This document shows positions 1 to 64,000 of a DNA stretch of 64,000 bases, piece by piece. The stretch is from an uncultured Methanosarcinales archaeon (lineage in GTDB: Archaea > Nanobdellota > Nanobdellia > Woesearchaeales > UBA11576). Numbering within the stretch: the stretch's first letter is position 1; each line of letters opens with the position of its first letter. The stretch covers positions 24,834 to 88,833 of the forward strand of contig CAZNGE010000001.1 of NCBI GenBank assembly GCA_964572875.1. Reading direction: 5' to 3'. The position numbers and the translations under genes are program-made. The notes beneath the pieces are model-generated. The model ran no database searches. It saw only the letters and a program-made list of their open reading frames with translations, and was not told the origin of the DNA.

Positions 1-2
1 GG

Positions 3-1410
<1,408 letters not shown>

Positions 1411-1453
1411 AACAGCAGAGAGCTTCAGCAAGCATCAGGAAAAGAATATCAAG

Positions 1454-2644
1454 ATGGAACTGCCCACCCTCCATAACATGTACATAGGGAAGAAGCGCGT
1501 CCTAGTCAGGACTGGGTTCGATGTGCCTATAGACGAGAAAGGGAATATCCTGGATGACAGCAGGATCCGCATCTCAGTTCCCACGATAAAATATCTTCTT
1601 GAGCATGGCGCTTCGCAGGTCATTGTCATCACGCACATAGGCAGGCCCAAGGACAAAGAGGCCCACCTGAAGACAGACAGGTTGGCTGCAAAGCTCTCGG
1701 AGCTTATCGGCGCGCAGGTAAAGAAGATAGACAGTCTCGGGGAGAAAGGAATCCCCGCCCCAGAGCAGAGCCGGATCGTGATGCTTGAGAACCTGCGTTT
1801 CGACCCACGGGAGAAGGATAAGGACCCGGAGAAAAGGGATAGTCTCGGAAAGCAGCTCGCATCCCTCGCCGACATATACGTGAATGACTCGTTCTCTACC
1901 TGCCACAGGGACCACGCGTCCATGACATCAGTGCCTAAATTCATCCCGGGCTGCGCAGGGCTGAGCGTTGAACAGGAGGTCTTCACCATCACCAAGGCTC
2001 TGGAAGATCCAGAAAGGCCGTTCATCTCCATCATCGGCGGAGTCAAGGCAGACAAGCTCAACGCGATAGCTAACCTCATAGACAGGGTCGACATGATACT
2101 TGTTGCGGGCGCGCTCGCATTCACCCTCCTGAAACAGTTCGGCAGGGAAGTTGGAAAGACAAAGACAGATACAGAAGGGCTTGCAGGATTCGAAGACCTG
2201 CTGCCCAAGATAAAAGACAATCCGAAAGTCATCCTTCCGGTGGATGCCGTGCTTGCAGACCGGTTCGACAAGGACGCGCAATCCAAGACAGCATCGACAG
2301 ACAGCATGGATCCGGCATGGATGGCGCTCGACATCGGCCCTGAGACGATAAGGATATTCAAGGATAAGCTGGCAGGCGCCAAGACCATAGTCTGGAACGG
2401 GCCGATAGGCGTGTTCGAGTTCGACAGGTTCGCCAATGGCACAAAGGAGATAGCAGAGGCGCTGGCAGATTCAGGCGCGACTGTGATTGTAGGTGGCGGT
2501 GATTCTGGCGCTGCTGTCGAGAAGCTCGGGCTCAAGGAGAAGATGACACTCGTATCATCCGGCGGAGGTGCATCACTGGCCTTGTTTGAGGGCAAGGAGC
2601 TCATAGCTTTAAAAGGTTTGGAACAAAGCATGAAGAAACCATAG
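1454..2644 (+). CDS. pgk: Phosphoglycerate kinase
   Basis: KRVLVRTGFDVPIDEKGNILDDSRIRISVPTIKYLLEHGA and the C-terminal VIVGGGDSGAAV hinge motif. ATG at 1454 (MELPTL). The earlier track start overlaps gap. Confidence 0.93.
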   Translation: MELPTLHNMYIGKKRVLVRTGFDVPIDEKGNILDDSRIRISVPTIKYLLEHGASQVIVITHIGRPKDKEAHLKTDRLAAKLSELIGAQVKKIDSLGEKGIPAPEQSRIVMLENLRFDPREKDKDPEKRDSLGKQLASLADIYVNDSFSTCHRDHASMTSVPKFIPGCAGLSVEQEVFTITKALEDPERPFISIIGGVKADKLNAIANLIDRVDMILVAGALAFTLLKQFGREVGKTKTDTEGLAGFEDLLPKIKDNPKVILPVDAVLADRFDKDAQSKTASTDSMDPAWMALDIGPETIRIFKDKLAGAKTIVWNGPIGVFEFDRFANGTKEIAEALADSGATVIVGGGDSGAAVEKLGLKEKMTLVSSGGGASLALFEGKELIALKGLEQSMKKP

Positions 2645-2679
2645 AAAATTATAAAAGAACACAGATTATTCAGAAGGAC

Positions 2680-3648
2680 ATGGCGAAAAAGAGGAAAGCG
2701 AAGAACAAGAAGGCAAAGTATGATGTCATCGCTGTAGGATCTGCCACCATAGACTGCTTCGTGAACCTGCCTGTCGATTTCAGGAACATCAGGCACGGCT
2801 CGAAACTGCTGATCGAGGACATAAAGCTCCTTACAGGAGGCGGAGCGACAAACGTCGCTGTCGGCCTGAGGCGCCTCGGCCTTAAGGTAGGGTTCATAGG
2901 AGAGGTCGGTGACGACCACTCTGCATACATCGTAAGGCGCGACCTCGAGAAGGAAGGCGTCGATTTCCTTGTCAAGCAGCACTCAAGGCACGAGACCGCC
3001 TACTCAGTGATACTCGAGTCAATGGGAAAGGACCGCGCAATACTCGTTTACAAGGGTGCAAGCAGCTATCTCCATCCTGAAGAGGTCAGGAGCATAAACA
3101 AGGACGCTGCATGGTTCTATTTCTCGTCGATGATGGGAGCATCGCTCAAGACCCTGAACACACTCGCGAACTATGCGAAGAGGAACCGCATCAGGGTGTT
3201 CTTCAACCCGAGCAGCTACACCATAGAGAGATGCAGGAAAGAGATGGACAATATACTTTCAGCCACGACGATAATCTCGGTCAATAAGGAGGAGGCGCAG
3301 GCGCTGCTCGGCAGCAGGTCAGACAGGCCGGAAGAGCTCCTGAAAGGCATGAAGGCCCTCGGCCCTGAAGTATGCATCATGACCGACGGCGAGAATGGAG
3401 CTTATGCGTTCGATGGGACGTCATTCGTCCACCAGGAAGCCAGCAGGATAAGGATTGTGGACACTACCGGCGCAGGGGATTCATTCAACTCAGGGTTCCT
3501 TGGAGGATACCTAATAAACAAGAGACTCAATGATGATAAGAGGCTGAGAGCAGCCATGAAGATGGGTGCGGCAAACGCTAAGTCGGTCATCAGCCATGTA
3601 GGGGCCAAGACGGGCCTGCTTACCAGGAGGAAGATGCTAAGATGCTAG
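2680..3648 (+). CDS. PfkB-family carbohydrate kinase; in this operon context probably an ATP-dependent 6-phosphofructokinase (inference)
   Basis: Ribokinase/PfkB signature DTTGAGDSFNSGFLGGYL and an N-terminal GSATIDCF motif. Position between pgk and fba. RBS AGAAGG. Confidence 0.8.
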   Translation: MAKKRKAKNKKAKYDVIAVGSATIDCFVNLPVDFRNIRHGSKLLIEDIKLLTGGGATNVAVGLRRLGLKVGFIGEVGDDHSAYIVRRDLEKEGVDFLVKQHSRHETAYSVILESMGKDRAILVYKGASSYLHPEEVRSINKDAAWFYFSSMMGASLKTLNTLANYAKRNRIRVFFNPSSYTIERCRKEMDNILSATTIISVNKEEAQALLGSRSDRPEELLKGMKALGPEVCIMTDGENGAYAFDGTSFVHQEASRIRIVDTTGAGDSFNSGFLGGYLINKRLNDDKRLRAAMKMGAANAKSVISHVGAKTGLLTRRKMLRC

Positions 3649-4562
3649 TCACGAACAAGGCGCTCCAGCAGGTTGCGCAGAAGAGGAAGTACGCTGTAGG
3701 TGCATTCAACGTTTATGACATGGAGTCTGTCCAGTCGGTGGTGAAGGCTGCTGAGCTTGAGAGGTCTCCGGCGATCATCGCTACCAGCGAGGGCGCGATA
3801 GAGTATGCAGGTCATGAGTTCATCGCAGACCTGATCAGGCTTGCCGCGGAAAAGTCAAGGATGCCTTTCAGCATGCACCTCGACCATGGCAAGGACATGA
3901 AGATAATAAAAGACTGCATACGTCTGGGCTATACCTCTGTCATGATAGACGCTTCAAAGCATGAGTTCAAGGATAACATAAGGATGACGAGGAAGGTGGT
4001 GGGCATGGCCCACAGGAAAGGGGTCTCTGTCGAGGCTGAGCTGGGAACCATCGGCGGCGTCGAGGACAATGTCTCAGCCAAGACGATCATACTCACAGAG
4101 CCTGATGACGCAAAGGAATTCGTCGGGAAGACCGGATGTGACACCCTCGCGGTCGCGATAGGCACGAGCCATGGCGCTTACAAGTTCGCAGGAAAGTCAA
4201 AGCTCGACATAGCCAGGCTGAAGCTGATAAAGAGGAAAGTGAAGGTCCCTCTCGTTCTGCACGGGGCGTCAGGTATACCGCAGTGGGTGGTCAGGAAAGC
4301 CACTCTTTTCGGTGCGATGCTAGGCAAGGCGAGGGGTGTCTCAGAAGAGGACATAAGAGCGGCTGTCCACAACGGCATCAGCAAGGTCAACATCGACTCG
4401 GACCTGAGGCTTACGTTCGACGCCACAGTCCGGGAAGTGCTGAAGAACAGGCCGGAAGAGTTCGACCCTAGGAAGATCCTCGGCCCCGCAAGGGATGCTA
4501 TCACTGAGATGATAAGGTACAAGATGAGGCTGTTCAGCTCTTCTGGAAAAGTAAAGAGGTAG
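3642..4562 (+). CDS. fba: Fructose-bisphosphate aldolase, class II (metal-dependent)
   Basis: YAVGAFNVYDMESVQSVVKAAE...MHLDHGKD...LHGASG class II FBA/tagatose-bisphosphate aldolase motifs. Overlaps pfkB stop (ATG..TAG). Confidence 0.85.
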   Translation: MLVTNKALQQVAQKRKYAVGAFNVYDMESVQSVVKAAELERSPAIIATSEGAIEYAGHEFIADLIRLAAEKSRMPFSMHLDHGKDMKIIKDCIRLGYTSVMIDASKHEFKDNIRMTRKVVGMAHRKGVSVEAELGTIGGVEDNVSAKTIILTEPDDAKEFVGKTGCDTLAVAIGTSHGAYKFAGKSKLDIARLKLIKRKVKVPLVLHGASGIPQWVVRKATLFGAMLGKARGVSEEDIRAAVHNGISKVNIDSDLRLTFDATVREVLKNRPEEFDPRKILGPARDAITEMIRYKMRLFSSSGKVKR

Positions 4563-4565
4563 AAT

Positions 4566-5231
4566 ATGACAATCATCGTGGTGAATTTCAAGACGTATGC
4601 GCAGGCCACAGGCGAGCGCGCCGTAAAGCTCGCGAAGATATGCGAGAAGGTGGCGAAAGAGAAGAAGATAGACATAATGGTTGCTGTGCAGAACGCAGAC
4701 CTGTTCCATGTATCAAGCGAAGTCTCTATCCCGGTCTTTGCAGAGCATATAGACCCTGTCAAGTACGGCGCCAACACAGGAAAGGACCTTCCCGAAGCGC
4801 TGGTCGAGAACGGCGCGACAGGAGTCCTGATCAACCACTCAGAGGACCAGGATGAGCTTAAGGACATCGAGGGGAGCATAAAGCGCGCGAAAGACATCGG
4901 CCTGAAGACAATTGTCTGCGCCCCGAGCGCTAAGTCGAGCGAGGCTATCGCTGCTTTCGGGCCTGACTTTGTCGCTGTCGAGCCTCCTGAGCTCATCGGG
5001 GGGGACATATCAGTGTCGAAGGCGCAGCCAGGGCTGATATCAGAGACTGTCAAGCTCGTCCATAAGGTAGACGGGAAGATTCCGGTGCTGTGCGGCGCAG
5101 GGATAAAGGACCACGAGGACGTCAGGATAGCGGTGAAGCTTGGCTGTGAAGGCATACTTATCGCGTCCGGCGTGACAAAGGCAGAGGATCCTGAGAAGGC
5201 TCTTCTGGACCTGACAAGGGGGTTTGGATGA
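4566..5231 (+). CDS. tpiA: Triosephosphate isomerase, short archaeal type
   Basis: 221 aa, IVVNFKTY start, GGD/EPPELIGG and AGIKDHEDV motifs typical of the archaeal roughly 220-aa TIM. Confidence 0.85.
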   Translation: MTIIVVNFKTYAQATGERAVKLAKICEKVAKEKKIDIMVAVQNADLFHVSSEVSIPVFAEHIDPVKYGANTGKDLPEALVENGATGVLINHSEDQDELKDIEGSIKRAKDIGLKTIVCAPSAKSSEAIAAFGPDFVAVEPPELIGGDISVSKAQPGLISETVKLVHKVDGKIPVLCGAGIKDHEDVRIAVKLGCEGILIASGVTKAEDPEKALLDLTRGFG

Positions 5232-6436
5232 TGCTGCACCTGGACATATCACATCTGGACATAAGGAGATACTCTTCCATCAAATCAAAGCTGGACAGGA
5301 TAAGGAAGATGGAAGTTCCGGCATTTGAGAAGCACAAGGAAGACATCACAAGGCTTACAGCTACGCTCAAGAAGTACAGGAAGTACAGCAACCTGCTCGT
5401 CATCGGAAACGGCGGATCTAACACATCATTCAGGGCATTCCATCAGGCGCTTGTCCCGATGGACAGCAAGAAGAAGGCGTTCATCCTCACGACAATGGAG
5501 CCTGACCTGATCAGCGAGCTGAAGGAGGTTTTTCCGAAAAGAAAGACGCTTGTCATGCCCATCAGCAAATCAGGCACCACGATAGGGGTAATAGAGTCCT
5601 TGCTCGCTTTCGACGGGTACAGGATGCTGCCGGTGACATCGCCAGGAACTGGTGCGCTTTCAGTGATAGCTGAGAAAGAGGGTTTCGAGATGGTTCCGCA
5701 CGCGCCTGTCGGCGGACGTTACTCAGGGCTTACCGCCTCTGCATTCGCGCCTGCCCTGTTCTTCGGCATAGATGTAGAGACCATAGACAACGGAGCCAGG
5801 ACAACGTATAAGTACTGCAATCCGCAGGTGCACATAGACAAGAACCCTGCGTTGCAGCTCGCGGCTTCGCTCTACCTGCTCGACAAGAAGGGATATGACG
5901 AGATATTCTGCCCAATATACTCATCGAAGCTTTCAGGGTTCCAGAACCTCATAGTCCAGCTCATGCATGAGACTGTAGGCAAGAAGAAGAAAGGCCAGAC
6001 CATATTCTGCGCTGACGCCCCCGAGTCCCAGCACCACACCAACCAGCGATTTTTCGGCGGGAAGAGGAACGTGCTGGGTGTCTTCCTGACTGTCGAGAAC
6101 CAGCAGGACAATGACACGAAGGTCAAGGTCCCGCCTTCGATAAGGCAGATCAAGGCGCGTGACGGCACCATAGGAGATGTCAACGGCGTGCCTTATGCCA
6201 AGGCCCTTGAGTACGAGTTCAGGGGAACCTATGAGGATGCGATAGACAAGAAGATACCTGTCGCGCACATAAGCCTCGACAAGGTCTCTGCATTCAGTGT
6301 AGGTGAACTGATGGCATTCTGGCATTACGTTGCAGTATATTCCGCGTGGCTGCGGGACCTCAACCCGTTTGACCAGCCGCAGGTCGAGAGCTCCAAGGAC
6401 ATCAGCTTCAGGCTGAGTAGAATGCACAAGGGATGA
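5228..6436 (+). CDS. pgi: Glucose-6-phosphate isomerase (conventional PGI family)
   Basis: VIGNGGS and ISKSGTT motifs (PGI GIGGS / SKSGTT signatures). ATGA overlap with tpi. The exact start (5228 or a later Met) is uncertain. Confidence 0.72.
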   Translation: MMLHLDISHLDIRRYSSIKSKLDRIRKMEVPAFEKHKEDITRLTATLKKYRKYSNLLVIGNGGSNTSFRAFHQALVPMDSKKKAFILTTMEPDLISELKEVFPKRKTLVMPISKSGTTIGVIESLLAFDGYRMLPVTSPGTGALSVIAEKEGFEMVPHAPVGGRYSGLTASAFAPALFFGIDVETIDNGARTTYKYCNPQVHIDKNPALQLAASLYLLDKKGYDEIFCPIYSSKLSGFQNLIVQLMHETVGKKKKGQTIFCADAPESQHHTNQRFFGGKRNVLGVFLTVENQQDNDTKVKVPPSIRQIKARDGTIGDVNGVPYAKALEYEFRGTYEDAIDKKIPVAHISLDKVSAFSVGELMAFWHYVAVYSAWLRDLNPFDQPQVESSKDISFRLSRMHKG

Positions 6437-6509
6437 GCGACCATTCATGGCCCTAAGAAATACATTCAAGGATATGATTCAAGGATATGTTCTGGCATTA
6501 ACGTTGAGC

Positions 6510-7790
6510 TCACACCCAATTGACCTTCAGGAAATGCACCGAGCATGAGAAGCAGGGGTCATAGGCCCTTATCAGCTTTTCTATCTCGAAGACGATCTTC
6601 TTATCTCCGAGCTTTATTACAGAAGGCAGGAAAGCCCTTATGTCCTCCTGCATGTTGAGCAGGCTCTGGCAGGTGGGGGTTATGATGTTGGCCTTTGTTA
6701 TGTCCCCTTTCTCGTTTATCTCATAGTCATGTATCAGGATGCCCCTCGGAGCTTCCGTCACTGCTATGCCTCTTGACTTCCTGAACTTCATCTCCGCAGG
6801 GGTCTCTTCCTGGACCTTGAGCTTGCGGCAGATCTCCATGCACCTGTCGATGCTGTGCACCAGCTCCACCGCCTGCGCGAAGTTGTTCATGAAAGGATTC
6901 ATTATAGGGAGCTTGACCTTTGCGTCGGTGAGCAGCTTCTTGGCGTTCTTAGACAGGAACTTGTAATTGTTGTTGAGCCTGGCAAGGGCACCGACCATGT
7001 ACCTCTTGTCCTTCTTGACGACGAAATTCGCTGTCGAATAAGGCTCATGGTACTCCTCCAGGTATTTCAGGTAATCGTCTTTCTTGAACTTGCTGGACTG
7101 GGAGACCAGGCTCCCGTATAAGGTAGGATAAGTGCTGCCGTCTTGGAGCGAGAAGTATTCTGTCTCATTCTCAAACTTAGGGCATTTCAGTTTTGTGAAC
7201 AGGCGGGCGGTCGCTGCAGCGTCCGCCTGGGCGTCCTGCAGCCTTCTCCTGAAATTATCTATCTGCTCCTGCTCAGGTATCTTCAGCATCCCTCCGACCT
7301 GGGCAGACACGGGATGCATGTCCCTGCCTCCGATGGTCGATATGATATCATTGCCGAGCTTGGTGAGCCTGAGTGCCCTCAGGACATCGTTCTTGAACTT
7401 GGGTCCAAGAGCGAGGGCTGATTCCGCACCGACATAGTCGGGCAGCGCTAGGAAATAGAGGTGCGTCGCATGGCTCCGTATCCTCTCTCCGAGAACTATG
7501 AGCTCCCTGAGCATCTTTGTCTGCTCAGAGACCTTTATGCCGAGCGCGTTCTCGACCGCCTGTATCGAGCACATGGTGTGGATGCAGCTGCATATGCCAC
7601 ATATCCTAGATGTCAGCTCAGGAGCCTCATAGCATTTCCTTCCCTTTAGCAGACCCTCGAAGTATCTTGATCCCTCTATCGCGCCGAGTTCACACCGCTT
7701 TACCTCATTCCCGTCGATGGACAGGGTGAGGTTGGCGTGACCCTCTATCTTTGTTATGTGCTCGAGCTTTATTGTCTTTGACATCTTCAA
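6510..7790 (-). CDS. hydA: [NiFe] hydrogenase large (alpha) subunit, group 3
   Basis: N-terminal RICGICS and C-terminal DPCFSCSVH Ni-Fe ligand motifs. Short C-terminal extension (FLKVNWV) consistent with protease processing. Confidence 0.9.
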   Translation of the reverse strand: MKMSKTIKLEHITKIEGHANLTLSIDGNEVKRCELGAIEGSRYFEGLLKGRKCYEAPELTSRICGICSCIHTMCSIQAVENALGIKVSEQTKMLRELIVLGERIRSHATHLYFLALPDYVGAESALALGPKFKNDVLRALRLTKLGNDIISTIGGRDMHPVSAQVGGMLKIPEQEQIDNFRRRLQDAQADAAATARLFTKLKCPKFENETEYFSLQDGSTYPTLYGSLVSQSSKFKKDDYLKYLEEYHEPYSTANFVVKKDKRYMVGALARLNNNYKFLSKNAKKLLTDAKVKLPIMNPFMNNFAQAVELVHSIDRCMEICRKLKVQEETPAEMKFRKSRGIAVTEAPRGILIHDYEINEKGDITKANIITPTCQSLLNMQEDIRAFLPSVIKLGDKKIVFEIEKLIRAYDPCFSCSVHFLKVNWV

Positions 7791-7805
7791 AAATCTCCTA
7801 CAGTG

Positions 7806-9029
7806 CTATTTCTTCTTGAGCTTCATCCTGCTGAAGAATGATGCCGGTTTCTTGGGCTTTTTCGGCGCCACTTTCTTTGGTGCTTTGTTCTTGACCTTAT
7901 TTTTGACGCAGGTTTTCTTATTTGCAGGCGTTTTCTTTGTTTTCTTCTTCACTGCATTTTTCTTGGCATTCCTCCTGGCAGGCTTCTTCTTGACCCTCTT
8001 CTTCAGCGCTTTCTTCCTTGAAGGATGGCTCTTGGCTTTCCTCTTTGTCTTCTTCACTTTACTGGCTTTCTTCCCCTTCCTGGCCTTTTTGGGCCTCTTC
8101 AGTTTCTTAGCATGCTTCTTCATCTTCTTGTCATGCTTCTTCATCTTCTTGTCATGCTTCTTCATCTTCTTGTCATGCTTCTTCATCTTCTTGGCAGGCT
8201 TTTTCTTCGCTTTATCCTTCTTAGGCCTTATCTTGACCGGCTTGACCATTTTCTGCTTGGGCGGTTTCTCTATCATGAGCCCTGCGAATGTCCTGAGCCT
8301 CTGCTTTATGTGCTCTTTGGTGAATCCTTTCTCTTCAAGAAGCTTTATTATGAGCGGGATGTTCGCGTCAGGTGTAGGTCCTCTGCATCCCCAGCACTCA
8401 AGCCCGCCGTTAGTGCATATGGAATCACAGCCTCCTCTGGTTATGGGGCCAAGGCACATCTTTCCATCGTCGAGAAGACAGCGGTTCTGGTTCAGCCTGC
8501 ACTCGAAGCATACAGGCTTGTCATAATCAACAGGGGTCTTGCCCAGAAGCACGTCCTTTATGAAGTTTAATACCTGCTTCTTGTCTGGAGGGCATCCAGG
8601 TATGTAATGATCCACAGTCACATAATCCTTTATGGGCGTGGCCGGCATGTCCCTCAGTTCCTTGAGCTTCTCATAGACGAGACCTGAATATTTGGAGGGG
8701 TCGATGAAGTTCCTGTATGCGGGGATGCATCCTGTGCAGGCACAGGAACCGAACGCCACAAGAACCTTTGCCCTGCTCCGCACTGATTTTAGGATATCGA
8801 GATCATCATTGCTCGCCACGAGACCTTCTACGAACGCAATGTCTAACTGCTTGTCATCCTTGATTTCCTTCACGAACCTGAATGCCTTTATGTCTATATG
8901 CGCCGCGAGGTCAAGCAGCTCCTCTTCATTGAACAGGAAACTCAGCAGGCACCCATTGCAGCCCGTCAGGTCATAAAACGCTACTGCCGGTTTGTTGCTC
9001 TTATTAGGTCTCGCCATTTTATGGATCAA
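7806..9029 (-). CDS. hydD: [NiFe] hydrogenase small (delta) subunit with an unusual 150-aa Lys-rich C-terminal extension
   Basis: N-terminal AFYDLTGCNGC and GSCACTGCIP FeS-binding regions typical of a group-3 small subunit. Canonical length is about 260 aa, here 407 aa with a KKMKKHD repeat tail. Confidence 0.85.
   Translation of the reverse strand: MIHKMARPNKSNKPAVAFYDLTGCNGCLLSFLFNEEELLDLAAHIDIKAFRFVKEIKDDKQLDIAFVEGLVASNDDLDILKSVRSRAKVLVAFGSCACTGCIPAYRNFIDPSKYSGLVYEKLKELRDMPATPIKDYVTVDHYIPGCPPDKKQVLNFIKDVLLGKTPVDYDKPVCFECRLNQNRCLLDDGKMCLGPITRGGCDSICTNGGLECWGCRGPTPDANIPLIIKLLEEKGFTKEHIKQRLRTFAGLMIEKPPKQKMVKPVKIRPKKDKAKKKPAKKMKKHDKKMKKHDKKMKKHDKKMKKHAKKLKRPKKARKGKKASKVKKTKRKAKSHPSRKKALKKRVKKKPARRNAKKNAVKKKTKKTPANKKTCVKNKVKNKAPKKVAPKKPKKPASFFSRMKLKKK
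8111..8194 (-). repeat. Four tandem 21-nt repeats (catgcttcttcatcttcttgt on + strand) encoding (KKMKKHD)x4 within the hydD tail
   Basis: Direct reading of 8111..8194 shows four consecutive identical or near-identical 21-mers. Confidence 0.9.
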
Positions 9030-9865
9030 TCGTTCTTGTACTTGCTTATCTCGTCATACCTGAACACTGGGCCGTCCAGGCAGGTGTATTTCCCGTGTAT
9101 CATGCAGTGGCCGCACACGCCGAGTGCGCAGTTCATCAGCCGTTCCGTGCTTATGTACATCTGGTCCTCCTTGAATCCCTTGCTCTTGAGTATGTCTATG
9201 GTTATCTTCATCATCATAGGCGGCCCGCATATGAAAACTATCTTGTTTTCCGGGTTGAGCTTTGCCTTGTCGAGAAGGTTGGTGATGAAGCACACGTCGC
9301 AGGATATGCTGGCCTTCTTGGGATTCTTGTCGACGCTGAGGTTGAGAAGGTAGTTCTTCTTCCACTGCTTCATATCATCCTTGAACAGGATATCCTCCGG
9401 CGTCCTGAAGCCGAAGTATATCATGACATCGCCGAAGTCGTTCCTGTGCTTGTCGACATACGCAAGTATTCCCTTGAGGGGGGCGACCCCGCTTCCGCCG
9501 CCTATGAGTACGAGGTTCTTGCCGAAGAACCTGTCCATGGGGTATCCTTTGCCACATGGTCCCCTGACGTACAGAGAGTCGCCTTTCTTCAGGTCTGCCA
9601 GCGCCTTGGTGACATTGCCCACCTCCCTTATGTTGAGGTCGAGATGATCGTCAGAGCAGGAAGCGACTGATATAGGCGCCTCGCCTATGCCGGGGAGAGT
9701 GACCTGGAAGAACTGGCCTGGATCGTAGTGTGACTTCAGCGCCAGCCGTATCAGGAAGCAATCCGAACTCTCCCGCCTGTAGAGCGTTATCTTCGCCGGC
9801 TGAGGCAGGTAAGGGTTTCTCATCTTCCCGCCGGGTTCATCAGTCCTTGTCTTTGTCCTTGGCAT
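9026..9865 (-). CDS. hydG: Hydrogenase gamma subunit (FAD/NAD(P)-binding, 2Fe-2S; PyrK/sulfite-reductase-like)
   Basis: GIGEAPIS, GGGSGVAPL and C-terminal CxxGxCxxC...C motifs. Stop overlaps the hydD start. Confidence 0.85.
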   Translation of the reverse strand: MPRTKTRTDEPGGKMRNPYLPQPAKITLYRRESSDCFLIRLALKSHYDPGQFFQVTLPGIGEAPISVASCSDDHLDLNIREVGNVTKALADLKKGDSLYVRGPCGKGYPMDRFFGKNLVLIGGGSGVAPLKGILAYVDKHRNDFGDVMIYFGFRTPEDILFKDDMKQWKKNYLLNLSVDKNPKKASISCDVCFITNLLDKAKLNPENKIVFICGPPMMMKITIDILKSKGFKEDQMYISTERLMNCALGVCGHCMIHGKYTCLDGPVFRYDEISKYKND

Positions 9866-9902
9866 GAGTTTATCCTCAATAGGTAATCATGAATCCTTTT
9901 CA

Positions 9903-10880
9903 TCAATCCTTCATATCATTCAGTATATTAACGAAATTTATCCTTGTCGGGCATCCTCTTATGCATCTCCCGCAGCCTGTGCATAGGTTCATGCCATGCT
10001 TCTCCCTGAAGTACTGCAGCTGATGGTATATCCTGTGCTTGAACCTGTCTTCCCTCGAGTCCCTGAAGACATGTCCTCCCGCGACTTTCGTGAAGCAGGT
10101 CAGCTGGCATGACGCCCAGTTCCTCTTTCGTTCCACCTTGCTGAGCTTGGAGTCTATCTCATCATATAGGTCAAAGCAGTAGCAGCTCGGGCATAGCGTG
10201 ACGCATGCCGCGCAGCTGAAGCAGATATCTACCCCTTTCTTCCAGTCAGGGCTGTTATAGTATGCTGCGATGTCCCTCTTCTCGAGCTTGAGGTCGGTCT
10301 CCATGCGGCGGTCCTCAGGCGTGAGGAAAAGGTCCGTATCCCAGAAATATTTCCTGTACCTGTCCACGAACGACCTGCCCTTCTCAGACCCGATCTCCAC
10401 GAGGTATGCATCCTCTTTCTCATAGAGCATGAGGTCGTAATAGTCACCGAGGTCCATAGATGAGCAGAAGCAGTATTCGTCGAAAGGCTCCTTGCAGTGG
10501 TAGCCGATAAGGACCGTCCGCTCCCTCTCCTCGGTATAGTACGGGTCTTCTGTCTCTTTCATGAACATTAGGTCCTGGCGTTTTATCGAGTTGAGGTCGC
10601 ACCTCTTAAGGCCCAGCATCACCCTCTGCTTCTTCTCCGGCTGGAGCTCAGGCACAGAGACCTTGCCCTTGTCGAACGACATAAGGGTCTGCCGCTTCTT
10701 GAAGAAGAAATGCTTGACAGGGAAGTATGTATGGAGGTCAAGATGTATCGCTGAAACGTCTTTTATGGTCTCGAACCTGGACTCGTCTGTCATGACCGGC
10801 GCGACAAGCTCGTTGTATCTCATGACATCTGACAAGAAATCATTGAATGACGACTTGTTTATCTTCAGCATATATACCAC
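9903..10880 (-). CDS. hydB: Hydrogenase beta subunit (4Fe-4S; AsrA/HydB-like)
   Basis: CFSCAACVTLCPSCYC and CTGCGRCIRGCP ferredoxin-type clusters. First gene of hydBGDA order. Confidence 0.8.
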   Translation of the reverse strand: MVYMLKINKSSFNDFLSDVMRYNELVAPVMTDESRFETIKDVSAIHLDLHTYFPVKHFFFKKRQTLMSFDKGKVSVPELQPEKKQRVMLGLKRCDLNSIKRQDLMFMKETEDPYYTEERERTVLIGYHCKEPFDEYCFCSSMDLGDYYDLMLYEKEDAYLVEIGSEKGRSFVDRYRKYFWDTDLFLTPEDRRMETDLKLEKRDIAAYYNSPDWKKGVDICFSCAACVTLCPSCYCFDLYDEIDSKLSKVERKRNWASCQLTCFTKVAGGHVFRDSREDRFKHRIYHQLQYFREKHGMNLCTGCGRCIRGCPTRINFVNILNDMKD

Positions 10881-11028
10881 TTTTTATTTTATGAGCAGTG
10901 CCACCGCGAATTCACGAGGCGCTTTAGCAACAACAATGCGGGCGTTGTCGGGGGACGCCCCATCCGGGGAGACAGCCCCTTCAGCGGATTATTCGCACGC
11001 CGAGCCTCGCGTGGCGCTGCGACTTTTT

Positions 11029-11361
11029 CTACTCGACTTCCACTTCTTTCAGCACGATATCCTTCCCTTCGATGACTTCAGGGACTGCCTTGCACTTGGG
11101 ACAGAGATATACTGAATGGCCATGGCTGTGCTCCAGTATGTCCGGCTCTCCCTCGTATCCGCAGGCGCATCTGACTTTTGCCTTCCTCGTGACTATCTTG
11201 ACATGCCAATCAGGCACCATACTGCTTAGAGTCTTATTGAGCTCTTCTGCTGGAAGATGCCCCAGATCGCCCACTTCAACGGTTATACCCTTTATTTTCC
11301 CTTGTTTCACATGCTCCTGTGCCACTTCTATGATGTCTTTGCTTATAAGGGTATCATGCAT
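11029..11361 (-). CDS. hypA: Hydrogenase nickel-insertion protein HypA
   Basis: MHDTLISKDIIEVAQE start, CACG...CPKC zinc finger, 110 aa. Track start 11373 is TTG. ATG is at 11361. Confidence 0.8.
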   Translation of the reverse strand: MHDTLISKDIIEVAQEHVKQGKIKGITVEVGDLGHLPAEELNKTLSSMVPDWHVKIVTRKAKVRCACGYEGEPDILEHSHGHSVYLCPKCKAVPEVIEGKDIVLKEVEVE

Positions 11362-11509
11362 CCAGGAAACCAAACAAGCCTTTCTATATAAATATTATCG
11401 TGATTTTAGCGGTTTGTGTAATCATCAAAAAGTCGTGAAAATAAGAGGTGACCATAAGAGGGTGCGTATGAGAAGATATGAGAAAAAAATTATGGAAAAA
11501 TGATGACAT

Positions 11510-13930
11510 CTATTTTATCCCGAGCTGCTTCTCCTTCTCTGCAATCGCCAGCGTTGTCTTGACCACAGTGTCCGGGTTGAGGCTCATGCTGTGTATGCCT
11601 GCCTCGACCACGAACTCTGCGAAGTCCGGGAAGTCCGAAGGAGCCTGTCCGCAGATGCCTATGTACTTTCCTTTCTCGTTCGCGACCTTGATGACCTGCG
11701 CTATAAGTCTCTTGACAGCCTCATTGCGCTCATCATATATAGATGACACGAGCTCTGAATCCCTGTCAAGCCCGAGCGTCAGCTGGGTGAGGTCGTTCGA
11801 GCCGATGCTGAAGCCGTCAAATATCTCAAGGAACTCTTCCGCGAGTATGACATTTGCCGGTATCTCGCACATGCATACGACCTCAAGGCCGTTCTCGCCC
11901 TTCTTCAGCCCATTCTTCTCCATCTCTGCGAGTACCTTGTTTCCTTCTTCTACTGTCCTGCAGAAAGGCACCATCACCTTCAGGTTGGTGAGGCCCATCT
12001 CGTTCCTCACTTTGAGCACTGCCCTGCACTCCAGGCCGAACGCCTCCCTGAAAGATTCAGAATAATATCTTGATGATCCCCTGAAACCTATCATAGGATT
12101 GTCCTCTTTAGGCTCGAAGAACGTGCCGCCTATCAGGTTCGCGTACTCATTGCTCTTGAAATCGCTGAACCGCAGTATGACATCTTTCGGATAGAATGCA
12201 GCGGCGAGCCTCGCGACTCCCATCGCGAGCTTGTCGACATAATACTTGACCTTGTCCTCGTATCCCTTGGTCAGGTCTGCTATCTGCTTCTTGACCTTTG
12301 CGTCAGTCACCTTGTCAGGCTGCAGGAGCGCCTGCGGGTGTATCTTGATGAATGAGTTGATGATGAACTCCTCCCTCGCAAGCCCCACGCCCTTGTTAGG
12401 CAGGAAGCTGAAGTCGAACGCCTCCTCCGGGTTGCCTACGTTCATCATGATCTTGGTCCTTGTCTCGGGCATGCTTGAGAGGTCTGTGGTCTCTATATCG
12501 AACTTGAGAACTCCCTCATACACCTTTCCTATGTCACCTTCTGAGCAGTCGACAGTTATCTTCTTCCCTGACGGTATATTCTCTGTAGCGTTTCCTGTCC
12601 CTACCACACAAGGTATGCCAAGCTCTCTTGAAATGATGGCTGCGTGGCACGTACGCCCACCACGATTCGTCACTATTGCTGCTGCTATCTTCATGATAGG
12701 CTCCCAATCTGGATCAGTCATATCAGTGACAAGGACCTGTCCTTTCTTGAAGTCTCCGATTTCATGGACCTCCTTTATCACATTGGCCTCTCCTGCGCCT
12801 ATCTTCTCACCTACACTATGCCCCTCAATCAGCACTTTTCCCTTTTCCTTGAGCACATAATTCTCTATCTTTGTCGTGTCTTTCCTGCTCTGTACTGTCT
12901 CGGGCCTCGCCTGGACTATGAAGAGCTGTCCTGTGTCCCCGTCCTTTGCCCATTCCATGTCCATGGGCTTGAAGTGGCCTGCCTTCTCGCTGTAATGGTC
13001 CTCTATTATGCAGGCCCATTTGGCAAGCGTGATCACCTCATCCTCATTCAAGGCGAACTTCTTCCTGTCCTCACTGCTCACCTGGACGTTCTTCGTGGGC
13101 TTGATGCCATTGTGGGTGTAGATCATCTTTATGGCCTTCTCACCGACTTCCTTGTTTATGATCGACCTGAATCCTTTCTTAAGCGTGGGCTTGTGTACAT
13201 AGTATTCGTCTGGATTGACCGCGCCCTGGACCACGTTCTCTCCAAGCCCGTAAGCTGCTGTGATGAATACGACATCCGTGAATCCTGATTCCGTGTCTAT
13301 CGAGAACATGACTCCTGAGCATGCTTTGTCTGACCTGACCATCTTCTGCACGCCGATGGAAAGGGCGACCTTGAAGTGGTCGAAGTTCTTGTCCACCCTG
13401 TATGATATGGCCCTGTTGGTGAACAATGACGCGAAGCACCGCCTGCAAGCGTCAAGAAGCATCTCTGGTCCGCATATGTTGAGGAATGTCTCCTGCTGTC
13501 CTGCGAAGCTCGCGTCCGGAAGGTCCTCTGCTGTAGCGCTGCTCCTTACCGCGACGTCTACGTTGTCGCCGTACTGCTTGCACATGTCAGCGTATGCCTT
13601 TACGATTGCGTCCTTGAGCTCCTGCGGGAACTCTGCGTTCAGGAAAAGGTGCCTTACCTTCTCACCCCTGAGTGCGAGGTTCTTCATGTCAGATGTGTTT
13701 AGGTCTCCGAGGACCTCGCGTATCTTATCCTTTATGCCTGATTTCTCGACAAGATAGTCATATGCATAAGCCGTGACCGCGAACCCGTTGGGGACCTGCA
13801 CACCCTTCACCGTAAGGTTGCGGTACATCTCACCGAGAGAGGCGTTCTTGCCTCCGGTATAGGGCACATCCTCTATGCCTAATTGATCGAACCATAGAAT
13901 GAACTCTTTAGACTTATCCATATATTTCAC
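11510..13930 (-). CDS. ppsA: Phosphoenolpyruvate synthase (pyruvate, water dikinase)
   Basis: 806 aa, N-terminal ATP-grasp, central GGRTCHAAIISRELG phospho-His domain, C-terminal PEP-utilizing TIM barrel. Confidence 0.93.
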   Translation of the reverse strand: MKYMDKSKEFILWFDQLGIEDVPYTGGKNASLGEMYRNLTVKGVQVPNGFAVTAYAYDYLVEKSGIKDKIREVLGDLNTSDMKNLALRGEKVRHLFLNAEFPQELKDAIVKAYADMCKQYGDNVDVAVRSSATAEDLPDASFAGQQETFLNICGPEMLLDACRRCFASLFTNRAISYRVDKNFDHFKVALSIGVQKMVRSDKACSGVMFSIDTESGFTDVVFITAAYGLGENVVQGAVNPDEYYVHKPTLKKGFRSIINKEVGEKAIKMIYTHNGIKPTKNVQVSSEDRKKFALNEDEVITLAKWACIIEDHYSEKAGHFKPMDMEWAKDGDTGQLFIVQARPETVQSRKDTTKIENYVLKEKGKVLIEGHSVGEKIGAGEANVIKEVHEIGDFKKGQVLVTDMTDPDWEPIMKIAAAIVTNRGGRTCHAAIISRELGIPCVVGTGNATENIPSGKKITVDCSEGDIGKVYEGVLKFDIETTDLSSMPETRTKIMMNVGNPEEAFDFSFLPNKGVGLAREEFIINSFIKIHPQALLQPDKVTDAKVKKQIADLTKGYEDKVKYYVDKLAMGVARLAAAFYPKDVILRFSDFKSNEYANLIGGTFFEPKEDNPMIGFRGSSRYYSESFREAFGLECRAVLKVRNEMGLTNLKVMVPFCRTVEEGNKVLAEMEKNGLKKGENGLEVVCMCEIPANVILAEEFLEIFDGFSIGSNDLTQLTLGLDRDSELVSSIYDERNEAVKRLIAQVIKVANEKGKYIGICGQAPSDFPDFAEFVVEAGIHSMSLNPDTVVKTTLAIAEKEKQLGIK

Positions 13931-14083
13931 CCTCTTTTTCCCAAAGCGATAATCGACCGATGATGCTTAACTAAAACTTAATTATTATATTCTTATATAC
14001 TGCCTAACCCTCTGTCATTTATAAATGTTACCTTACAGAAACAATCAAAAACTATTTAAAGGACGCCCCCTCTGCGAAAAAGC

Positions 14084-14983
14084 ATGAAAAGAGGCTACCT
14101 ATTCGTCCTGCTGACAGCTTTGGTTAGCGGCGTGTCCATATTTCTCAACAAGTTCGGCGTGGAAGGTATAAACCCTTATGTCTTCACAGGATTCAAGAAC
14201 CTCATAGTGGCGCTTTTCCTGCTGTCATTCCTGCTGGCATTCAAGGAATTCAAGACATTGAAGACTCTTGAGCCGAAGCAATGGGGGCAACTTGCAGCCA
14301 TAGGCTTTTTTGGCGGTTCCGTGCCTTTCCTCCTGTTCTTCAAAGGGCTTTCCATGGCTCCGAGCGCAACAGCTGCGTTGCTGCACAAGTCCATGTTCAT
14401 ATTCATAGCGATCTTTGCAGTCATGTTCCTGAAAGAGAAGCTCAACAAGGGATTCATCATTGCGGCTGTCCTGCTTTTCGCAGGCAACCTCCTGCTGCTC
14501 GGAAAGGCAGCATTCGGTTTCGGCATGCCTGAGGCGCTGATAATGCTCGCAGTCCTGTTCTGGTCTGTCGAGACGATAATATCCAAGCATGTCCTGAAAG
14601 AGCTTCCGTCAAGGATTGTCGCTTTCGGAAGGATGTCATTCGGTGTGCTTTTCATCCTTATATTCCTGGGCGCGACAGGAAACATAACAAATATTGCTGC
14701 TTTGACTGCTCCGCAGATAGGCTGGATAGTTCTTACATCCGCCCTGCTATTCCTATATGTGATTTCATGGTATGCAGGCCTGAAGCTGGTGCCTGCGTCA
14801 AGGGCTGCCTGTGTTCTTCTGCTCGGAAGCGCGGTAACGACTCTGCTCTCTTTCATCTACGCAGGTTCTGTCACTGTAGCAGGTCTTGCAGGGACTGTGT
14901 GCATAATTTTAGGAGTGCTTATCATAACAGGATATTCTTACATCACATCAAAGCTCAGGATATTGTTTCCTTCTAAGAACTAA
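14084..14983 (+). CDS. EamA/DMT-family transporter (10 TM)
   Basis: Two-fold repeated 5-TM hydrophobic architecture, 299 aa. Confidence 0.75.
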   Translation: MKRGYLFVLLTALVSGVSIFLNKFGVEGINPYVFTGFKNLIVALFLLSFLLAFKEFKTLKTLEPKQWGQLAAIGFFGGSVPFLLFFKGLSMAPSATAALLHKSMFIFIAIFAVMFLKEKLNKGFIIAAVLLFAGNLLLLGKAAFGFGMPEALIMLAVLFWSVETIISKHVLKELPSRIVAFGRMSFGVLFILIFLGATGNITNIAALTAPQIGWIVLTSALLFLYVISWYAGLKLVPASRAACVLLLGSAVTTLLSFIYAGSVTVAGLAGTVCIILGVLIITGYSYITSKLRILFPSKN

Positions 14984-14992
14984 AATCAAGAA

Positions 14993-15436
14993 CTAGATTT
15001 TCTCCACTGCATATCCATAATGTATCATGGCAGTGTCTCCTTCCTTTGCGCCTTTGTAGAGAGGTGCGACGATTCGGACATCACCCCCGCCCAGGTCTGC
15101 CCTGAAGAATCCCTTGATCTCCTTGACAAGCTTTCCAGGCTTCACCACGCAGAGCCGTCTTACCAGAGGCGGCAGGTCCTTGCTCAGCATTGCCTCATGG
15201 CCTTCGCAGAAGTATTCCCTGATCGTCTCTACATTCCAGAAGTCTTCACGGGTCTGCCTGAGGCGCTCGAATGCTTTCGGGAATGTCTTCTCGAGATATT
15301 CGCGAGGCAGGGGAGTGTCATTCTCGACAGCCTCGCGCATGCGCTCGTATTCCTCCTCTGTCATGGTTTTCCTGAAATCCACAAGCACCCTTGCGCATGG
15401 GAACGCGTACCGCATGAAATAGACTTCAGGAAGCAT
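14993..15436 (-). CDS. Hypothetical protein, translationally coupled downstream of hypC
   Basis: ORF begins 1 nt after the hypC stop (alternative Mets at 15445/15448 overlap it). Coherent non-repetitive sequence. No recognisable family. Confidence 0.5.
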   Translation of the reverse strand: MLPEVYFMRYAFPCARVLVDFRKTMTEEEYERMREAVENDTPLPREYLEKTFPKAFERLRQTREDFWNVETIREYFCEGHEAMLSKDLPPLVRRLCVVKPGKLVKEIKGFFRADLGGGDVRIVAPLYKGAKEGDTAMIHYGYAVEKI

Positions 15437-15437
15437 A

Positions 15438-15674
15438 TCAGGCATCATCCACACCCTTATCCTCATTCTCAAAGACTGTCTCCCACGCCTTGAGGCTCTT
15501 CAATGCCTCTTCATCAGGTATCTTCTGCACGATGATCTGCGCAGACACGAACACGTAGTCCCCGACAGCATACTCCCCATCCATGATCCTCGCAATCCTC
15601 GTCTGCCCAGGATACTCGACAGTAGCATCATCCCCTTCTATCTTCACTATCTTCCCAGGCATCGCCAAGCACAT
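15438..15674 (-). CDS. hypC: Hydrogenase assembly chaperone HypC/HupF
   Basis: MCLAMPGKIVKI N-terminus (MCLAIP signature), 78 aa. Confidence 0.85.
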   Translation of the reverse strand: MCLAMPGKIVKIEGDDATVEYPGQTRIARIMDGEYAVGDYVFVSAQIIVQKIPDEEALKSLKAWETVFENEDKGVDDA

Positions 15675-15808
15675 CTTATCATCCTCATCTTAGGCAGCAC
15701 CACGACAACCTGCGGTTGTGGGGTTCAAGCAGAGCTCGAACCACCGCTCCTCGCGTGCAGCTGCAGCAATAAGTAAAACATATAAACCCTACTGCCTATA
15801 AAAACCTT

Positions 15809-16237
15809 ATGCTCCACATCCTGGCATTCGGCAATCCGTACCTAAAAGAGGACAGTCTCGCAGTCAGGGTAGCTGACCTTATCATAGAGGACAAAGTGCC
15901 CGGCATTGAGATAGTGAAATGCATCTCTCCTGACGAGCTGCTGAACTACTTTGACAAGGATTTCGTGATACTCGATGTTGTCAAGGACGCGGATGATGTC
16001 ATGATTATTGATGACATAGAAAGGCTGCAGTCAGGAAAGATAGTATCGCTCCACGACTTTGACCTCGGATTCTTCCTGAAGCTGATGAAGGAGACAGGTA
16101 GGATGGAGAAGATAATGATAATAGGCATCCCTCAGCAGGGCGACATAAAAGAGATTAAAGAGAAAGTCAAGAAAAAGATTCTGGGCCTGCTGGACAGCCT
16201 CAATCCTCCTGCCAGTCCAGCTGCAGGAAATGCGTAG
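15809..16237 (+). CDS. Hydrogenase maturation endopeptidase (HycI/FrhD family)
   Basis: ILAFGNPYLKEDSLAVRVADLI and SLHDFDLG motifs, about 140 aa, adjacent to the second hydrogenase. Confidence 0.75.
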   Translation: MLHILAFGNPYLKEDSLAVRVADLIIEDKVPGIEIVKCISPDELLNYFDKDFVILDVVKDADDVMIIDDIERLQSGKIVSLHDFDLGFFLKLMKETGRMEKIMIIGIPQQGDIKEIKEKVKKKILGLLDSLNPPASPAAGNA

Positions 16238-17489
16238 AGCAGGAAATGCAGGGGTCGTAAGCTCTTATCAGCTTCTCTATGTCGAGCTTTATCTCTTCCT
16301 GGCCCTTGTCAAGTATCGAGGGAAGGAATGCCTTTATCGACTCTTCTACATGCTGAAGGCTCTGCGTGGTCGGGGTGGTTATGTCCGCGAACGTGCAGTA
16401 CCCCTCATCATCGAACTTGTAATGGTGGAATAGTATTCCCCTCGGTGCCTCGCAAGCGCCGATCCCTTCGCATGAGCATGGCTTGACATCGAACTCGACA
16501 GGCTTCTCCGATTTCAGCTCGAGGTTGGAGAGTATAATGATGGACCTGTTTATGCCTTCCAGGATCTCGATTGCCTGCGCGATTATGTTCATGAAAGGAT
16601 TGGACTTATTCTCGCAGACCTGCCTCGCGTACTGCTTGGCCTCATTCGACAGGAACTCGAAATTGTTGCAGAGCCGCGCCAGCGCTCCGACGAGATAGCT
16701 CTTTCCCTCCTGTGTCGCAAACTCCGCGGTGCTTCCTTCGCGCAGGTATTCCTTGAAGTGCTGCTTGTAGTCCTTTGTCGGGAAGCATGTTCCCCTCTCG
16801 CACCGCACGATCCTGTCTGAGTAGAAATACGTGCCTCCTGACAGCGCGAACTTGGGCGCGTCATTCTCGAACTCCGGATACGAGAGCCCTGAGAAGAGCT
16901 TGACCGTCTCTACAGCGTCGACCTTGCACTGCTTGAGCTCCTCGACGAGCGCATCAATCATGGTCTTGTCAGGTATCCGTGAGAACCCGCCGATGACACA
17001 GCCGATAGGATGGACGTCCCTGCCTGCGAGCGTGAATACTATATGGTTGCCGAGCCTCTTGAGCCGCAGCGCCCTCTCGACGAGCGCTTTGTGCTTCTTC
17101 GCCAGGCCTATCGCGCTCCCGACGCCGGAATAGTCCGGCAGGGTTAGGAAGTAGAGGTGCAGAGCATGGCTCTGTATTATGCCCCCTATGTTGAGGACTT
17201 CGCGAAGCTTACGGGTCTGCTCAGATACCTTGATGCCGAACGCGTCCTCTATCGCCTTTATCGAAGTTATGGCATGGACCACGGAGCATATCCCGCATAT
17301 TCTCGACGATATATGGCTCAGGTCATTGAACTTCTTGCCCTTGAGTATGCCTTCGAAGAACCTCGCGCCCTCGAGCACGTTGAGCTTGGCCTCTTCCACC
17401 TTGCCGCCGGATATCTTCACGTGCAGCTTCGCATGACCCTCTATCTTGGTTATATGGTCGAGCTCAAGCTTTCTTGGCATCTTTTTCAC
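16200..17489 (-). CDS. Second [NiFe] hydrogenase large subunit, group 3 (paralog of hydA)
   Basis: RICGICS and DPCISCSTH motifs. 429 aa. Readily alignable to 6510..7790. Confidence 0.9.
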   Translation of the reverse strand: MKKMPRKLELDHITKIEGHAKLHVKISGGKVEEAKLNVLEGARFFEGILKGKKFNDLSHISSRICGICSVVHAITSIKAIEDAFGIKVSEQTRKLREVLNIGGIIQSHALHLYFLTLPDYSGVGSAIGLAKKHKALVERALRLKRLGNHIVFTLAGRDVHPIGCVIGGFSRIPDKTMIDALVEELKQCKVDAVETVKLFSGLSYPEFENDAPKFALSGGTYFYSDRIVRCERGTCFPTKDYKQHFKEYLREGSTAEFATQEGKSYLVGALARLCNNFEFLSNEAKQYARQVCENKSNPFMNIIAQAIEILEGINRSIIILSNLELKSEKPVEFDVKPCSCEGIGACEAPRGILFHHYKFDDEGYCTFADITTPTTQSLQHVEESIKAFLPSILDKGQEEIKLDIEKLIRAYDPCISCSTHFLQLDWQED

Positions 17490-18273
17490 CTTTTGATTTC
17501 AGAATGGCATCCTTTACCTTCTGCTCGCCGAACTTACTCAGCTTGTTCATGACATCCTTCTCATCGAGGCCCCAGCTCTTGAACAACGCGACTTCTGCAG
17601 GGAAGTTTGCGGTGTCGAGCGGCCCCCTGCACATTATGCAGGGTATGTTCTGCTTAATGCATACCGCGTCGCAGCCTCCGCGCGTGAGCGCTCCCATGCA
17701 CACTGTCTTCTCGCGCAGGAAGCAGTCCTTTCCCCTGCGCGGGCATTGGTTGCATACAGGGCCCTTGAACTCCTCGAACTTCTTCCCTTCGAGATAGCCG
17801 TTGATGAAGTCCATGAACTCCTTCTTGAGTATCGGGCAGCCATGGAGATAATGGTCCACCTTGACGAATCGGTCTATGGGCTGCGCCTCTATTGAGTCCG
17901 AGAGCATCTGCTGGTTATAGATATACTTGCCCAGCTCCTTGCTCTCTATGAAGTTGCGCATCGCAGGAATCCCCCCGTAGCATGCGCAGGCCCCGAGTGC
18001 GACAACAAGCCGGGATTTCTTTCTTATCTGCTTGAGCTTGCTGACTTCCCTCTTCGTGGTTATCGCACCTTCGACAAAAGCGATGTCGAACTCAGCTTCC
18101 TTGTTCTTCTCCTTTATGAGATTGAAATACTTTATATCGAGCTTCTCCAGAAGCCTGCTGAGATCATCAAGAAAGAGCACTGTGAACCCGCACCCCTCGC
18201 AGCACGTGAAGCAGAAAAATCCGACTATGGGCTTTGCATGCTTTGGGCCTGAAGCAGGAGATTTTTTTGGCAT
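17464..18273 (-). CDS. Second [NiFe] hydrogenase small subunit, group 3
   Basis: FFCFTCCEGCG and GACACYGGIP cluster motifs. 269 aa. Overlaps the large subunit start. Confidence 0.85.
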   Translation of the reverse strand: MPKKSPASGPKHAKPIVGFFCFTCCEGCGFTVLFLDDLSRLLEKLDIKYFNLIKEKNKEAEFDIAFVEGAITTKREVSKLKQIRKKSRLVVALGACACYGGIPAMRNFIESKELGKYIYNQQMLSDSIEAQPIDRFVKVDHYLHGCPILKKEFMDFINGYLEGKKFEEFKGPVCNQCPRRGKDCFLREKTVCMGALTRGGCDAVCIKQNIPCIMCRGPLDTANFPAEVALFKSWGLDEKDVMNKLSKFGEQKVKDAILKSKGEKDAKKA

Positions 18274-18572
18274 TTAACAGTACCTCTTTTTTCAGCACAT
18301 ATCTCATTTTGCACGGTTTATAACTTTTTTGTTTTTTACGCGACATGTGAAAAGACGCAAAAAAGCTGAAATGCCTGAAAACGAGGCTTCTGAATTAGTG
18401 ACTAAACATCTGAAAATCCGACAGACCACTGCGCAGTGAACACGAATTTTTATAAAGGGCGTAATCTGGGACACAATACAGTTAGTAATACGTCCAGTAG
18501 CAAAAATTGATGTCAAAGATTGAAAATAGAGTGAAAAAGAGGCATACTGATTAGGTCAGTAGTTACGACAAA

Positions 18573-19808
18573 ATGAGAGTGTTGATGTTCGGTTGGGAGT
18601 TCCCCCCCTTCAAGAGCGGCGGTCTAGGTACGGCCTGCTATGACCTAACCAAGGGTCTCTCGAACCAGGGCGTAAACGTCACCTTTGTCATGCCTGTCGC
18701 TCCTGAAGGAGCCAATGCGCAGTTCGTCAAGCTCGTGGGTGCCAACAACTTCTCAAAAAATGTCAAACTCCGCAAAATAAGCTCTGTTCTCACACCATAC
18801 CAATCATTCAGCTCGTATTCCGAAGCGCTCAGCAAAGTCAGGGCATCATCGAATTACACGACCTCTAAGGATAAGGTATATGGCAATAATCTCTATGAAG
18901 AAGTATACCGTTACTCCATCGCTGCTGCTGACATAGCTGAGGAAGAGGAGTTCGATGTTATCCATGTCCATGACTGGATGACCTACAGGGCAGGCATAAA
19001 CGCCAAGGCCGCTTCTGGCAAGCCATTGGTCGCACATATCCATGCGACAGAGTTCGACCGCACAGGAGGCAATCCCAACCAGATAATAAGCCACATGGAA
19101 TATCAGGGCCTCAGGGCTGCGGATGTAGTGATAGCCAACTCGAATTTCACCAAGCAGAACGTAATCAAGCATTACAGCATCGATCCGGATAAGATAAAGG
19201 TCGTTCACTGGGGAATCGATCCCGAGAACCCATATTATGGGATCAATCATAAGTCTCCTTTCGATGATGAAAAGATCGTACTTTTCCTCGGCAGGATAAC
19301 CATACAGAAAGGTCCTGATTACTTTGTTGAGGCAGCCAACAATGTGCTGAAGTATGTGCCGAATACCAAGTTTGTGGTCGCTGGCTCCGGAGACATGTTC
19401 GAGCGCATGATCAACAGGGCAGACGAGCTGGGGATACTCAACAACTTCATATTCACAGGATTCCTCAAGGGCGCTGACGTCCACAAGGCATTCCAGATGG
19501 CAGACCTTTATGTGATGCCTTCAGTTTCCGAGCCTTTCGGCCTCGTCGCGCTCGAATCGCTAAAGAACGGCACGCCGATACTGATATCAAAGCAGTCAGG
19601 GGTCAGCGAGGTCGTGAATCACGCCCTGAAGGTCGATTTCTGGGATGTGGCTGAGATGACCAACAAGATAGTCAATGTGCTGAAGTATCCTGAACTGCAT
19701 TCAGAGCTAAAGGAAAACAGCTTCAGGGAAGTACAGGGCTTCAACCTTGACGAACCGGCCAGGAAGACCAGGGAGATCTACGAGCAGGCTATAATTATCA
19801 AGAGGTAA
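18573..19808 (+). CDS. GT-B retaining glycosyltransferase (GT4/GT5-like; archaeal glycogen/alpha-glucan synthase-like)
   Basis: MRVLMFGWEFPPFKSGGLG N-terminus and C-terminal EPFGLVALESL motif of GT4/GT5 synthases. Adjacent to GH57. Confidence 0.75.
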   Translation: MRVLMFGWEFPPFKSGGLGTACYDLTKGLSNQGVNVTFVMPVAPEGANAQFVKLVGANNFSKNVKLRKISSVLTPYQSFSSYSEALSKVRASSNYTTSKDKVYGNNLYEEVYRYSIAAADIAEEEEFDVIHVHDWMTYRAGINAKAASGKPLVAHIHATEFDRTGGNPNQIISHMEYQGLRAADVVIANSNFTKQNVIKHYSIDPDKIKVVHWGIDPENPYYGINHKSPFDDEKIVLFLGRITIQKGPDYFVEAANNVLKYVPNTKFVVAGSGDMFERMINRADELGILNNFIFTGFLKGADVHKAFQMADLYVMPSVSEPFGLVALESLKNGTPILISKQSGVSEVVNHALKVDFWDVAEMTNKIVNVLKYPELHSELKENSFREVQGFNLDEPARKTREIYEQAIIIKR

Positions 19809-19816
19809 TCGAAAAA

Positions 19817-21064
19817 ATGGTGAGCGTGTGTTTTTATTTCCAGGTGCATCAGCCTTTCAGGATGAGGCGTTACCCTATCTTTGATATAGGGAAGAAGCGG
19901 AACTATTTTGACGACGAGAAGAACATAGAGGTGCTCAGGAAGGTCGCGAGGAAGTGCTACCTCCCTGCGAACAGCCTCATGCTGGATCTTCTTGAGAGGC
20001 ATCCCGGGTTCAGGATATCCTATTCTTTGTCAGGTGTTTTTATTGAGCAGTGCGAGAAGTGGGCTCCCGAAGTGCTGGAGAGCTTCAGGAAGCTTGTGGA
20101 TACTGGACGTGTCGAGATTCTATCTGAGACTTACTACCACTCTCTCGCATACCTTTTTTCTAAGGATGAGTTCAAGGAGCAGGTGCTTTTGCACAGGAAG
20201 AAGATTGAGGAGGTGTTCGGCGTCACGCCAAGAGTCTTCAGGAACACAGAGCTGATATACAACAATGAGATCGCGAACTACATCGAAGGAATGGGCTTCA
20301 AGGGAATCATAGCCGAGGGTTGGGACCCTATCCTGGGCTGGAAGAGCGCGAACTTCGTTTACAGGCCAAAGACGACCAGGAATATCAGGCTCCTGCTCAA
20401 GAACTACCGCCTGTCTGATGACATAGCGTTCCGCTTCTCGAACAGGGGATGGGCGGAATGGCCCCTGACGACAGATAAGTTCTGCCAGTGGGTGAACAGA
20501 TACAACGGCAGCGGCGAGTGCATCAACCTGTTCATGGACTACGAGACGATAGGGGAGCACCAGTGGGAGGACACAGGCATATTCGATTTCCTGCGACACC
20601 TGCCAGGCGAGCTGCTGAAGCACCCTGACAACAGCTTCAAGACACCGTCAGAGCTGATAGACACGCACGAGGCAAAAGACGAGATAGACTGCCACCACAT
20701 GATATCCTGGGCAGACATAGAGCGCGACCTGTCGGCATGGCTCGGCAACAGGATCCAGCAGTCATCCGCGAACAGGCTCTACTCATTGGAGAAGGACATA
20801 AAAAATTCAGGAGATCAGCAGCTGCTGGACGACTGGCGCAAATTACAGACATCAGATCATTTCTACTACATGTGCACCAAATGGTTCAATGATGGCGACG
20901 TGCATAAGTACTTCAACCCTTATGACTCGCCATACGACTCTTTCATGAATTTCATGAACGTGATGAATGACATAGTGATACGGCTGAAATCAGGGACTAA
21001 GACGGCATCAGGTGAGGCTGCTGCTGGCGAGGTGAAGGGCGATGACATGGGCAAGGCATTATAA
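19817..21064 (+). CDS. Glycoside hydrolase family 57 protein (alpha-amylase/branching-enzyme family)
   Basis: FYFQVHQPFR region-I motif of GH57 and overall GH57-like N-terminal domain. 415 aa. Confidence 0.72.
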   Translation: MVSVCFYFQVHQPFRMRRYPIFDIGKKRNYFDDEKNIEVLRKVARKCYLPANSLMLDLLERHPGFRISYSLSGVFIEQCEKWAPEVLESFRKLVDTGRVEILSETYYHSLAYLFSKDEFKEQVLLHRKKIEEVFGVTPRVFRNTELIYNNEIANYIEGMGFKGIIAEGWDPILGWKSANFVYRPKTTRNIRLLLKNYRLSDDIAFRFSNRGWAEWPLTTDKFCQWVNRYNGSGECINLFMDYETIGEHQWEDTGIFDFLRHLPGELLKHPDNSFKTPSELIDTHEAKDEIDCHHMISWADIERDLSAWLGNRIQQSSANRLYSLEKDIKNSGDQQLLDDWRKLQTSDHFYYMCTKWFNDGDVHKYFNPYDSPYDSFMNFMNVMNDIVIRLKSGTKTASGEAAAGEVKGDDMGKAL

Positions 21065-21119
21065 GAAGAGGAAATCAGCCGCAAGGCCTATCGTGAAAAG
21101 GATGGAACGGAGGGAGGCC

Positions 21120-21437
21120 ATGATGAAGAAGAGTGCAAAAAACAAAGAGGAGAGCGCTAAGCGCGTATCATCTAAGAAGGAGGAGATATCCCCTGAGAAA
21201 TATTTCATACTCAAGGACGGGACCCATATCAAGAGCATAAAGGAGCTTGCCATGATGATGGACAGCATGAGCGATGACAGCTTCAGCTTCCACGTCAATG
21301 AGGAGAAGAATGATTTCGCCAACTGGATAAGGGACGTGTTCGGCAAAGAGGATCTTGCTGACTCATTGCTTGCGCTGAAGTGCAGGAAGGAGAACCAGAT
21401 AGCGCTGCTCAAGCATGCGCTGCACGACAGGATATAG
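21120..21437 (+). CDS. Hypothetical basic protein sharing a novel approximately 65-aa domain with the next gene (paralog A)
   Basis: Strong SD GGAGGGAGG before ATG 21120. Domain YFILKDGTHIKSIKEL...FHVNEEKNDFANWIRDV is shared with 21493..22356. Confidence 0.5.
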   Translation: MMKKSAKNKEESAKRVSSKKEEISPEKYFILKDGTHIKSIKELAMMMDSMSDDSFSFHVNEEKNDFANWIRDVFGKEDLADSLLALKCRKENQIALLKHALHDRI

Positions 21438-21492
21438 GATCAATAATATCAGTGATGATATGGAAAAGATAGAGGCAAACAAGGTGCTATAG

Positions 21493-22356
21493 ATGGACGA
21501 CAAGATGACGCTTATGGACGTGGAGAACCTGCTCAAGGATGTGCATCCTGAAAGGGCTTTCGTGCTCAAGGACGGATCCTCGATAAAGAACCTGCAGGAG
21601 CTGTACTCAGTCTTGCAGGGTATGGAGTCGCACGTATTTGAACATCACGTGAATGAGGAGAGGAACGACTTCGGCAACTGGGTGAAGGACGTGCACAAGG
21701 ACTACAGGCTCGCGAACAGCCTGTTCTCTGCAGGCACTAAAGACGAAGCAGTGAAGGCTATAGGCAGCAGGATATACGAGATAGAGAAGAAGATCAGGCC
21801 TGAGAAGAAGGTTGTTCCCGCGTTGCGGCAGAAGCAGCACAGCATGGTGGTTGTCGCACCTCAGAAAGCCGGGCCTGCGCCTGTGAAAGCTGTGGACCTG
21901 CCGGCCAAGGAGGAGAATCCTGTGCTCGAGGACGCAGGAGAACTCGAGAAGAAGGTCATCGTCGAGGCAAAGATAGAGAAGAAGATTGAGAGCAAGTCAG
22001 CAGCCATCAGCGAGGAAGGCGTGTCGAGGAGACTGCCTGACAAGGATGACCCTTGTGAAGAGCTGATAAAGTTCGCAGAGGAGAAAGGATTCGCAGGCAG
22101 GCTTATAGGCGAAGTGACCAGCGTATTCACGCGCCCCGACATCAGGGGTTTCGCCAGTGATATGAAGAAGGTGTTCGCATCGGGAAGCGAAGCTGATGAC
22201 AGCGTCATGGCAGATGGTGCGGATCAGGAAGATGATGATGAAAGCAGCGGGCCGGAACTGTCTGGCGCAGCCGCAGTCAAAGCGATCAAGGCATCTCAGG
22301 GCGATGATGACAAGAAAGATGAGATCTTGTCCTATCTGAAGAAGGTGTACAGATGA
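21493..22356 (+). CDS. Hypothetical protein, paralog B: conserved N-terminal domain plus long acidic predicted-disordered tail, coupled to the MinD-like ATPase
   Basis: AFVLKDGSSIKNLQEL...HHVNEERNDFGNWVKDV domain. Roughly 180 aa D/E-rich tail. Stop overlaps the MinD start (ATGA). Confidence 0.55.
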   Translation: MDDKMTLMDVENLLKDVHPERAFVLKDGSSIKNLQELYSVLQGMESHVFEHHVNEERNDFGNWVKDVHKDYRLANSLFSAGTKDEAVKAIGSRIYEIEKKIRPEKKVVPALRQKQHSMVVVAPQKAGPAPVKAVDLPAKEENPVLEDAGELEKKVIVEAKIEKKIESKSAAISEEGVSRRLPDKDDPCEELIKFAEEKGFAGRLIGEVTSVFTRPDIRGFASDMKKVFASGSEADDSVMADGADQEDDDESSGPELSGAAAVKAIKASQGDDDKKDEILSYLKKVYR

Positions 22357-23138
22357 GCGGCGCAAGAAAGGATTGCAGGGTCATAGGCGTCATCTCCATA
22401 AAGGGTGGAGTGGGCAAGACTACAGTTGTGTCTAATCTCGGCGCAGTGCTTGCCGGCCAGTTCGGCAAGAAGGTGCTGCTCGTGGACGGAAACATGACAG
22501 CGCCCAACCTGGGACTGCACCTGGGGGTCCTGGATTCAGACAAGACCCTGCACGACGTGATATATGACCACGCACCCATAAACGATGCGGTGCTGACATC
22601 AAGCTATGGATTCGATGTCCTGCCGAGCGCATTGGCTCCGAGGAAGAGCCAGCAGAAGCGCATAAACCCGTACAAGCTGCACAACAGGCTCCTGCGAATA
22701 AGGGGTGATTATGATTTCATAGTGATTGACTCGTCGCCGAACCTTAATGATGAGATGCTGTCCGCGATGATAGCCTCAGACGAGCTGGTGGTCGTGACGA
22801 GCCCTGACTACCCGACGCTGAGCTGCACCATGCACGCCATCAAGGTGGCCAAGGAGAGGAAGACACCTATCAAAGGCCTGGTGCTGAACAAGGTGCGGAA
22901 CAGGAGTTTTGAGCTTTCAGTCAAGGACATAGAGGCTGCGACAGGGGTGCCCGTGCTCTCGGTCATAGATGACGACGTGAAGGTGCTGGAAGCGCTCTCG
23001 AAGACGACTCCTGCCTCGCTTGCTGCGCCGAAGAAGGACTTTTCGGTCGCGTACTGCTCTCTCGCAGCGAAGCTTGCAGGCGAGGAATACAGGGACCCGC
23101 GATTCATGTCGAGAGTGGCGTCCATCTTCAGAAGATAG
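22353..23138 (+). CDS. MinD/ParA-family P-loop ATPase (deviant Walker A)
   Basis: GVISIKGGVGKTTVVSNLG (KGGxGKT) motif. 261 aa. Confidence 0.85.
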   Translation: MSGARKDCRVIGVISIKGGVGKTTVVSNLGAVLAGQFGKKVLLVDGNMTAPNLGLHLGVLDSDKTLHDVIYDHAPINDAVLTSSYGFDVLPSALAPRKSQQKRINPYKLHNRLLRIRGDYDFIVIDSSPNLNDEMLSAMIASDELVVVTSPDYPTLSCTMHAIKVAKERKTPIKGLVLNKVRNRSFELSVKDIEAATGVPVLSVIDDDVKVLEALSKTTPASLAAPKKDFSVAYCSLAAKLAGEEYRDPRFMSRVASIFRR

Positions 23139-23200
23139 GATATCATAGGATCATAGTCTCAACTCAGAAAGAAAAGTACTCATCTGTATCCGTTGGGGGA

Positions 23201-25042
23201 ATGATTTTGGAAGAAAAAAGAGGTGAACATAGAGAACCTAAGGCAGATTTCCTGTTCGAGGTATCCTGGGAAGTATGCAACAAGGTCGGCGGCATAAACA
23301 CGGTCATAAAGAGCAAGATACCGCAGACAGTCAGCAGGTACGGGGACAAGTACTGCCTTGTAGGGCCCTATTTCCATGACAAGGTCAAGGGCGAGTTCGA
23401 GGAGCTCGTGCTGCCCGAAGAGTACAGGGAAGGCAGCGAGGCGCTGAAGGGCATAGGCATAGTGCCCCACTACGGCAAGTGGCTCACAGAAGGGTCTCCC
23501 AACACTCTGCTTCTTGATTTCCAGCCGTTCTTTGAGAGGAAAGATGAGGTGAAGAAGAAGCTGTGGGACATGTACAAGATAGATTCGCTCAACTCCTCGA
23601 ACGAGTTCGACGAGCCCGCCGTGTGGGGCTGGGCCGTCGGGATAATAATCGAGAGTTTCTTCAATAGGTACAACGCGGAATGGAAGATTGCCACCGTGTT
23701 CCACGAGTGGCTTTCAGGCGCAGGGATACTCTACCTGAAATCCCAGAAGTGCAGGATAGCAACTATATTCATAACGCACGCCACTGTCATGGGCAGGTGC
23801 CTGGCGAATGCAGGAGTGGACCTGTACCAGCGTGACGGAGAGGACAAGCTCCTGCTCGATAGGATGGATTTCGATAAGGAGGCGTATGACCGCCACATGC
23901 AATCGAAGCACCAGCTCGAGAAAGCCAGCGCAAACGCCACGGATGTCTTCGCGACGGTCTCGGAGATAACCGGGATGGAGGCAGAGCACGTGCTGAGGAA
24001 GAAGCCGGACCTGCTTGTGCCGAACGGCCTCAACCTTGACGATTTCCCGACGGTAGAGGAGAACTCAATCAAGCACAGGATATTCAGGGACAAGATATAC
24101 CATTTCCTGCTCTATTATTTCTTCCCTTACTACCACCTCGACATAGACAACACGCTGATCTACTTCATAGCGAGCAGGTACGAGATGAGGGACAAGGGCA
24201 TTGACATATTCATAAAGGCCTTGAGCAGGCTCAACCAGAAGCTCAAGGAGGAAAGGTCCAAGAAGAGCATCGTTACGTTCTTCTGGGTGCCTTCAGGAGT
24301 GAGAGGCGTCAAGCAGGAGATCGTAGAGAACAAGACCATGTTCAAGGATGTCGAGGACAGCCTGAAGGACAATTCAGAGCATGTCATGTGGCGCCTGCTG
24401 AGCACTTTCGTCGGCGACAAGCCGATAATAAAGGAGACCATATTCGACAAGGCGTTCCTGGCAGACATAAAGAAGAAAGTGATGAAGTTCAAGAGGGAAG
24501 AGACCGCACCTCCGATATGCACCCATGATCTCATAGACCATAATGATGAGATAACGCGCAGCCTCTCTGAGGAAGGCCTCCTGAACTCGAGAGAGGACAA
24601 GGTAAAGGTGATATTCTATCCGATATACCTGACAGGCGCTGACGGGCTTCTCGACCTGACATACTATGAGGCAATACAGGGCGCGCATCTCGGCGTGTTC
24701 CCCTCATTCTACGAGCCTTGGGGATACACCCCTCTGGAGGCAGGAGCGCTCGGGGTCGCATCGATAACGACAGACCTTGCGGGATTCGGGAAATACATTG
24801 AAGGGAAGACTGACGAGAAGTGTCTTGGCATCTGCGTCCTGAAGAGGCTGGGCAGGCCGGACGCGGAAGTGATAGACGCGCTGTATGACAGGTTATACAC
24901 GTACGCAGAGATGCCGAAGAAGAATCGTGTCGACAACAAGCTTGAGGCCAGGAAAATGGCCAGCCTTGCGGACTGGGACAGCCTGATACTGAATTACTTC
25001 AACGCTGAGGATATGGCTATAGACAGGGTATTCAGCGGATGA
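23201..25042 (+). CDS. Glycogen synthase, eukaryote-type (GT3 family)
   Basis: FLFEVSWEVCNKVGGINTVIKSK N-terminus (the LFEVAWEVANKVGGIYTV signature of GT3 glycogen synthases). 613 aa. Confidence 0.85.
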   Translation: MILEEKRGEHREPKADFLFEVSWEVCNKVGGINTVIKSKIPQTVSRYGDKYCLVGPYFHDKVKGEFEELVLPEEYREGSEALKGIGIVPHYGKWLTEGSPNTLLLDFQPFFERKDEVKKKLWDMYKIDSLNSSNEFDEPAVWGWAVGIIIESFFNRYNAEWKIATVFHEWLSGAGILYLKSQKCRIATIFITHATVMGRCLANAGVDLYQRDGEDKLLLDRMDFDKEAYDRHMQSKHQLEKASANATDVFATVSEITGMEAEHVLRKKPDLLVPNGLNLDDFPTVEENSIKHRIFRDKIYHFLLYYFFPYYHLDIDNTLIYFIASRYEMRDKGIDIFIKALSRLNQKLKEERSKKSIVTFFWVPSGVRGVKQEIVENKTMFKDVEDSLKDNSEHVMWRLLSTFVGDKPIIKETIFDKAFLADIKKKVMKFKREETAPPICTHDLIDHNDEITRSLSEEGLLNSREDKVKVIFYPIYLTGADGLLDLTYYEAIQGAHLGVFPSFYEPWGYTPLEAGALGVASITTDLAGFGKYIEGKTDEKCLGICVLKRLGRPDAEVIDALYDRLYTYAEMPKKNRVDNKLEARKMASLADWDSLILNYFNAEDMAIDRVFSG

Positions 25043-25070
25043 GGATATGTTTAGGTAAGGAGATGCTAAA

Positions 25071-26033
25071 ATGGAGCTGAGAAAAGATTACATCCTTGAC
25101 AGGTGGGTCATCATAGCCACCGGAAGAGGGAAGAGGCCCCACGAGTTCAAGACCGAGGATGACATATATGCTGATGATAAGGGTCCTGAGAAATGCTTCT
25201 TCTGCCCTGGCAACGAGTCCATGACCCCTCCTGAAATAGGCAGGGTGAAGGACGACAAGGGCGGATGGAAGCTGCGCTGGTTCGCGAACAAGTTCGCTGC
25301 TGTCGACAAGAGCGGCGACGCCAGTATCAAGACAGACAACAATTTCTTCACATACTCTGACGCATATGGGAACCATGAGGTCATTGTCGAGACTCCTGAC
25401 CACATGAAGCAGATGATAGACCTTAATGAAAAGGAGATAATGGACCTGCTGAAAGTATACGCACGTCGCATAGACGTGCTGATAAACGAGCCTAACATTA
25501 AGTACGTGTGCGTTTTCAAGAATGAAGGTAAGAAGGCAGGCACATCAATCGTGCATTCGCACAGCCAGCTGATATCGCTCAACACTGTGCCGACAGAGGT
25601 CACAGCGAAGATAGAGGCTGCAAAAAGGTTCCCTTCATGCCCTTACTGCGACATAATCAAGACAGAGGCAAAGGGCCACCGGCATGTCCACGAGGACGAC
25701 ACGACTGTGACGTTCACGCCTTACGCTTCAAGGTTCAACTTCGAGGTCTGGATATTCCCGAAGAACCATTACAAGACCCTGAGAGACTTCTCTGATGACG
25801 AGATGTTCGACCTTGCGGCTGCTATGAAACGGGTGCTGAAAAAGCTGAAGGACCTTAACGCCAACTTCAACATGGTGATGTACTATGCGCCCAAAGGCGA
25901 GGACCTGCACTTCCATATAGAGTTCCTGCCCCGCATCGCGACATGGGCAGGGTTTGAGCTGGAGTCAGGGGTCACGATCAACGTCGTGAGCCCTGAGGAC
26001 GCGGCCCTGTTTTATAAGGGCGAGCATAAATAA
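25071..26033 (+). CDS. Galactose-1-phosphate uridylyltransferase-family (GalT/HIT) nucleotidyltransferase
   Basis: CFFCPGNE zinc site and HSHSQ (HxHxQ) active site. 320 aa. Confidence 0.8.
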   Translation: MELRKDYILDRWVIIATGRGKRPHEFKTEDDIYADDKGPEKCFFCPGNESMTPPEIGRVKDDKGGWKLRWFANKFAAVDKSGDASIKTDNNFFTYSDAYGNHEVIVETPDHMKQMIDLNEKEIMDLLKVYARRIDVLINEPNIKYVCVFKNEGKKAGTSIVHSHSQLISLNTVPTEVTAKIEAAKRFPSCPYCDIIKTEAKGHRHVHEDDTTVTFTPYASRFNFEVWIFPKNHYKTLRDFSDDEMFDLAAAMKRVLKKLKDLNANFNMVMYYAPKGEDLHFHIEFLPRIATWAGFELESGVTINVVSPEDAALFYKGEHK

Positions 26034-26071
26034 TAAAAATCCCCCACACCCAGCCAATACTGGTGATAATC

Positions 26072-27448
26072 ATGACGGTGAACGAAAAGATATTCAAAGC
26101 TTATGATATACGGGCAGTTTATCCTGATGAGATAGACGAGGATGCAGCATACATCATAGGACGGGCGTTCGTGACATTCCTTGGCTGTAAGGAAGTTGTT
26201 GTGGGCCAGGACATGCGCAGCAGCTCCCCTTCGCTTTTCGATGCCCTCGCCAGAGGGATAACTGACCAGGGAGCCGATGTCATAGACATAGGGAAGAGCA
26301 GCACCCCTTTCTTCTACTTCGGTACTGCAGGCCACGAGGCAGGTATCATGGTCACTGCTTCCCACAATCCCGCCAAGTACAACGGCTTCAAGATGTGCAG
26401 GGACGGCACAGTGCCTATCGGAGGGGACAGCGGCATGCAGGAGATAAAGGCCCTTGCGGTTGCTGGCGGGTTCAAGGATACTGAAACAAAGGGAAGCATC
26501 AGAAAGAAAGACATAACAGATGATTTCATCACGCACAACCTCAAGTTCCTGGACAGCAGCTTGTCAGGAAAGAATCTGAAGATAGTGGTCGATACCGGCA
26601 ACGGCATGGGAGGCTACACATTCCCGAAGGTATTCGAGAGGGTCGAGAACATAGAGGTTGTCCCTCTCTACTTTGACGTAGACATGACATTCCCTAACCA
26701 CGAGGCGAACCCGATAAAGCCTGAGAACGTGAAGGACCTCCAGGAAGCTGTCATCAGTAACAATGCTGACTTCGGCGCTGCGATAGACGGTGACTGCGAC
26801 AGGTGCTTCTTCGTGGATGAGAAAGGGGATGTAGTCACTGCTGACCTTATAACAGCCCTGCTCGCGAAAGAGCTTCTCAAGGACAATCCCGGAGCAAGGA
26901 TACTCTATGATCTCAGGTCAAGCTGGGCCACAAAGGAGGTCATCGAGGAGAACGGCGGAAAGCCGGGCATGTGCCGCGTCGGCCACGCGTTCATAAAGAA
27001 GCAGATGAGGGAAGAGGACGCCCTGTTCGCAGGAGAGCTATCAGGTCATCTCTATTACCGGGACTCATTCGTCACAGAGAGCTCGATAATATCCACTCTG
27101 CTTATAATCAACCTGATACGAAAAGAGGGCAAGGCATTGTCCGAGCTCGTAAAGCCGATAAAGAGGTATTTTCCCAGCGGAGAGATAAATTCAGAGGTCG
27201 GGGACAAGGAAGGCAAGATGAAGGAGCTCGAGGGGATGTTCAGGGCGGAGGCGAAGGTCACTTCGCATCTCGACGGGATAAAGCTTGAGTTCGACGATTG
27301 GTGGTTCAATGTGCGCGCCTCGAACACAGAGCCCCTGCTGAGGCTGAACCTCGAGGCCAAGACGGAAAAGAGGATGGAGGAGATGCGTGACAGGATCGTC
27401 GCGATAATCCGCAGAAAAAGAGATGAAGATATCACACAAGCTTCCTAG
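26072..27448 (+). CDS. Phosphoglucomutase/phosphomannomutase (alpha-D-phosphohexomutase)
   Basis: TASHNPAKYNGFK phosphoserine loop, GDCDR and GELSGH motifs. ATG 26072 with GGTGAT RBS. Track start 26063 is GTG. Confidence 0.88.
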   Translation: MTVNEKIFKAYDIRAVYPDEIDEDAAYIIGRAFVTFLGCKEVVVGQDMRSSSPSLFDALARGITDQGADVIDIGKSSTPFFYFGTAGHEAGIMVTASHNPAKYNGFKMCRDGTVPIGGDSGMQEIKALAVAGGFKDTETKGSIRKKDITDDFITHNLKFLDSSLSGKNLKIVVDTGNGMGGYTFPKVFERVENIEVVPLYFDVDMTFPNHEANPIKPENVKDLQEAVISNNADFGAAIDGDCDRCFFVDEKGDVVTADLITALLAKELLKDNPGARILYDLRSSWATKEVIEENGGKPGMCRVGHAFIKKQMREEDALFAGELSGHLYYRDSFVTESSIISTLLIINLIRKEGKALSELVKPIKRYFPSGEINSEVGDKEGKMKELEGMFRAEAKVTSHLDGIKLEFDDWWFNVRASNTEPLLRLNLEAKTEKRMEEMRDRIVAIIRRKRDEDITQAS

Positions 27449-29252
27449 ACTGGGCATAAGCAGGGACGGCTGCGACGCGGATGTCTGCGTCCTTGCGAAT
27501 AATCTGGGCAGTTTCCTTTTCTTATCTCCTTCATCGATATCCAAGTTCAACGGTTTCTTCACGAACTACGGGCTTAAGCTGTACAAGACGGTGCAGAACA
27601 TAGGTCTTCTCGACCAGGCGCCTGTCGAGATGGAGAACAGCCTGACGGCGATAAGCAGGAGGTATCCTGGAAACTCTGAAAGGATAGTATGCCCTGACAG
27701 CATACAGGGCTTGATATACACCTTGTCCAAGAAAGGGAGCATATTCATGGACTTCGACTTCCGCAAGATGGATGACATGAGGTCGTTCGGGAGGATATAT
27801 GAGGTAACGCAGGAAGACGGCAGGATACTGGTCGAATTCACCAAGATGACCGACGAGAGGGAGGACAGCACAGACGGGGTCGCTGAGTTCAGCTTCTTTG
27901 CGGCGATACAGCCTAAGGGGTTCAGCCCACAGACAGACTATAAGTTCATAGACTATTGGCTTGAGAGCGATTACAGGTATGACAGGGAGAGGAAAGACCC
28001 TCCTGACAGGAGATATGTCTACAGGCCTTTCATGATAAAGGCGAAGCAGCTCCTGATCGGCGTCGGCAAGACAAAGGCGGATGCGATTGCAGAGCTCGAT
28101 AAACTGAAGAAGTTCAAGGCAGGAAAGAAGGATTATAAGACGATAGACAAGAAGAAGGATGCTGAGGCCGCTGCCGCTTTCATCTGCGCCCAGGAGTCGC
28201 TTGAGAAGATGAAGTCAGAGGACATCGACGGCACGACGAGGCTGTACGCAGGCTATCCCTGGTTCTTCCAGTTCTGGTCAAGGGATGAGAACGTTTCCCT
28301 TGGCGCGCTCATGAAGCTGAAGCAGTTCAGGACAGTGAAGGGCATACTTTTCAAGTACCTTAAGAACATCGGCAAGGACGGCAGGCTCGCCAACCGCGTG
28401 CCATCGTCGCATCTCGGCTCTGCAGACGGTGTGGGGTGGTTCTGGAAACGTATCGGAGATTTCATCGCAGCACTCAAGGAGCTGCACCTGCGCGAGAAAT
28501 ACCTGTCGCCCAAGGAGATGAAGGACATAAGGGACTCTCTGGCGGACTCGATAAGAAAGATAGAGAAGAACTACAAGTCAGGCGGTCTCATAACGAACAA
28601 GGACAATGAGACCTGGATGGACACCGACCCTGGCGGCCAGGACCCGCGCGACGGGAAGAGGATCGAGGTGCAGGCCCTGCATCTCAACATGCTCAGGCTG
28701 ATGCATGAGCTCAGCGGCGACATGAGATACAAGACAAAGGAGACGAAGATGAGGAAGGAAGTGATAAAGGGCTTCTGGAACGGGAAGCTGATAGCTGACG
28801 GTGTGGATGATTATACTATAAGGCCGAATATTTTCATAGCGTATTACGTTTATCCTGACCTGCTCCCGAGGAGAGAGTGGCAGACATGCTTTGAGAACGC
28901 ACTGAAGAAGATCTGGCTGGACTGGGGTGGCCTTTCATCCATAGACAAGGGCAATCCCCTCTTCACGCCGGAATATACAGGAATGGATGACAGGAGCTAT
29001 CACCGCGGGGACTCATGGTACTGGATAAACAACCTTGCTGCGATATGCATGTTCAGGAACAATGCTATTGAGTTTGAAGGAAGGATAAAACAGATAATCA
29101 AGGCAAGCTCTGAGGAGATACTCTGGCACGGCGCGATAGGGGACCATGCAGAGATAAGCTCTGCCTCGCATCTTTCGTCGAAAGGGTGCTTTGCGCAGGC
29201 ATGGAGCGCTGCCATTTTCATTGAGCTGATGATGGAGACGATGGGAGGATGA
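27423..29252 (+). CDS. Glycogen debranching enzyme / amylo-alpha-1,6-glucosidase family (GDE C-terminal (alpha/alpha)6 domain)
   Basis: GYPWFFQFWSRDENVSLGAL (the GYPWF..GRDT-type motif of this family) and C-terminal GDSWYWINNL. 5' end overlaps pgm by 26 nt, so the true start is uncertain. Confidence 0.72.
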   Translation: MKISHKLPRLGISRDGCDADVCVLANNLGSFLFLSPSSISKFNGFFTNYGLKLYKTVQNIGLLDQAPVEMENSLTAISRRYPGNSERIVCPDSIQGLIYTLSKKGSIFMDFDFRKMDDMRSFGRIYEVTQEDGRILVEFTKMTDEREDSTDGVAEFSFFAAIQPKGFSPQTDYKFIDYWLESDYRYDRERKDPPDRRYVYRPFMIKAKQLLIGVGKTKADAIAELDKLKKFKAGKKDYKTIDKKKDAEAAAAFICAQESLEKMKSEDIDGTTRLYAGYPWFFQFWSRDENVSLGALMKLKQFRTVKGILFKYLKNIGKDGRLANRVPSSHLGSADGVGWFWKRIGDFIAALKELHLREKYLSPKEMKDIRDSLADSIRKIEKNYKSGGLITNKDNETWMDTDPGGQDPRDGKRIEVQALHLNMLRLMHELSGDMRYKTKETKMRKEVIKGFWNGKLIADGVDDYTIRPNIFIAYYVYPDLLPRREWQTCFENALKKIWLDWGGLSSIDKGNPLFTPEYTGMDDRSYHRGDSWYWINNLAAICMFRNNAIEFEGRIKQIIKASSEEILWHGAIGDHAEISSASHLSSKGCFAQAWSAAIFIELMMETMGG

Positions 29253-30145
29253 AACAGGACGATAACATGGAATACGCGATAGCTTTGGATGTCGGGGGAA
29301 GCAAGATGACCACCTGCCTCGTGGACGAGACAGGGAAGATAATCGACGGTGAGCGCCGGCTGACCGATGCCCCTGAAGGCAGGAGGAAGGTGCTGTTAAA
29401 CATAATATCAGAGATAAAGAAGATGATGGACAAGCACAAGGACATCAGCGTGAAAGGGATAGGCATAGGCATGCCAGGATTCATAGACAGCAAAGGGAAA
29501 GTGGTGTTCATGCCCAATGTTCCGCTTGTCGGGTTCAACATAGTGAATAAGCTCAATAAGAGGTTCAAGTGCCCCGTTGCTGTAGAAAATGACGCGAACT
29601 GCTTTGCGCTCGGTGAATACTCTTTCGGCAGGCACAAGTCAAAGGTCCTGCTCGGCCTCATAGTAGGCACAGGCGTGGGCTGCGGGATAGTATCAAACGG
29701 AAAGCTGATATCAGGTTGCGGAGGCGGCGCAGGGGAGATAGGCCACAACCTGCTTGACAATTCCACAGATAAGCTTGTTGTCAAGAAGAATGATTTCGAG
29801 TCTGTGTGCTCAGGCCCTAACATCAGCAGGCGGTACTCTGAAGCAGGAGGAAAAGACACTATCCCGAAACAGGTATTCGCGGCAAAGGATCATGCAGCTA
29901 GGAAGGTGATAGATGATGAGTACAACTGTCTGGGCAAGTTGTTGGGATCCATGGTCAATACACTGAACCCGGACACCATAGTCCTGGGAGGCAGCGTGAG
30001 CAAGTCGCTGAAACCAGGACGGCTAAGGAAGGAGATCGTGAAATACTCCATACCTTTCTCTGCAAAGCTGGTCAAGGTCAAGCAGAGCAGGCTTGATGAC
30101 ATAGCCGGTGTGCTTGGCGCTGCAGCCTTGATATTCGAGCAGTAG
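29249..30145 (+). CDS. ROK-family sugar kinase (glucokinase-like)
   Basis: ALDVGGSKMT N-terminal ATP motif and GxGxGxG plus CxCGxxGC ROK zinc motif (CSGPN..). Start 29249 or 29267. Confidence 0.8.
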   Translation: MKQDDNMEYAIALDVGGSKMTTCLVDETGKIIDGERRLTDAPEGRRKVLLNIISEIKKMMDKHKDISVKGIGIGMPGFIDSKGKVVFMPNVPLVGFNIVNKLNKRFKCPVAVENDANCFALGEYSFGRHKSKVLLGLIVGTGVGCGIVSNGKLISGCGGGAGEIGHNLLDNSTDKLVVKKNDFESVCSGPNISRRYSEAGGKDTIPKQVFAAKDHAARKVIDDEYNCLGKLLGSMVNTLNPDTIVLGGSVSKSLKPGRLRKEIVKYSIPFSAKLVKVKQSRLDDIAGVLGAAALIFEQ

Positions 30146-30295
30146 GGAGGCTCTAGAGCCATGATTCTGCAGTCTCATCTGCCAGGATTACCCATCCCCA
30201 GACCTTCTGTTACCACTTAACAGAGACAACAAAACGAAACATTTATATATTAGTTCTGAACCTTATATCATTAGTTGGTTGGAGGTGGCTGAGAG

Positions 30296-30928
30296 ATGTA
30301 CTTACCTGACAAGATAGAGAAAAGCATTTCTAGGCTGGAGAGGCTTGCTGATAAAGGCGGGTTTGATGACGATCTATATCTGAGTACAGCTGAGCAATGC
30401 AGCTACATTGATGGAGATGAGACAAAGAGGATGTACACTAGGATGCTCGACCTTCTTGTCGCGCTTTCAAGCTCTGTCAGGCTCGGATTTCATGATACTG
30501 CTGAAGGCATAAGGCTGCTTTACAATGCAGAGTGCGGCGGCAAGTTCAAGATAGACACCGATAGGGCGTTCTCAATCCTTGAAGAGGCGGCATTCACAGG
30601 AAAGTGGAGTGGAAGCCTGCAGGAGTGCATCACCAAGACCCTGAATCTGGATGACCATGCCAAGATGGATTACAGGACCAGGCGAAACAGGGACAGGATG
30701 CATGACCTGACAACAGCATATTCGCTGCTCCTCGCTTCAAAGGATGACAGCTCCCTGAACGCCAGGGCGCTGGTCGCGATGAGGGTGTATGTCGACAGCA
30801 ACCCCTCATCCAAGGATTTCCTTCCTGACGACCTGCGGGCAAGGGTGTTCCCTGAAGAGTTCATGAAGGCAAATGAAGGCAAACGACAGACAGAAAATAG
30901 TCTGAACAAAGATAGAGGTGCGCAATAA
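30296..30928 (+). CDS. Hypothetical protein
   Basis: GGAGGTG RBS. 210 aa. No recognisable motifs. Stop overlaps the start of the next gene. Confidence 0.45.
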   Translation: MYLPDKIEKSISRLERLADKGGFDDDLYLSTAEQCSYIDGDETKRMYTRMLDLLVALSSSVRLGFHDTAEGIRLLYNAECGGKFKIDTDRAFSILEEAAFTGKWSGSLQECITKTLNLDDHAKMDYRTRRNRDRMHDLTTAYSLLLASKDDSSLNARALVAMRVYVDSNPSSKDFLPDDLRARVFPEEFMKANEGKRQTENSLNKDRGAQ

Positions 30929-31935
30929 TGATCCAGAAATCAATACACATACTCACGCAGCTCCAGCATCCGAAAGGCCTGTTCGTGGCTGCGCTTGACA
31001 AGAGCACGCACTACTCAAGGCAGGCATGGATCCGCGACAACATCTACGCGAGCCTCGGCTTCGAGGCGGTTAAGAGGCATAAGGAGGTCGTGAAGGCATA
31101 CCAGGCATTGCTTGACGTGCTGAAGAAGCACGAGTACAAGATAGACTGGGCGATCGTCGAGAAGCCGCAGCATCGCTGGCAGTACATCCACGCACGGTTC
31201 GACCCTGAGACATTCGATGAGTTCCAGGAGGACTGGGGCAACAAGCAGAACGACGCCATCGGAGCTTTGCTCTTCAAGATAGGCGACCTCGAGTCCAAAG
31301 GCATAAGGGTCATACGTGACAAGGATGACGAGCGCATAATCCAGAAGCTCGTATATTATCTTAACTCAATACAATATTGGCATGACAAGGACAGCGGCAT
31401 GTGGGAGGAGAACGAGGAAGTGCATGCTTCCTCTGTCGGAGCATGCGTAGCTGGCCTCAAGAAGATATCCAAGATAGTTGATGTTCCTCAAGTTCTCATA
31501 CAGAAAGGTGAGGAAACCTTGAACCAACTCTTGCCAAGGGAATCTGACAGCAAAGACACAGACCTTGCGCTTCTGTCGCTGATCTACCCGTACAACGTGG
31601 TTTCAGATGAGCAGAGGATGCAGATACTCCAGGATGTTGAGAGAAAGCTTGTCAGGCAGCGCGGAGTGATCCGTTACGCAGCCGACTTCTATTTTAACAG
31701 GAATGGAGAAGCAGAATGGACATTCGGATTCCCTTGGCTTGCAATCATCTACAAGCAGCTGAACAGACCTGACAAGGCAGCGTTCTACATGCGCAAGACC
31801 CTTGAGGTCGTCAACAAAGCAGGCGAGCTCCCTGAGCTCTACTACGCCAACACCGACGAGCACAACGAGAACACTCCGTTGGGATGGGGCCAGAGCCTGA
31901 TGGTTGTGGCGATGACCAAGAACCAGACAGCGTAA
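30928..31935 (+). CDS. GH15-like (glucoamylase/glucodextranase family) glycoside hydrolase catalytic domain
   Basis: QAWIRDNIYA (the W-x-R-D motif), GMWEENEEVH (the LWEE general-acid region), GWGQSL. Roughly 335 aa (alpha/alpha)6-like. Confidence 0.6.
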   Translation: MIQKSIHILTQLQHPKGLFVAALDKSTHYSRQAWIRDNIYASLGFEAVKRHKEVVKAYQALLDVLKKHEYKIDWAIVEKPQHRWQYIHARFDPETFDEFQEDWGNKQNDAIGALLFKIGDLESKGIRVIRDKDDERIIQKLVYYLNSIQYWHDKDSGMWEENEEVHASSVGACVAGLKKISKIVDVPQVLIQKGEETLNQLLPRESDSKDTDLALLSLIYPYNVVSDEQRMQILQDVERKLVRQRGVIRYAADFYFNRNGEAEWTFGFPWLAIIYKQLNRPDKAAFYMRKTLEVVNKAGELPELYYANTDEHNENTPLGWGQSLMVVAMTKNQTA

Positions 31936-31939
31936 TAAG

Positions 31940-33772
31940 ATGAACCTCGAACATATCGCAGAACAGATGAGAATCAAAGGATTGACTAGACAGGCAACCC
32001 TTCTTGAGACAAGGGCAGGGCCTGTGTATCTTCTTACATTGCTACAGAAAAGATGGGAGCAGAAAGTCGTTGATTCCATCGGAGAAGATGCTTTCTATGA
32101 GCTGACTGCAGAATTCATCAGGAACCTCGGGCTTTTGAAAATAAAGAACGCTCTGGACGATTGCGAGACATTCACGCCAAAGGAAGTCGGGATGAATCCT
32201 CTTGAGATAGAGGTCAAAGGCAATGTGGATACGAAAAGCGTAAGGAAGGCAGGAAAGATATATGATGAGCTGGAAAGGCTTGCTTCCGAAGGGTCGATAA
32301 TCATAGCCAGCGAGCTTAAAGAGAGAATCTATGACGACGAGGACATGATCTACAGGATATACAAGGACTCTGACAGTTCTTACGAGTCGAGGGATTTTTT
32401 CTACAACGCATTGTTCAACAGGACAGAAAGATGCAAACGTATGTTTGACATGGACGCTCCCACAGATATTTTGGTTGACCAGATAAGGATAGTGAATGAC
32501 CTGACCGGCCCGGGAGACGCAGGATCAAGGAGAGCATTCAAGGAGCTTGAAGCCTGCTGCAGGGAGATGAAAGACGCTGGCAATGAAGACATGCACCGCT
32601 TGAAGGGAATCTTTGAAGAATCATCCTCAACAATCATCGGGATTGCCGAGAGTGTGTTGAGGTCTGAACAGCAGGATCCTGGTTCGAATGATCATCTTTT
32701 CAGTTCATGGATAGCTGAGAGGAAAAGGACTGCCAGGGAAAGGGTAATAGATAATGAAAGGAGATTGATGGATTTTGAACCTGACCCGCTAGAACGGGAA
32801 TTCATGAGGAATTCAAGTGACGAGCTGATAGTCGAGGCATTTCTTGAGAATGAATTGCTCTCCGAGGCGGCATACGAGGAGAATTCTGACACCGACAGGC
32901 TGGTAGGGATATTGATGAAAAGCCCGATACAATGCAGGCAGTATTTCATTGACATGCGCAATTCATTCCTTAACAGGTTCAGGAACGCATCGATAGGTTT
33001 CAAGCAGATCCTTGAAGGAGGACCGGTGACGAATCCTGAAGCAACTGAAGTTTCCAGTATGCAGAACCATGCAGGTTTTGCCAACATAAAGTATTCTGAT
33101 GATACAAAACAGGAGCTTGAGAGGATTGTAGAGCAGATGGACGAGCTGTTCAGGCAGCTGCCGGACATCTCAGCCCTTCCCACACCCTCAAAGCTCAAGA
33201 GGAAGAGACACCTCAAATACATCATGGAAGAGATGCCGAAAGACCCGACAGACATCACGTTCGGTAATGACTCTGGCTGCTGTATATTCGTTGATGAGGA
33301 CAGGGAAAAGATCCATAACGGAACTTTTGTCCCTGCTTACCTGCTACATCCGGAAGTGAGGATTTTCGGCCTGTACCGTGTCGAAGGAGATAAGAGGCAG
33401 AGGATGGGTATGGTTCTGGCCTTCGAGACAGGATATGAAGACAACAGGGAAGGCAAGGTCCTGGCGTGCAACAGCCTGGAGCTTTCAAGGCTCGGCATTG
33501 CAGGAGGCAATGAGACTGTTGAGAAGCTTGTTGATTATGCTGAGGACTGGCTCGCAGCCTATGCCAAGGAGAACGGCTATGATGGCGCTTGCATGGGTAG
33601 GCACAGCTATAACACTTCTGTGAATTACAGCTCGAAGACAGGCGAGACCGTAGATGAAACCCTAACATTCAGGAATTTTCCTCTTATGTTCTACAGCGAC
33701 ATACTGCAGACCAGGGACGAGCATTCTATGGCCACAAGGGATGATTCCTGCTACTGGCTCTGGAGAAAGTGA
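31940..33772 (+). CDS. Large hypothetical protein (610 aa), orphan
   Basis: Long coherent ORF with no recognisable family. Followed after 33 nt by the archaemetzincin-like gene. Confidence 0.55.
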   Translation: MNLEHIAEQMRIKGLTRQATLLETRAGPVYLLTLLQKRWEQKVVDSIGEDAFYELTAEFIRNLGLLKIKNALDDCETFTPKEVGMNPLEIEVKGNVDTKSVRKAGKIYDELERLASEGSIIIASELKERIYDDEDMIYRIYKDSDSSYESRDFFYNALFNRTERCKRMFDMDAPTDILVDQIRIVNDLTGPGDAGSRRAFKELEACCREMKDAGNEDMHRLKGIFEESSSTIIGIAESVLRSEQQDPGSNDHLFSSWIAERKRTARERVIDNERRLMDFEPDPLEREFMRNSSDELIVEAFLENELLSEAAYEENSDTDRLVGILMKSPIQCRQYFIDMRNSFLNRFRNASIGFKQILEGGPVTNPEATEVSSMQNHAGFANIKYSDDTKQELERIVEQMDELFRQLPDISALPTPSKLKRKRHLKYIMEEMPKDPTDITFGNDSGCCIFVDEDREKIHNGTFVPAYLLHPEVRIFGLYRVEGDKRQRMGMVLAFETGYEDNREGKVLACNSLELSRLGIAGGNETVEKLVDYAEDWLAAYAKENGYDGACMGRHSYNTSVNYSSKTGETVDETLTFRNFPLMFYSDILQTRDEHSMATRDDSCYWLWRK

Positions 33773-33804
33773 AACCAGAAGACACACGAACTAAAGGTGA
33801 AAAG

Positions 33805-34506
33805 ATGCAAAGACTAAGAATCAAGCCGGTATTCATAATGAACCAGGAAGGGCTCTCTGAGCTGGAAAAGAAAGCAATCCTGGACGGAGCCAGGGAATTG
33901 CGGAGCATAGCAGGTGTTGAAGGCCTCATTGAGATCAAGGATTTGGGTGTGTGGAGAAACCGCGACCATGTCAATCCAGATGGTTCATTGAAGAGGTATC
34001 AGAGCGTGGAGTGGTACATACAAAGAGGAAAAGGAAAGAATAACAAGACAGGACAACTGAAGACAGAGTTGATACTGAATGATCTGGAACTTGAGCCTTG
34101 GAGAGATACACAGGACCATTATGACCTGCTTATCTGCCATAGAGATGTCACTTCCTTGTACTTTGATGTGGCGTTTCTAGTAGGCCAAGGGAGACCGGAT
34201 ATTGGAGCAGTGATATCCACCAACAGATTTAGAAACAGTCAACTAAGCGACAGGGAGTTGTATGAGTGCTTGAAAACTGCCGCAATACACGAACTCGGTC
34301 ACGTGTTCAGGCTGCCTGGCCAAGGAAAAAACACCTATAGGAGTGCCGGGAATGATATAGAGAACGACCATTGCACAAACGTATGCGTTATGCGACAAGG
34401 GGATCATGTCCCAAGTGATTGGGTTAGGATAAGCAGAGACAGATTGAAGAATGGCGCATTATGTAGGGAGTGCTCAAGGAATCTAAAAAAATATTTCCGG
34501 AAATGA
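33805..34506 (+). CDS. Archaemetzincin-like zinc metallopeptidase (M54-like), divergent
   Basis: HELGHVF HExxH motif, then HCTNVCVM (C-x3-C-x-M) and CRECS, resembling the archaemetzincin HExxH...C..C.M...CxxC arrangement. ATG 33805 with AAGGTGA RBS. Track start 33769 is GTG. Confidence 0.55.
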   Translation: MQRLRIKPVFIMNQEGLSELEKKAILDGARELRSIAGVEGLIEIKDLGVWRNRDHVNPDGSLKRYQSVEWYIQRGKGKNNKTGQLKTELILNDLELEPWRDTQDHYDLLICHRDVTSLYFDVAFLVGQGRPDIGAVISTNRFRNSQLSDRELYECLKTAAIHELGHVFRLPGQGKNTYRSAGNDIENDHCTNVCVMRQGDHVPSDWVRISRDRLKNGALCRECSRNLKKYFRK

Positions 34507-34600
34507 CCTGAATATTTCTAAAATAAAACCAATATTTCGGAAATGTATGCGAACTGAGCGGAAAGTTTCTGGAAAATCAGCAAGTTTTGCGGTTTCTCGT
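34487..34600. promoter_or_regulatory. Array of TTTCCGGAAA/CGGAAA and AATATTTC repeats upstream of 34655 gene
   Basis: Perfect palindrome tttccggaaa at 34494, tttcggaaa at about 34536, cggaaag about 34558, ggaaaa about 34570, gcggtttc about 34590. AATATTTC three times. Confidence 0.3.
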
Positions 34601-34654
34601 CAATAAGACTTATTAAAATATAAAACATATCCTTTTACACGTAGGAGGTGTGAG

Positions 34655-35143
34655 ATGGTAAAAATATTGGTCTCAGTTCCCTATGCCCGAAGCTATGAAG
34701 GCGAACCGCAGATTGTCAGGGAATTAAAAGAAAATGATGAGAGGAGCCTTGGATTGTATTTACATGACTTGTTTGCAGAAGTCCCGAGAAACCAGATGGA
34801 ACTTGAAGCATTGGTCACTATGTATTGCTGGGCAGAATGTCCTACCACTCGTTGTTCATTCAGCCTTGAATACAGGACGCTGAGAGACCCGACAGAATAT
34901 GAAGGTGAAAAAGAACTATTGGCCAGCATTAAGATAAAAGAGATTATTGAAGCAGGCACTGACTTTGATATTGAAGCAGGCGTGTCACACTTTGAGATAG
35001 GGTTCGCAGGTGAAGAGGAGCTAGTGAGACCATTGGTTGAGTATTTTGAGTTCCAGCACTCACTACATTATATAAAAGTAAAGAAGTACAAAAAGTGGCA
35101 GAGGCGCAGATTAAGCCATTTAAAAACCTTCCTAAACATTTAA
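34655..35143 (+). CDS. Hypothetical protein (162 aa)
   Basis: GGAGGTG RBS 5 nt upstream. No family recognised. Confidence 0.45.
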   Translation: MVKILVSVPYARSYEGEPQIVRELKENDERSLGLYLHDLFAEVPRNQMELEALVTMYCWAECPTTRCSFSLEYRTLRDPTEYEGEKELLASIKIKEIIEAGTDFDIEAGVSHFEIGFAGEEELVRPLVEYFEFQHSLHYIKVKKYKKWQRRRLSHLKTFLNI

Positions 35144-35191
35144 TAATCTTGTTCAGCTAATTATTTTAGTGTTTTTAGGGGGGGTATTACC

Positions 35192-35629
35192 ATGTCTGAC
35201 TGCTTTGAGCTGAATAACCTTTTCGAGGGGATTGAAGGCGCTGTAAAAGGCGCCGCCCTGCTTTCTGAGGCCAAGAAGACAGTGCCTGGCTTTGCTGAAT
35301 ACTTTGACGGCAAGAGCAGGAGCAATGAGCACCTTGGCGCGAGGTTCGAGTCTGGCATACTCGATATCCAGCTGTACCGGCCAGGCAGGGGAGTGTTCTG
35401 CCTGATCAGCTATTCTACATCCATGGATGACCAGCAGACCTTGCGAGCTACCTTCTTCGGGAATGGCACCGAGTTCGCGAGCAAGAACAACTATGACGGC
35501 AAGGACGTGATCAGGGGCTATCAGGGCATAATGCTCGCTGAGACATACCAAGACGGCCAGGACAGCATGGCAGAGATGATAATCAAGATAAGGGGAGAAA
35601 AGGTCCACTTCGACATACCTATTAAATAG
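35192..35629 (+). CDS. Hypothetical protein (145 aa)
   Basis: AGGGGGGGT RBS. No family recognised. Confidence 0.45.
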   Translation: MSDCFELNNLFEGIEGAVKGAALLSEAKKTVPGFAEYFDGKSRSNEHLGARFESGILDIQLYRPGRGVFCLISYSTSMDDQQTLRATFFGNGTEFASKNNYDGKDVIRGYQGIMLAETYQDGQDSMAEMIIKIRGEKVHFDIPIK

Positions 35630-35662
35630 AATAAAGAAAAAACAAGAATATCAAAAAGATTT

Positions 35663-37567
35663 CTACCTTATCCTCACGGCCTCGAGGTTCCTTGGCGCTA
35701 CAGTCTCTATCCTGAACTGACGGTGTATACTGGACGCGAGGTCCAGGCATCGCGAGTTCTCCCCGTGGTTGATGATGACCTTCTTCGGCCTCGGCTGGCA
35801 GCGTGACACGAAGTTCATGAGCTCCCTGCGGTCAGAGTGTCCTGTGATCTCTATCTTGTGCACTTCCATCTTTATCTCGAGCACGTCAGGCTTTCCGGAA
35901 GAGTCGACCCTCATCACTATCTCCTTCTCGCCTTCGCGTATCCTCTTTCCGAGGCTGCCTTCCGGCTGGTAGCATGAGAACACGAGTGAGTTGTTCTTGT
36001 TGTCTGCGAGCGCCTTGAGATACTCAACAGATGGTCCGCCCACGAGCATTCCTGATGTCGCGACGATGAGGCAGCTTCCTGCCTCCTCGATGACCTGTTT
36101 CCTCTCCTTCTGGCTTCCCACCCTCTTGAAGATGGGTGACAGGAATGGGTTATTGTCTTTGTGGAATATCTGCTTGCGCACGGCAGAGTTCAGGAACTCT
36201 GGATATGCCGTGTGGATGGCTGTTATGTCCCACACCATGCCGTCGATATAGACAGGCATGGACTCTATCTCGCCTTTCCTGACCATCTCCTCGATGAGAA
36301 GCATGACCTCCTGAGCCCTTCCGGATCCCAGAGTGGGCAGGAGTATCTTGCCCTTGCGCGCCACAGTGTCCTTGACTATCTTCTTGAGCAGGTCATCCTG
36401 ATCTTTCACAGGAGGGAGCACGTTGTCCCTTCCGCCGTATGTGGACTCTATCATCAGTGTCTCGAGCCGGGGGAAGCGGGTCTCGGCCTGCTCAAGCAAC
36501 CTGGTCCTTGCGAACTTCATGTCCGCGGAATACAGCAGGTTGTGCAGGCCGTTGCCTATGTGCATGTGCACCATGGAGCTTCCGAGCATGTGGCCTGCGT
36601 TGTATAGCGTTATCCTCACGTCAGGAGTCACGTCAGTCACTTCATCATAACCCAGGCAGATCGTGTGCTTCACCATCTCCCTCACCTCTTCAGACGTGAA
36701 GATGGGGTCCTTGCCTTCTGACCTCATTATCTTGACCATGTCCAGCTGCAGCAGCGACATGATGTCCCTTGTGGGCAGGGTACAGTACACAGGCCCCCTG
36801 TATCCCATCTTGAACAGCCACGGCACAAGCCCTGAATGGTCCAGGTGCGCGTGGGTGACTATGACCGCGTCGAGCTCGTCAATCTTGAACTCAGGTGCCT
36901 CCAGGAACGGGTATGCCTCGTTGTCTGAGGCCACGTTTATGCCGCAGTCGAGCAGCACCCTCGATTCCGGCGTCTGGAGGAAAACGGCTGACCTTCCGAC
37001 CTGCCTCGCGCCTCCAAGATATGTTACGCGGACCCATTCCTCTTTCTTGCCCCTTATCCAGCCGTCGTATATCCTGTGCCCTGTCTTGTCGAGGAATTTC
37101 TTCCTGTAATCTGAATTGTCGTACAATACTGCCCTTATGCTCTCGATGAGCTTCGACCTTATCGCAGGGGTCCTCTTTATCAGCGGGACCCAGAGGACCT
37201 TCTCCCTTATCGACCTAAGTAGCTCGCCCTGCTTGCCGATGACAAGCCCTGGCTTCTCGGCGTGTATTATCACCATTGATCTCTGGGTGTCGAATATCAC
37301 ATCGCTGAGGCCTGCTTCCTCAGGGACGAGGTCCTTGATCACGCTCTCTGCCTTCTCCATCTCCATGCAGATGGCAGGGTCGGGCCTGAGCTCTATCCTC
37401 TTCTTGATCATGTCCACTATGCCCTTGATTATGCCTTTGTTGTCCAGGAAGAAGTCCTTGTCTTTGGTGTAGAGCACTATGTTGGCCCCTTCGAACGCCA
37501 TGTCGCTTATCTTGTTCGGCGGCAGGTGTTTCTGTATCTCATTCAGTATGTTTCCCAAAAGTATCAC
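35663..37567 (-). CDS. Archaeal CPSF1 homolog (beta-CASP RNase with N-terminal KH domains; FttA/aCPSF1)
   Basis: 634 aa. Metallo-beta-lactamase HAHLDHSG motif and beta-CASP region. N-terminal KH-like domains. Confidence 0.88.
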   Translation of the reverse strand: MILLGNILNEIQKHLPPNKISDMAFEGANIVLYTKDKDFFLDNKGIIKGIVDMIKKRIELRPDPAICMEMEKAESVIKDLVPEEAGLSDVIFDTQRSMVIIHAEKPGLVIGKQGELLRSIREKVLWVPLIKRTPAIRSKLIESIRAVLYDNSDYRKKFLDKTGHRIYDGWIRGKKEEWVRVTYLGGARQVGRSAVFLQTPESRVLLDCGINVASDNEAYPFLEAPEFKIDELDAVIVTHAHLDHSGLVPWLFKMGYRGPVYCTLPTRDIMSLLQLDMVKIMRSEGKDPIFTSEEVREMVKHTICLGYDEVTDVTPDVRITLYNAGHMLGSSMVHMHIGNGLHNLLYSADMKFARTRLLEQAETRFPRLETLMIESTYGGRDNVLPPVKDQDDLLKKIVKDTVARKGKILLPTLGSGRAQEVMLLIEEMVRKGEIESMPVYIDGMVWDITAIHTAYPEFLNSAVRKQIFHKDNNPFLSPIFKRVGSQKERKQVIEEAGSCLIVATSGMLVGGPSVEYLKALADNKNNSLVFSCYQPEGSLGKRIREGEKEIVMRVDSSGKPDVLEIKMEVHKIEITGHSDRRELMNFVSRCQPRPKKVIINHGENSRCLDLASSIHRQFRIETVAPRNLEAVRIR

Positions 37568-37682
37568 CTTATCATATCAGAATATTTGTCCAATGATTGT
37601 TCTCTTATTCCTATTTATTGTCTTATTTCTTGTTTTCTAGATCTTGGAAAAGATTAAATGAAAATTAAAAAATAGAGAAGGA

Positions 37683-38336
37683 TTATTCCTTCACTCCCGT
37701 GTCTATCTTCTTTGTCAGAACTTTTTCCACGCCTGAGGATGTTACCACGACAATGTCAATGCCGTTTCCTGATGCAGAATCCCTCTGCAGCGCAGCATTT
37801 AGCGACTTGATTGCGAGGCTCTTGCCTTCCTCGACTGACAGCCCTTCCTCGTACAGGGTCTCCAGCACTCCGTACGCGAACACGCTGCCTGATCCTGAAG
37901 CCAGATAGTCATCTGCCTCGGATATGGACCCGTCAGGGTATATGTCATATATTTGCAGTCCTGTGCGGTCTGCTCCTGCGAACAGGAAATGGGATATCCC
38001 CGGTATCATGCTCATCTTGCGTATGTTTGAGTATACCATGCCTGCGAGCAGGTTGGCGGATTCCTTCACAGACACATTCTTGTTTGTCCTCAGCTTCTTT
38101 AGCCTGATCTCTGCCTTTATCAGCTTGAGCAGGAGCTGGACATCAGAGACCGTGCCTGCTGTGGTCAATGCCATGTAGTCCTCTATCGGAAAGATCTTGT
38201 CGACCCATTTGTTCGCGATGAGGTTACCTGCTGTTGCCCGCTTGTCGGCTGCAAGCACGATTCCGTCCTTGCACCTTAGGGCTATTGTTGTTGTGCCGGT
38301 TTTCATCCTATCAATATCATCTGCCATGGATAACAC
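37683..38336 (-). CDS. psmB: Proteasome beta subunit
   Basis: Propeptide followed by GTTTIALRCKDGIVLAADKRAT with the active-site Thr. 217 aa. Confidence 0.9.
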   Translation of the reverse strand: MLSMADDIDRMKTGTTTIALRCKDGIVLAADKRATAGNLIANKWVDKIFPIEDYMALTTAGTVSDVQLLLKLIKAEIRLKKLRTNKNVSVKESANLLAGMVYSNIRKMSMIPGISHFLFAGADRTGLQIYDIYPDGSISEADDYLASGSGSVFAYGVLETLYEEGLSVEEGKSLAIKSLNAALQRDSASGNGIDIVVVTSSGVEKVLTKKIDTGVKE

Positions 38337-38444
38337 CTATAAGCCTTCAGAACTCATTTTTATCGATTCTCGAAGAACTATGCATCCATTTAAAAAACGC
38401 TTATATTTAAAGCTTTCGTATTCTAAGGGCTCCAGTAACTAAGA

Positions 38445-38483
38445 TAAAGCTTAAAACAAAGAAAAAAAGGCTTATACGCCTTA
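38445..38483 (-). terminator. Hairpin plus T-tract terminator of the surface-protein gene (minus strand)
   Basis: On minus strand: TAA-GGCGTATAAGCC hairpin overlapping the stop, followed by TTTTTTTCTTTGTTTT. Confidence 0.45.
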
Positions 38484-39578
38484 TCTCCTGCGTTTGAGCA
38501 CGGCGACTATCACGATTATGCCTGCCACTATGAGCACCAGGTTCGTGATGAGCACTATTGCGACCCACTTGTTCTTGTCCCACCAGCTCTGCTGCGTGTA
38601 TGTCGTCCTTGGTGTCGCTACAGCTATTGTCGCAGGCCTTACATAGGACGAGCTCGGTGCCGGCTCTGTCACGACACTCACGGGCTCAGGCTCTGGCTCA
38701 GGCTGAGGCTGCTGCTGGACAGGCTGAGGCTGCGGTTCTGGCGCAGGTTCCGGTTCTGGTTCAGGTGCTGCGCAGCTGTCCACCTCAAGATAGAGCACGT
38801 CCTCAAGGGTCTCCCTGCCATCCCTATAGAGTACCCTTATGTTGACCGGATACTCACCTTCCTTTACGTCTTCAAGGTCTATCGTGTCTGAGAAATCATA
38901 CTCATTGTCATCGTCATCTATGTCTTCAACGAGCGTGAAATCAAGGCGCTTGTTATAGTTAAGCCCGGGCGCGTCTATTACCATCTCCACGTCCTCGTCT
39001 TCCTTTCCTGTATCGATCAGGTTGATTATCAGGGTAGAAGAGCTTCCGCATTCTGCTTTTTCAGGGGAAAGCTCCTTTCTGAGGAACCTGATTTCATGGC
39101 TCTTCTTTTTGACATCCACATCCAGGTCAAGATCCACTATATGCCTGGTATTGTTCTTGTCCTTTCCTTCGACATGGATGGTGAGCTTATAGGTATCATC
39201 AGTATAAAGCTTGAGCGGTATCGGGAACTCTATCCTCACTGTCTTGTCCCTTTCACCCCGAAGGTCGAAATCATCCGAAGACTCCTCCAGGTCATCACCG
39301 TCGTCTATCTCTTCGAGTACAGCATCAACATCTATGTTCTCTATCTCCCCTCCTTCGACATCAGAGCCATATAGGTTTGCGACCTTTATCTTCAGCACGA
39401 GGAGCGAGTCAGGGATCACATCTATGGTGCCTCCGTTCTCGTCAGCCGACTGCCTGTCGCCATCGACCTCTGCTGTCAGGTCGCTTATCTCCAGCATGCT
39501 CGCTGCCGAGACTGCTGCTGAAAGAAGCACTAAGAATAACATCAATGCCATGCATTTTGCGAATTTCCTCATTTTCAA
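38481..39578 (-). CDS. Secreted/cell-surface acidic protein with signal peptide, PEPEPEP/PQPQ linker and C-terminal TM anchor
   Basis: N-terminal hydrophobic signal (MALMLFLVLLSAAVSAAS). Low-complexity PEPEPEPAPEPQPQPVQQQPQPEPEPEP. C-terminal WVAIVLITNLVLIVAGIIVIVAVLKRRR. Confidence 0.6.
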   Translation of the reverse strand: MKMRKFAKCMALMLFLVLLSAAVSAASMLEISDLTAEVDGDRQSADENGGTIDVIPDSLLVLKIKVANLYGSDVEGGEIENIDVDAVLEEIDDGDDLEESSDDFDLRGERDKTVRIEFPIPLKLYTDDTYKLTIHVEGKDKNNTRHIVDLDLDVDVKKKSHEIRFLRKELSPEKAECGSSSTLIINLIDTGKEDEDVEMVIDAPGLNYNKRLDFTLVEDIDDDDNEYDFSDTIDLEDVKEGEYPVNIRVLYRDGRETLEDVLYLEVDSCAAPEPEPEPAPEPQPQPVQQQPQPEPEPEPVSVVTEPAPSSSYVRPATIAVATPRTTYTQQSWWDKNKWVAIVLITNLVLIVAGIIVIVAVLKRRR

Positions 39579-39829
39579 TTACACCCCATCTGTATCGGTA
39601 TTAGATGATTATGAAATACATACGAATGATTCATCCGTATGATATACATCCATATATCCCTATGAGAAGACAGCCGTCTGACTCCCCCCTACAGGAATCA
39701 CCGCTTTTTTATCACTAGGCGATAAACATGACCCTAAAAATATAAATAACTTGTGTCGTCATGCATGTGGTACGAAAAGGACCGTATTTAAGTTTTACAG
39801 ATTATATAGGAGAAAAAGGGAACTGTATC

Positions 39830-41281
39830 CTAATAGCTCTTGCTGAAATAGATGTTCCACTTCGCGTCCTTGCCGCAGTGCACGCACTTGCTGCCTTCAG
39901 GTGCATGTGGATTGTCCATCGGTATGCATCTTGAGGTGGCTCCGCCTGTCTTGTCCTTTATCAAGTCCTCGCATTCCGGCTCCCCGCAGAACACGGTCTT
40001 GACAAGCTTACGTTCTTTTATCGCCTGGACAAGTGCGTCCATGTCCGCGACCTCGACTATGCTTTTCTCCAGGTTCTGCTTCGCCTTCTCGAAAAGCCTG
40101 TTCTGCATCTGCTGCAATAGCTCCGGCACTGCTGCCTTGAGGTCGTGGACCTTGATGAACTGCTTCTCTCCTGTGTCGCGTACTACCGCGGTGACCTGGT
40201 CTGCCTCCATGTCCTTGGGCCCGAACTCGAGCCTCAACGGCACTCCCTTGAGCTCCCATTCATTGAACTTCCATCCAGGGCTGTAATCCTCCCTGTCGTC
40301 AAGCACCGCGTCGAAATCCTTGAGCAGCTCCTTGATCTCCTGGCACTTGTGCAGCACCTTGTCCATGGTCTCCTCGAAGAGGATAGGGACTATCACTACC
40401 TTATTCGGCGCCATGCTTGGCGGCAGCACAAGGCCTTTGTTGTCTGAGTGCTGCATTATGGTCGTGCCTATCAGCCTTGTTGATATCCCCCAGCTCGACT
40501 GCCAGGGCAGCTTCTGCTCCCCGTCCTTATCCTGGAAGCTCAGCCCGAACGCTTCAGCAAATCCCTGGCCGAGGTTATGGCTTGTGCCGCACTGTATCGC
40601 TTTTCCGTCCGGCATGAATGCCTCGATGGTCATTGTGTATTTCGCTCCTGCGAACTTCTCCTTGTCTGTCTTCTTTCCGTATATGACGGGCACTGCAAGG
40701 AGCTTCTCTGCGAGGTCCTTGTATTCCATCAGGAACAGCTCGACCTCCCTGTCGCAGTCTGCCTCTGTCTCGTAGACGCAGTGGCCTTCCTGCCATAGGA
40801 ACTCCCTGCTTCTCAGGAACAGTTTTGTCGCCTGGGTCTCCCACCTTACGACATTGGCCCATTGGTTTATGCGGATCGGCAGGTCTCTCCAGCTCCTCAG
40901 CCATCTTGAGTATGAATCATACATTATGGTTTCAGAAGTGGGCCTTATGGCAAGCCTTTCGCTGCCTTCCTCATCCCTGTTGGCGATCCACGCAACCTCT
41001 GGAGAGAATCCTTCTGCGTGCTTCGCCTCCTTGTGGAAGAATGATTCGGGTATGAACAGCGGGAAGTATGCGTTCTGCACGCCCCTGTACTTCATGCGCC
41101 TGTTGAAGTATTCCTGTATCTTCTCCCACATCGCATAGCCAAGCGGCCTGAGTATATAGCACCCTTTCACAGGCGCGTAGTCCGCAACCTCAGACTTGAG
41201 GCATACCTGCTGGTACCACTCTGCCATGTCTTCTTCCTTCTTGACGGTTATGCCAAGCTGCTTTTCCTTCTCATCTGCCAT
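39830..41281 (-). CDS. proS: Prolyl-tRNA synthetase, archaeal/eukaryotic type
   Basis: 483 aa. Class II motifs and a C-terminal zinc-binding domain (CGEPECE...CVHCG). Confidence 0.9.
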   Translation of the reverse strand: MADEKEKQLGITVKKEEDMAEWYQQVCLKSEVADYAPVKGCYILRPLGYAMWEKIQEYFNRRMKYRGVQNAYFPLFIPESFFHKEAKHAEGFSPEVAWIANRDEEGSERLAIRPTSETIMYDSYSRWLRSWRDLPIRINQWANVVRWETQATKLFLRSREFLWQEGHCVYETEADCDREVELFLMEYKDLAEKLLAVPVIYGKKTDKEKFAGAKYTMTIEAFMPDGKAIQCGTSHNLGQGFAEAFGLSFQDKDGEQKLPWQSSWGISTRLIGTTIMQHSDNKGLVLPPSMAPNKVVIVPILFEETMDKVLHKCQEIKELLKDFDAVLDDREDYSPGWKFNEWELKGVPLRLEFGPKDMEADQVTAVVRDTGEKQFIKVHDLKAAVPELLQQMQNRLFEKAKQNLEKSIVEVADMDALVQAIKERKLVKTVFCGEPECEDLIKDKTGGATSRCIPMDNPHAPEGSKCVHCGKDAKWNIYFSKSY

Positions 41282-41316
41282 AGTGTATCATGTGGTCTGG
41301 GTTCATTTATATATTT

Positions 41317-42243
41317 TTATCTTTTGACTCCTCTGTGGGTCTGCCTCTTCTTTGCTTTTGCCTTACCTGCGCTCTTTGTCGCGGTTCTCTTACTTGGCTT
41401 TGTTTTCCCCACGCTCCTTGCCTTTGCCGGCCTGCCTGACGTATCGTTCTTTGGCGAAGCCTTTTTCTTTATCGATTCTTTTTGAAATTTTTTCCCTGGA
41501 GAAGATTTCGCTTTTGGTTTCGGCTTAGGGGCTTCACTCTTTCCCCTTCCCTGCAGCACCTTCCTCAAAAACCCCATCAAACCATACGCCTCCCGCTTGG
41601 TCAGCATCGCCTTGCCGATGATCTTCTTCCAAAGTATCTGCTGTGTCTCCCTCTTCTCCTTTGTCTCCCAGCGCATTCCAGAAAATATGTCTTCGAACAT
41701 CCGCATTATCTGGTCCTTCTCGGGCTTGCCGATAGGGGTTATGTGGCTGGTCGATGTCACGTCGCTCAGTGAGTTATAGAGCTCGTACAGCATGACCGCA
41801 ACTGCGTGCGATATGTTGAGCGTGGGATAATCAGTGGATGAAGGCACTGTGACTACGAAGTCGCATTTCTCTATCTCCTCGTTGAACATCCCCTTGCCTT
41901 CCCTGCCTATGACCAGGCCTATCTTCTTCTTGGGGTCCAGGCTCTTCAGCTTTGCCGCGAGCTCTCTCGGAGACAATGGGCTGCGGGGTATGTTGTAGTC
42001 TGTGCCCACCCTCGCGGTCGTGGCGACAAGGTAATCATAGTCATCGACCACGAAGAAGTCCATCACCTCGGCGTGCTCAAGCACCTCCTGCGAGTGCTTT
42101 GCCCTGTTGCGTGCCTCATCACAGAGGTGGTCGCAGTACGGGTTGATCAACACAAGGTTTGTGAAGCCGAAGTTCTTCATCACCCTCGCTACCGCGCCTA
42201 TATTTCCGGGAATTACAGGTTCGAGAAGTATGACGTCTATCAT
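41317..42243 (-). CDS. SpoU/TrmH-class RNA 2'-O-methyltransferase with Lys-rich C-terminal tail
   Basis: ILLEPVIPGNIGAVARVMKNFG SPOUT motif. C-terminal roughly 70 aa K/P/A-rich. Confidence 0.75.
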   Translation of the reverse strand: MIDVILLEPVIPGNIGAVARVMKNFGFTNLVLINPYCDHLCDEARNRAKHSQEVLEHAEVMDFFVVDDYDYLVATTARVGTDYNIPRSPLSPRELAAKLKSLDPKKKIGLVIGREGKGMFNEEIEKCDFVVTVPSSTDYPTLNISHAVAVMLYELYNSLSDVTSTSHITPIGKPEKDQIMRMFEDIFSGMRWETKEKRETQQILWKKIIGKAMLTKREAYGLMGFLRKVLQGRGKSEAPKPKPKAKSSPGKKFQKESIKKKASPKNDTSGRPAKARSVGKTKPSKRTATKSAGKAKAKKRQTHRGVKR

Positions 42244-42255
42244 TTTAGGATATGA

Positions 42256-43431
42256 TCATATGAAAAGGTTTCCGATCCACCTGAACAAAGGCCAGAAAAG
42301 ATTGAGCGCGAGCAGCACGAGCGTGAATACGCTTATCTTCCTCCACCACACATTGCCTCTCTCAGCCCCTTTTATCTTCTGCAAGGTCACCTGCAGCATC
42401 CTTCCGCCGTCGACAGGACCCAATGGCAGCAGGTTCGCCAGGCCTATGCCAAAGCTGAGCAGGCCGGTCATCGCGAACAGCTCCGCCAGCCACTTGATTA
42501 TCTTGTTGATGACAAGGTACCATAGGGAGTCGTTGTTCAGCTCTGTCTTTGCCTTGCTGGACGCCATCACGCCGAGGTAGCCTTTCTCAGGGTCGTCAGG
42601 GTTCTCTGCAGCCTCGAACGTGAAGTCCTGGCTGTCTGCGGTTATCGTGACCTGTTCATGCGACTTGACATCCTTCATCTGTGCTACGAAAGTGTCATAA
42701 TTCGTGACTGTCTCGCCGTTTACCGCAGTGACTACCATGCCTTCCTTGATTCCTGCGTCTATTGCAGGGTATCCTTCTGTCACTCCGACAATCTCTATCC
42801 CTATCTCGTTCTCCATTGATCCTAGGCCTGGCGCGAACGCGTAGTTGAGCAGCAGCAGGCACAGCGCTGCGAGTATGATGTTTGACCAGGGCCCTGCGGC
42901 ATAGACTGAGTATTGGGTAGTGTCTGTAGCTTTCGTCAGCTTCTTCTCGTCAGGCTCGACGAACGCTCCCATGAGCGGCCCGAGGAAGAACACGCCTGAT
43001 GAATTGATGGGCAGCTTATGCGCCCTCGCCACCACTCCATGTGAGAACTCGTGCACGAGTATGACTATGAACAGTGCTATCCAGCCTGTTATCAGCGGGA
43101 TGTGTATTCCGCCTATCGACACCCCGGGTATGACCGGCACGACTGCGGATTTTGCGGTCGGCACTGTGAGGAGATTGAATAGGCTGCGTAACAGGACGAA
43201 CAGTATGGAAAGGAGGCCGATATAGCCCACGCCTATGCCCATATACGCTATGACCTTGACCAGCTCAGCGTGCTTCGTCCCCCACTTGTCCATCAGCTTG
43301 AGCCCGATCTTTGTCCTGTACATCGCCAGGAACTTATGGTGTATGTCAAACTTCTTCCTGAATATGAACACGAGAATTATGATAAGGGAGTAGAACAGGA
43401 TGACCCATCGGTAGTCTTGCCAAAAACCCAT
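42256..43431 (-). CDS. Site-2 protease (M50 family) with PDZ domain
   Basis: HEFSHGVVA HExxH in TM helix, central PDZ-like segment, LPLGPVDGG motif. Confidence 0.8.
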   Translation of the reverse strand: MGFWQDYRWVILFYSLIIILVFIFRKKFDIHHKFLAMYRTKIGLKLMDKWGTKHAELVKVIAYMGIGVGYIGLLSILFVLLRSLFNLLTVPTAKSAVVPVIPGVSIGGIHIPLITGWIALFIVILVHEFSHGVVARAHKLPINSSGVFFLGPLMGAFVEPDEKKLTKATDTTQYSVYAAGPWSNIILAALCLLLLNYAFAPGLGSMENEIGIEIVGVTEGYPAIDAGIKEGMVVTAVNGETVTNYDTFVAQMKDVKSHEQVTITADSQDFTFEAAENPDDPEKGYLGVMASSKAKTELNNDSLWYLVINKIIKWLAELFAMTGLLSFGIGLANLLPLGPVDGGRMLQVTLQKIKGAERGNVWWRKISVFTLVLLALNLFWPLFRWIGNLFI

Positions 43432-43479
43432 TTTACCTCGATCACTTCTTTTTTTTCACTATACAAAAAGATTTTAGGA

Positions 43480-43641
43480 TCACTTCTTCCTTTTGGGCTT
43501 GAGTGCCTTTGTGCCGCATTTCCTGCAGCTGACCTTGCCTGCTATGACCTTGAGATTAGTCGCCCTTATCTTGGACTTGCATCTCCTGCAGACAAATATG
43601 TTCTTGAATTTCCTTTCAGCAGCTTCATCGAATTTTGCCAT
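43480..43641 (-). CDS. rpl40e: Ribosomal protein L40e (not in ORF track)
   Basis: Manual translation gives MAKFDEAAERKFKNIFVCRRCKSKIRATNLKVIAGKVSCRKCGTKALKPKRKK, matching the L40e C-x2-C...CRKCG zinc ribbon. Sits between the S2P and aIF5A genes. Confidence 0.65.
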   Translation of the reverse strand: MAKFDEAAERKFKNIFVCRRCKSKIRATNLKVIAGKVSCRKCGTKALKPKRKK

Positions 43642-43643
43642 GC

Positions 43644-44051
43644 TCAATCACTCTTCACTTGTTTCATGACCCTGTCGGTCAGCACCACCCAGTACAGTAT
43701 GTTGCAGCCCTCTGTCACCTGGCCCTTGAGCTCGCCCGGTATCTTCAGGTCAAAGGTCTCGTATGTCTCTGAGTCCATGAGGTTTGCTGTGTCGCCTGTT
43801 ATGGACAGCACCTGCGCTGTCCTCTTGCCTATGATTGGCACATCGACATTGTCATGCCCTGGCATCACAACGACCCGCTTCTTCTCATCCAGCAGGCCCA
43901 CTCCTGTGATCCTGCACTTCGCGTGTCCGTGCTTCCCTGGCCTGGATATCTGGTTATCCACGACCCTGCTCGCCACGCCATCTATCACCATGAAACTGCC
44001 CGGCTTCATAGAGCCTGCATCAGCCTTCTTTGTTTCTCCTTCATCAACCAT
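43644..44051 (-). CDS. Translation initiation factor 5A (aIF-5A)
   Basis: Hypusine loop SRPGKHGHAKCR. 135 aa. Confidence 0.88.
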   Translation of the reverse strand: MVDEGETKKADAGSMKPGSFMVIDGVASRVVDNQISRPGKHGHAKCRITGVGLLDEKKRVVVMPGHDNVDVPIIGKRTAQVLSITGDTANLMDSETYETFDLKIPGELKGQVTEGCNILYWVVLTDRVMKQVKSD

Positions 44052-44138
44052 AATACCACATCTTTTGCCTTTTTCAGCTAAATCAGAGTATATATGACCT
44101 TTTTTTATTGGGATTTATAAATATTTTGGTGGGCAGGG

Positions 44139-44888
44139 CTAGAACCACCCGAACACCCCTTTCCTCTTCTTCTCTACCTTCCGCGCCTCCTGCTCCTTTT
44201 GCGCCTTATCTTCCTTCTTCTTCCTGTAGTATGCCTTGGCCTTCTCGCGCCTGACCACTGTGGTGAGCTCTTTCTCTATGGCATCGCCATCCTCGAACAC
44301 CTTCTCGAGCCTCTTGAAGCGCTTGTCATGGTAGTATGTCTTGGTGCCTGACTTGAAGAACTTCCTCTGCTTGTGCAGGACCTCATGGAACATTATATAA
44401 TCTACATACTTGGTGTCCGCAACATCCCTGAACACGCTGCTGATCGTGACTGTATCGTTCTTGAAGTCATACGACCCGAAAGTCGTTGTCGCGAACTTGC
44501 CCCACACCAGGTTAGGCTGCTCGACCAATCCTAAGAAATACCTCTCATTCACCCTTTCAAAACTTGCCTCCAGCTGTGGATGCGACTTGTCCTTAGGTAT
44601 CGACAGGTGCAGGCTCTTGACGAAGTTGTTGTAAAGGTCGATGTACATCGAAGGTTTCCTGCTCTTCAGGAGTTTGGCCATCAGCTCCTGCATCAGGCCC
44701 ATCTGTATCTCAGGGGATATCGGATACCATTTGCGCGACATGCGGAACTCCATCACGCCGCCAGAAAGGGTTACATAGGCCCCGTAGTCCTTTATGCGGC
44801 CGGTGTATACTATCCTGAAATCATAATCTGCAGTAGATCCAGGGAACAGGTTGAGATACGCCTGCTCTGCGATATTGTCTTTCATCAT
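44139..44888 (-). CDS. Putative Zn-dependent metallopeptidase (HExxH; SprT/DUF45-like) with Lys-rich C-terminus
   Basis: YIMFHEVLHKQ motif. C-terminal KAKAYYRKKKEDKAQKEQEARKVEKKRK. Confidence 0.45.
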   Translation of the reverse strand: MMKDNIAEQAYLNLFPGSTADYDFRIVYTGRIKDYGAYVTLSGGVMEFRMSRKWYPISPEIQMGLMQELMAKLLKSRKPSMYIDLYNNFVKSLHLSIPKDKSHPQLEASFERVNERYFLGLVEQPNLVWGKFATTTFGSYDFKNDTVTISSVFRDVADTKYVDYIMFHEVLHKQRKFFKSGTKTYYHDKRFKRLEKVFEDGDAIEKELTTVVRREKAKAYYRKKKEDKAQKEQEARKVEKKRKGVFGWF

Positions 44889-44896
44889 GAGGATGG

Positions 44897-46003
44897 TTAT
44901 CCTGAGCTTATCTCGTACCGCAGTATCGCGGCGACCTTTCCGAGGTCGCGCAATTGCACGCCTTCACGGGTCTCTTCAGATATTATCCTGACAGAGCTCC
45001 CGACATTCTCTGCCTCTTTCTCGAACTCCTCTATCTCTGAATCCTCGAGGGATTCCGACAGCAATAAGATGTCGACAGTGCCCATCTTCAGCACTTCCAT
45101 GACCTGCGCCTTGCCGTAGCTCACCATGCCGGGCTTTGTGGCCAGGAGAGTGAGGAACTTGCTGACTATCTGCTTCTCCTGCGATACCTCTTCTGCGGCG
45201 AGGATGTCCTCGCTCTTCTCCAGCAGTTCCTGCAGTCCGAACTCTTCTGTGTATGACAGGTCTTTTGTGCCGATGATCTTCTTCTTGAGCTCTCCTGTCA
45301 GGTAATCATATCCTATGAAGTCGTTTATCGTGACTCCGGGACCGCCGATTATTATCCCTTTCAGCCCTTCGAGTTTCAGGAACTCGTTTTTCATGTATTC
45401 TGCGATCTTCTTGTAGTGCTCTTTAGTAGCACCCTCACGAAGACGCGCGAACCTCAATGCTGACTGTCCGCCTGCCTTCATCTTGCCAGGCACTTCTGAG
45501 TGTGTCTTTCGGATGGGTATGATGGTCTTTCCCTTGAGCAGCGCGAGCATCGCGTCTCTCCGGTCCAGCACAACAAGCCCGTACACTTCCTTGGATTCCA
45601 TCATCTCCCTGAGCGGGCCAAGGATGAATGTCTTGTCGCACCTGTATGTCCTGAAGTTCATGGGCACTGGCGGCACTATGCTCCATACCTTGATGTCTGT
45701 CTGCCCTTCTTTCTCAGACACATTGCCTGAGAACACTGCAAGCCCGTTCGGAGGGGTCTGCTTGAACAGCTTGAGGTGCTGCAGCATCTTCTCCAGCGCT
45801 CCGATCACGTTCTCCCTTGTCTGCTTGCTCTTGATGTTTGAGGCTGTGCCCTGCTCATCTGACAGGTGCTTGTTTATCAGGTTCAGGTCATATCCTGCTG
45901 GAACGTACACTGAGACAAGCTCGGTATGTCTACCTCGATGCTTTTCCAGCTCTTTCACGAACTTCCTGAGATGGAATTTCTCAATCGCTGTAATCGATGC
46001 CAT
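44897..46003 (-). CDS. prf1: Peptide chain release factor aRF1
   Basis: NIKS (SNIKSKQTR) and GGQ (KMKAGGQSALRF) motifs. Confidence 0.88.
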   Translation of the reverse strand: MASITAIEKFHLRKFVKELEKHRGRHTELVSVYVPAGYDLNLINKHLSDEQGTASNIKSKQTRENVIGALEKMLQHLKLFKQTPPNGLAVFSGNVSEKEGQTDIKVWSIVPPVPMNFRTYRCDKTFILGPLREMMESKEVYGLVVLDRRDAMLALLKGKTIIPIRKTHSEVPGKMKAGGQSALRFARLREGATKEHYKKIAEYMKNEFLKLEGLKGIIIGGPGVTINDFIGYDYLTGELKKKIIGTKDLSYTEEFGLQELLEKSEDILAAEEVSQEKQIVSKFLTLLATKPGMVSYGKAQVMEVLKMGTVDILLLSESLEDSEIEEFEKEAENVGSSVRIISEETREGVQLRDLGKVAAILRYEISSG

Positions 46004-46322
46004 GCAGAATCAGAAAAATCGTTAATATATAAAATGTAGGCAAAAGCAACAACTACTGCAATAAGTGCCGCTACAGCAGCTCCACGACCGTAGCCGCCAA
46101 TGAGCACGCTACCGGCTTAACACATAGAATCAATAAACATTAGAGCTGCTCAAAGACTCGCGTAAATCGAGTCTTTGGCATCCTAAAATGCTGCGCATTT
46201 TATGACTTCGGCAAATTCAACGATAGTAAGAATCAGGCGTGCGGGGCGGCACGGGAGCTTTTGCAAGGCAAAAGCGGAGTAGGGCGTGGGGCTGCTGACT
46301 TCGTGAAACAAGCAACCTAACA

Positions 46323-46330
46323 TTTAAATA
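46323..46330 (+). promoter_or_regulatory. TATA box (tttaaata) about 27 nt upstream of the tRNA-Pro 5' end
   Basis: Archaeal promoters place TATA about -27 from the TSS. tRNA begins 46358. Confidence 0.4.
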
Positions 46331-46357
46331 CCCCCTTTAAATCCTTTTTCGCACATT

Positions 46358-46491
46358 GGGGCTATGGTGTAGCTTGGACCACGCCAACCAGAGGTTGCGT
46401 CGGAGCAACTATCATCCGTGGTTTGGGGCCATGAGACCCCGGTTCGAAATATCAAATGCTTGCATTTGAGGCGAATGTCCGGGTAGCCCCA
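46358..46491 (+). tRNA. tRNA-Pro (anticodon UGG) containing two non-canonical introns (about 33 nt between positions 26/27 and about 29 nt in the T-loop at 59/60)
   Basis: Acceptor GGGGCTA/TAGCCCC plus discriminator A. D-arm TGGTGTAGCTTGGACCAC. Anticodon arm CGTGG-TTTGGGG-CCATG (46417..46433). T-stem CCCGG (46438..46442) / CCGGG (46479..46483), and excising 46449..46477 restores the TTCGAAT T-loop. Exon lengths sum to exactly 72 nt. Confidence 0.6.
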
Positions 46492-46556
46492 TGTGAGAAC
46501 GGCAAAATCCCAGACGACTGCAGTGAGTCTGGAGTTTACCGTTTTACATGCTTAAA

Positions 46557-46591
46557 AATGCCGATGACTGGAAGGAGTCGGCATTTTTCTT
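46557..46591 (+). terminator. Hairpin (ATGCCGA...TCGGCAT) followed by TTTTT, likely terminating the tRNA-Pro transcript
   Basis: 7-bp perfect stem then T5 at 46586..46590. Confidence 0.4.
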
Positions 46592-46725
46592 GCATGCTAT
46601 ATTACATTCAAGCAAACTTTATAAACAAACAAAAACTGCTACAATATCTGCTTTTAAAGGCTTAAACAGGCTTTTTAAGACAGAAAAGGCTTTAAAAAAC
46701 TTAATATGACAATTCAAGGGTTAAA

Positions 46726-47196
46726 ATGGCTAAAAAAGTAAAATTAGGTTCTACTAACCGGTATGGCGCCCGTTATGGTGCGAGGAACAAAGAGAAAGTT
46801 GCAGCTTTGGAGAAACAGCACAGGAGAAGGCGCAAATGCCCGTTTTGCAATTATGTCAAGGTCAGACGAGTATCTGCAGGCATCTGGCAGTGCGAGAAAT
46901 GCAATGCCAAGTTTGCTGGAAAGGCTTACACATTCGTCACGCCAAAGGCTTCCAAGGAGATAGTCAAGGAAGAGCCTGAGGAAGCTGAAGAGATAGAGAG
47001 CATTGAAGAACAGGAAGAGACGCCTGAAGAAGAGCAGCCAGAGGAAGATCAGGAAGAGAAGACAGAGGCTGCTGAGGAAGAATCTGCAGACGAACCTGAC
47101 GAAGAGCTCCAAGATGAGGAGATACAGGAAGAAGAGATACCCATTGAAGAGACAGATGAAGATCAGAAGCCGGCAGACCAGCCAGAGGTAGCCTAA
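46726..47196 (+). CDS. rpl37ae: Ribosomal protein L37ae with a 65-aa Glu-rich C-terminal extension
   Basis: N-terminal 90 aa match L37ae including the CPFC...CEKC zinc ribbon. The tail EEPEEAEEIESIEEQEETPEEEQPEED... is extra. Confidence 0.85.
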   Translation: MAKKVKLGSTNRYGARYGARNKEKVAALEKQHRRRRKCPFCNYVKVRRVSAGIWQCEKCNAKFAGKAYTFVTPKASKEIVKEEPEEAEEIESIEEQEETPEEEQPEEDQEEKTEAAEEESADEPDEELQDEEIQEEEIPIEETDEDQKPADQPEVA

Positions 47197-47197
47197 G

Positions 47198-47335
47198 ATG
47201 GTAGAGTACAAATGCTTTGACTGCAACAAGAAGGTGAGCATCGAATACATCAAGAAGAAGGTGCGCTGCCCTTACTGCGGCAGCAAGATGCTGTTCAAGC
47301 CCAGGCTTGTCTCTACTAAAGTAAAGGCAAGGTAG
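47198..47335 (+). CDS. rpoP: DNA-directed RNA polymerase subunit P (RpoP/Rpb12 homolog) (not in ORF track)
   Basis: MVEYKCFDCNKKVSIEYIKKKVRCPYCGSKMLFKPRLVSTKVKAR with the CxxC...RCPYCG zinc ribbon. Canonical position after L37ae. Confidence 0.8.
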   Translation: MVEYKCFDCNKKVSIEYIKKKVRCPYCGSKMLFKPRLVSTKVKAR

Positions 47336-47336
47336 G

Positions 47337-47564
47337 ATGGAATACACTGCAAATCTTTTTGTCAAGGGCGATCCGGACAGGCTCTTCGAGTGCCTTGAGA
47401 CCGAAGAGACCAGCTTTGACCGCTCATCATTCACGATTGAAAAAAAGGATGACGGCCTCGGGTTCAATGTCGAGGCAAAGGATGCGGTCGCCCTGAGGGC
47501 GACGCTCAACACGATCTCACAGCTCCTCATCATCTTTGAGGGTGCGAGAAAGAAACAGCAGTAA
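47337..47564 (+). CDS. pcc1: KEOPS subunit Pcc1-like protein
   Basis: 75 aa. AKDAVALRATLNTISQLL resembles the Pcc1 A.D..ALRA.LN motif. Canonical position between rpoP and pfdB. Confidence 0.5.
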   Translation: MEYTANLFVKGDPDRLFECLETEETSFDRSSFTIEKKDDGLGFNVEAKDAVALRATLNTISQLLIIFEGARKKQQ

Positions 47565-47574
47565 AGGGAATAAA

Positions 47575-47907
47575 ATGGCAGAAGTCTCTAAGGATTTGCA
47601 GGAGAAGATCAACAGGCTTTCTATGATGGAACAGTCCCTCCAGTCGTTCCTGGGGCAGAAGCAGGCTTTCCAGGCGCAGCTTCTCGAGATAGACTCCGCG
47701 CTGGAGGAGCTCGACAAGACAGACAAGGCCTACAAGATCGTCGGCAATGTCATGATCGCGTCTGACAAGGAAGAGATGAAGAAGGACCTTAAGCAGAAGA
47801 AAGAGACCACAGAGCTCAGGATCAAGACCATTGACAATCAGGAGGCCAAGATGCGCGAGAAGACATCTGAGCTCCAGTCAGAGGTCATGAAGGAGATGGG
47901 CAAATAA
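47575..47907 (+). CDS. pfdB: Prefoldin beta subunit
   Basis: 111 aa coiled-coil/beta-hairpin/coiled-coil layout. ATG 47575 with AAGGGAAT RBS. Confidence 0.8.
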   Translation: MAEVSKDLQEKINRLSMMEQSLQSFLGQKQAFQAQLLEIDSALEELDKTDKAYKIVGNVMIASDKEEMKKDLKQKKETTELRIKTIDNQEAKMREKTSELQSEVMKEMGK

Positions 47908-47949
47908 TAAGTCAAGGCAGATGGTTATGATTCTTGATGGGAGCGGAAA

Positions 47950-48198
47950 ATGGACGAAAGGGTGCAAAACATTGTGGAGGCTCTGCAGGAACTCACCGGC
48001 GACAACACAGTCCCCCGCAACATAAAGTCCAAGATTGATGGTATCATCACGATTCTCAAGGAAGACAATGGCCAGGACATGTCCATGAAGGTCAACAAGG
48101 CTTTGAGCGAGCTGGATGACATATCTGATGACACCAACATGCAGGCCTACACCCGGACGCAGATATGGAACATCGTCAGCATGCTTGAGATGATATAG
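47950..48198 (+). CDS. UPF0147-family small archaeal protein
   Basis: VPRNIKSKIDGII...DDTNMQAYTRTQIWNIVSMLE matches the conserved VPRNIR...PNMP.HTRT.IWN signature. Confidence 0.7.
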   Translation: MDERVQNIVEALQELTGDNTVPRNIKSKIDGIITILKEDNGQDMSMKVNKALSELDDISDDTNMQAYTRTQIWNIVSMLEMI

Positions 48199-48207
48199 AG
48201 AAAAACT

Positions 48208-48807
48208 TCACTTTTTTGGTTGCTTTCGATTCTTCTTCGGTGACTTTATATGTGTGACTTCTGTCTTGCTCAGCACGGAATTCGGTATGAATATTATGTC
48301 TCCGCTCTTGGTCTCTATTTTTGTCTCGAGCAGGTTTATCTCGATTATCGTGCCCTGCATGCCCTTGACCTTTATCTTCTGGCCTATCCTGAACTCCTTC
48401 TTGCGCTGTATGAAGAAGCCGGCCATCGCGTTGGGTATGAAGTCCTTTATCCCGAGGAACGTGGACAGTATTATCAGGATGATGACGCCCGCTGCTATCA
48501 TGTGCAGTATGGTAGATACGAGCCCGACCTGCTGGAGCACTATGACTATCGTCACGAAATAGATGAAGTAGGTGGTGAATGACTCTGCTATCTCCTCTAT
48601 CTTCATCGTCATCCCCGCGAGCTTGGTGAAGTTCTCGTTCAGCTCGAAGCTGTGCAGGAACTTGTATATCAGCCTCCCGCATATCTTGCCGAGGATGAAT
48701 CCTATCAGCAGCAACACTATCGCTACTATGAACTTGTAGAACAGCCCGGAAGTAGACTCCCTCACCAGTTGGTATATCTCGACAATGGTATCTGTAAGCG
48801 CAGTCAT
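48208..48807 (-). CDS. Small MscS-like mechanosensitive channel protein
   Basis: Three TM helices followed by a beta domain with a GDIIFIPNS motif. Confidence 0.6.
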   Translation of the reverse strand: MTALTDTIVEIYQLVRESTSGLFYKFIVAIVLLLIGFILGKICGRLIYKFLHSFELNENFTKLAGMTMKIEEIAESFTTYFIYFVTIVIVLQQVGLVSTILHMIAAGVIILIILSTFLGIKDFIPNAMAGFFIQRKKEFRIGQKIKVKGMQGTIIEINLLETKIETKSGDIIFIPNSVLSKTEVTHIKSPKKNRKQPKK

Positions 48808-48973
48808 CCAGAAAACATTGTGCTTCCTTGTTTATATATTTTGTTGATTACGCAGGCACGTTTGCAGCGCATTATTGACGGGCGGGGTGGGCGGTGGGGA
48901 GCTGGAAGGCGGGTACAGATAAGCCCTTAAACCCACAACAACCTTTAAATACATCTTTTCATGAAGACCGACC

Positions 48974-50137
48974 ATGGCAAAACGACTCTCGAAGAAGGCC
49001 AAGAAGGAGATGGACTCCAAGACAGCCAGTGCGCCTAAGAAGAAGGCATCGAACTGGGATCGCATCCAGGAGATGGAGAAAGAGCTCAGCAGCATGCAGT
49101 ACAACAAGCGCACCCAGCACCATTACGGCCTGGTGCGCGCCAAGATCGCTCAGCTCAAGCAGAAGGAGGAGGCGAGAAGGTCCCAGGGCCCTAAGACCAC
49201 GGGCTACTCGCTGAAGAAGAGCGGTGACGCCACTGTAATCCTTGTAGGCTTCCCATCTGCAGGCAAGTCGAGCCTGCTCAACGCGATCACCAATGCGAAC
49301 TCTCCTGTAGGCGCCTACGAGTTCACCACGTTGGATGTCATCCCCGGCCTGCTTGAGCACAAGGACGCAAAGATCCAGATACTTGACGTGCCGGGCATAG
49401 TCATGGGTGCGGCATCAGGCAGGGGCAGGGGCAGGGAGGTTCTTTCAGTCCTGCAGAACGCGGACCTGGCACTCATAATACTCGATACCCTCAGGCCCAA
49501 CGCCCACAAGGTCATACAGAAAGAGATTAACGACGCTCATCTGCGCCTCAACAAGAGGCGGCCGGATGTCAAGATAATGAAGAAGAGCAAGGACGGCATC
49601 AGGATAGGAAAGACAGTCAAGCTGCCTAAGCTCTCTGATGAGACCATAAGGTCGATCTGCAGGGAGTTCCGGATCAACAATGCAGACATACTCATACGGA
49701 GCGAGATTGAGGTCGATGATTTCATCGATGTCATCGAGAGGAACAAGGTATACATCCCAGGCCTCACAGTGCTGAACAAGATAGACCTCGTGGATAAAAA
49801 GCGCCTTGAGGAGATAAAGGAGGAGATCAGGCCCGACCTATGCATATCCGCAGAGAAAGGGACAAACGTCGACAGGATCAAGGACCTGATATTCGACAGG
49901 CTGGACTTCATCAGGGTGTACTGCAAGGAGACAGGCAAGAAAGCGGACCTCGAGGTGCCTATGATAATGCGGCGTGGAAACACGATCCGCGACATGTGCG
50001 AGAAGCTGCACCGCGACTTCGTCACGAAGTTCAGGTTCGCGAAGGTCTGGGGCCCGAGCGCCAAGTTCCCTGGCCAGCGCTTCATGCTCAACCACGTGCT
50101 CAAGGACGGCGATATAGTCCAGATATATCTCAACTAG
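48974..50137 (+). CDS. DRG/Obg-family GTPase with C-terminal TGS domain
   Basis: GFPSAGKSSLLNAIT G1, DVPGIV G3, NKID G4, C-terminal TGS (DGDIVQIY). Exact start uncertain (N-terminal K-rich region). Confidence 0.85.
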   Translation: MAKRLSKKAKKEMDSKTASAPKKKASNWDRIQEMEKELSSMQYNKRTQHHYGLVRAKIAQLKQKEEARRSQGPKTTGYSLKKSGDATVILVGFPSAGKSSLLNAITNANSPVGAYEFTTLDVIPGLLEHKDAKIQILDVPGIVMGAASGRGRGREVLSVLQNADLALIILDTLRPNAHKVIQKEINDAHLRLNKRRPDVKIMKKSKDGIRIGKTVKLPKLSDETIRSICREFRINNADILIRSEIEVDDFIDVIERNKVYIPGLTVLNKIDLVDKKRLEEIKEEIRPDLCISAEKGTNVDRIKDLIFDRLDFIRVYCKETGKKADLEVPMIMRRGNTIRDMCEKLHRDFVTKFRFAKVWGPSAKFPGQRFMLNHVLKDGDIVQIYLN

Positions 50138-50192
50138 CGCAATCATAAGTTTTATATACCTAACAGTCATTTCCTGAAGTTGAGGTGATATC

Positions 50193-50279
50193 ATGCCAGG
50201 ATGCTGTGCGTGTGGACCTAAAAAGAAGAAAGTTGCAAAGAAAAAGCCCGCTAAGAAGAAAGCAGTCAAGAAAAAGTAA
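50193..50279 (+). CDS. Candidate 28-aa peptide MPGCCACGPKKKKVAKKKPAKKKAVKKK
   Basis: TGAGGTGA RBS 5 nt upstream of ATG. Cys cluster plus poly-Lys. Very short. Confidence 0.25.
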   Translation: MPGCCACGPKKKKVAKKKPAKKKAVKKK

Positions 50280-50294
50280 ATCATTTAACTTTTT

Positions 50295-50945
50295 TTATTC
50301 TTCTTTCCATCCGTCCTTACCGACCAGCGGGACGAATGCGCAGTCGCATATCTTTCTCTCTTTGAATTCATCGCCTGACCGTGTCAGCTTGACCAGTGCC
50401 TGGCCATAGGGCCCGCCGACAGGTATGACAAGCCTCCCACCGTCAACAAGTTGCTCCTTCAATGCCTCCGGCACCTTGAAGCAGGCTGCTGTCACGATTA
50501 TGGCATCATATGGCGCGTTCTTCTTCAGTCCCAGGGTTCCGTCACCGACGACGACAGTCACGTTCATGTAGCATAACTTCTTGAGCATGCTCTCCGCATG
50601 TTCCGCAAGTGCAGGTATCCGCTCCACAGAATAGACTGTCTTGGCCAGCCGGGAAAGCACCCCTGCCTGGTAGCCTGAGCCGCATCCGACCTCAAGCACC
50701 TTATCATTACCTTTCAGCTCCAGCTCCTGTGTCATCAGCGCGACGATGTAAGGCTGCGATATGGTCTGCCCTTCTGCAATAGGGAGAGGAAAGTCGCCAT
50801 ATGCTACATCCCGCAGCTCGTGCGGCAGGAACTCGTGGCGGGGGACCTCGAGCATCGCTTTCAGGACTCCAGCGTCAACTATATCGCGCGCTTTCAGCTG
50901 CGCCTCTACCATTCTCCTTCTCGGTTCCTCAAGCGCCATGCTCAT
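50295..50945 (-). CDS. pcm: Protein-L-isoaspartate O-methyltransferase
   Basis: TISQPYIVALM and VLEVGCGSGYQAGVL SAM motifs. 216 aa. Confidence 0.88.
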   Translation of the reverse strand: MSMALEEPRRRMVEAQLKARDIVDAGVLKAMLEVPRHEFLPHELRDVAYGDFPLPIAEGQTISQPYIVALMTQELELKGNDKVLEVGCGSGYQAGVLSRLAKTVYSVERIPALAEHAESMLKKLCYMNVTVVVGDGTLGLKKNAPYDAIIVTAACFKVPEALKEQLVDGGRLVIPVGGPYGQALVKLTRSGDEFKERKICDCAFVPLVGKDGWKEE

Positions 50946-51123
50946 CCCTTTGTCTTGCGTATCTTCTTCTGCTTGACAAGCTTCTCATGCACAGGGAGGT
51001 CTGAGTCCGCATCCACTTCGTAAAGGTCTTCAATCTCCTCTTCGAGTTTTGTTTTTTTCTTTTTTTTTCTGAACAGATCCATATTAACACCTGCCTATCC
51101 ACTATTTAACAATTTAGCAATAT

Positions 51124-51489
51124 TCACTTCTTGAACAGCAGCCAGTTCTTAGGCCCCGCCTTCTCGAACTTCAGCAGCACGTATTCGCCTTTCAGCTTCT
51201 TCCCTTTCAGATCAAACACCATCTTTGATTTATGCTCGCTCATCATTTCATAAGTGCCTCTGTCCCATATCTTCACAGTCCCTGCTCCATACTGCCCTTC
51301 GGGTATCCTGCCCTCGAAATCAGCATAATCCAGGTCATGGTCATCTACCTGCACTGCCAGCCGTTTCACGCCGGCGGATTTCGGCGGCTCTTTCGGCACT
51401 GCCCAGCTCTTCAGCACTCCACCCATCTCCAGCCTGAAGTCCCAGTGATGGTGCGATGCCTTGTGTTCCTGGACTACGAATATTGCCAT
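51124..51489 (-). CDS. Stand-alone LigD-type 3'-phosphoesterase (PE) domain protein
   Basis: FVVQEHKASHHHWDFRLE...VLKSWAVPKEP...KRLAVQVDDHDLDY...EGRIPEGQYGAG matches the LigD PE signature. The track ORF 51124..51819 has a 110-aa low-complexity N-terminal extension judged non-coding (it overlaps the convincing + strand gene 51575..51826). Confidence 0.7.
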   Translation of the reverse strand: MAIFVVQEHKASHHHWDFRLEMGGVLKSWAVPKEPPKSAGVKRLAVQVDDHDLDYADFEGRIPEGQYGAGTVKIWDRGTYEMMSEHKSKMVFDLKGKKLKGEYVLLKFEKAGPKNWLLFKK

Positions 51490-51574
51490 ATTGGTTACCA
51501 TGACGTCGCAATATTTAAATAATATGGTGGTATAATGGGAGGCATAACCAAAAACATATTGGGGGAGTGGAACG

Positions 51575-51826
51575 ATGCCTGAAGAAGAGATTGGGAAGAT
51601 AACGCATTTCTTCGACAAGATCAGCGTAGCAGTGCTGAGCCTTACAGGAGACCTTAAGGTAGGAGATAAGATCCGCATCGAAGCGTCTGAGCCTTTCGTC
51701 CAGACAGTATCATCGATGCAGGTAGAGCACAAGGACATCCAGGAAGCCAAGGCCGGCGATGATGTCGGCATGAAGACAGACAAGCCCTGCAGGGATGGGG
51801 ATAAGGTCATTAAGCTCACTGAATGA
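51575..51826 (+). CDS. Small conserved hypothetical protein (83 aa; EF-Tu domain-2-like beta-barrel fold guess)
   Basis: GGGGGAG RBS 9 nt upstream. Non-repetitive sequence. T-rich terminator immediately downstream. Confidence 0.5.
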   Translation: MPEEEIGKITHFFDKISVAVLSLTGDLKVGDKIRIEASEPFVQTVSSMQVEHKDIQEAKAGDDVGMKTDKPCRDGDKVIKLTE

Positions 51827-51850
51827 TTTTTATTTTTCTTTTATTATGGA
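51827..51850 (+). terminator. T-tract terminator (tttttatttttcttttatt) after 51575..51826
   Basis: Consecutive oligo-T runs directly after the stop codon. Confidence 0.4.
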
Positions 51851-51868
51851 TTAGAATTCTGCAATAAT

Positions 51869-53272
51869 CTACTTAAGCCGTATCTTCTTGCCGCCTTTCA
51901 TGCCAGGCATCCCGGGCATGCCTTTGCCGCCGCCCATGCGCTTCATCATCTTCTCCATCTGCTTCGGCGAGCCGCCGCCCAGTCCCTTGAGCGACTTGAC
52001 CATCTTCTTGCTCTGCTTGTACTGCTTGAGCAGCTCCCTTACCTCGTTCGGGTTGACGCCAGCTCCTTTCGCTATCCTGTCGATGCGCGATGTGGTCATG
52101 ACAGCGTCAGGGTCCTCCAGCTCTTCCTTAGTACATGAATCAAGTATGAACTTCCATTTCTTGAGTTTCCCTTCCTGCACCTGCAGCGCTTCCTTGGGTA
52201 TCTTGAGCCCGCCCATGCCTGGTATCATCTCCATGACCTTACCAAGGGGACCCATCTTCTTCATGGCACTCATCTGCTCGTAGAGGTCGAGAAGGTTGAA
52301 ATCTCCCTTGAGCAGCTTCTTGCCGAGGTCCTGCGCATCCTCTTCTGTTATGGCCTCGCGCGCCTTCTCAAGCAGGCCTTCGAGGTCGCCCATGCCGAGC
52401 ATCTTTCCGACAAATCTCTCTGGCGAATAGACCTCGAGGTCATCAACTTTCTCGCCGACCCCGACGAACTTGACCTTTGCCCCTGTGACTGAGCATGCTA
52501 TCAGTGCCCCGCCGCCTTTGGCGGTTCCTTCAAGCTTTGTGATTATGACTCCTGTGACATCACAGGTCTCGTGGAATATTTTTGCCTGCCGTTCTGCTGC
52601 CTGGCCGACATCCGCTCCTATGACGAGCAGCTTCTCGTCTGCCTGCACTGCCTTGTGTATGCTATTCAGCTCCTCGATGAGCTCGTCAGAGAGTGCGTCC
52701 CTTCCTGCAGTGTCGATGATTACAACGTCAAAGTCCTTGAGCTGCGGCTCAAACTCCTTGTATATCTTAGTAGGATCCTTCAGCTCTGGCTTGCCGAACA
52801 CAGGCACGTTTATCTGCGCTCCGAGCTGCCTCAGCTGCTCGAACGCCGCAGGCCTCCATGTGTCTGTAGACATCACTGCGACCTTATACCCGCGCTTCTG
52901 GTAGTACTTGGCCAGCTTTGCGGTGGTTGTGGTCTTTCCATGTCCGAAAAGCCCTACGAGCATTATCTTTGTGGGCTTCTTTGTTATCTCTATCTTCGAC
53001 TCCGACTCTCCGAGGAACCTTACAAGCTCCTCATACACCACCTTTATGAGGAACTCCTTCTTGGTCAGGCCTGCAGGCGCCTCTTCCTTCAGCACCCGTT
53101 CTTTTATCTGCTTGGTGAGGTCGAAGACCATCTTGACATTGACGTCTGACTGCAGCAATGCCCTCTGGATGTCCTTGACAAGCTCATTTACCAGCTTCTC
53201 ATCTACAAAGATTGCCTTGCCTATCTTGCCCAGTGTATCCTTCAATGAACTTCCAAGTTTTTCTAGCACCAT
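51869..53272 (-). CDS. ffh: Signal recognition particle protein SRP54
   Basis: GLFGHGKTTTTAKLA P-loop, DTAGR, and a Met-rich C-terminal M domain (GMGGLKIP...MKKMG). Confidence 0.92.
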   Translation of the reverse strand: MVLEKLGSSLKDTLGKIGKAIFVDEKLVNELVKDIQRALLQSDVNVKMVFDLTKQIKERVLKEEAPAGLTKKEFLIKVVYEELVRFLGESESKIEITKKPTKIMLVGLFGHGKTTTTAKLAKYYQKRGYKVAVMSTDTWRPAAFEQLRQLGAQINVPVFGKPELKDPTKIYKEFEPQLKDFDVVIIDTAGRDALSDELIEELNSIHKAVQADEKLLVIGADVGQAAERQAKIFHETCDVTGVIITKLEGTAKGGGALIACSVTGAKVKFVGVGEKVDDLEVYSPERFVGKMLGMGDLEGLLEKAREAITEEDAQDLGKKLLKGDFNLLDLYEQMSAMKKMGPLGKVMEMIPGMGGLKIPKEALQVQEGKLKKWKFILDSCTKEELEDPDAVMTTSRIDRIAKGAGVNPNEVRELLKQYKQSKKMVKSLKGLGGGSPKQMEKMMKRMGGGKGMPGMPGMKGGKKIRLK

Positions 53273-53288
53273 ACACCACCTTGAATAG

Positions 53289-53304
53289 ACCTTTATTTAT
53301 AAAG
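53289..53304. promoter_or_regulatory. Near-palindromic BRE/TATA element cctttatttataaagg, positioned to serve SRP54 (minus) and/or the downstream + strand RNA
   Basis: Lies about 20-30 nt from the SRP54 start and about 30 nt upstream of the 53333 helix start. Confidence 0.35.
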
Positions 53305-53332
53305 GTTATTGCGCTATTGAATATATCCCAAG

Positions 53333-53485
53333 ACTGGCCAGCGCCACCGCTCTTAGCGTGTCCGCAGGCTAGCGCTAGCGTCAAATCACAGACCCTGCAC
53401 ATCTCCAGAAACATGCGCTTCGACAGAAGCAGTGGGTAAATCGTCGCTAACAGGGAAACTCAGTCTAGCAGCGTGGCGCTGGCCA
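53333..53485. ncRNA. Candidate structured ncRNA closed by a 16-bp terminal helix (TGGCCAGCGCCACCGCT / AGCGTGGCGCTGGCCA)
   Basis: Long terminal inverted repeat with one bulge. Nested helices TTAGCG/CGCTAA and ACCCTGC/GCAGTGGGT. Internal GCTAGCGCTAGC palindrome. GAAGCAG motif reminiscent of SRP RNA domain IV. No ORF. Confidence 0.3.
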
Positions 53486-53572
53486 AACAAACTAGGGCTC
53501 TCCAGCACCTAGACCCACCCGTCAAAATCCACCACAACATTTATAAATAGAAATGCTGTCTTTTTAAGCATA

Positions 53573-54448
53573 ATGTTTTGGAAAAAAGAGGTTGCAGCTA
53601 CTCCTGTAGATAAAGGCCTGTCCAAGATACTTAAGAACGTAACTTCTCTCAACAAGCAGCCTTTGATAATGGTGAAGAACATATCCAAGAGCTACAGGAA
53701 GAAGCTCGTGCTAAAGGATGTGACGTTCGAGGTTTTCTCCGGAGACATCTTCGGCCTGGTTGGGATGAGCGGCTCAGGCAAGACGACGCTGTTCCAGATC
53801 ATGGCAGGAATGATAACCATCCAGGCAGGCGACGTTCTCATAAGGCATGACATCACAGGACCCAAGAAGAAGCAGGACCTGCCGGACTACCTTTCTGTGT
53901 TCAGGAACCCTTACATCATAAAGAGGAACTTCGGCTTCGCTTCGCAGCTTCCGTCATTCTATGAGCACCTCACTGTGGAGGAGAACCTGCAGATGTACGG
54001 CTCGCTGTACGGCCTGAAGGACAAGCGCATCAAGGAGAACACATCGCACCTTCTCGGCCTTGTGGACCTGACAGATGAGCGCGACACCATCGCAGAAGAG
54101 CTGTCAGGAGGCATGCAGCGCAGGCTTGACATCGCTTGCTCATTGATCCATGACCCGAAGGTGCTGTTCCTTGACGAGCCGACATCAGACCTGGACCCTA
54201 TAATGCGGAAGCAGATATGGAAGCTTATACTGGAGATAAATAAGAAAGGCACGACGATTGTCCTCGCTTCGCACATACTCGAGGAAGTCGAGAGCCTCTG
54301 CACAAAGGTCGCGATAATACATGACAAGAGGGTGCTGGGCTACGGCACATTGAAGGAGCTTAAGGGCATGTTCAAGAGAGGGAAGAAGAGCAAGGGCACA
54401 TTGACCGATCTTTTCGAGACTCTCGCGAAAAAATCAGAGACCGCGTGA
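53573..54448 (+). CDS. ABC transporter ATP-binding protein
   Basis: GMSGSGKTT Walker A, LSGGMQRR signature, LFLDEPTSDLD Walker B. Alternative start at 53669 (MVKNISKSY). Confidence 0.85.
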   Translation: MFWKKEVAATPVDKGLSKILKNVTSLNKQPLIMVKNISKSYRKKLVLKDVTFEVFSGDIFGLVGMSGSGKTTLFQIMAGMITIQAGDVLIRHDITGPKKKQDLPDYLSVFRNPYIIKRNFGFASQLPSFYEHLTVEENLQMYGSLYGLKDKRIKENTSHLLGLVDLTDERDTIAEELSGGMQRRLDIACSLIHDPKVLFLDEPTSDLDPIMRKQIWKLILEINKKGTTIVLASHILEEVESLCTKVAIIHDKRVLGYGTLKELKGMFKRGKKSKGTLTDLFETLAKKSETA

Positions 54449-54452
54449 TACC

Positions 54453-56324
54453 ATGATAAAACTGCTTGAGCTGATAAAGAAGAACTTCAAGCTGCTCGTC
54501 AGGGCAAAGGTATCTGCGCTGGTGATATTCCTTGGACCTCTCCTCCTGGTCTCCCTTCTGGGACTTGCTTACAGCCAGTCGAGCGCTTTCAAGCTAAGCG
54601 CGGCAGTATACTCTGACGGATACACCCCGCTTTCCGATTCCCTGGTAGAGAAGATGATCAACCAGGACTTCAGGGTCGAGAAGCAGGCGTCATCAGAGCA
54701 CTGCATCGGCTCTGTGAAGATGGGCGAGACCCAGGCCTGCATCATATTCCCTGCAGGCATGTCTGTAGAGGAAGACAAGTCCAATGAGATAACATTCTAT
54801 GTCGATTATTCCCAGATAAACCTTGTCTGGCTAATGCTTGATGTCATGTCCGCAAGAGTGTCAGAGCGTTCTGAGGAGATATCCAAGGAGCTTACAGGTG
54901 ATATCCTTAGCAGGATGTGGTTCATAGAGGAGAAGATAAAGACCAGCAGGTCTGACGCTGCATCCATGAAGACCCAGGGAGAAACGATTACCGCGAGCAG
55001 CAGCGGGATGCAGACAGGCTTCAAGAGGCTGGACATCTCGGTGGATTTCTCAGGCATCGACCTGGAAGGGGCAAAGAACAGCAGCGCAGGGATAAAGTCG
55101 GCGCTCGCAGACATAAAGTCTCTTGCAGCCAACCTCTCAACCTCCACCAAGTCGGACTTTGGCAGCATAGAAGGCTCTGCCAACGACATCGCCTCCATGA
55201 CCAACCAGTCAGATGTCATCGCAGAGACAGATGACATAGATGATGCGGTCAACGATGTCCAGGACGCCATAGAAGCATTGGTAGAGAACGTCGACGCTGA
55301 CGCAGACAATGCATCTGGAAAGGCGGATAATGTAATTGCCGAGCTCAATGCGATAAGCCTTCTGTTGGACCAGACAAAATCAAAGATAGCCGAGGTCAAG
55401 AATAAGCGGGATGATCTCCTGACCAATTTCGACTCGCTCTCAGCGTCCATAACGACGATCAACGCGAACATAGACACATTGCAGGGCGCGCTTGACGAGG
55501 CCCTGCAGAAGATAAACGCTGTCAAGGGAAAGACTGCTGAGAGCGTAGCCGCACCTATCACGACCAGGATAGAGCCGGTCACGACGCAGAAGACCCACTT
55601 CAACTCATTGTTCCCGACATTGCTTGTTCTCGTCATAATGATAACAGGCATCCTGCTCTCTTCCACATTGATCATAGTGGACAAGAAATCAAGGGCTTTC
55701 CTGAGGAACAACTTCACCCCGACATCATACTTCACGTTCAATCTCTCTACATACATCACGAGCCTGATAGTCCTTCTGATCCAGCTCCTGCTTTTCGTCA
55801 GCGTTAGCGCGTTCTTCTTCGAGACAGATGTGCTGGCGTCAATATGGCTGATACTGCTGCTCGTTCTGCTGACCTGCACTGTGTTCGTCTGCATAGGGAT
55901 GTTCATCGGATTTCTCTTCAGTACAGAGGAGACTGTGACGCTCGCTTCCATAACCCTGGCAACGGTGTTCCTGATGTTCTCCAGCGCAGTCATACCTTTG
56001 GAGAGCCTTCCCGCTTATCTGAAGAGCATTGCCATGTTCAACCCGTTCGTCATAAGCGAGATAGCGTTCAGGCAGTCAATCATATTCCAGCTTGGCTTTT
56101 CAGAGATAATGGGCAGCCTTGGCTTCCTTGCTGCATACGCGATAGGGATATTCGCGCTTCTTATACTGACGCAGAACGCGTTGAGGAAGCTGTCTTTCAT
56201 GCATTTTACCAGGCTTCATTTCGGGTCTTCATCATTCGCCAAGAAGAAGAAAGGCAGCGCGAAACTGGTAAAGCCTGAACCTCCAAGGAAGAAGGATATA
56301 AACGAGCTCGCAGTAAAGAAATAG
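54453..56324 (+). CDS. ABC-2 type permease with large extracytoplasmic coiled-coil domain (YhgE/Pip-like architecture)
   Basis: N-terminal TM. Roughly 330-aa Ala/Ser/Asp-rich coiled-coil region. Five C-terminal TM helices. Confidence 0.72.
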   Translation: MIKLLELIKKNFKLLVRAKVSALVIFLGPLLLVSLLGLAYSQSSAFKLSAAVYSDGYTPLSDSLVEKMINQDFRVEKQASSEHCIGSVKMGETQACIIFPAGMSVEEDKSNEITFYVDYSQINLVWLMLDVMSARVSERSEEISKELTGDILSRMWFIEEKIKTSRSDAASMKTQGETITASSSGMQTGFKRLDISVDFSGIDLEGAKNSSAGIKSALADIKSLAANLSTSTKSDFGSIEGSANDIASMTNQSDVIAETDDIDDAVNDVQDAIEALVENVDADADNASGKADNVIAELNAISLLLDQTKSKIAEVKNKRDDLLTNFDSLSASITTINANIDTLQGALDEALQKINAVKGKTAESVAAPITTRIEPVTTQKTHFNSLFPTLLVLVIMITGILLSSTLIIVDKKSRAFLRNNFTPTSYFTFNLSTYITSLIVLLIQLLLFVSVSAFFFETDVLASIWLILLLVLLTCTVFVCIGMFIGFLFSTEETVTLASITLATVFLMFSSAVIPLESLPAYLKSIAMFNPFVISEIAFRQSIIFQLGFSEIMGSLGFLAAYAIGIFALLILTQNALRKLSFMHFTRLHFGSSSFAKKKKGSAKLVKPEPPRKKDINELAVKK

Positions 56325-56536
56325 CCTGCTCAACAATCCTAAGCACCCAACAACCAACCACTCATTTCTACAAATAAACAATATAAATACTAAAATACTA
56401 GGTTTTAGTAAAAAAACAAACAATAATTATTATATAAAAACAAGGTTTTAGTATATGCATAGCGATCAATTCAGTCATAACCATAAGGTAAATGAGGTAA
56501 TCATCATATGTTTCAAGCTCCTTCGGAGATAGCTCG

Positions 56537-56719
56537 ATGTCAGGGGTTGTGTATGACGCAAGTCAGGCAACCCTTGACTTTATTTTTCCAGCAAACGGGC
56601 TGCTGGACATTCACGGGGGGTATTTTACTTACCGCTTAGATGGATCTCGGCATTCTCCGAAGAACAAGAAAGAGGTAGCGAGAGCTTTGGAGGAAAATCG
56701 GAACAACACACGAAGGTGA
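56537..56719 (+). CDS. Candidate small protein (60 aa)
   Basis: GGAGAT RBS. Stop sits inside the RBS of the next gene. No homology recognised. Confidence 0.3.
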   Translation: MSGVVYDASQATLDFIFPANGLLDIHGGYFTYRLDGSRHSPKNKKEVARALEENRNNTRR

Positions 56720-56723
56720 GAAA

Positions 56724-58313
56724 ATGCAAGGCACACAACATGCATACATGGATCGGGCTATTCAGAAGGGAATCGAGCTACCTCCAGGATATCTTAATGT
56801 GCAATCAAGCACGGGAAGGGGATTTCTTGCAGAGACAAGGATCGTGCCGAAAGGCAAGATAGGCAGTATAATGCATCTGACCTACGAAGGCCTGGCTGAC
56901 AAGGTCGAGAGGAACAGCACATCAGACAGGTTCAGGACGCCTACGAGAAAGCTCCCTCAGGAGCTGATGAAGGCCAGTATATACTTGACATACGCCGGCG
57001 TCGCTGACAAGGTGGACCGCAGGCCATTGGAGGTTGTGGATGACAGCTATGACCTCGTTGACCTGCGAGACAGAGAAGCTGTGATGCAGTTCGACAGGAG
57101 AAGCGACTACAATGAATTCCTGGAGAGCAGACCTGAGCTCGGGCTCAGTCTTGAGAAATGTGTCAACAGTGAAGGCAACACAAGGTTCGCGCACATCATG
57201 AAGGACAGACCGGGCGGAATAGGCATTGTCGTTGACACTGAATACATAAGAAATGCAGTCAATGCTTCAGGACAATATTCATTCCTCATGCAGAGGAAGG
57301 ATGCGAAGAGCATGAAGAAAGCCTGGGGCATCGCCAAACAATACTTCACAAAGGACGCACTGAAGAAGGCGAGGAAGGACATCGCCAGGAAGATTTATGT
57401 GAATCTTGTAGAGAAAGGCGACTGGAACAGCCTGAAGAAGGCCATGCAGGTCGCTGTCAAGTATTTCGACAGCGTCCAGAGCAAGGAAGCGAGCAGGATC
57501 ATCGATACGCACCTGGATACCCGTGCAGTGGCGATGGCTGACGATGCCATATCAGGATGCCTGAAGCTGGAGACATCAAAGGAAGTTTACAATCGCCTTG
57601 TGAACATCAACAAGCCTTCGACCCTCTCCAAGGCGCTGGACATAGCGAAGCTTTACATGAACCGGGAGGCTGTAGAAGACACCGCCGACCTGCTCAGGCA
57701 GCACCTTGAGCTGAAGCGCATGGACAGGGAGCGTGACACCCGCATTGAGATGAAAAAGGTCCAGGCAAAGCAGGGTACGAAAGTTATGGAAAGTCGGCAG
57801 CTTTTGAAGCCAATCCTCTACATGCCTGTGAAAGACAACCAGCCCGGACGGGAGTCCATCGAAGAACAGGCACGAGAGAGTGCTGATGCACATATAGAGA
57901 GAGGGATTGATGCGAAGCTGGCAGAAGATGCAGAAAAGTTCTTCAGGAAGACAATAACAAGAGAAGGGCGCAAGCTGCTGCATGAATTCCAGACAGCGCA
58001 TAATAATACGCCTGTCACAAAGAAGGTGTCGGTTGAAGAGACCAGAGGGTACATGATGTCCACCCTGCCGCCGCACCCGGACCTGGAGACATTCCTTGCT
58101 CCACCGACCATGAACGAGATTAAAGGACGGAAAAAAGTCGCCAGGATGGAATCTACCCTACCGCCGCGCCCTCTTCTTGAGGGTGCCGCGGAACCAAGGC
58201 ATGAACAGAAGCATTTCAAGAGGGCATACAACAGACCCATGAACACCGGCGAGCCTGTTACAAAAAGGATAGTCCTTACGCCTGAGATGAAGAAGGTTTT
58301 GAGAGCTGCCTGA
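56724..58313 (+). CDS. Hypothetical 529-aa protein with internal repeats
   Basis: GAAGGTGAG RBS. Repeats LTYEGLADKVER / LTYAGVADKVDR and MMSTLPPHPDLE / MESTLPPRPLLE. No family recognised. Confidence 0.55.
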   Translation: MQGTQHAYMDRAIQKGIELPPGYLNVQSSTGRGFLAETRIVPKGKIGSIMHLTYEGLADKVERNSTSDRFRTPTRKLPQELMKASIYLTYAGVADKVDRRPLEVVDDSYDLVDLRDREAVMQFDRRSDYNEFLESRPELGLSLEKCVNSEGNTRFAHIMKDRPGGIGIVVDTEYIRNAVNASGQYSFLMQRKDAKSMKKAWGIAKQYFTKDALKKARKDIARKIYVNLVEKGDWNSLKKAMQVAVKYFDSVQSKEASRIIDTHLDTRAVAMADDAISGCLKLETSKEVYNRLVNINKPSTLSKALDIAKLYMNREAVEDTADLLRQHLELKRMDRERDTRIEMKKVQAKQGTKVMESRQLLKPILYMPVKDNQPGRESIEEQARESADAHIERGIDAKLAEDAEKFFRKTITREGRKLLHEFQTAHNNTPVTKKVSVEETRGYMMSTLPPHPDLETFLAPPTMNEIKGRKKVARMESTLPPRPLLEGAAEPRHEQKHFKRAYNRPMNTGEPVTKRIVLTPEMKKVLRAA

Positions 58314-58354
58314 TCCCGATAATAGCTTATTCTATTCTTATTTTGTTCTCTTCC

Positions 58355-60241
58355 TTATCTTCTCTCCTCTATCTCCGCAGCTATCTCGTCGAGGAAATCG
58401 TCAGGGCTCTTCTCTCCGTGCACGACATTGTCCCTTGTCCTGATATTGACCGTGCCGTTCTCCTGCTCCTTGTCCCCGACGACGAGTATGTAGTTGACCT
58501 GCTGCATCTGCGCCTCCCTGACCTTCTTGGGTATGGACTCTGCCCTGTCATCGAGCTCGACGCGTATTCCTGCGTCAAAGAGCTTCTGCTTCAGTTTCCC
58601 CGCGTATTCATCGTGCCTGTCCGCGACAGTTAATACCCTGACCTGCACCGGGCTGAGCCAGAGGGGGAACCTGCCTGCATAATGCTCCACGAGCACTCCG
58701 AGAAACCGTTCCATCGACCCGTATATCACCCTGTGTATCATGACCGGCCGGTGCTTCTTGCCGTCCTCGCCTTCATATGTCAGGTCGAAACGTTCCGGCA
58801 TGTTCATGTCCAGCTGTATGGTGCCGCACTGCCAGGTCCTTCCTATCGCGTCCTTGATGTGCAGGTCTATCTTCGGACCGTAGAACGCACCGTCCCCTTC
58901 GTTTATCTTGTACTCTTCTCCTTTCTCGTCGAGCGCTCCCTTGAGGCCCTGGGTCGCCTTCTCCCATTGCTCGTCTGTGCCCATGGACTTTTCAGGTCTT
59001 GTCGAGAGCTCGAGATGGTACTGGAGCCCGAACTGCGTATAGAATCTTTCGCAAAGGTTGAGGACGCCCAGCACTTCAGAGGTTATCTGCTCCTCTGTCA
59101 TGTATATGTGCGCGTCATCCTGGTGGAAGCATCGCACCCTGAACAGTCCTGAGAGCACCCCGCTCAGCTCGTGCCTGTGGACGAGCCCTATCTCGCCGAC
59201 CCGAAGGGGCAGCTCCCTGTAGGAATGTATCTTCTCGTTGTACATGAGCATACCGCCCGGGCAGTTCATGGGCTTTATCGCGTACTCTATCTCGTCGATG
59301 ATCGTAGTGTACATGTTCTCGCGGTAGTTGTCCCAGTGCCCGCTCTGCTCCCAGAGGGACCGGTTCATCATTATGGGAGTCTTCACCTCGACATATCCTG
59401 CCTTGCGGTGCTCTTCCCTCCAGAAACGTATGAGCTCGTTCCATATCACCATGCCTTTCGGGGAGAAATATGGCATGCCTGGTGCTTCCTCATGGAAGCT
59501 GTAGAGTTCGAGCTTCTTGCCGATCTTTCTGTGGTCCCTCTTCTCTGCCTCTTCCCGCATCTTGATGTATGCCTTGAGCTCATCTTTTGTCGGGAAGCTG
59601 ATGCCGTATATCCTCTGCAACTGCTTGTTCTTCGCATCTGCTCTCCAGTACGCCCCTGCTATCTTCGTGAGCTTGAATGCCTTTATCATGCCTGAGTGCG
59701 CCACGTGCGGCCCCCTGCACAGGTCGACGAACTTGCCCTGCCTGTAGATGGATATCTTCCCTTCCTCGAGGTCCTTTATCATCTCCACCTTGTACTCGTT
59801 GTCCTTGAAAAGCTCGAGCGCGTCCTTCTTGGATATCATCTCCCTGACGAGCGGGACCTTCTGCTTCATGATCTCGTACATCTTCTTCTCTATCTTCTTC
59901 AGGTCCTCTGGCTTGAAAGGCTCATGGTCTATGTCGTAATAGAACCCCTCTTCGACTACAGGGCCGATAGTGAGCTTGGCGTAAGGGTAGAGCTCTGTTA
60001 TAGCGTGCGCCATGAGGTGAGCCGTGCTGTGCCTGAAGACCTCCATGCCTTCAGGGTCTGCAGGCGTAAGTATCCGGACATCTGAATCAGAATCGACTTT
60101 GACACAAAGGTCCACGACCTCGCCGTTGAGTTTCATCGCGACTGCCTTGTCGGCAAGACCGAGATCCTCTGCAATCGCCGTTCCAGTGACTGCTGTTTTA
60201 TACTCCTTAGAATTCCCGTCAGGAAACTTGACTTTCACCAT
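58355..60241 (-). CDS. thrS: Threonyl-tRNA synthetase
   Basis: N-terminal TGS (MVKVKFPDGNSKEY), editing domain, class II core, C-terminal anticodon-binding domain. ATG 60241 with GGAGGTTG RBS. Confidence 0.9.
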   Translation of the reverse strand: MVKVKFPDGNSKEYKTAVTGTAIAEDLGLADKAVAMKLNGEVVDLCVKVDSDSDVRILTPADPEGMEVFRHSTAHLMAHAITELYPYAKLTIGPVVEEGFYYDIDHEPFKPEDLKKIEKKMYEIMKQKVPLVREMISKKDALELFKDNEYKVEMIKDLEEGKISIYRQGKFVDLCRGPHVAHSGMIKAFKLTKIAGAYWRADAKNKQLQRIYGISFPTKDELKAYIKMREEAEKRDHRKIGKKLELYSFHEEAPGMPYFSPKGMVIWNELIRFWREEHRKAGYVEVKTPIMMNRSLWEQSGHWDNYRENMYTTIIDEIEYAIKPMNCPGGMLMYNEKIHSYRELPLRVGEIGLVHRHELSGVLSGLFRVRCFHQDDAHIYMTEEQITSEVLGVLNLCERFYTQFGLQYHLELSTRPEKSMGTDEQWEKATQGLKGALDEKGEEYKINEGDGAFYGPKIDLHIKDAIGRTWQCGTIQLDMNMPERFDLTYEGEDGKKHRPVMIHRVIYGSMERFLGVLVEHYAGRFPLWLSPVQVRVLTVADRHDEYAGKLKQKLFDAGIRVELDDRAESIPKKVREAQMQQVNYILVVGDKEQENGTVNIRTRDNVVHGEKSPDDFLDEIAAEIEERR

Positions 60242-60326
60242 TTTCAACCTCCGGATCAGCCCTACAACAGCTAATCCTGCACATGACATCAGAGAAAAAG
60301 CGTTCATTATTAAATGTTGTGCTTAA

Positions 60327-61271
60327 TCAGAGCATCTTTGACTTCCTGAAATAGTAATAGACGAGCAGTATCGATGCTATCATCAGCGCAAGCGAGAAAG
60401 GATATCCCCATTTCCAGGGTATCTCAGGCATGAACCTGAAGTTCATGCCGTATATGCTCGCTATGAGCGTGGGTATCAGCACATATGACGCGACCACTGT
60501 AAGCTTCTTTATGACCTGGTTCATCTGGTTGGACATGGATGATGTGTATATCTCGAGTATGACTGTGAGTACGTTGCGGAGAGTGTCGGCAGTGTCCATC
60601 AGCTGGAGCACGTCTTCCCTCATGTCCCTGAACCCGTCAATGTCTTTTTTATCCAGCCTGCTGAGCTGATGCTTCTCGATGGATGATATCACCTCCCTGT
60701 TGGCGACAAGGGTCTTATGGAAGATGAGCATTGCCTTGCGTATCTTGAAAGTCTCATGTATTGCCTTCTTCTGCGGGTTCTCGAACACAGTGGACTCTAT
60801 CTTGTCTGCTGATTCCTGGAACAGCTCAAGGTGCTCGAAGTAAGTGTCTATTATCCTGGCAAGCATGAACTGGACCATCTTTGTCGAGGAGTCTATGTGC
60901 TTAGGGTTCTTTGCCAGCACATCTTCCTTGAACTTGGTCATGCCCTCTATCTCTTCGGTCCTGATGGTGACTAAGTTCTGGTTATTGCACAGGAATATCG
61001 CCAGGGATGTCCCTTCTCCCACACCCTTGTTCAACACAGGCGCTCCGAAGACTATCAGGGAGTACTTCTCCTCCTCTGATGTCGTGGGCCGCTCATAATC
61101 GACTACACGGTCCTGGAACTCGGGGACAGGCACGTGCGTCAGCTTGGATATCTCTTCAAGCTCCTGCTTTGTAGGGTTTAGGCAGTCTACCCAGACGGTC
61201 TTCTTGGACCTCAATGACTCTATATTCCCTTTCACGACAGTGCCTTGTGGACGCCAATATACCGTTATCAT
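60327..61271 (-). CDS. corA: Magnesium/cobalt transporter CorA
   Basis: YGMNFRFMPE GMN motif and two C-terminal TM helices. Confidence 0.85.
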   Translation of the reverse strand: MITVYWRPQGTVVKGNIESLRSKKTVWVDCLNPTKQELEEISKLTHVPVPEFQDRVVDYERPTTSEEEKYSLIVFGAPVLNKGVGEGTSLAIFLCNNQNLVTIRTEEIEGMTKFKEDVLAKNPKHIDSSTKMVQFMLARIIDTYFEHLELFQESADKIESTVFENPQKKAIHETFKIRKAMLIFHKTLVANREVISSIEKHQLSRLDKKDIDGFRDMREDVLQLMDTADTLRNVLTVILEIYTSSMSNQMNQVIKKLTVVASYVLIPTLIASIYGMNFRFMPEIPWKWGYPFSLALMIASILLVYYYFRKSKML

Positions 61272-61373
61272 GATTATAAAGCCCCTTACAGCGTATATAA
61301 ACTTTTGTCCCTACTCTCGAGGGGAACAAAACAATAAGGTTTATATATTGAGGAAATAGGATTATTCTTCACT

Positions 61374-62456
61374 ATGGGCGACTTTTTCAGGCTGAAACGC
61401 ATAGACTTGCAGTTGCAGAAGGTTATCAATCCGGTCAGCTTCTTTGACGTAAATCCTGTCAATATAGACCAGGAGAAAGAGCTGGTGCTGAAAGACCCGG
61501 ACTACAATCCTTATTTCATCTACCCGGAGGTCGAGTTCGACTTCGATGATGTCCAGCAGAGCCTGCACTCGATAGATGAGGACGACTCGCCCATGGGCGA
61601 GCTTCTCAATGAGAAGAGAAACCTGTTCATCGACAAGTGCGAGATGCTCAGCACAAGGGGGTCGAAGAAGTTCACGGTCTTCGCCAAGAAGGTGTACGGC
61701 CTTCCCGCAAAAGACGTCCTTGACAGGGCGGTCAGTTTCTTCTCACTCGAGTCTGAGAGAGAGCCCAAGACCATTTCATCACGCCAGGCCGCGGGCATGC
61801 TCCAGGCAGAGATAAACCATTACGGCTTCAATTACGAGGTGAGCGAGAGGGTGATGAGCTCAAGCGCTATGGTGCTTGTGTCCAGGAGGAAGATATTCGT
61901 GAGGAAAGGTTTCACCTTCTCTGACAACTTCGTGAAGAGGCTCATAATGCATGAGATCGGCACGCACGTGCTGCGCGCAGAGAACGGGAGGGAGCAGCCG
62001 TTCATGATATTCTTCCACGGCTTCCCGAAATACCTGAAGACAGAAGAGGGTCTTGCAGTCGTGAATGAAGAACGCTTCGGACTCCTGAACAACGAGAACC
62101 TGAAGAACTACGCGGCGCGGGCGATAGCTGTGCAGATGGCCATGACCAAGAGCTTCTCTCACATATTCAGGTACCTGCTGGAATTTTTTCCGCCTAACAC
62201 CGCGTTCAAGCTTGCGCTCAGGGCAAAGCGGGGCATCGCAGACACATCTAAGCCAGGCGGCTGCCCAAAGGACTACGTGTACATCGACGGCTACCTGAAA
62301 GTGAAGGAATACCTGAATAATGGCGGCTCCATAAAGGACCTGTATTACGGCAAGGTGGACATCGAGCACCTGCACATGCTGGAAGAGATACCCGGGATAA
62401 ACCCGCCGAAATATATCCCGAAAAACCAAACCTTTAAAAGTCTATTGAGCTTCTGA
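61374..62456 (+). CDS. DUF1704 / QEGLA-motif family putative metallopeptidase
   Basis: IMHEIGTHVLR HExxH and TEEGLAV (QEGLA-like) motif. 360 aa. Confidence 0.5.
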   Translation: MGDFFRLKRIDLQLQKVINPVSFFDVNPVNIDQEKELVLKDPDYNPYFIYPEVEFDFDDVQQSLHSIDEDDSPMGELLNEKRNLFIDKCEMLSTRGSKKFTVFAKKVYGLPAKDVLDRAVSFFSLESEREPKTISSRQAAGMLQAEINHYGFNYEVSERVMSSSAMVLVSRRKIFVRKGFTFSDNFVKRLIMHEIGTHVLRAENGREQPFMIFFHGFPKYLKTEEGLAVVNEERFGLLNNENLKNYAARAIAVQMAMTKSFSHIFRYLLEFFPPNTAFKLALRAKRGIADTSKPGGCPKDYVYIDGYLKVKEYLNNGGSIKDLYYGKVDIEHLHMLEEIPGINPPKYIPKNQTFKSLLSF

Positions 62457-62462
62457 ACCGTC

Positions 62463-62801
62463 ATGAAACTGGTCATTCTCGTAAGGCAGGATCTTAAGCT
62501 TCCCAAGGGAAAGCTTGCCGCGCAGGCAGCCCACGCAGCTGTCGAAGTCACACTGAAATCCAGCAGGATCAAGGTCGCTAAGTGGAGGTCTGAAGGCCAG
62601 AAGAAAGTGGTCCTTAAGGTGAAGGATGAGAAAGAGCTTATCAGGTTCATGCAGCAGGCAAAAGATGCTGGTCTCAAGACAGCGCTGATAACTGACGCAG
62701 GCAGGACATGCATCGCTCCAGGCACGAGGACATGCCTTGGCATCGGGCCAGACTCAGATGAGAATATTGACAATCTCACAGGAGAATTGCCTATGATATA
62801 G
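62463..62801 (+). CDS. pth2: Peptidyl-tRNA hydrolase, archaeal type (Pth2)
   Basis: MKLVILVRQDLKLPKGKLAAQAAHAAV. 112 aa. Confidence 0.85.
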   Translation: MKLVILVRQDLKLPKGKLAAQAAHAAVEVTLKSSRIKVAKWRSEGQKKVVLKVKDEKELIRFMQQAKDAGLKTALITDAGRTCIAPGTRTCLGIGPDSDENIDNLTGELPMI

Positions 62802-62828
62802 TAAGAGTAGGACATAAGGTTGCATATC

Positions 62829-63050
62829 ATGGCCATAAAAAAGAAAAGATCGGTTGACAACCTCAAGAGGCAGGACAAGGAGCTGGCAAAGCTCCCTGTG
62901 TTGGAGAAAGAGGAAAAAGTGTTCAGGAAGAAAGAGTCTCTGCTCAGCAGGCTTCTGGTCAGGAAAAGGGTTGTGGTGAAGAAGCCGAAGATACCCAAGG
63001 AACTGAAACTGAAAAGAACCAAGAGCACAACCAAGAGAAAGAAGAGGTAA
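62829..63050 (+). CDS. Small Lys-rich basic protein (73 aa)
   Basis: AAGGTT RBS 7 nt before ATG 62829. About 40% K/R. Confidence 0.4.
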   Translation: MAIKKKRSVDNLKRQDKELAKLPVLEKEEKVFRKKESLLSRLLVRKRVVVKKPKIPKELKLKRTKSTTKRKKR

Positions 63051-63052
63051 AA

Positions 63053-63199
63053 GTGAGTAAGTGGAAGGATTTTTTCAGATGGTATCTCCACATCGACTTG
63101 AAGGACATCACTAACTACATCGCCCTCATATTGGCGGTACTGCTTCTATGGTGGGGAATCAAGACCATCATCTCTTCGATTGCCGCGACTGCGCCGTAA
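63053..63199 (+). CDS. Candidate 48-aa single-TM peptide (GTG start)
   Basis: AGAGGT 4 nt upstream of GTG. Hydrophobic core IALILAVLLLWWGIKTIISSIAA. Confidence 0.25.
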   Translation: MSKWKDFFRWYLHIDLKDITNYIALILAVLLLWWGIKTIISSIAATAP

Positions 63200-63313
63200 A
63201 CATAAAGTGCAAACAAACGCTAGTTCTTTAAAAACCACATCCGAAACATTTAAAAGAAGCCTCTGGAATGGGTAATGAATCTCATCATGGTCTTATATAC
63301 GGAGGGGTGTAAG

Positions 63314-64000
63314 ATGGAAGAAGATGATAAAAAAGAGCATCATGAACATCATTCTCATGCTGCAGGCCACAAGAGGCACCAGCATAAGAAGCCGAAGAAG
63401 AAGGGCCTGAACGGCTACATCATTGGCGGCCTTATCGCTGTTATCATAATCGCCCTGCTGGTGAGGAGCTTCTACAAGCCTGCTGTCAGTGTGGACAATC
63501 CCGGCAAATACGGCTCAGTGGACGTGACATTCTATGTCATGAGCCAATGCCCTTACGGCACGCAGGTCGAGAATGTTTTCGCTCCAGTCATTGATGAGCT
63601 TGGAGACAACATAAACTTCAGGCTGGAGTTCATCGCATCAGGGGTTCCCGGAGCATTCAACAGCCTTCACGGCCCAGCCGAGGTCGAGGGCGACAAGATC
63701 CAGCTTTGCGTACAGGAGCATTATCCTGATGGCCTCATAGGTTTTGTCACATGTCAGAACAAGAATCCCAGTGACCTTAAAGGTTCTGTAGAGAGCTGTG
63801 CAGGGAAGTCAGGAATGGACGCCCAGAAGATCCTCGACTGCGCTGACGGAGAAGAAGGCGATCAGCTGCTCGCTGAATCCATCGCCAAGAGCCAGGCTGT
63901 CGGAGCGAGCGGAAGCCCGACAATGTATTTCGGTGACAGCCTCTACTCGGGCGCAAGGGACGCCACCTCGTTCAAGAGAGAGGTGTGCAAGAGCCTTGAC
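63314..64000 (+). CDS. Membrane-anchored thioredoxin-fold protein with His-rich N-terminus (partial, runs off window)
   Basis: N-terminal HHEHHSHAAGHKRHQHKK, a TM helix, then a SQCPYG thiol-redox-like motif. No stop before the window end. Confidence 0.45.
   Translation, partial: MEEDDKKEHHEHHSHAAGHKRHQHKKPKKKGLNGYIIGGLIAVIIIALLVRSFYKPAVSVDNPGKYGSVDVTFYVMSQCPYGTQVENVFAPVIDELGDNINFRLEFIASGVPGAFNSLHGPAEVEGDKIQLCVQEHYPDGLIGFVTCQNKNPSDLKGSVESCAGKSGMDAQKILDCADGEEGDQLLAESIAKSQAVGASGSPTMYFGDSLYSGARDATSFKREVCKSLD

Follow-up and report, generated by a model that had tools for sequence, protein, structure and literature searches.

A divergent archaemetzincin-like metallopeptidase gene adjacent, in one archaeal lineage, to a gene for a protein with a GNAT-like predicted fold

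The rule HExxHxxGxxH is thought to define the metzincins. The archaemetzincins (MEROPS M54, Pfam PF07998, NCBIfam NF033823), which share the metzincin fold, include AfAmzA (structures 3zvs and 4a3w), MkAmzA (2x7m) and AMZ-tk (TK0512). The canonical AfAmzA and MkAmzA are inactive in vitro (PMC3427221), and AMZ-tk degrades casein (PMC4681839); the definition of the archaemetzincin motifs, used below for comparison, is taken from the same two papers. DUF6775, a family of archaemetzincin-like fold linked to Thi4 clusters, has a 3Cys-1His site and no HExxH (PMC13325395).

The window, i.e. the whole stretch of 64,000 nucleotides analysed here, contains four consecutive genes on the forward strand. 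Gene A (31940-33772), taken from the list of open reading frames, codes for 610 aa from an ATG start, and gene B (33805-34506) for 233 aa, also from an ATG. Gene C (34655-35143, 162 aa) lies directly 3' of B, and gene D (35192-35629, 145 aa) 3' of C. The spacer between A and B (33773-33804) was described in a previous sequence-only reading as a 33-nt gap with a ribosome-binding site before B, and both features were found: a Shine-Dalgarno-like GGTGA occupies positions 33796-33800, and the ATG of B is located 4 nt further on. A longer version of B, starting from the GTG at 33769 and overlapping the stop codon of A (245 aa), was dropped in favour of the ATG at 33805; the GTG start is less likely, because the JGI call (P0014) corresponds to the 233-aa form and the homologues start near the same position. 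The two genes lie on the same strand, 33 nt apart and with no evident terminator between them, both in the window and in an identical JGI contig (L023), and are probably co-transcribed. L023 comes from another sample of the same organism, in which the A-B arrangement recurs.

The pair had also been placed at the edge of a glycogen island, and genes for GDE_C, a ROK glucokinase and GH15 are indeed found 5' of A within the window. Glycogen synthase, GalT and PGM are located further 5' in two syntenic relatives, L005 and L006, and the collinearity of L005 with the window reaches back to position 23691. No rRNA, tRNA or Rfam matches were detected within the window, and the 210-aa upstream ORF, C and D gave no match in Pfam, NCBIfam, PADLOC and PHROGs scans.

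The juxtaposition of A and B is lineage-specific and of modest interest. It is probable that the two genes are unrelated and adjacent in this lineage only, B coding for an archaemetzincin-like protein and A for a GNAT-like one, and that B and C together constitute a foreign insert. The sequence-only reading had instead proposed A as a dedicated large partner of B, a proposal to be checked by looking for co-occurrence of the 610-aa family with M54 peptidases in other genomes. No such co-localisation emerged. By tblastn, no B or M54 homologue turned up at the 13 other independent A loci, for which at most about 6-8 kb was retrieved on each side (less towards contig ends). A was likewise missing from all 25 independent loci of B or archaemetzincin genes; both sets derive from genomes and metagenomes. 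Adjacency of A and B was found only in this organism (window and L023). Around A, no recurrent neighbour families were identified in 9 loci, the neighbours being unrelated housekeeping genes. Near A, only an MBL-fold gene and SPP occur more than once, both of them in a pair of DPANN loci that are closely related.

The relatives closest to the window are informative about the history of the arrangement. In L005, the closest of them, where A is 81% identical, the A-B spacer and the first six codons of B are kept, followed by a 1.8-kb gap with respect to the window. As read from the aligned sequences, this remnant is a deletion scar, B having been lost and A left intact, and it indicates that the A-B adjacency predates the split between the window and L005, so that it is not brand new. 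In L006, where A is 58% identical, A is followed by D and then by aCPSF1, with no B or C; a B-C pair is present in L007, another contig from the same sequencing run as L006, beside an NTP_transf_2/HEPN pair.

A dedicated functional pair, in which the protease B would have A as its scaffold, its regulator or its substrate, appears very improbable in the light of these data. The shared strand, the 33-nt gap and the strong ribosome-binding site would agree with it, as would the presence of the arrangement in L023, its ancestral state in the window/L005 clade and the similar phyletic spread of the two families, whose named members are in both cases mostly DPANN. However, co-localisation is absent from the independent loci of either family, L006 has A without B, and L005 lost B while keeping A under equal constraint, since the dN/dS of A is 0.20 in both comparisons, L005 included. 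Moreover, the third-position GC content (GC3) of B (0.50) and C (0.43) is unlike that of A and of the flanking genes (0.65-0.75 for GDE_C, ROK, GH15, D and aCPSF1). The dedicated pair is thus largely refuted by the comparative data. A protease with a dedicated partner would have been a rare handle on archaemetzincin biology, and the same data remove this handle.

Synteny around D, analysed by tblastx, gives the extent of the additional DNA. D shows 55% identity to L006:9934-10371 and is, in L006, the immediate 3' neighbour of A, B and C being absent; the extra DNA of the window with respect to L006 corresponds exactly to B plus C. The GC3 of D (0.69) is like that of the flanking core genes. 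Together, B and C would be an insert of two genes, foreign in composition, that separates A from D; it is probably transcribed along with the glycogen operon, behind which it lies, and would have no functional tie to A.

B and C might themselves constitute the functional unit, C acting as inhibitor, substrate or adaptor within a mobile small accessory cassette, a proposal that we regard as doubtful. A homologue of C (35% identity, E 3e-32) is located directly 3' of the B homologue in L007, and the two genes are thus adjacent in both independent subclade loci with downstream sequence, the window and L007, at a similar spacing of about 150 nt. Their GC3 is atypically low in both cases, and they account exactly for the surplus of the window over L006. 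These are, however, two independent observations only, and an HMM built on the two known C proteins found no C near the more distant B homologues in L008, L009, L011 and L024-L027. In addition, gaps of about 150 nt leave room for separate promoters, and C has no family or motif detectable in Pfam, NCBIfam, PADLOC or PHROGs. A defence or toxin-antitoxin role of B-C was also considered, because MNT/HEPN pairs adjoin B in L007 and L009, and was rejected, as no PADLOC match was obtained and MNT/HEPN pairs are very common in archaea. A foreign insert, functionally separate from A, remains the reading that we prefer for B and C.

On the basis of its sequence and of its predicted structure, the product of B is a divergent archaemetzincin-like zinc metallopeptidase, in agreement with the similarity to M54 proteins noticed before. 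The NCBIfam model NF033823 (archmetzin) matched it with 39.3 bits (E 6e-10), without reaching the cut-off of 145, and Pfam PF07998 with 14.5 bits (E 0.035), below the gathering score of 24.4; the Pfam scan gave nothing besides this weak M54 match. The match to the Peptidase_M54 profile, the check named in the sequence-only reading, is therefore sub-threshold and formally borderline for B taken alone, whereas 26 of the 33 subfamily members match PF07998 at E <= 0.1 (best E 1.5e-6) and the fold match is clear. No significant match among PDB sequences came from a single-sequence phmmer search with B; the B-family profile matched the PDB archaemetzincins 3zvs, 4axq and 2x7m, with E values from 4e-10 to 9e-9. 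The AlphaFold model of B (pLDDT 92.9, pTM 0.91), submitted to Foldseek as had been suggested, found its best PDB match in Methanopyrus kandleri AmzA, 2x7m (E 1.5e-9, TM normalised on the target 0.75, probability 1.0), and the next matches were other metzincins (ADAM, fragilysin, MMP). The subfamily includes about 40 proteins, and its named members are mostly from DPANN archaea. Since they score below the thresholds of the curated families, automatic annotation based on these models would probably overlook them or give them only a generic label.

The zinc-site region of B extends from 34288 to 34473, from H162-E163-x-x-H166 to C220-x-x-C223. The HELGH, HC...C.M and CRECS motifs pointed out previously are all present, as H162-E-L-G-H166, H189-C190-T-N-V-C194-V-M196 and C220-R-E-C223-S. 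Residues H162, H166, H189, C190, C194, C220 and C223 are invariant across 33 family members, and E163 and M196 are at least 90% conserved in the same set. In B, R169 takes the place of the metzincin Gly; among the relatives Gly prevails at this position, with N, H or T in the remainder. The N-terminal extension and the insertion before the Cys cluster, both anticipated from the sequence, are seen in the alignment to archaemetzincin structures. Located after HExxHxx(G) and ahead of the third zinc His, the insertion measures 14 residues in B when compared to 3zvs and 14-18 throughout the subfamily, and as a consequence H189 is located 23 residues past H166. Within the model, the pLDDT drops to 58-66 over residues 171-190. 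B would be a cytoplasmic protein. By analogy with AfAmzA and MkAmzA, it would bind the catalytic zinc through H162, H166 and H189 and use E163 as general base; M196 would provide the Met-turn, and C190, C194, C220 and C223 a structural Cys4 zinc site. The loop of 14-18 residues would probably act as a flexible flap above the primed side of the cleft.

Gene A had been described as an orphan with no recognisable domains. The second part of this description is borne out by sequence scans, as no Pfam, NCBIfam, PADLOC or PHROGs match was obtained, and nothing significant was found by phmmer among PDB sequences. The first part does not hold: a word-index search retrieved 13 homologues, and a full HMMER profile search yielded 151 cluster representatives. 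The family is rare and unannotated, and its named members are mostly DPANN archaea. No Pfam or NCBIfam domains were found in the approximately 150 cluster representatives matching the A profile, and a Pfam scan of 52 distant relatives, in which a bridging domain was sought, revealed none, acetyltransferases included. The concern that the ORF might be frameshifted or unconserved is dispelled by full-length homologues and by the dN/dS of 0.20 mentioned above, a value pointing to purifying selection; on these grounds, A is a real gene.

The AlphaFold model of A (pLDDT 82, pTM 0.63) suggests a two-domain protein, in which a conserved linker connects an N-terminal half made of helices to a C-terminal domain that would be GNAT-like. 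Residues 1-360 (31940-33019) are all-helical, according to DSSP on the model; they evolve fast and gave no convincing Foldseek fold match. They are a feature of the full-length subfamily only: of the 151 representatives, no more than about 50 align there. Residues 353-389 (32996-33106) form a strictly conserved, mostly non-helical segment, with the pattern G..Q...GGP.TNP.....S..QNH....N..YS..T., in which G353, Q356, G360, G361, T364, N365, P366, S372, Q375, N376, H377, N382, Y385 and T389 are invariant in the A alignment (A1); the segment is predicted as coil, with a lower pLDDT. Residues 420-610 (33197-33769) form an alpha/beta domain, predicted to fold like a GNAT, which occurs with varied N-termini among the approximately 150 representatives. 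Its core, defined on 124 domain copies, includes D438, G442-N-D444, C447-C448, R488-x-G490, N511-S-x-E514 and H555-x-Y-N-T559, and the conserved residues cluster at the beta4/beta5 region of the model.

The Foldseek search with the model of A, which had also been proposed, gave an answer that is consistent but weak in score. In PDB and BFVD, small GNAT acetyltransferases accounted for nearly all of the top high-probability matches, at E values of 0.02-0.8, a probability near 1 and a target-normalised TM of at most about 0.5; none reached E <= 0.001. The domain profile had 0 matches to PDB sequences at E <= 10, and no sequence profile connects A to any GNAT in Pfam, NCBIfam or PDB sequences. 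With GNATs such as the AtaT/KacT/TacT toxins, Naa50 and HAT1, the region 420-610 shares the predicted order beta1, helix, beta2-beta3-beta4, and continues in the same order with a long helix alpha3, beta5 and C-terminal strands. In GNATs, motif A (Q/R-x-x-G-x-G/A), in the beta4-alpha3 loop, binds the CoA pyrophosphate. A Gly-rich loop, R517-L-G-I-A-G-G, precedes alpha3 in A as the CoA pyrophosphate loop does in GNATs, but its spacing differs from the canonical Q/RxxGxG/A, and the pattern R517-x-G-x-x-G-G is conserved within the full-length subfamily only, not across the approximately 100 domain-only relatives. Further differences are the lack of a predicted alpha4 after beta5, the signatures of the family (FGNDSGCC, RxG, NSxE, HxYNT) and the fusion to a 350-residue helical region and to a unique invariant linker. 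The family-invariant Cys-Cys, R-x-G, N-S-x-E and H-x-Y-N-T elements would sit where GNATs bind donor and acceptor, and because of their position A is most likely, at a low level of confidence and as judged from the model, an acyl-group transferase.

The C-terminal domain might also be a non-enzymatic structural or binding module, only superficially GNAT-like, in which case A would be a scaffold. The modest Foldseek E and TM values would agree with this, and so would the loss of the CoA pyrophosphate-loop motif in the wider domain family and the lack of any profile match to PDB sequences or Pfam models. We consider it unlikely, because near-invariance of the polar residues C448, R488, G490, N511, S512, E514 and N558 over 124 diverged copies suggests an active or ligand-binding site and not a scaffold; in addition, GNATs are consistently at the top in two fold libraries, with a probability near 1.

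A stronger version of the enzymatic reading of A would make it a new enzyme family with a new GNAT-like branch and, separately, would make B a metzincin whose third ligand is carried by a gating loop; we advance it tentatively, and do not expect it to hold in full. The A family would rely on the invariant C448, N-S-x-E and H-x-Y-N-T rather than on the classical CoA-binding motif, in a reaction such as thioester-mediated or aminoacyl-tRNA-dependent acyl transfer, while the third zinc ligand of the B subfamily would come from across the gating loop of 14-18 residues. If true, the B subfamily breaks the HExxHxxGxxH rule. Independently of this, the A family stands as an unannotated one, with a GNAT-like domain and invariant motifs of its own, the C-terminal domain recombining with many N-termini. 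Both families are candidates for new Pfam or NCBIfam models, and current understanding is not overturned.

Compared to the archaemetzincins, B has in common the metzincin fold, the HExxH with its catalytic Glu, the His-Cys dyad (third zinc ligand and first Cys), the CxxxC-x-M including the Met of the Met-turn, and the C-terminal CxxC completing the putative Cys4 site. It differs in the spacing between second and third His (6 in archaemetzincins, 23 in B) and between Met and CxxC (17 and 23, respectively), in about 35-40 extra N-terminal residues together with an extra segment of the N-domain, and in the Arg replacing a Gly otherwise strictly conserved in metzincins. It also falls below both curated cut-offs, and belongs to a subfamily whose named members are mostly DPANN. 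Unlike DUF6775, B retains the HExxH and, along with it, the third His and the full set of four Cys. The B subfamily is a coherent one, which keeps all the predicted zinc ligands and departs from the canonical metzincin spacing.

The window, whose DNA is archaeal, contains an ORF of 610 aa (A, 31940-33772, plus strand) followed, after a gap of 33 nt, by an ORF of 233 aa (B, 33805-34506, plus strand), with a GGTGA sequence (33796-33800) ahead of the latter; all ORFs and motifs described in the sequence-only reading were found in place. Upstream of A lies a glycogen cluster, composed of GDE_C, ROK glucokinase and, as last gene, a GH15 glucoamylase-like gene, whose end is separated by 4 nt from the start of A; in syntenic relatives the cluster also holds glycogen synthase, GalT and PGM. 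A and B are probably co-transcribed with this operon. A 210-aa ORF (30296-30928), located between ROK and GH15, matched nothing in any library searched; its slot is occupied by unrelated ORFs of 127 and 121 aa, respectively, in L005 and L006, two syntenic relatives carrying A (81% and 58% identical), and an additional 292-aa ORF is found in L006 between GH15 and A. The ROK-GH15 and GH15-A slots are variable positions within an otherwise conserved cluster. Downstream, on the minus strand, the β-CASP RNase gene aCPSF1 (35663-37567) adjoins the proteasome β gene (37683-38336), within 35663-38336; the adjacency is also present in L005, where the stretch runs on into ProRS, SpoU methylase and M50 protease. 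Gene D (145 aa, 35192-35629, plus strand), between A and aCPSF1, is 55% identical to L006:9934-10371, has a native-like GC3 and matched no family.

A had been proposed to act as a dedicated large partner, substrate or regulator, of the protease B. When A, B, D and the gene next after B (C, 162 aa, 34655-35143, plus strand) were compared by tblastn with all 40 fetched loci, none of the independent A loci contained B, and none of the independent B loci contained A; the sole other contig carrying both (L023) comes from the same organism (99.8% identity). In DPANN A loci no neighbouring gene recurred and M54 genes were absent; A homologues are flanked there by thermosome, DRG GTPase, MutS/MutL, tRNA synthetase and similar genes. 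Conserved A-B linkage is absent from these loci. L005 is collinear with window positions 23691-33823, and again from 35625: 1.8 kb of the window, containing B, C and D, face 93 nt of unrelated sequence, the two contigs aligning again from the end of D onwards. L005 keeps the 33-nt spacer and the six initial B codons (ATGCAAAGACTTAGAATT), after which homology ends (L005:9834-9977 vs window 33773-35624), and its Shine-Dalgarno sequence is changed from GGTG to TGTG. The junction is a clean deletion scar, removing B, C and D; since the spacer and six B codons are left, the ancestor had A-B, and B was lost in L005. With no shared independent locus, and B deleted while A stays intact, the dedicated unit does not hold: the pairing, which had been the attraction of the finding, is a lineage-specific juxtaposition.

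In L006 the order is A, D, aCPSF1, and the surplus DNA of the window corresponds exactly to B plus C. On L007, a separate contig from the same sequencing run as L006, a B homologue follows an NTP_transf_2/HEPN pair, and a C homologue (35% identity, E 3e-32) comes next. C is absent near distant B homologues, so the B-C link rests on two independent loci only. B and C have GC3 values of 0.50 and 0.43, respectively, far below the 0.65-0.75 of GDE_C, ROK, GH15, D and aCPSF1, with A intermediate (0.57); the low values suggest that B and C (33805-35143) may form a horizontally acquired cassette. In the simplest history, it would have entered between A and D before the lineages of the window and L005 diverged, and would later have been lost from L005 along with D. 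B homologues adjoin nucleotidyltransferase/HEPN pairs of MNT-HepT type in two of the five loci examined (L007:57-1038 and, at a distant B locus, L009:6222-7128), an arrangement that could be due to chance or to B residing in variable or accessory regions.

A diverges much faster than its neighbours (81% identity to L005, vs 95-96% for GH15 and aCPSF1), and differences from L005 and L006 fall mostly in its helical N-terminal half. Compared with either L005 or L006, the window copy of A gives a dN/dS of 0.20; values for the flanking genes are 0.06-0.11 (GH15) and 0.04 (aCPSF1).

No match to A was found in Pfam, NCBIfam, PADLOC or PHROGs. The protein had been labelled an orphan, a label contradicted by 13 homologues from word-index search (full-length matches 35-81% identical) and by 151 matches among 1.84 billion cluster representatives in a full HMMER scan. 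About 50 of the 151 are full length, while about 100 share only profile positions ~429-605 and have unrelated N-termini. Matches in the GTDB-genome scan come from Woesearchaeota MAGs, MAGs labelled 'uncultured Methanosarcinales' and one labelled Myxococcales, where the match is confined to the C-terminal domain and His555 is replaced. This GNAT-like domain sits behind about 100 different N-terminal regions (L022:3254-5023; representatives P0100-P0195), and none of the proteins sharing it (450-1145 aa) has a Pfam domain.

The AlphaFold model of A (pLDDT 82, pTM 0.63) has three parts: an all-helical region (residues 1-360), a strictly conserved coil between the two domains (residues 353-389, window 32996-33106) and an α/β domain (residues 420-610). 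The coil, predicted with low confidence, holds the strictest conservation of the full-length family, GGPxTNP...S..QNH...N..YS. Foldseek searches of PDB and, separately, BFVD gave nothing at E <= 0.001; the high-probability top matches are nearly all small GNAT acetyltransferases (AtaT, KacT, TacT, Naa50, HAT1, Eis, phage acetyltransferases), with target-normalised TM up to ~0.5. No sequence profile connects the domain with any PDB chain or Pfam model. Over 124 domain copies, conservation is highest at D438, G442, N443, C448, R488, G490, N511, S512, E514 and N558, and H555 is conserved in 85%; a CoA-loop-like R517-x-G-x-x-G-G is restricted to the full-length subfamily. The predicted topology places N511, S512 and E514 on β4 and has H555 and N558 just behind β5; in GNATs, donor and acceptor are held in this part of the fold. 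Because of the fold matches and the position of these residues, A is interpreted, with low to moderate confidence, as probably being an acyl-group transferase whose GNAT-like domain is non-canonical, and acyltransferase chemistry would be expected of it. It belongs to an unmodelled family, the fold of which is probably a known one.

B carries H162-ELG-H166, H189-C-TNV-C194-V-M196 and C220-RE-C223. Its only Pfam match, Peptidase_M54, is sub-threshold (14.5 bits, gathering score 24.4), and NCBIfam 'archmetzin' aligns to residues 77-170 (E 6e-10), far under cut-off. Relatives numbered 3 by word-index and 41 by profile search, those named being Woesearchaeota/Nanoarchaeota MAGs and one labelled Planctomycetes. 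PF07998 is matched by 26 of 33 family members at E <= 0.1, and the 33-member profile matches archaemetzincin structures 3zvs, 4axq, 2x7m and 3lmc (E 4e-10 to 2e-5), AfAmzA showing a 14-residue gap precisely between HExxHxxGL and the His-Cys dyad. No substitutions occur in the family at H162, H166, H189 or any of the four Cys; conservation of E163 and M196 is at least 90%. The AlphaFold model of B is confident (pLDDT 92.9, pTM 0.91), with only 58-66 pLDDT for the insertion (residues 171-190), a loop that might have a gating role. Among PDB folds, the model most resembles M. kandleri AmzA (E 1.5e-9, TM 0.75), with ADAM, fragilysin and MMP metzincins as the next-best matches.

In the archaemetzincin signature, HEXXHXXGXXHCX4CXMX17CXXC, three His serve as ligands of the catalytic zinc, and a zinc-finger-like site is built from four Cys (PMC3427221, PMC4681839). 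B retains all ligand residues, but not their spacing: second and third His are 23 residues apart, instead of 6, Met and CxxC 23, instead of 17, and, in the window protein, the metzincin Gly position is occupied by Arg. With ligands retained, spacing altered and PF07998 touched by 26/33 members, B is a divergent archaemetzincin-like subfamily, for which homology, fold and ligand-residue conservation are regarded as established. AfAmzA, MkAmzA and AMZ-tk serve as the models for its predicted zinc coordination and peptidase activity; B would work like an archaemetzincin, yet it falls outside the family by strict motif and threshold membership, and represents a new variation on this known type.

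Follow-up and report, generated by a model that had tools for sequence, protein, structure and literature searches.

The 134 nt at positions 46358-46491 on the plus strand of the window (the whole 64,000-nt stretch of DNA that was analysed) hold a tRNA-Pro(UGG) gene interrupted by two introns of the bulge-helix-bulge (BHB) type. We read the locus, with a probability of about 0.88, as a functional, cis-interrupted gene of a DPANN (Woesearchaeota-like) archaeon, from which two EndA-type BHB introns would be spliced. The analysis established the exon-intron structure, the BHB geometry with its conservation and covariation, the cloverleaf, and the orthology with intron-free tRNA-Pro genes. An earlier description of the locus, hereafter the initial annotation, is partly confirmed in its observation and partly supported in its interpretation: two introns at non-canonical positions and an archaeal origin were borne out, while the first intron and the sum of the exons had to be revised.

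A proline tRNA gene masked by two insertions

The locus reads, in order, GGGGCTATGGTGTAGCTTGG ACCACG...GAGCAA CTATCATCCGTGGTTTGGGGCCATGAGACCCCGGTTCGAA ATATC...GAATG TCCGGGTAGCCCCA. ARAGORN, run on the 64-kb window by default and with its -i option for anticodon-loop introns, reported 0 tRNA genes. Likewise, Rfam gave no tRNA match at the gathering threshold in the 64-kb window, and at E <= 10 on positions 46000-46900 it returned no tRNA and only spurious weak sRNA matches. When both segments that had initially been marked as introns were excised in silico, ARAGORN called the 72-nt product tRNA-Pro(tgg), while excision of either segment alone gave no tRNA. The locus is therefore a proline tRNA only after two excisions, in agreement with the original claim that all elements of a tRNA-Pro(UGG), including the anticodon TGG at 46424-46426, come together in these 134 nt after two removals only. 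A genome annotated with ARAGORN or the Rfam tRNA model would thus seem to be without tRNA-Pro(UGG), and gaps of this kind in the apparent tRNA sets of DPANN genomes have been pointed out before (PMC5829648). As ARAGORN (with or without -i) and Rfam detect zero tRNAs in the window (1-64000) and the one gene examined is masked by introns, further disrupted tRNA genes could lie hidden there.

The corrected anatomy of the gene is given in Table 1. The three exons (20 + 40 + 14 nt) make a mature RNA of 74 nt, discriminator A73 included, and not the 72 nt summed at first. Its predicted junctions are ...AGCUUGG^CUAUCAU... for intron 1 and ...GGUUCGAA^UCCGGG... for intron 2, and ARAGORN called this three-exon spliced product tRNA-Pro(tgg). 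The 74-nt product has cloverleaf stems of 7/4/5/5 bp, and U8, A14, G18, G19, A21, U54, U55, C56, and A58 are all present. The D arm is GUGU / AGCUUGGCUA / UCAU, in which G10-U25 represents the commonest state among the homologues and pair 13:22 is U-U, as it is in most homologues. The anticodon loop UUUGGGG occupies 46422-46428, with U33 preceding the anticodon UGG and G37 at 46427. Position 26 of the mature tRNA is C; at this position of archaeal tRNAs, G is commoner than C. CCA is absent from the gene, the bases after A73 being TGTGAG.

Table 1. Elements of the interrupted tRNA-Pro(UGG) gene in the window, and tRNA-Pro(UGG) copies at the syntenic loci
Feature	Position	Strand	Description
TATA-like box TTTAAATA	46323-46330	+	-35 to -28 relative to the 5' end of the tRNA; read from the sequence
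Exon 1	46358-46377	+	20 nt; acceptor 5' strand, U8, G9, D-stem 5' strand GUGU, D-loop AGCUUGG to G19
Intron 1	46378-46408	+	31 nt; D-loop, between G19 and C20 (19/20)
Exon 2, part a	46409-46448	+	40 nt; C20 U20a A21, D-stem 3' strand UCAU, C26, anticodon arm
Exon 2, part b	within 46409-46448	+	4-nt variable loop, T-stem 5' strand, T-loop UUCGAA to position 59
Intron 2	46449-46477	+	29 nt; T-loop 59/60 (A59 / U60)
Exon 3	46478-46491	+	14 nt; U60, T-stem 3' strand, acceptor 3' strand, discriminator A73
Window copy	46358-46491	+	insertions after AGCTTGG (19/20) and 59/60
L001 copy	3306-3430	-	insertions 37/38 and 59/60 only
L002 copy	4682-4839	-	insertions after AGCTTGG (19/20), 37/38, and 59/60
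L004 copy	about 5714-5877	-	insertions after AGCTTGG (19/20), 37/38, and 59/60
L011 copy		-	insertions 37/38 and 59/60 only
L007 copy	926-999	-	no insertion (ARAGORN)
L009 copy	3183-3257	-	no insertion (ARAGORN); Rfam tRNA 57.2 bits

Upstream of the gene, the TATA-like box TTTAAATA is found at the same distance in the related loci L001 and L002. It falls in the zone from -38 to -32 in which the upstream DNA of 115 metagenomic tRNA-Pro genes is enriched in TATA-like motifs, so a role of TTTAAATA as an archaeal promoter is probable.

Directly 3' of the tRNA, at 46492-46595 (+), lie two tandem hairpins, each followed by a T-run and each having a tandem G-A mismatch core (GAYGA...GAGTC). Their sequence and position are kept in L001 and L002 and not in more distant syntenic loci. 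An assignment to H/ACA or C/D sRNAs was rejected (no conserved ACA box, no 3-nt K-turn bulge, and no Rfam match), as was a dispersed repeat, given that the other matches to the pattern lie in coding DNA without a hairpin; the two hairpins may be tRNA terminators or a small structured RNA. Farther downstream, an ORF of 156 aa (46726-47196, +) carries a ribosomal protein L37ae domain confined to residues 5-76, followed by a long C-terminal extension. The conserved start MAKKVKLGS suggests that its true start would be near 46746, and the TATA box CTTTATAAAC (about 46617-46626) is conserved, being shared, like the leader, with L001 and L002.

Placement of the two introns

Archaeal tRNA introns are defined by the BHB motif. 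All junction pairs within the locus were scanned for its geometry, namely an outer helix, a 4-bp central helix, two opposite-strand 3-nt bulges each cut two bases in, and an inner helix. At intron 2, the central helix UUCG (46443-46446) / CGAA (46472-46475) is flanked by the bulges AA|A (46447-46449) and UG|U (46476-46478); the 5-bp T stem serves as the outer helix, and 8/9 pairs form in the inner helix, which is capped by the loop CUUG. This near-perfect BHB upholds the 29-nt second intron as originally placed at T-loop position 59/60, the removal of which recreates TTCGAAT. At intron 1, the 31-nt segment is cut after ...AGCUUGG (G19) and the exon resumes at CUAUCAUC; its central helix, GCUU (46372-46375) / GAGC (46403-46406), has 4/4 pairs, with the bulges GG|A (46376-46378) and AA|C (46407-46409), an outer helix of 3 bp, and an inner helix of 5/6 pairs with one C-C mismatch, followed by a small hairpin. 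The two junctions have BHB scores of 4/3/3 and 4/4/3, the motif of intron 1 being the weaker. Both are full BHBs by the thresholds H = 4, h >= 3, and h' >= 3, a level reached by only 3-4% of shuffled-intron controls even with boundary freedom allowed. The two motifs are near-strict hBHBh', and in principle an EndA of narrow specificity could cut both. The simpler statistic of H = 4 after boundary refinement was discarded because 65-79% of shuffled controls pass it when given +/-2-3 nt of freedom, which leaves the full motif as the one informative criterion.

When the locus was scanned blind and by itself, the 59/60 junction tied for the top BHB score, while about a dozen other junction pairs equalled the D-loop junction at 10/12. 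The motif alone is therefore insufficient to place intron 1, for which the comparative evidence is decisive. In the folding analysis, the T-loop BHB lay within the minimum-free-energy (MFE) fold and the D-loop central helix within the centroid fold. The D-loop BHB was outside the MFE fold, a competing register being better by about 5 kcal/mol, and a fold constrained to both BHBs lay 5 kcal/mol above the MFE.

For the comparison, the adjacent eRF1-like gene (44897-46003, minus strand) was used as the query and retrieved 19 related loci, and metagenomic sequences, scanned for the shared pattern of the 5' exon, added 120 loci, 114 of them with a complete gene. Together with seven syntenic copies (window included), these 114 gave a comparative series of 121 tRNA-Pro genes having from zero to three or more insertions, of which 56 are intron-free. 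A profile HMM built solely from 48 distinct intron-free tRNA-Pro genes matched the 74-nt spliced product with 69.6 bits (E = 2.5e-23), and the exons of the window gene score as well as intron-free orthologues. In addition, a global alignment blind to the BHB, with the nearest intron-free homologue (L121) as the reference, placed the window insertions at precursor nt 21-51 and 92-120, the same boundaries as selected by the BHB, and 66/74 aligned positions match between L121 and the product.

L002, L004, and 15 metagenomic genes share the site and motif of the D-loop intron, and the 59/60 insertion is present in 25 of the 121 genes. Across intron 1, the D-stem pair 11:24 is paired in 18/18 genes (13 T-A and 5 G-C). 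The central helices that join exon and intron covary at both sites: GCTT is found with GAGC, AAGC, or GAGT and GTTT with GAAC in the D-loop, and TTCA/TGAA (11 genes) is set against TTCG/CGAA (5 genes) in the T-loop. Full BHBs were identified for 9/18 D-loop and 14/25 T-loop introns, compared with 3-4% of the controls having shuffled intron interiors. Some metagenomic genes have anticodon-loop introns with automated boundaries off by a few bases and odd ARAGORN calls, and these were excluded from the covariation set. When the cloverleaf was imposed on 20 spliced or intron-free copies, 95.7% of the cells were paired and 10/21 pairs had compensatory changes, while in slid-register controls 37-55% were paired.

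These comparisons decide against the first junction of the initial annotation, by which a 33-nt intron 1 would separate positions 26 and 27, with CCAC (46379-46382) as the D-stem 3' strand and the G at 46383 as G26. The 72-nt product of this model, which differs from that of the D-loop model by only about 8 nt, is also accepted by ARAGORN as tRNA-Pro(tgg), and it would have the more usual G10-C25 and G26; even so, we regard the 26/27 junction as highly improbable. Its central helix, ACCA versus AUCA, has 0/4 pairs and so makes no BHB, and the junction is missing from the scan list of pairs with H >= 3; the flanks CCACG/CGTGG, taken at first for a BHB-like motif, are an ordinary helix closing a loop. 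Of the two junctions first proposed, the one at 59/60 has a BHB and the one at 26/27 lacks it; the D-loop junction at 19/20 has 4/4 pairs. Neither does the BHB-blind alignment to intron-free homologues select the 26/27 junction, and the model scores 59.1 bits against the intron-free profile, versus 69.6 bits for the D-loop model. It further leaves one base between G19 and the D stem, where every homologue has 3-6, A21 included. Among the 17 further genes interrupted here, the D-stem 5' strand does not pair with the bases that begin the intron, and read in this way, nt 11:24 are scattered non-pairs. Hence, CCAC and the supposed G26 are really the first bases of intron 1, and the BHB, the blind alignment, the profile, and the covariation agree on a first intron of 31 nt after G19. 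A different exon structure was the outcome that the initial annotation had itself named as counting against it, and for the first half of its model this is what was found. The case illustrates that a plausible, hand-built exon model can satisfy a tRNA finder and yet be wrong, and that placing non-canonical introns needs the BHB register together with a comparison of orthologues.

The same evidence bears on whether the locus could be a decaying tRNA pseudogene that suffered two random insertions and stays unspliced, the tRNA-Pro(UGG) being supplied by another gene. The failure of standard tRNA finders and Rfam to see the locus would fit such decay. We consider it very unlikely, since the exons are intact and score equally with intron-free orthologues, both insertions lie in conserved and covarying BHB motifs, and many lineages have insertions at these same sites, with intron interiors that diverge and exons that remain constant; the promoter box is conserved with relatives and the syntenic position is kept as well.

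The wider series of tRNA-Pro genes displayed further kinds of insertion. Some of the 59/60 introns in the metagenomic genes L071, L115, L093, L041, L039, and L023 are very long, ranging from 89 to 233 nt. The T-loop intron of L115 contains three tandem copies of a unit of ~38 nt, and those of L041 and L071 have common modules such as TGGTTACGCTC...TTGA; there may be something embedded or proliferating inside these long introns. In the tRNA-Pro genes L088, L136, L091, and L122, an insertion was observed ~6 nt upstream of site 59/60, where the T-loop begins or close to that point (53/54-like), and all three that were scored had a 4/4 central helix.

Predicted processing and intron turnover

Following what is known of archaeal tRNA splicing, from which transcription, EndA cleavage, ligation, CCA addition, and ProRS charging are taken over, the functional gene would be processed in the following way. 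A precursor of roughly 140 nt would be transcribed, probably driven by the TATA box that lies some 30 nt upstream, and each insertion with its flanking exon bases would fold into a BHB having a 4-bp helix and two opposite-strand 3-nt bulges. The archaeal tRNA-splicing endonuclease EndA would then cut two bases into each bulge, releasing 31 nt from the D-loop (G19/C20) and 29 nt from the T-loop (A59/U60). A ligase of the RtcB type would link the three exons, of 20 + 40 + 14 nt, to give a tRNA of 74 nt, to which CCA would be added after ligation and which ProRS would charge with proline.

In the window, Pfam identified neither EndA nor RtcB among 54 ORFs (five large ORFs lay outside the scan), and a tblastn search of the window and 141 loci with an approximate EndA probe sequence gave no EndA. 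The ProRS gene that had been noted ~5 kb away was verified by its Pfam match at 39830-41281 on the minus strand, that is, about 5 kb from the tRNA and on the opposite strand, and there is no evidence that its proximity to the tRNA-Pro gene is more than coincidence.

Removal by something other than EndA, or tolerance of the insertions, for instance by self-splicing or by their retention as expansion segments in a longer tRNA, is the least probable of the readings weighed here. Nothing positive speaks for it, EndA having gone undetected within the window. With 29-31 nt, the insertions are far below the size of group I or II introns, and they carry the exact motif recognised by EndA, with conservation of the cleavage register. 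The bases G18 G19 and U54-C56, which contribute to the D-loop/T-loop tertiary interaction in tRNA structure, flank the insertions, and retention would destroy this contact.

Among the loci retrieved with the eRF1-like gene, L001 is the most closely related (86% identity in this gene), and L002 has 79%. A tRNA-Pro(UGG) gene lies beside the eRF1-like gene in six relatives (Table 1), and these orthologous copies, with that of the window, have 0, 2, or 3 introns in varying combinations of the sites 19/20, 37/38, and 59/60. The 59/60 insertion is found in all four intron-bearing syntenic relatives (L001, L002, L004, and L011), and L002 and L004 resume after their D-loop insertion as CTATCCTC and CTATCAT, respectively. 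L001, the closest relative found, is without the D-loop intron and has a canonical 37/38 intron that is absent from the window. This distribution indicates rapid intron gain or loss among orthologues, and orthologues with 14-21% divergence in the neighbouring protein already differ in which of the three sites are occupied. Because it changes so quickly among orthologues, intron content is a poor fine-scale taxonomic marker. The multi-intron pattern, first put forward as useful for taxonomy, is accordingly weak in that role, seeing that a relative with 86% identity carries another intron set and that the host is of the DPANN and not of the Thermoproteales.

All 19 loci with the eRF1-like gene come from DPANN-type MAGs, titled Woesearchaeota, Nanoarchaeota, and in some cases 'uncultured Methanosarcinales'. 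Judged by its neighbouring genes, the window belongs in DPANN (Woesearchaeota-like) and not in Thermoproteales. The records of L002, L003, L005, L009, L013, and L019 are titled 'uncultured Methanosarcinales archaeon' and their listed neighbours are Woesearchaeota or Nanoarchaeota; these titles look like mislabels. As to the history of the two introns, we tentatively suggest, at somewhat less than even odds, that the 19/20 and 59/60 introns of tRNA-Pro are old and mostly vertically inherited in a Woesearchaeota-like DPANN clade, in which they would be quickly lost and regained. If this is true, one orthologous gene would provide a natural series for measuring the turnover of tRNA introns and how it co-evolves with the unusual endonucleases of DPANN, and the catalogue of positions at which introns are permitted would gain 19/20.

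Two other features of these contigs were recorded. In L012, an inverted repeat, AGAGGGATTTGAAC ... GTTCAAATCCCTCT, with ~34 nt between its arms, is located at about 690-800 on the reverse strand beside the eRF1-like gene; it resembles a T-arm and its complement and could be a tRNA gene remnant or an unusual arrangement. In the window itself, genes for the large and small subunits of NiFe-hydrogenase come in two sets (6510-10880 and 16200-18273, both on the minus strand), one of them with NAD-binding and 4Fe-4S partners, and there is a series of glycogen/sugar genes at 18573-33772 (+), including GT4/starch-synthase-like, GH57, GalT-like, PGM, ROK kinase, and GH15 genes. This gene content points to a metabolism fairly rich for a DPANN-type genome.

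Comparison with known interrupted tRNAs

Genes of this kind are already known, and the locus leaves the mechanism of such introns unchanged. Position 59/60 and sites in the D-loop are known positions of archaeal BHB introns (PMC4090602), and there is ample documentation of archaeal tRNAs with multiple introns and of non-canonical sites, 59/60, 20/21, and 22/23 among them (PMC4090602, PMC4033280, PMC8450103). The multiple-intron tRNA genes of Thermoproteales (Pyrobaculum, Caldivirga, and Thermofilum) were described by Sugahara et al. 2008 and reviewed since (PMC4090602, PMC4033280, PMC8450103). The window gene resembles them in being cis-interrupted by short, non-canonical BHB introns (up to three in Thermoproteales) of the EndA type and in being missed by ordinary finders. 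It differs in its host, which is DPANN (Woesearchaeota-like) and not Crenarchaeota, in its D-loop site, which lies directly after G19 (19/20) and not at the 20/21 or 22/23 listed for Thermoproteales, and in its motifs, both of which are near-strict hBHBh', whereas relaxed forms are common in that order.

The pre-tRNA-Glu(UUC) of Methanopyrus kandleri, with a D-loop intron and a canonical intron, was cut in vitro by archaeal EndA (PMC5829648). Similar to the window gene, it combines a D-loop intron of the BHB type with a second intron in one tRNA. However, its D-loop intron has the relaxed form HBh' with the 3' exon starting at A21 (20/21), and its second intron is the canonical 37/38; in the window gene, no intron breaks the anticodon loop, and the second one lies in the T-loop.

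Closer to the host, increased disruption of tRNA genes has been reported for DPANN lineages, a Woesearchaeota genome included (PMC5829648). An alpha4 EndA with an L3 loop occurs in several DPANN lineages, including a Woesearchaeota genome, and the extra L3 loop has been linked to more tRNA disruption (PMC5829648), while ARMAN-1/2 have an epsilon2 EndA (PMC3239211, PMC3488258). Sets of DPANN tRNAs were found to be incomplete, probably through undetected disrupted genes (PMC5829648); the window locus, from the same superphylum, is one such undetected gene. Its architecture, with a D-loop and a T-loop intron in tRNA-Pro, is not described in PMC3239211, PMC3488258, or PMC5829648. The split tRNAs of Nanoarchaeum equitans likewise belong to DPANN, and there the tRNA halves are joined at BHB-like motifs by EndA and a ligase; unlike these trans-spliced halves, the exons in the window are contiguous, on one strand, and in one transcription unit (cis). 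To these systems, the locus adds a clear case, outside Crenarchaeota, of one tRNA in which the D-loop and the T-loop each carry a near-strict BHB intron.
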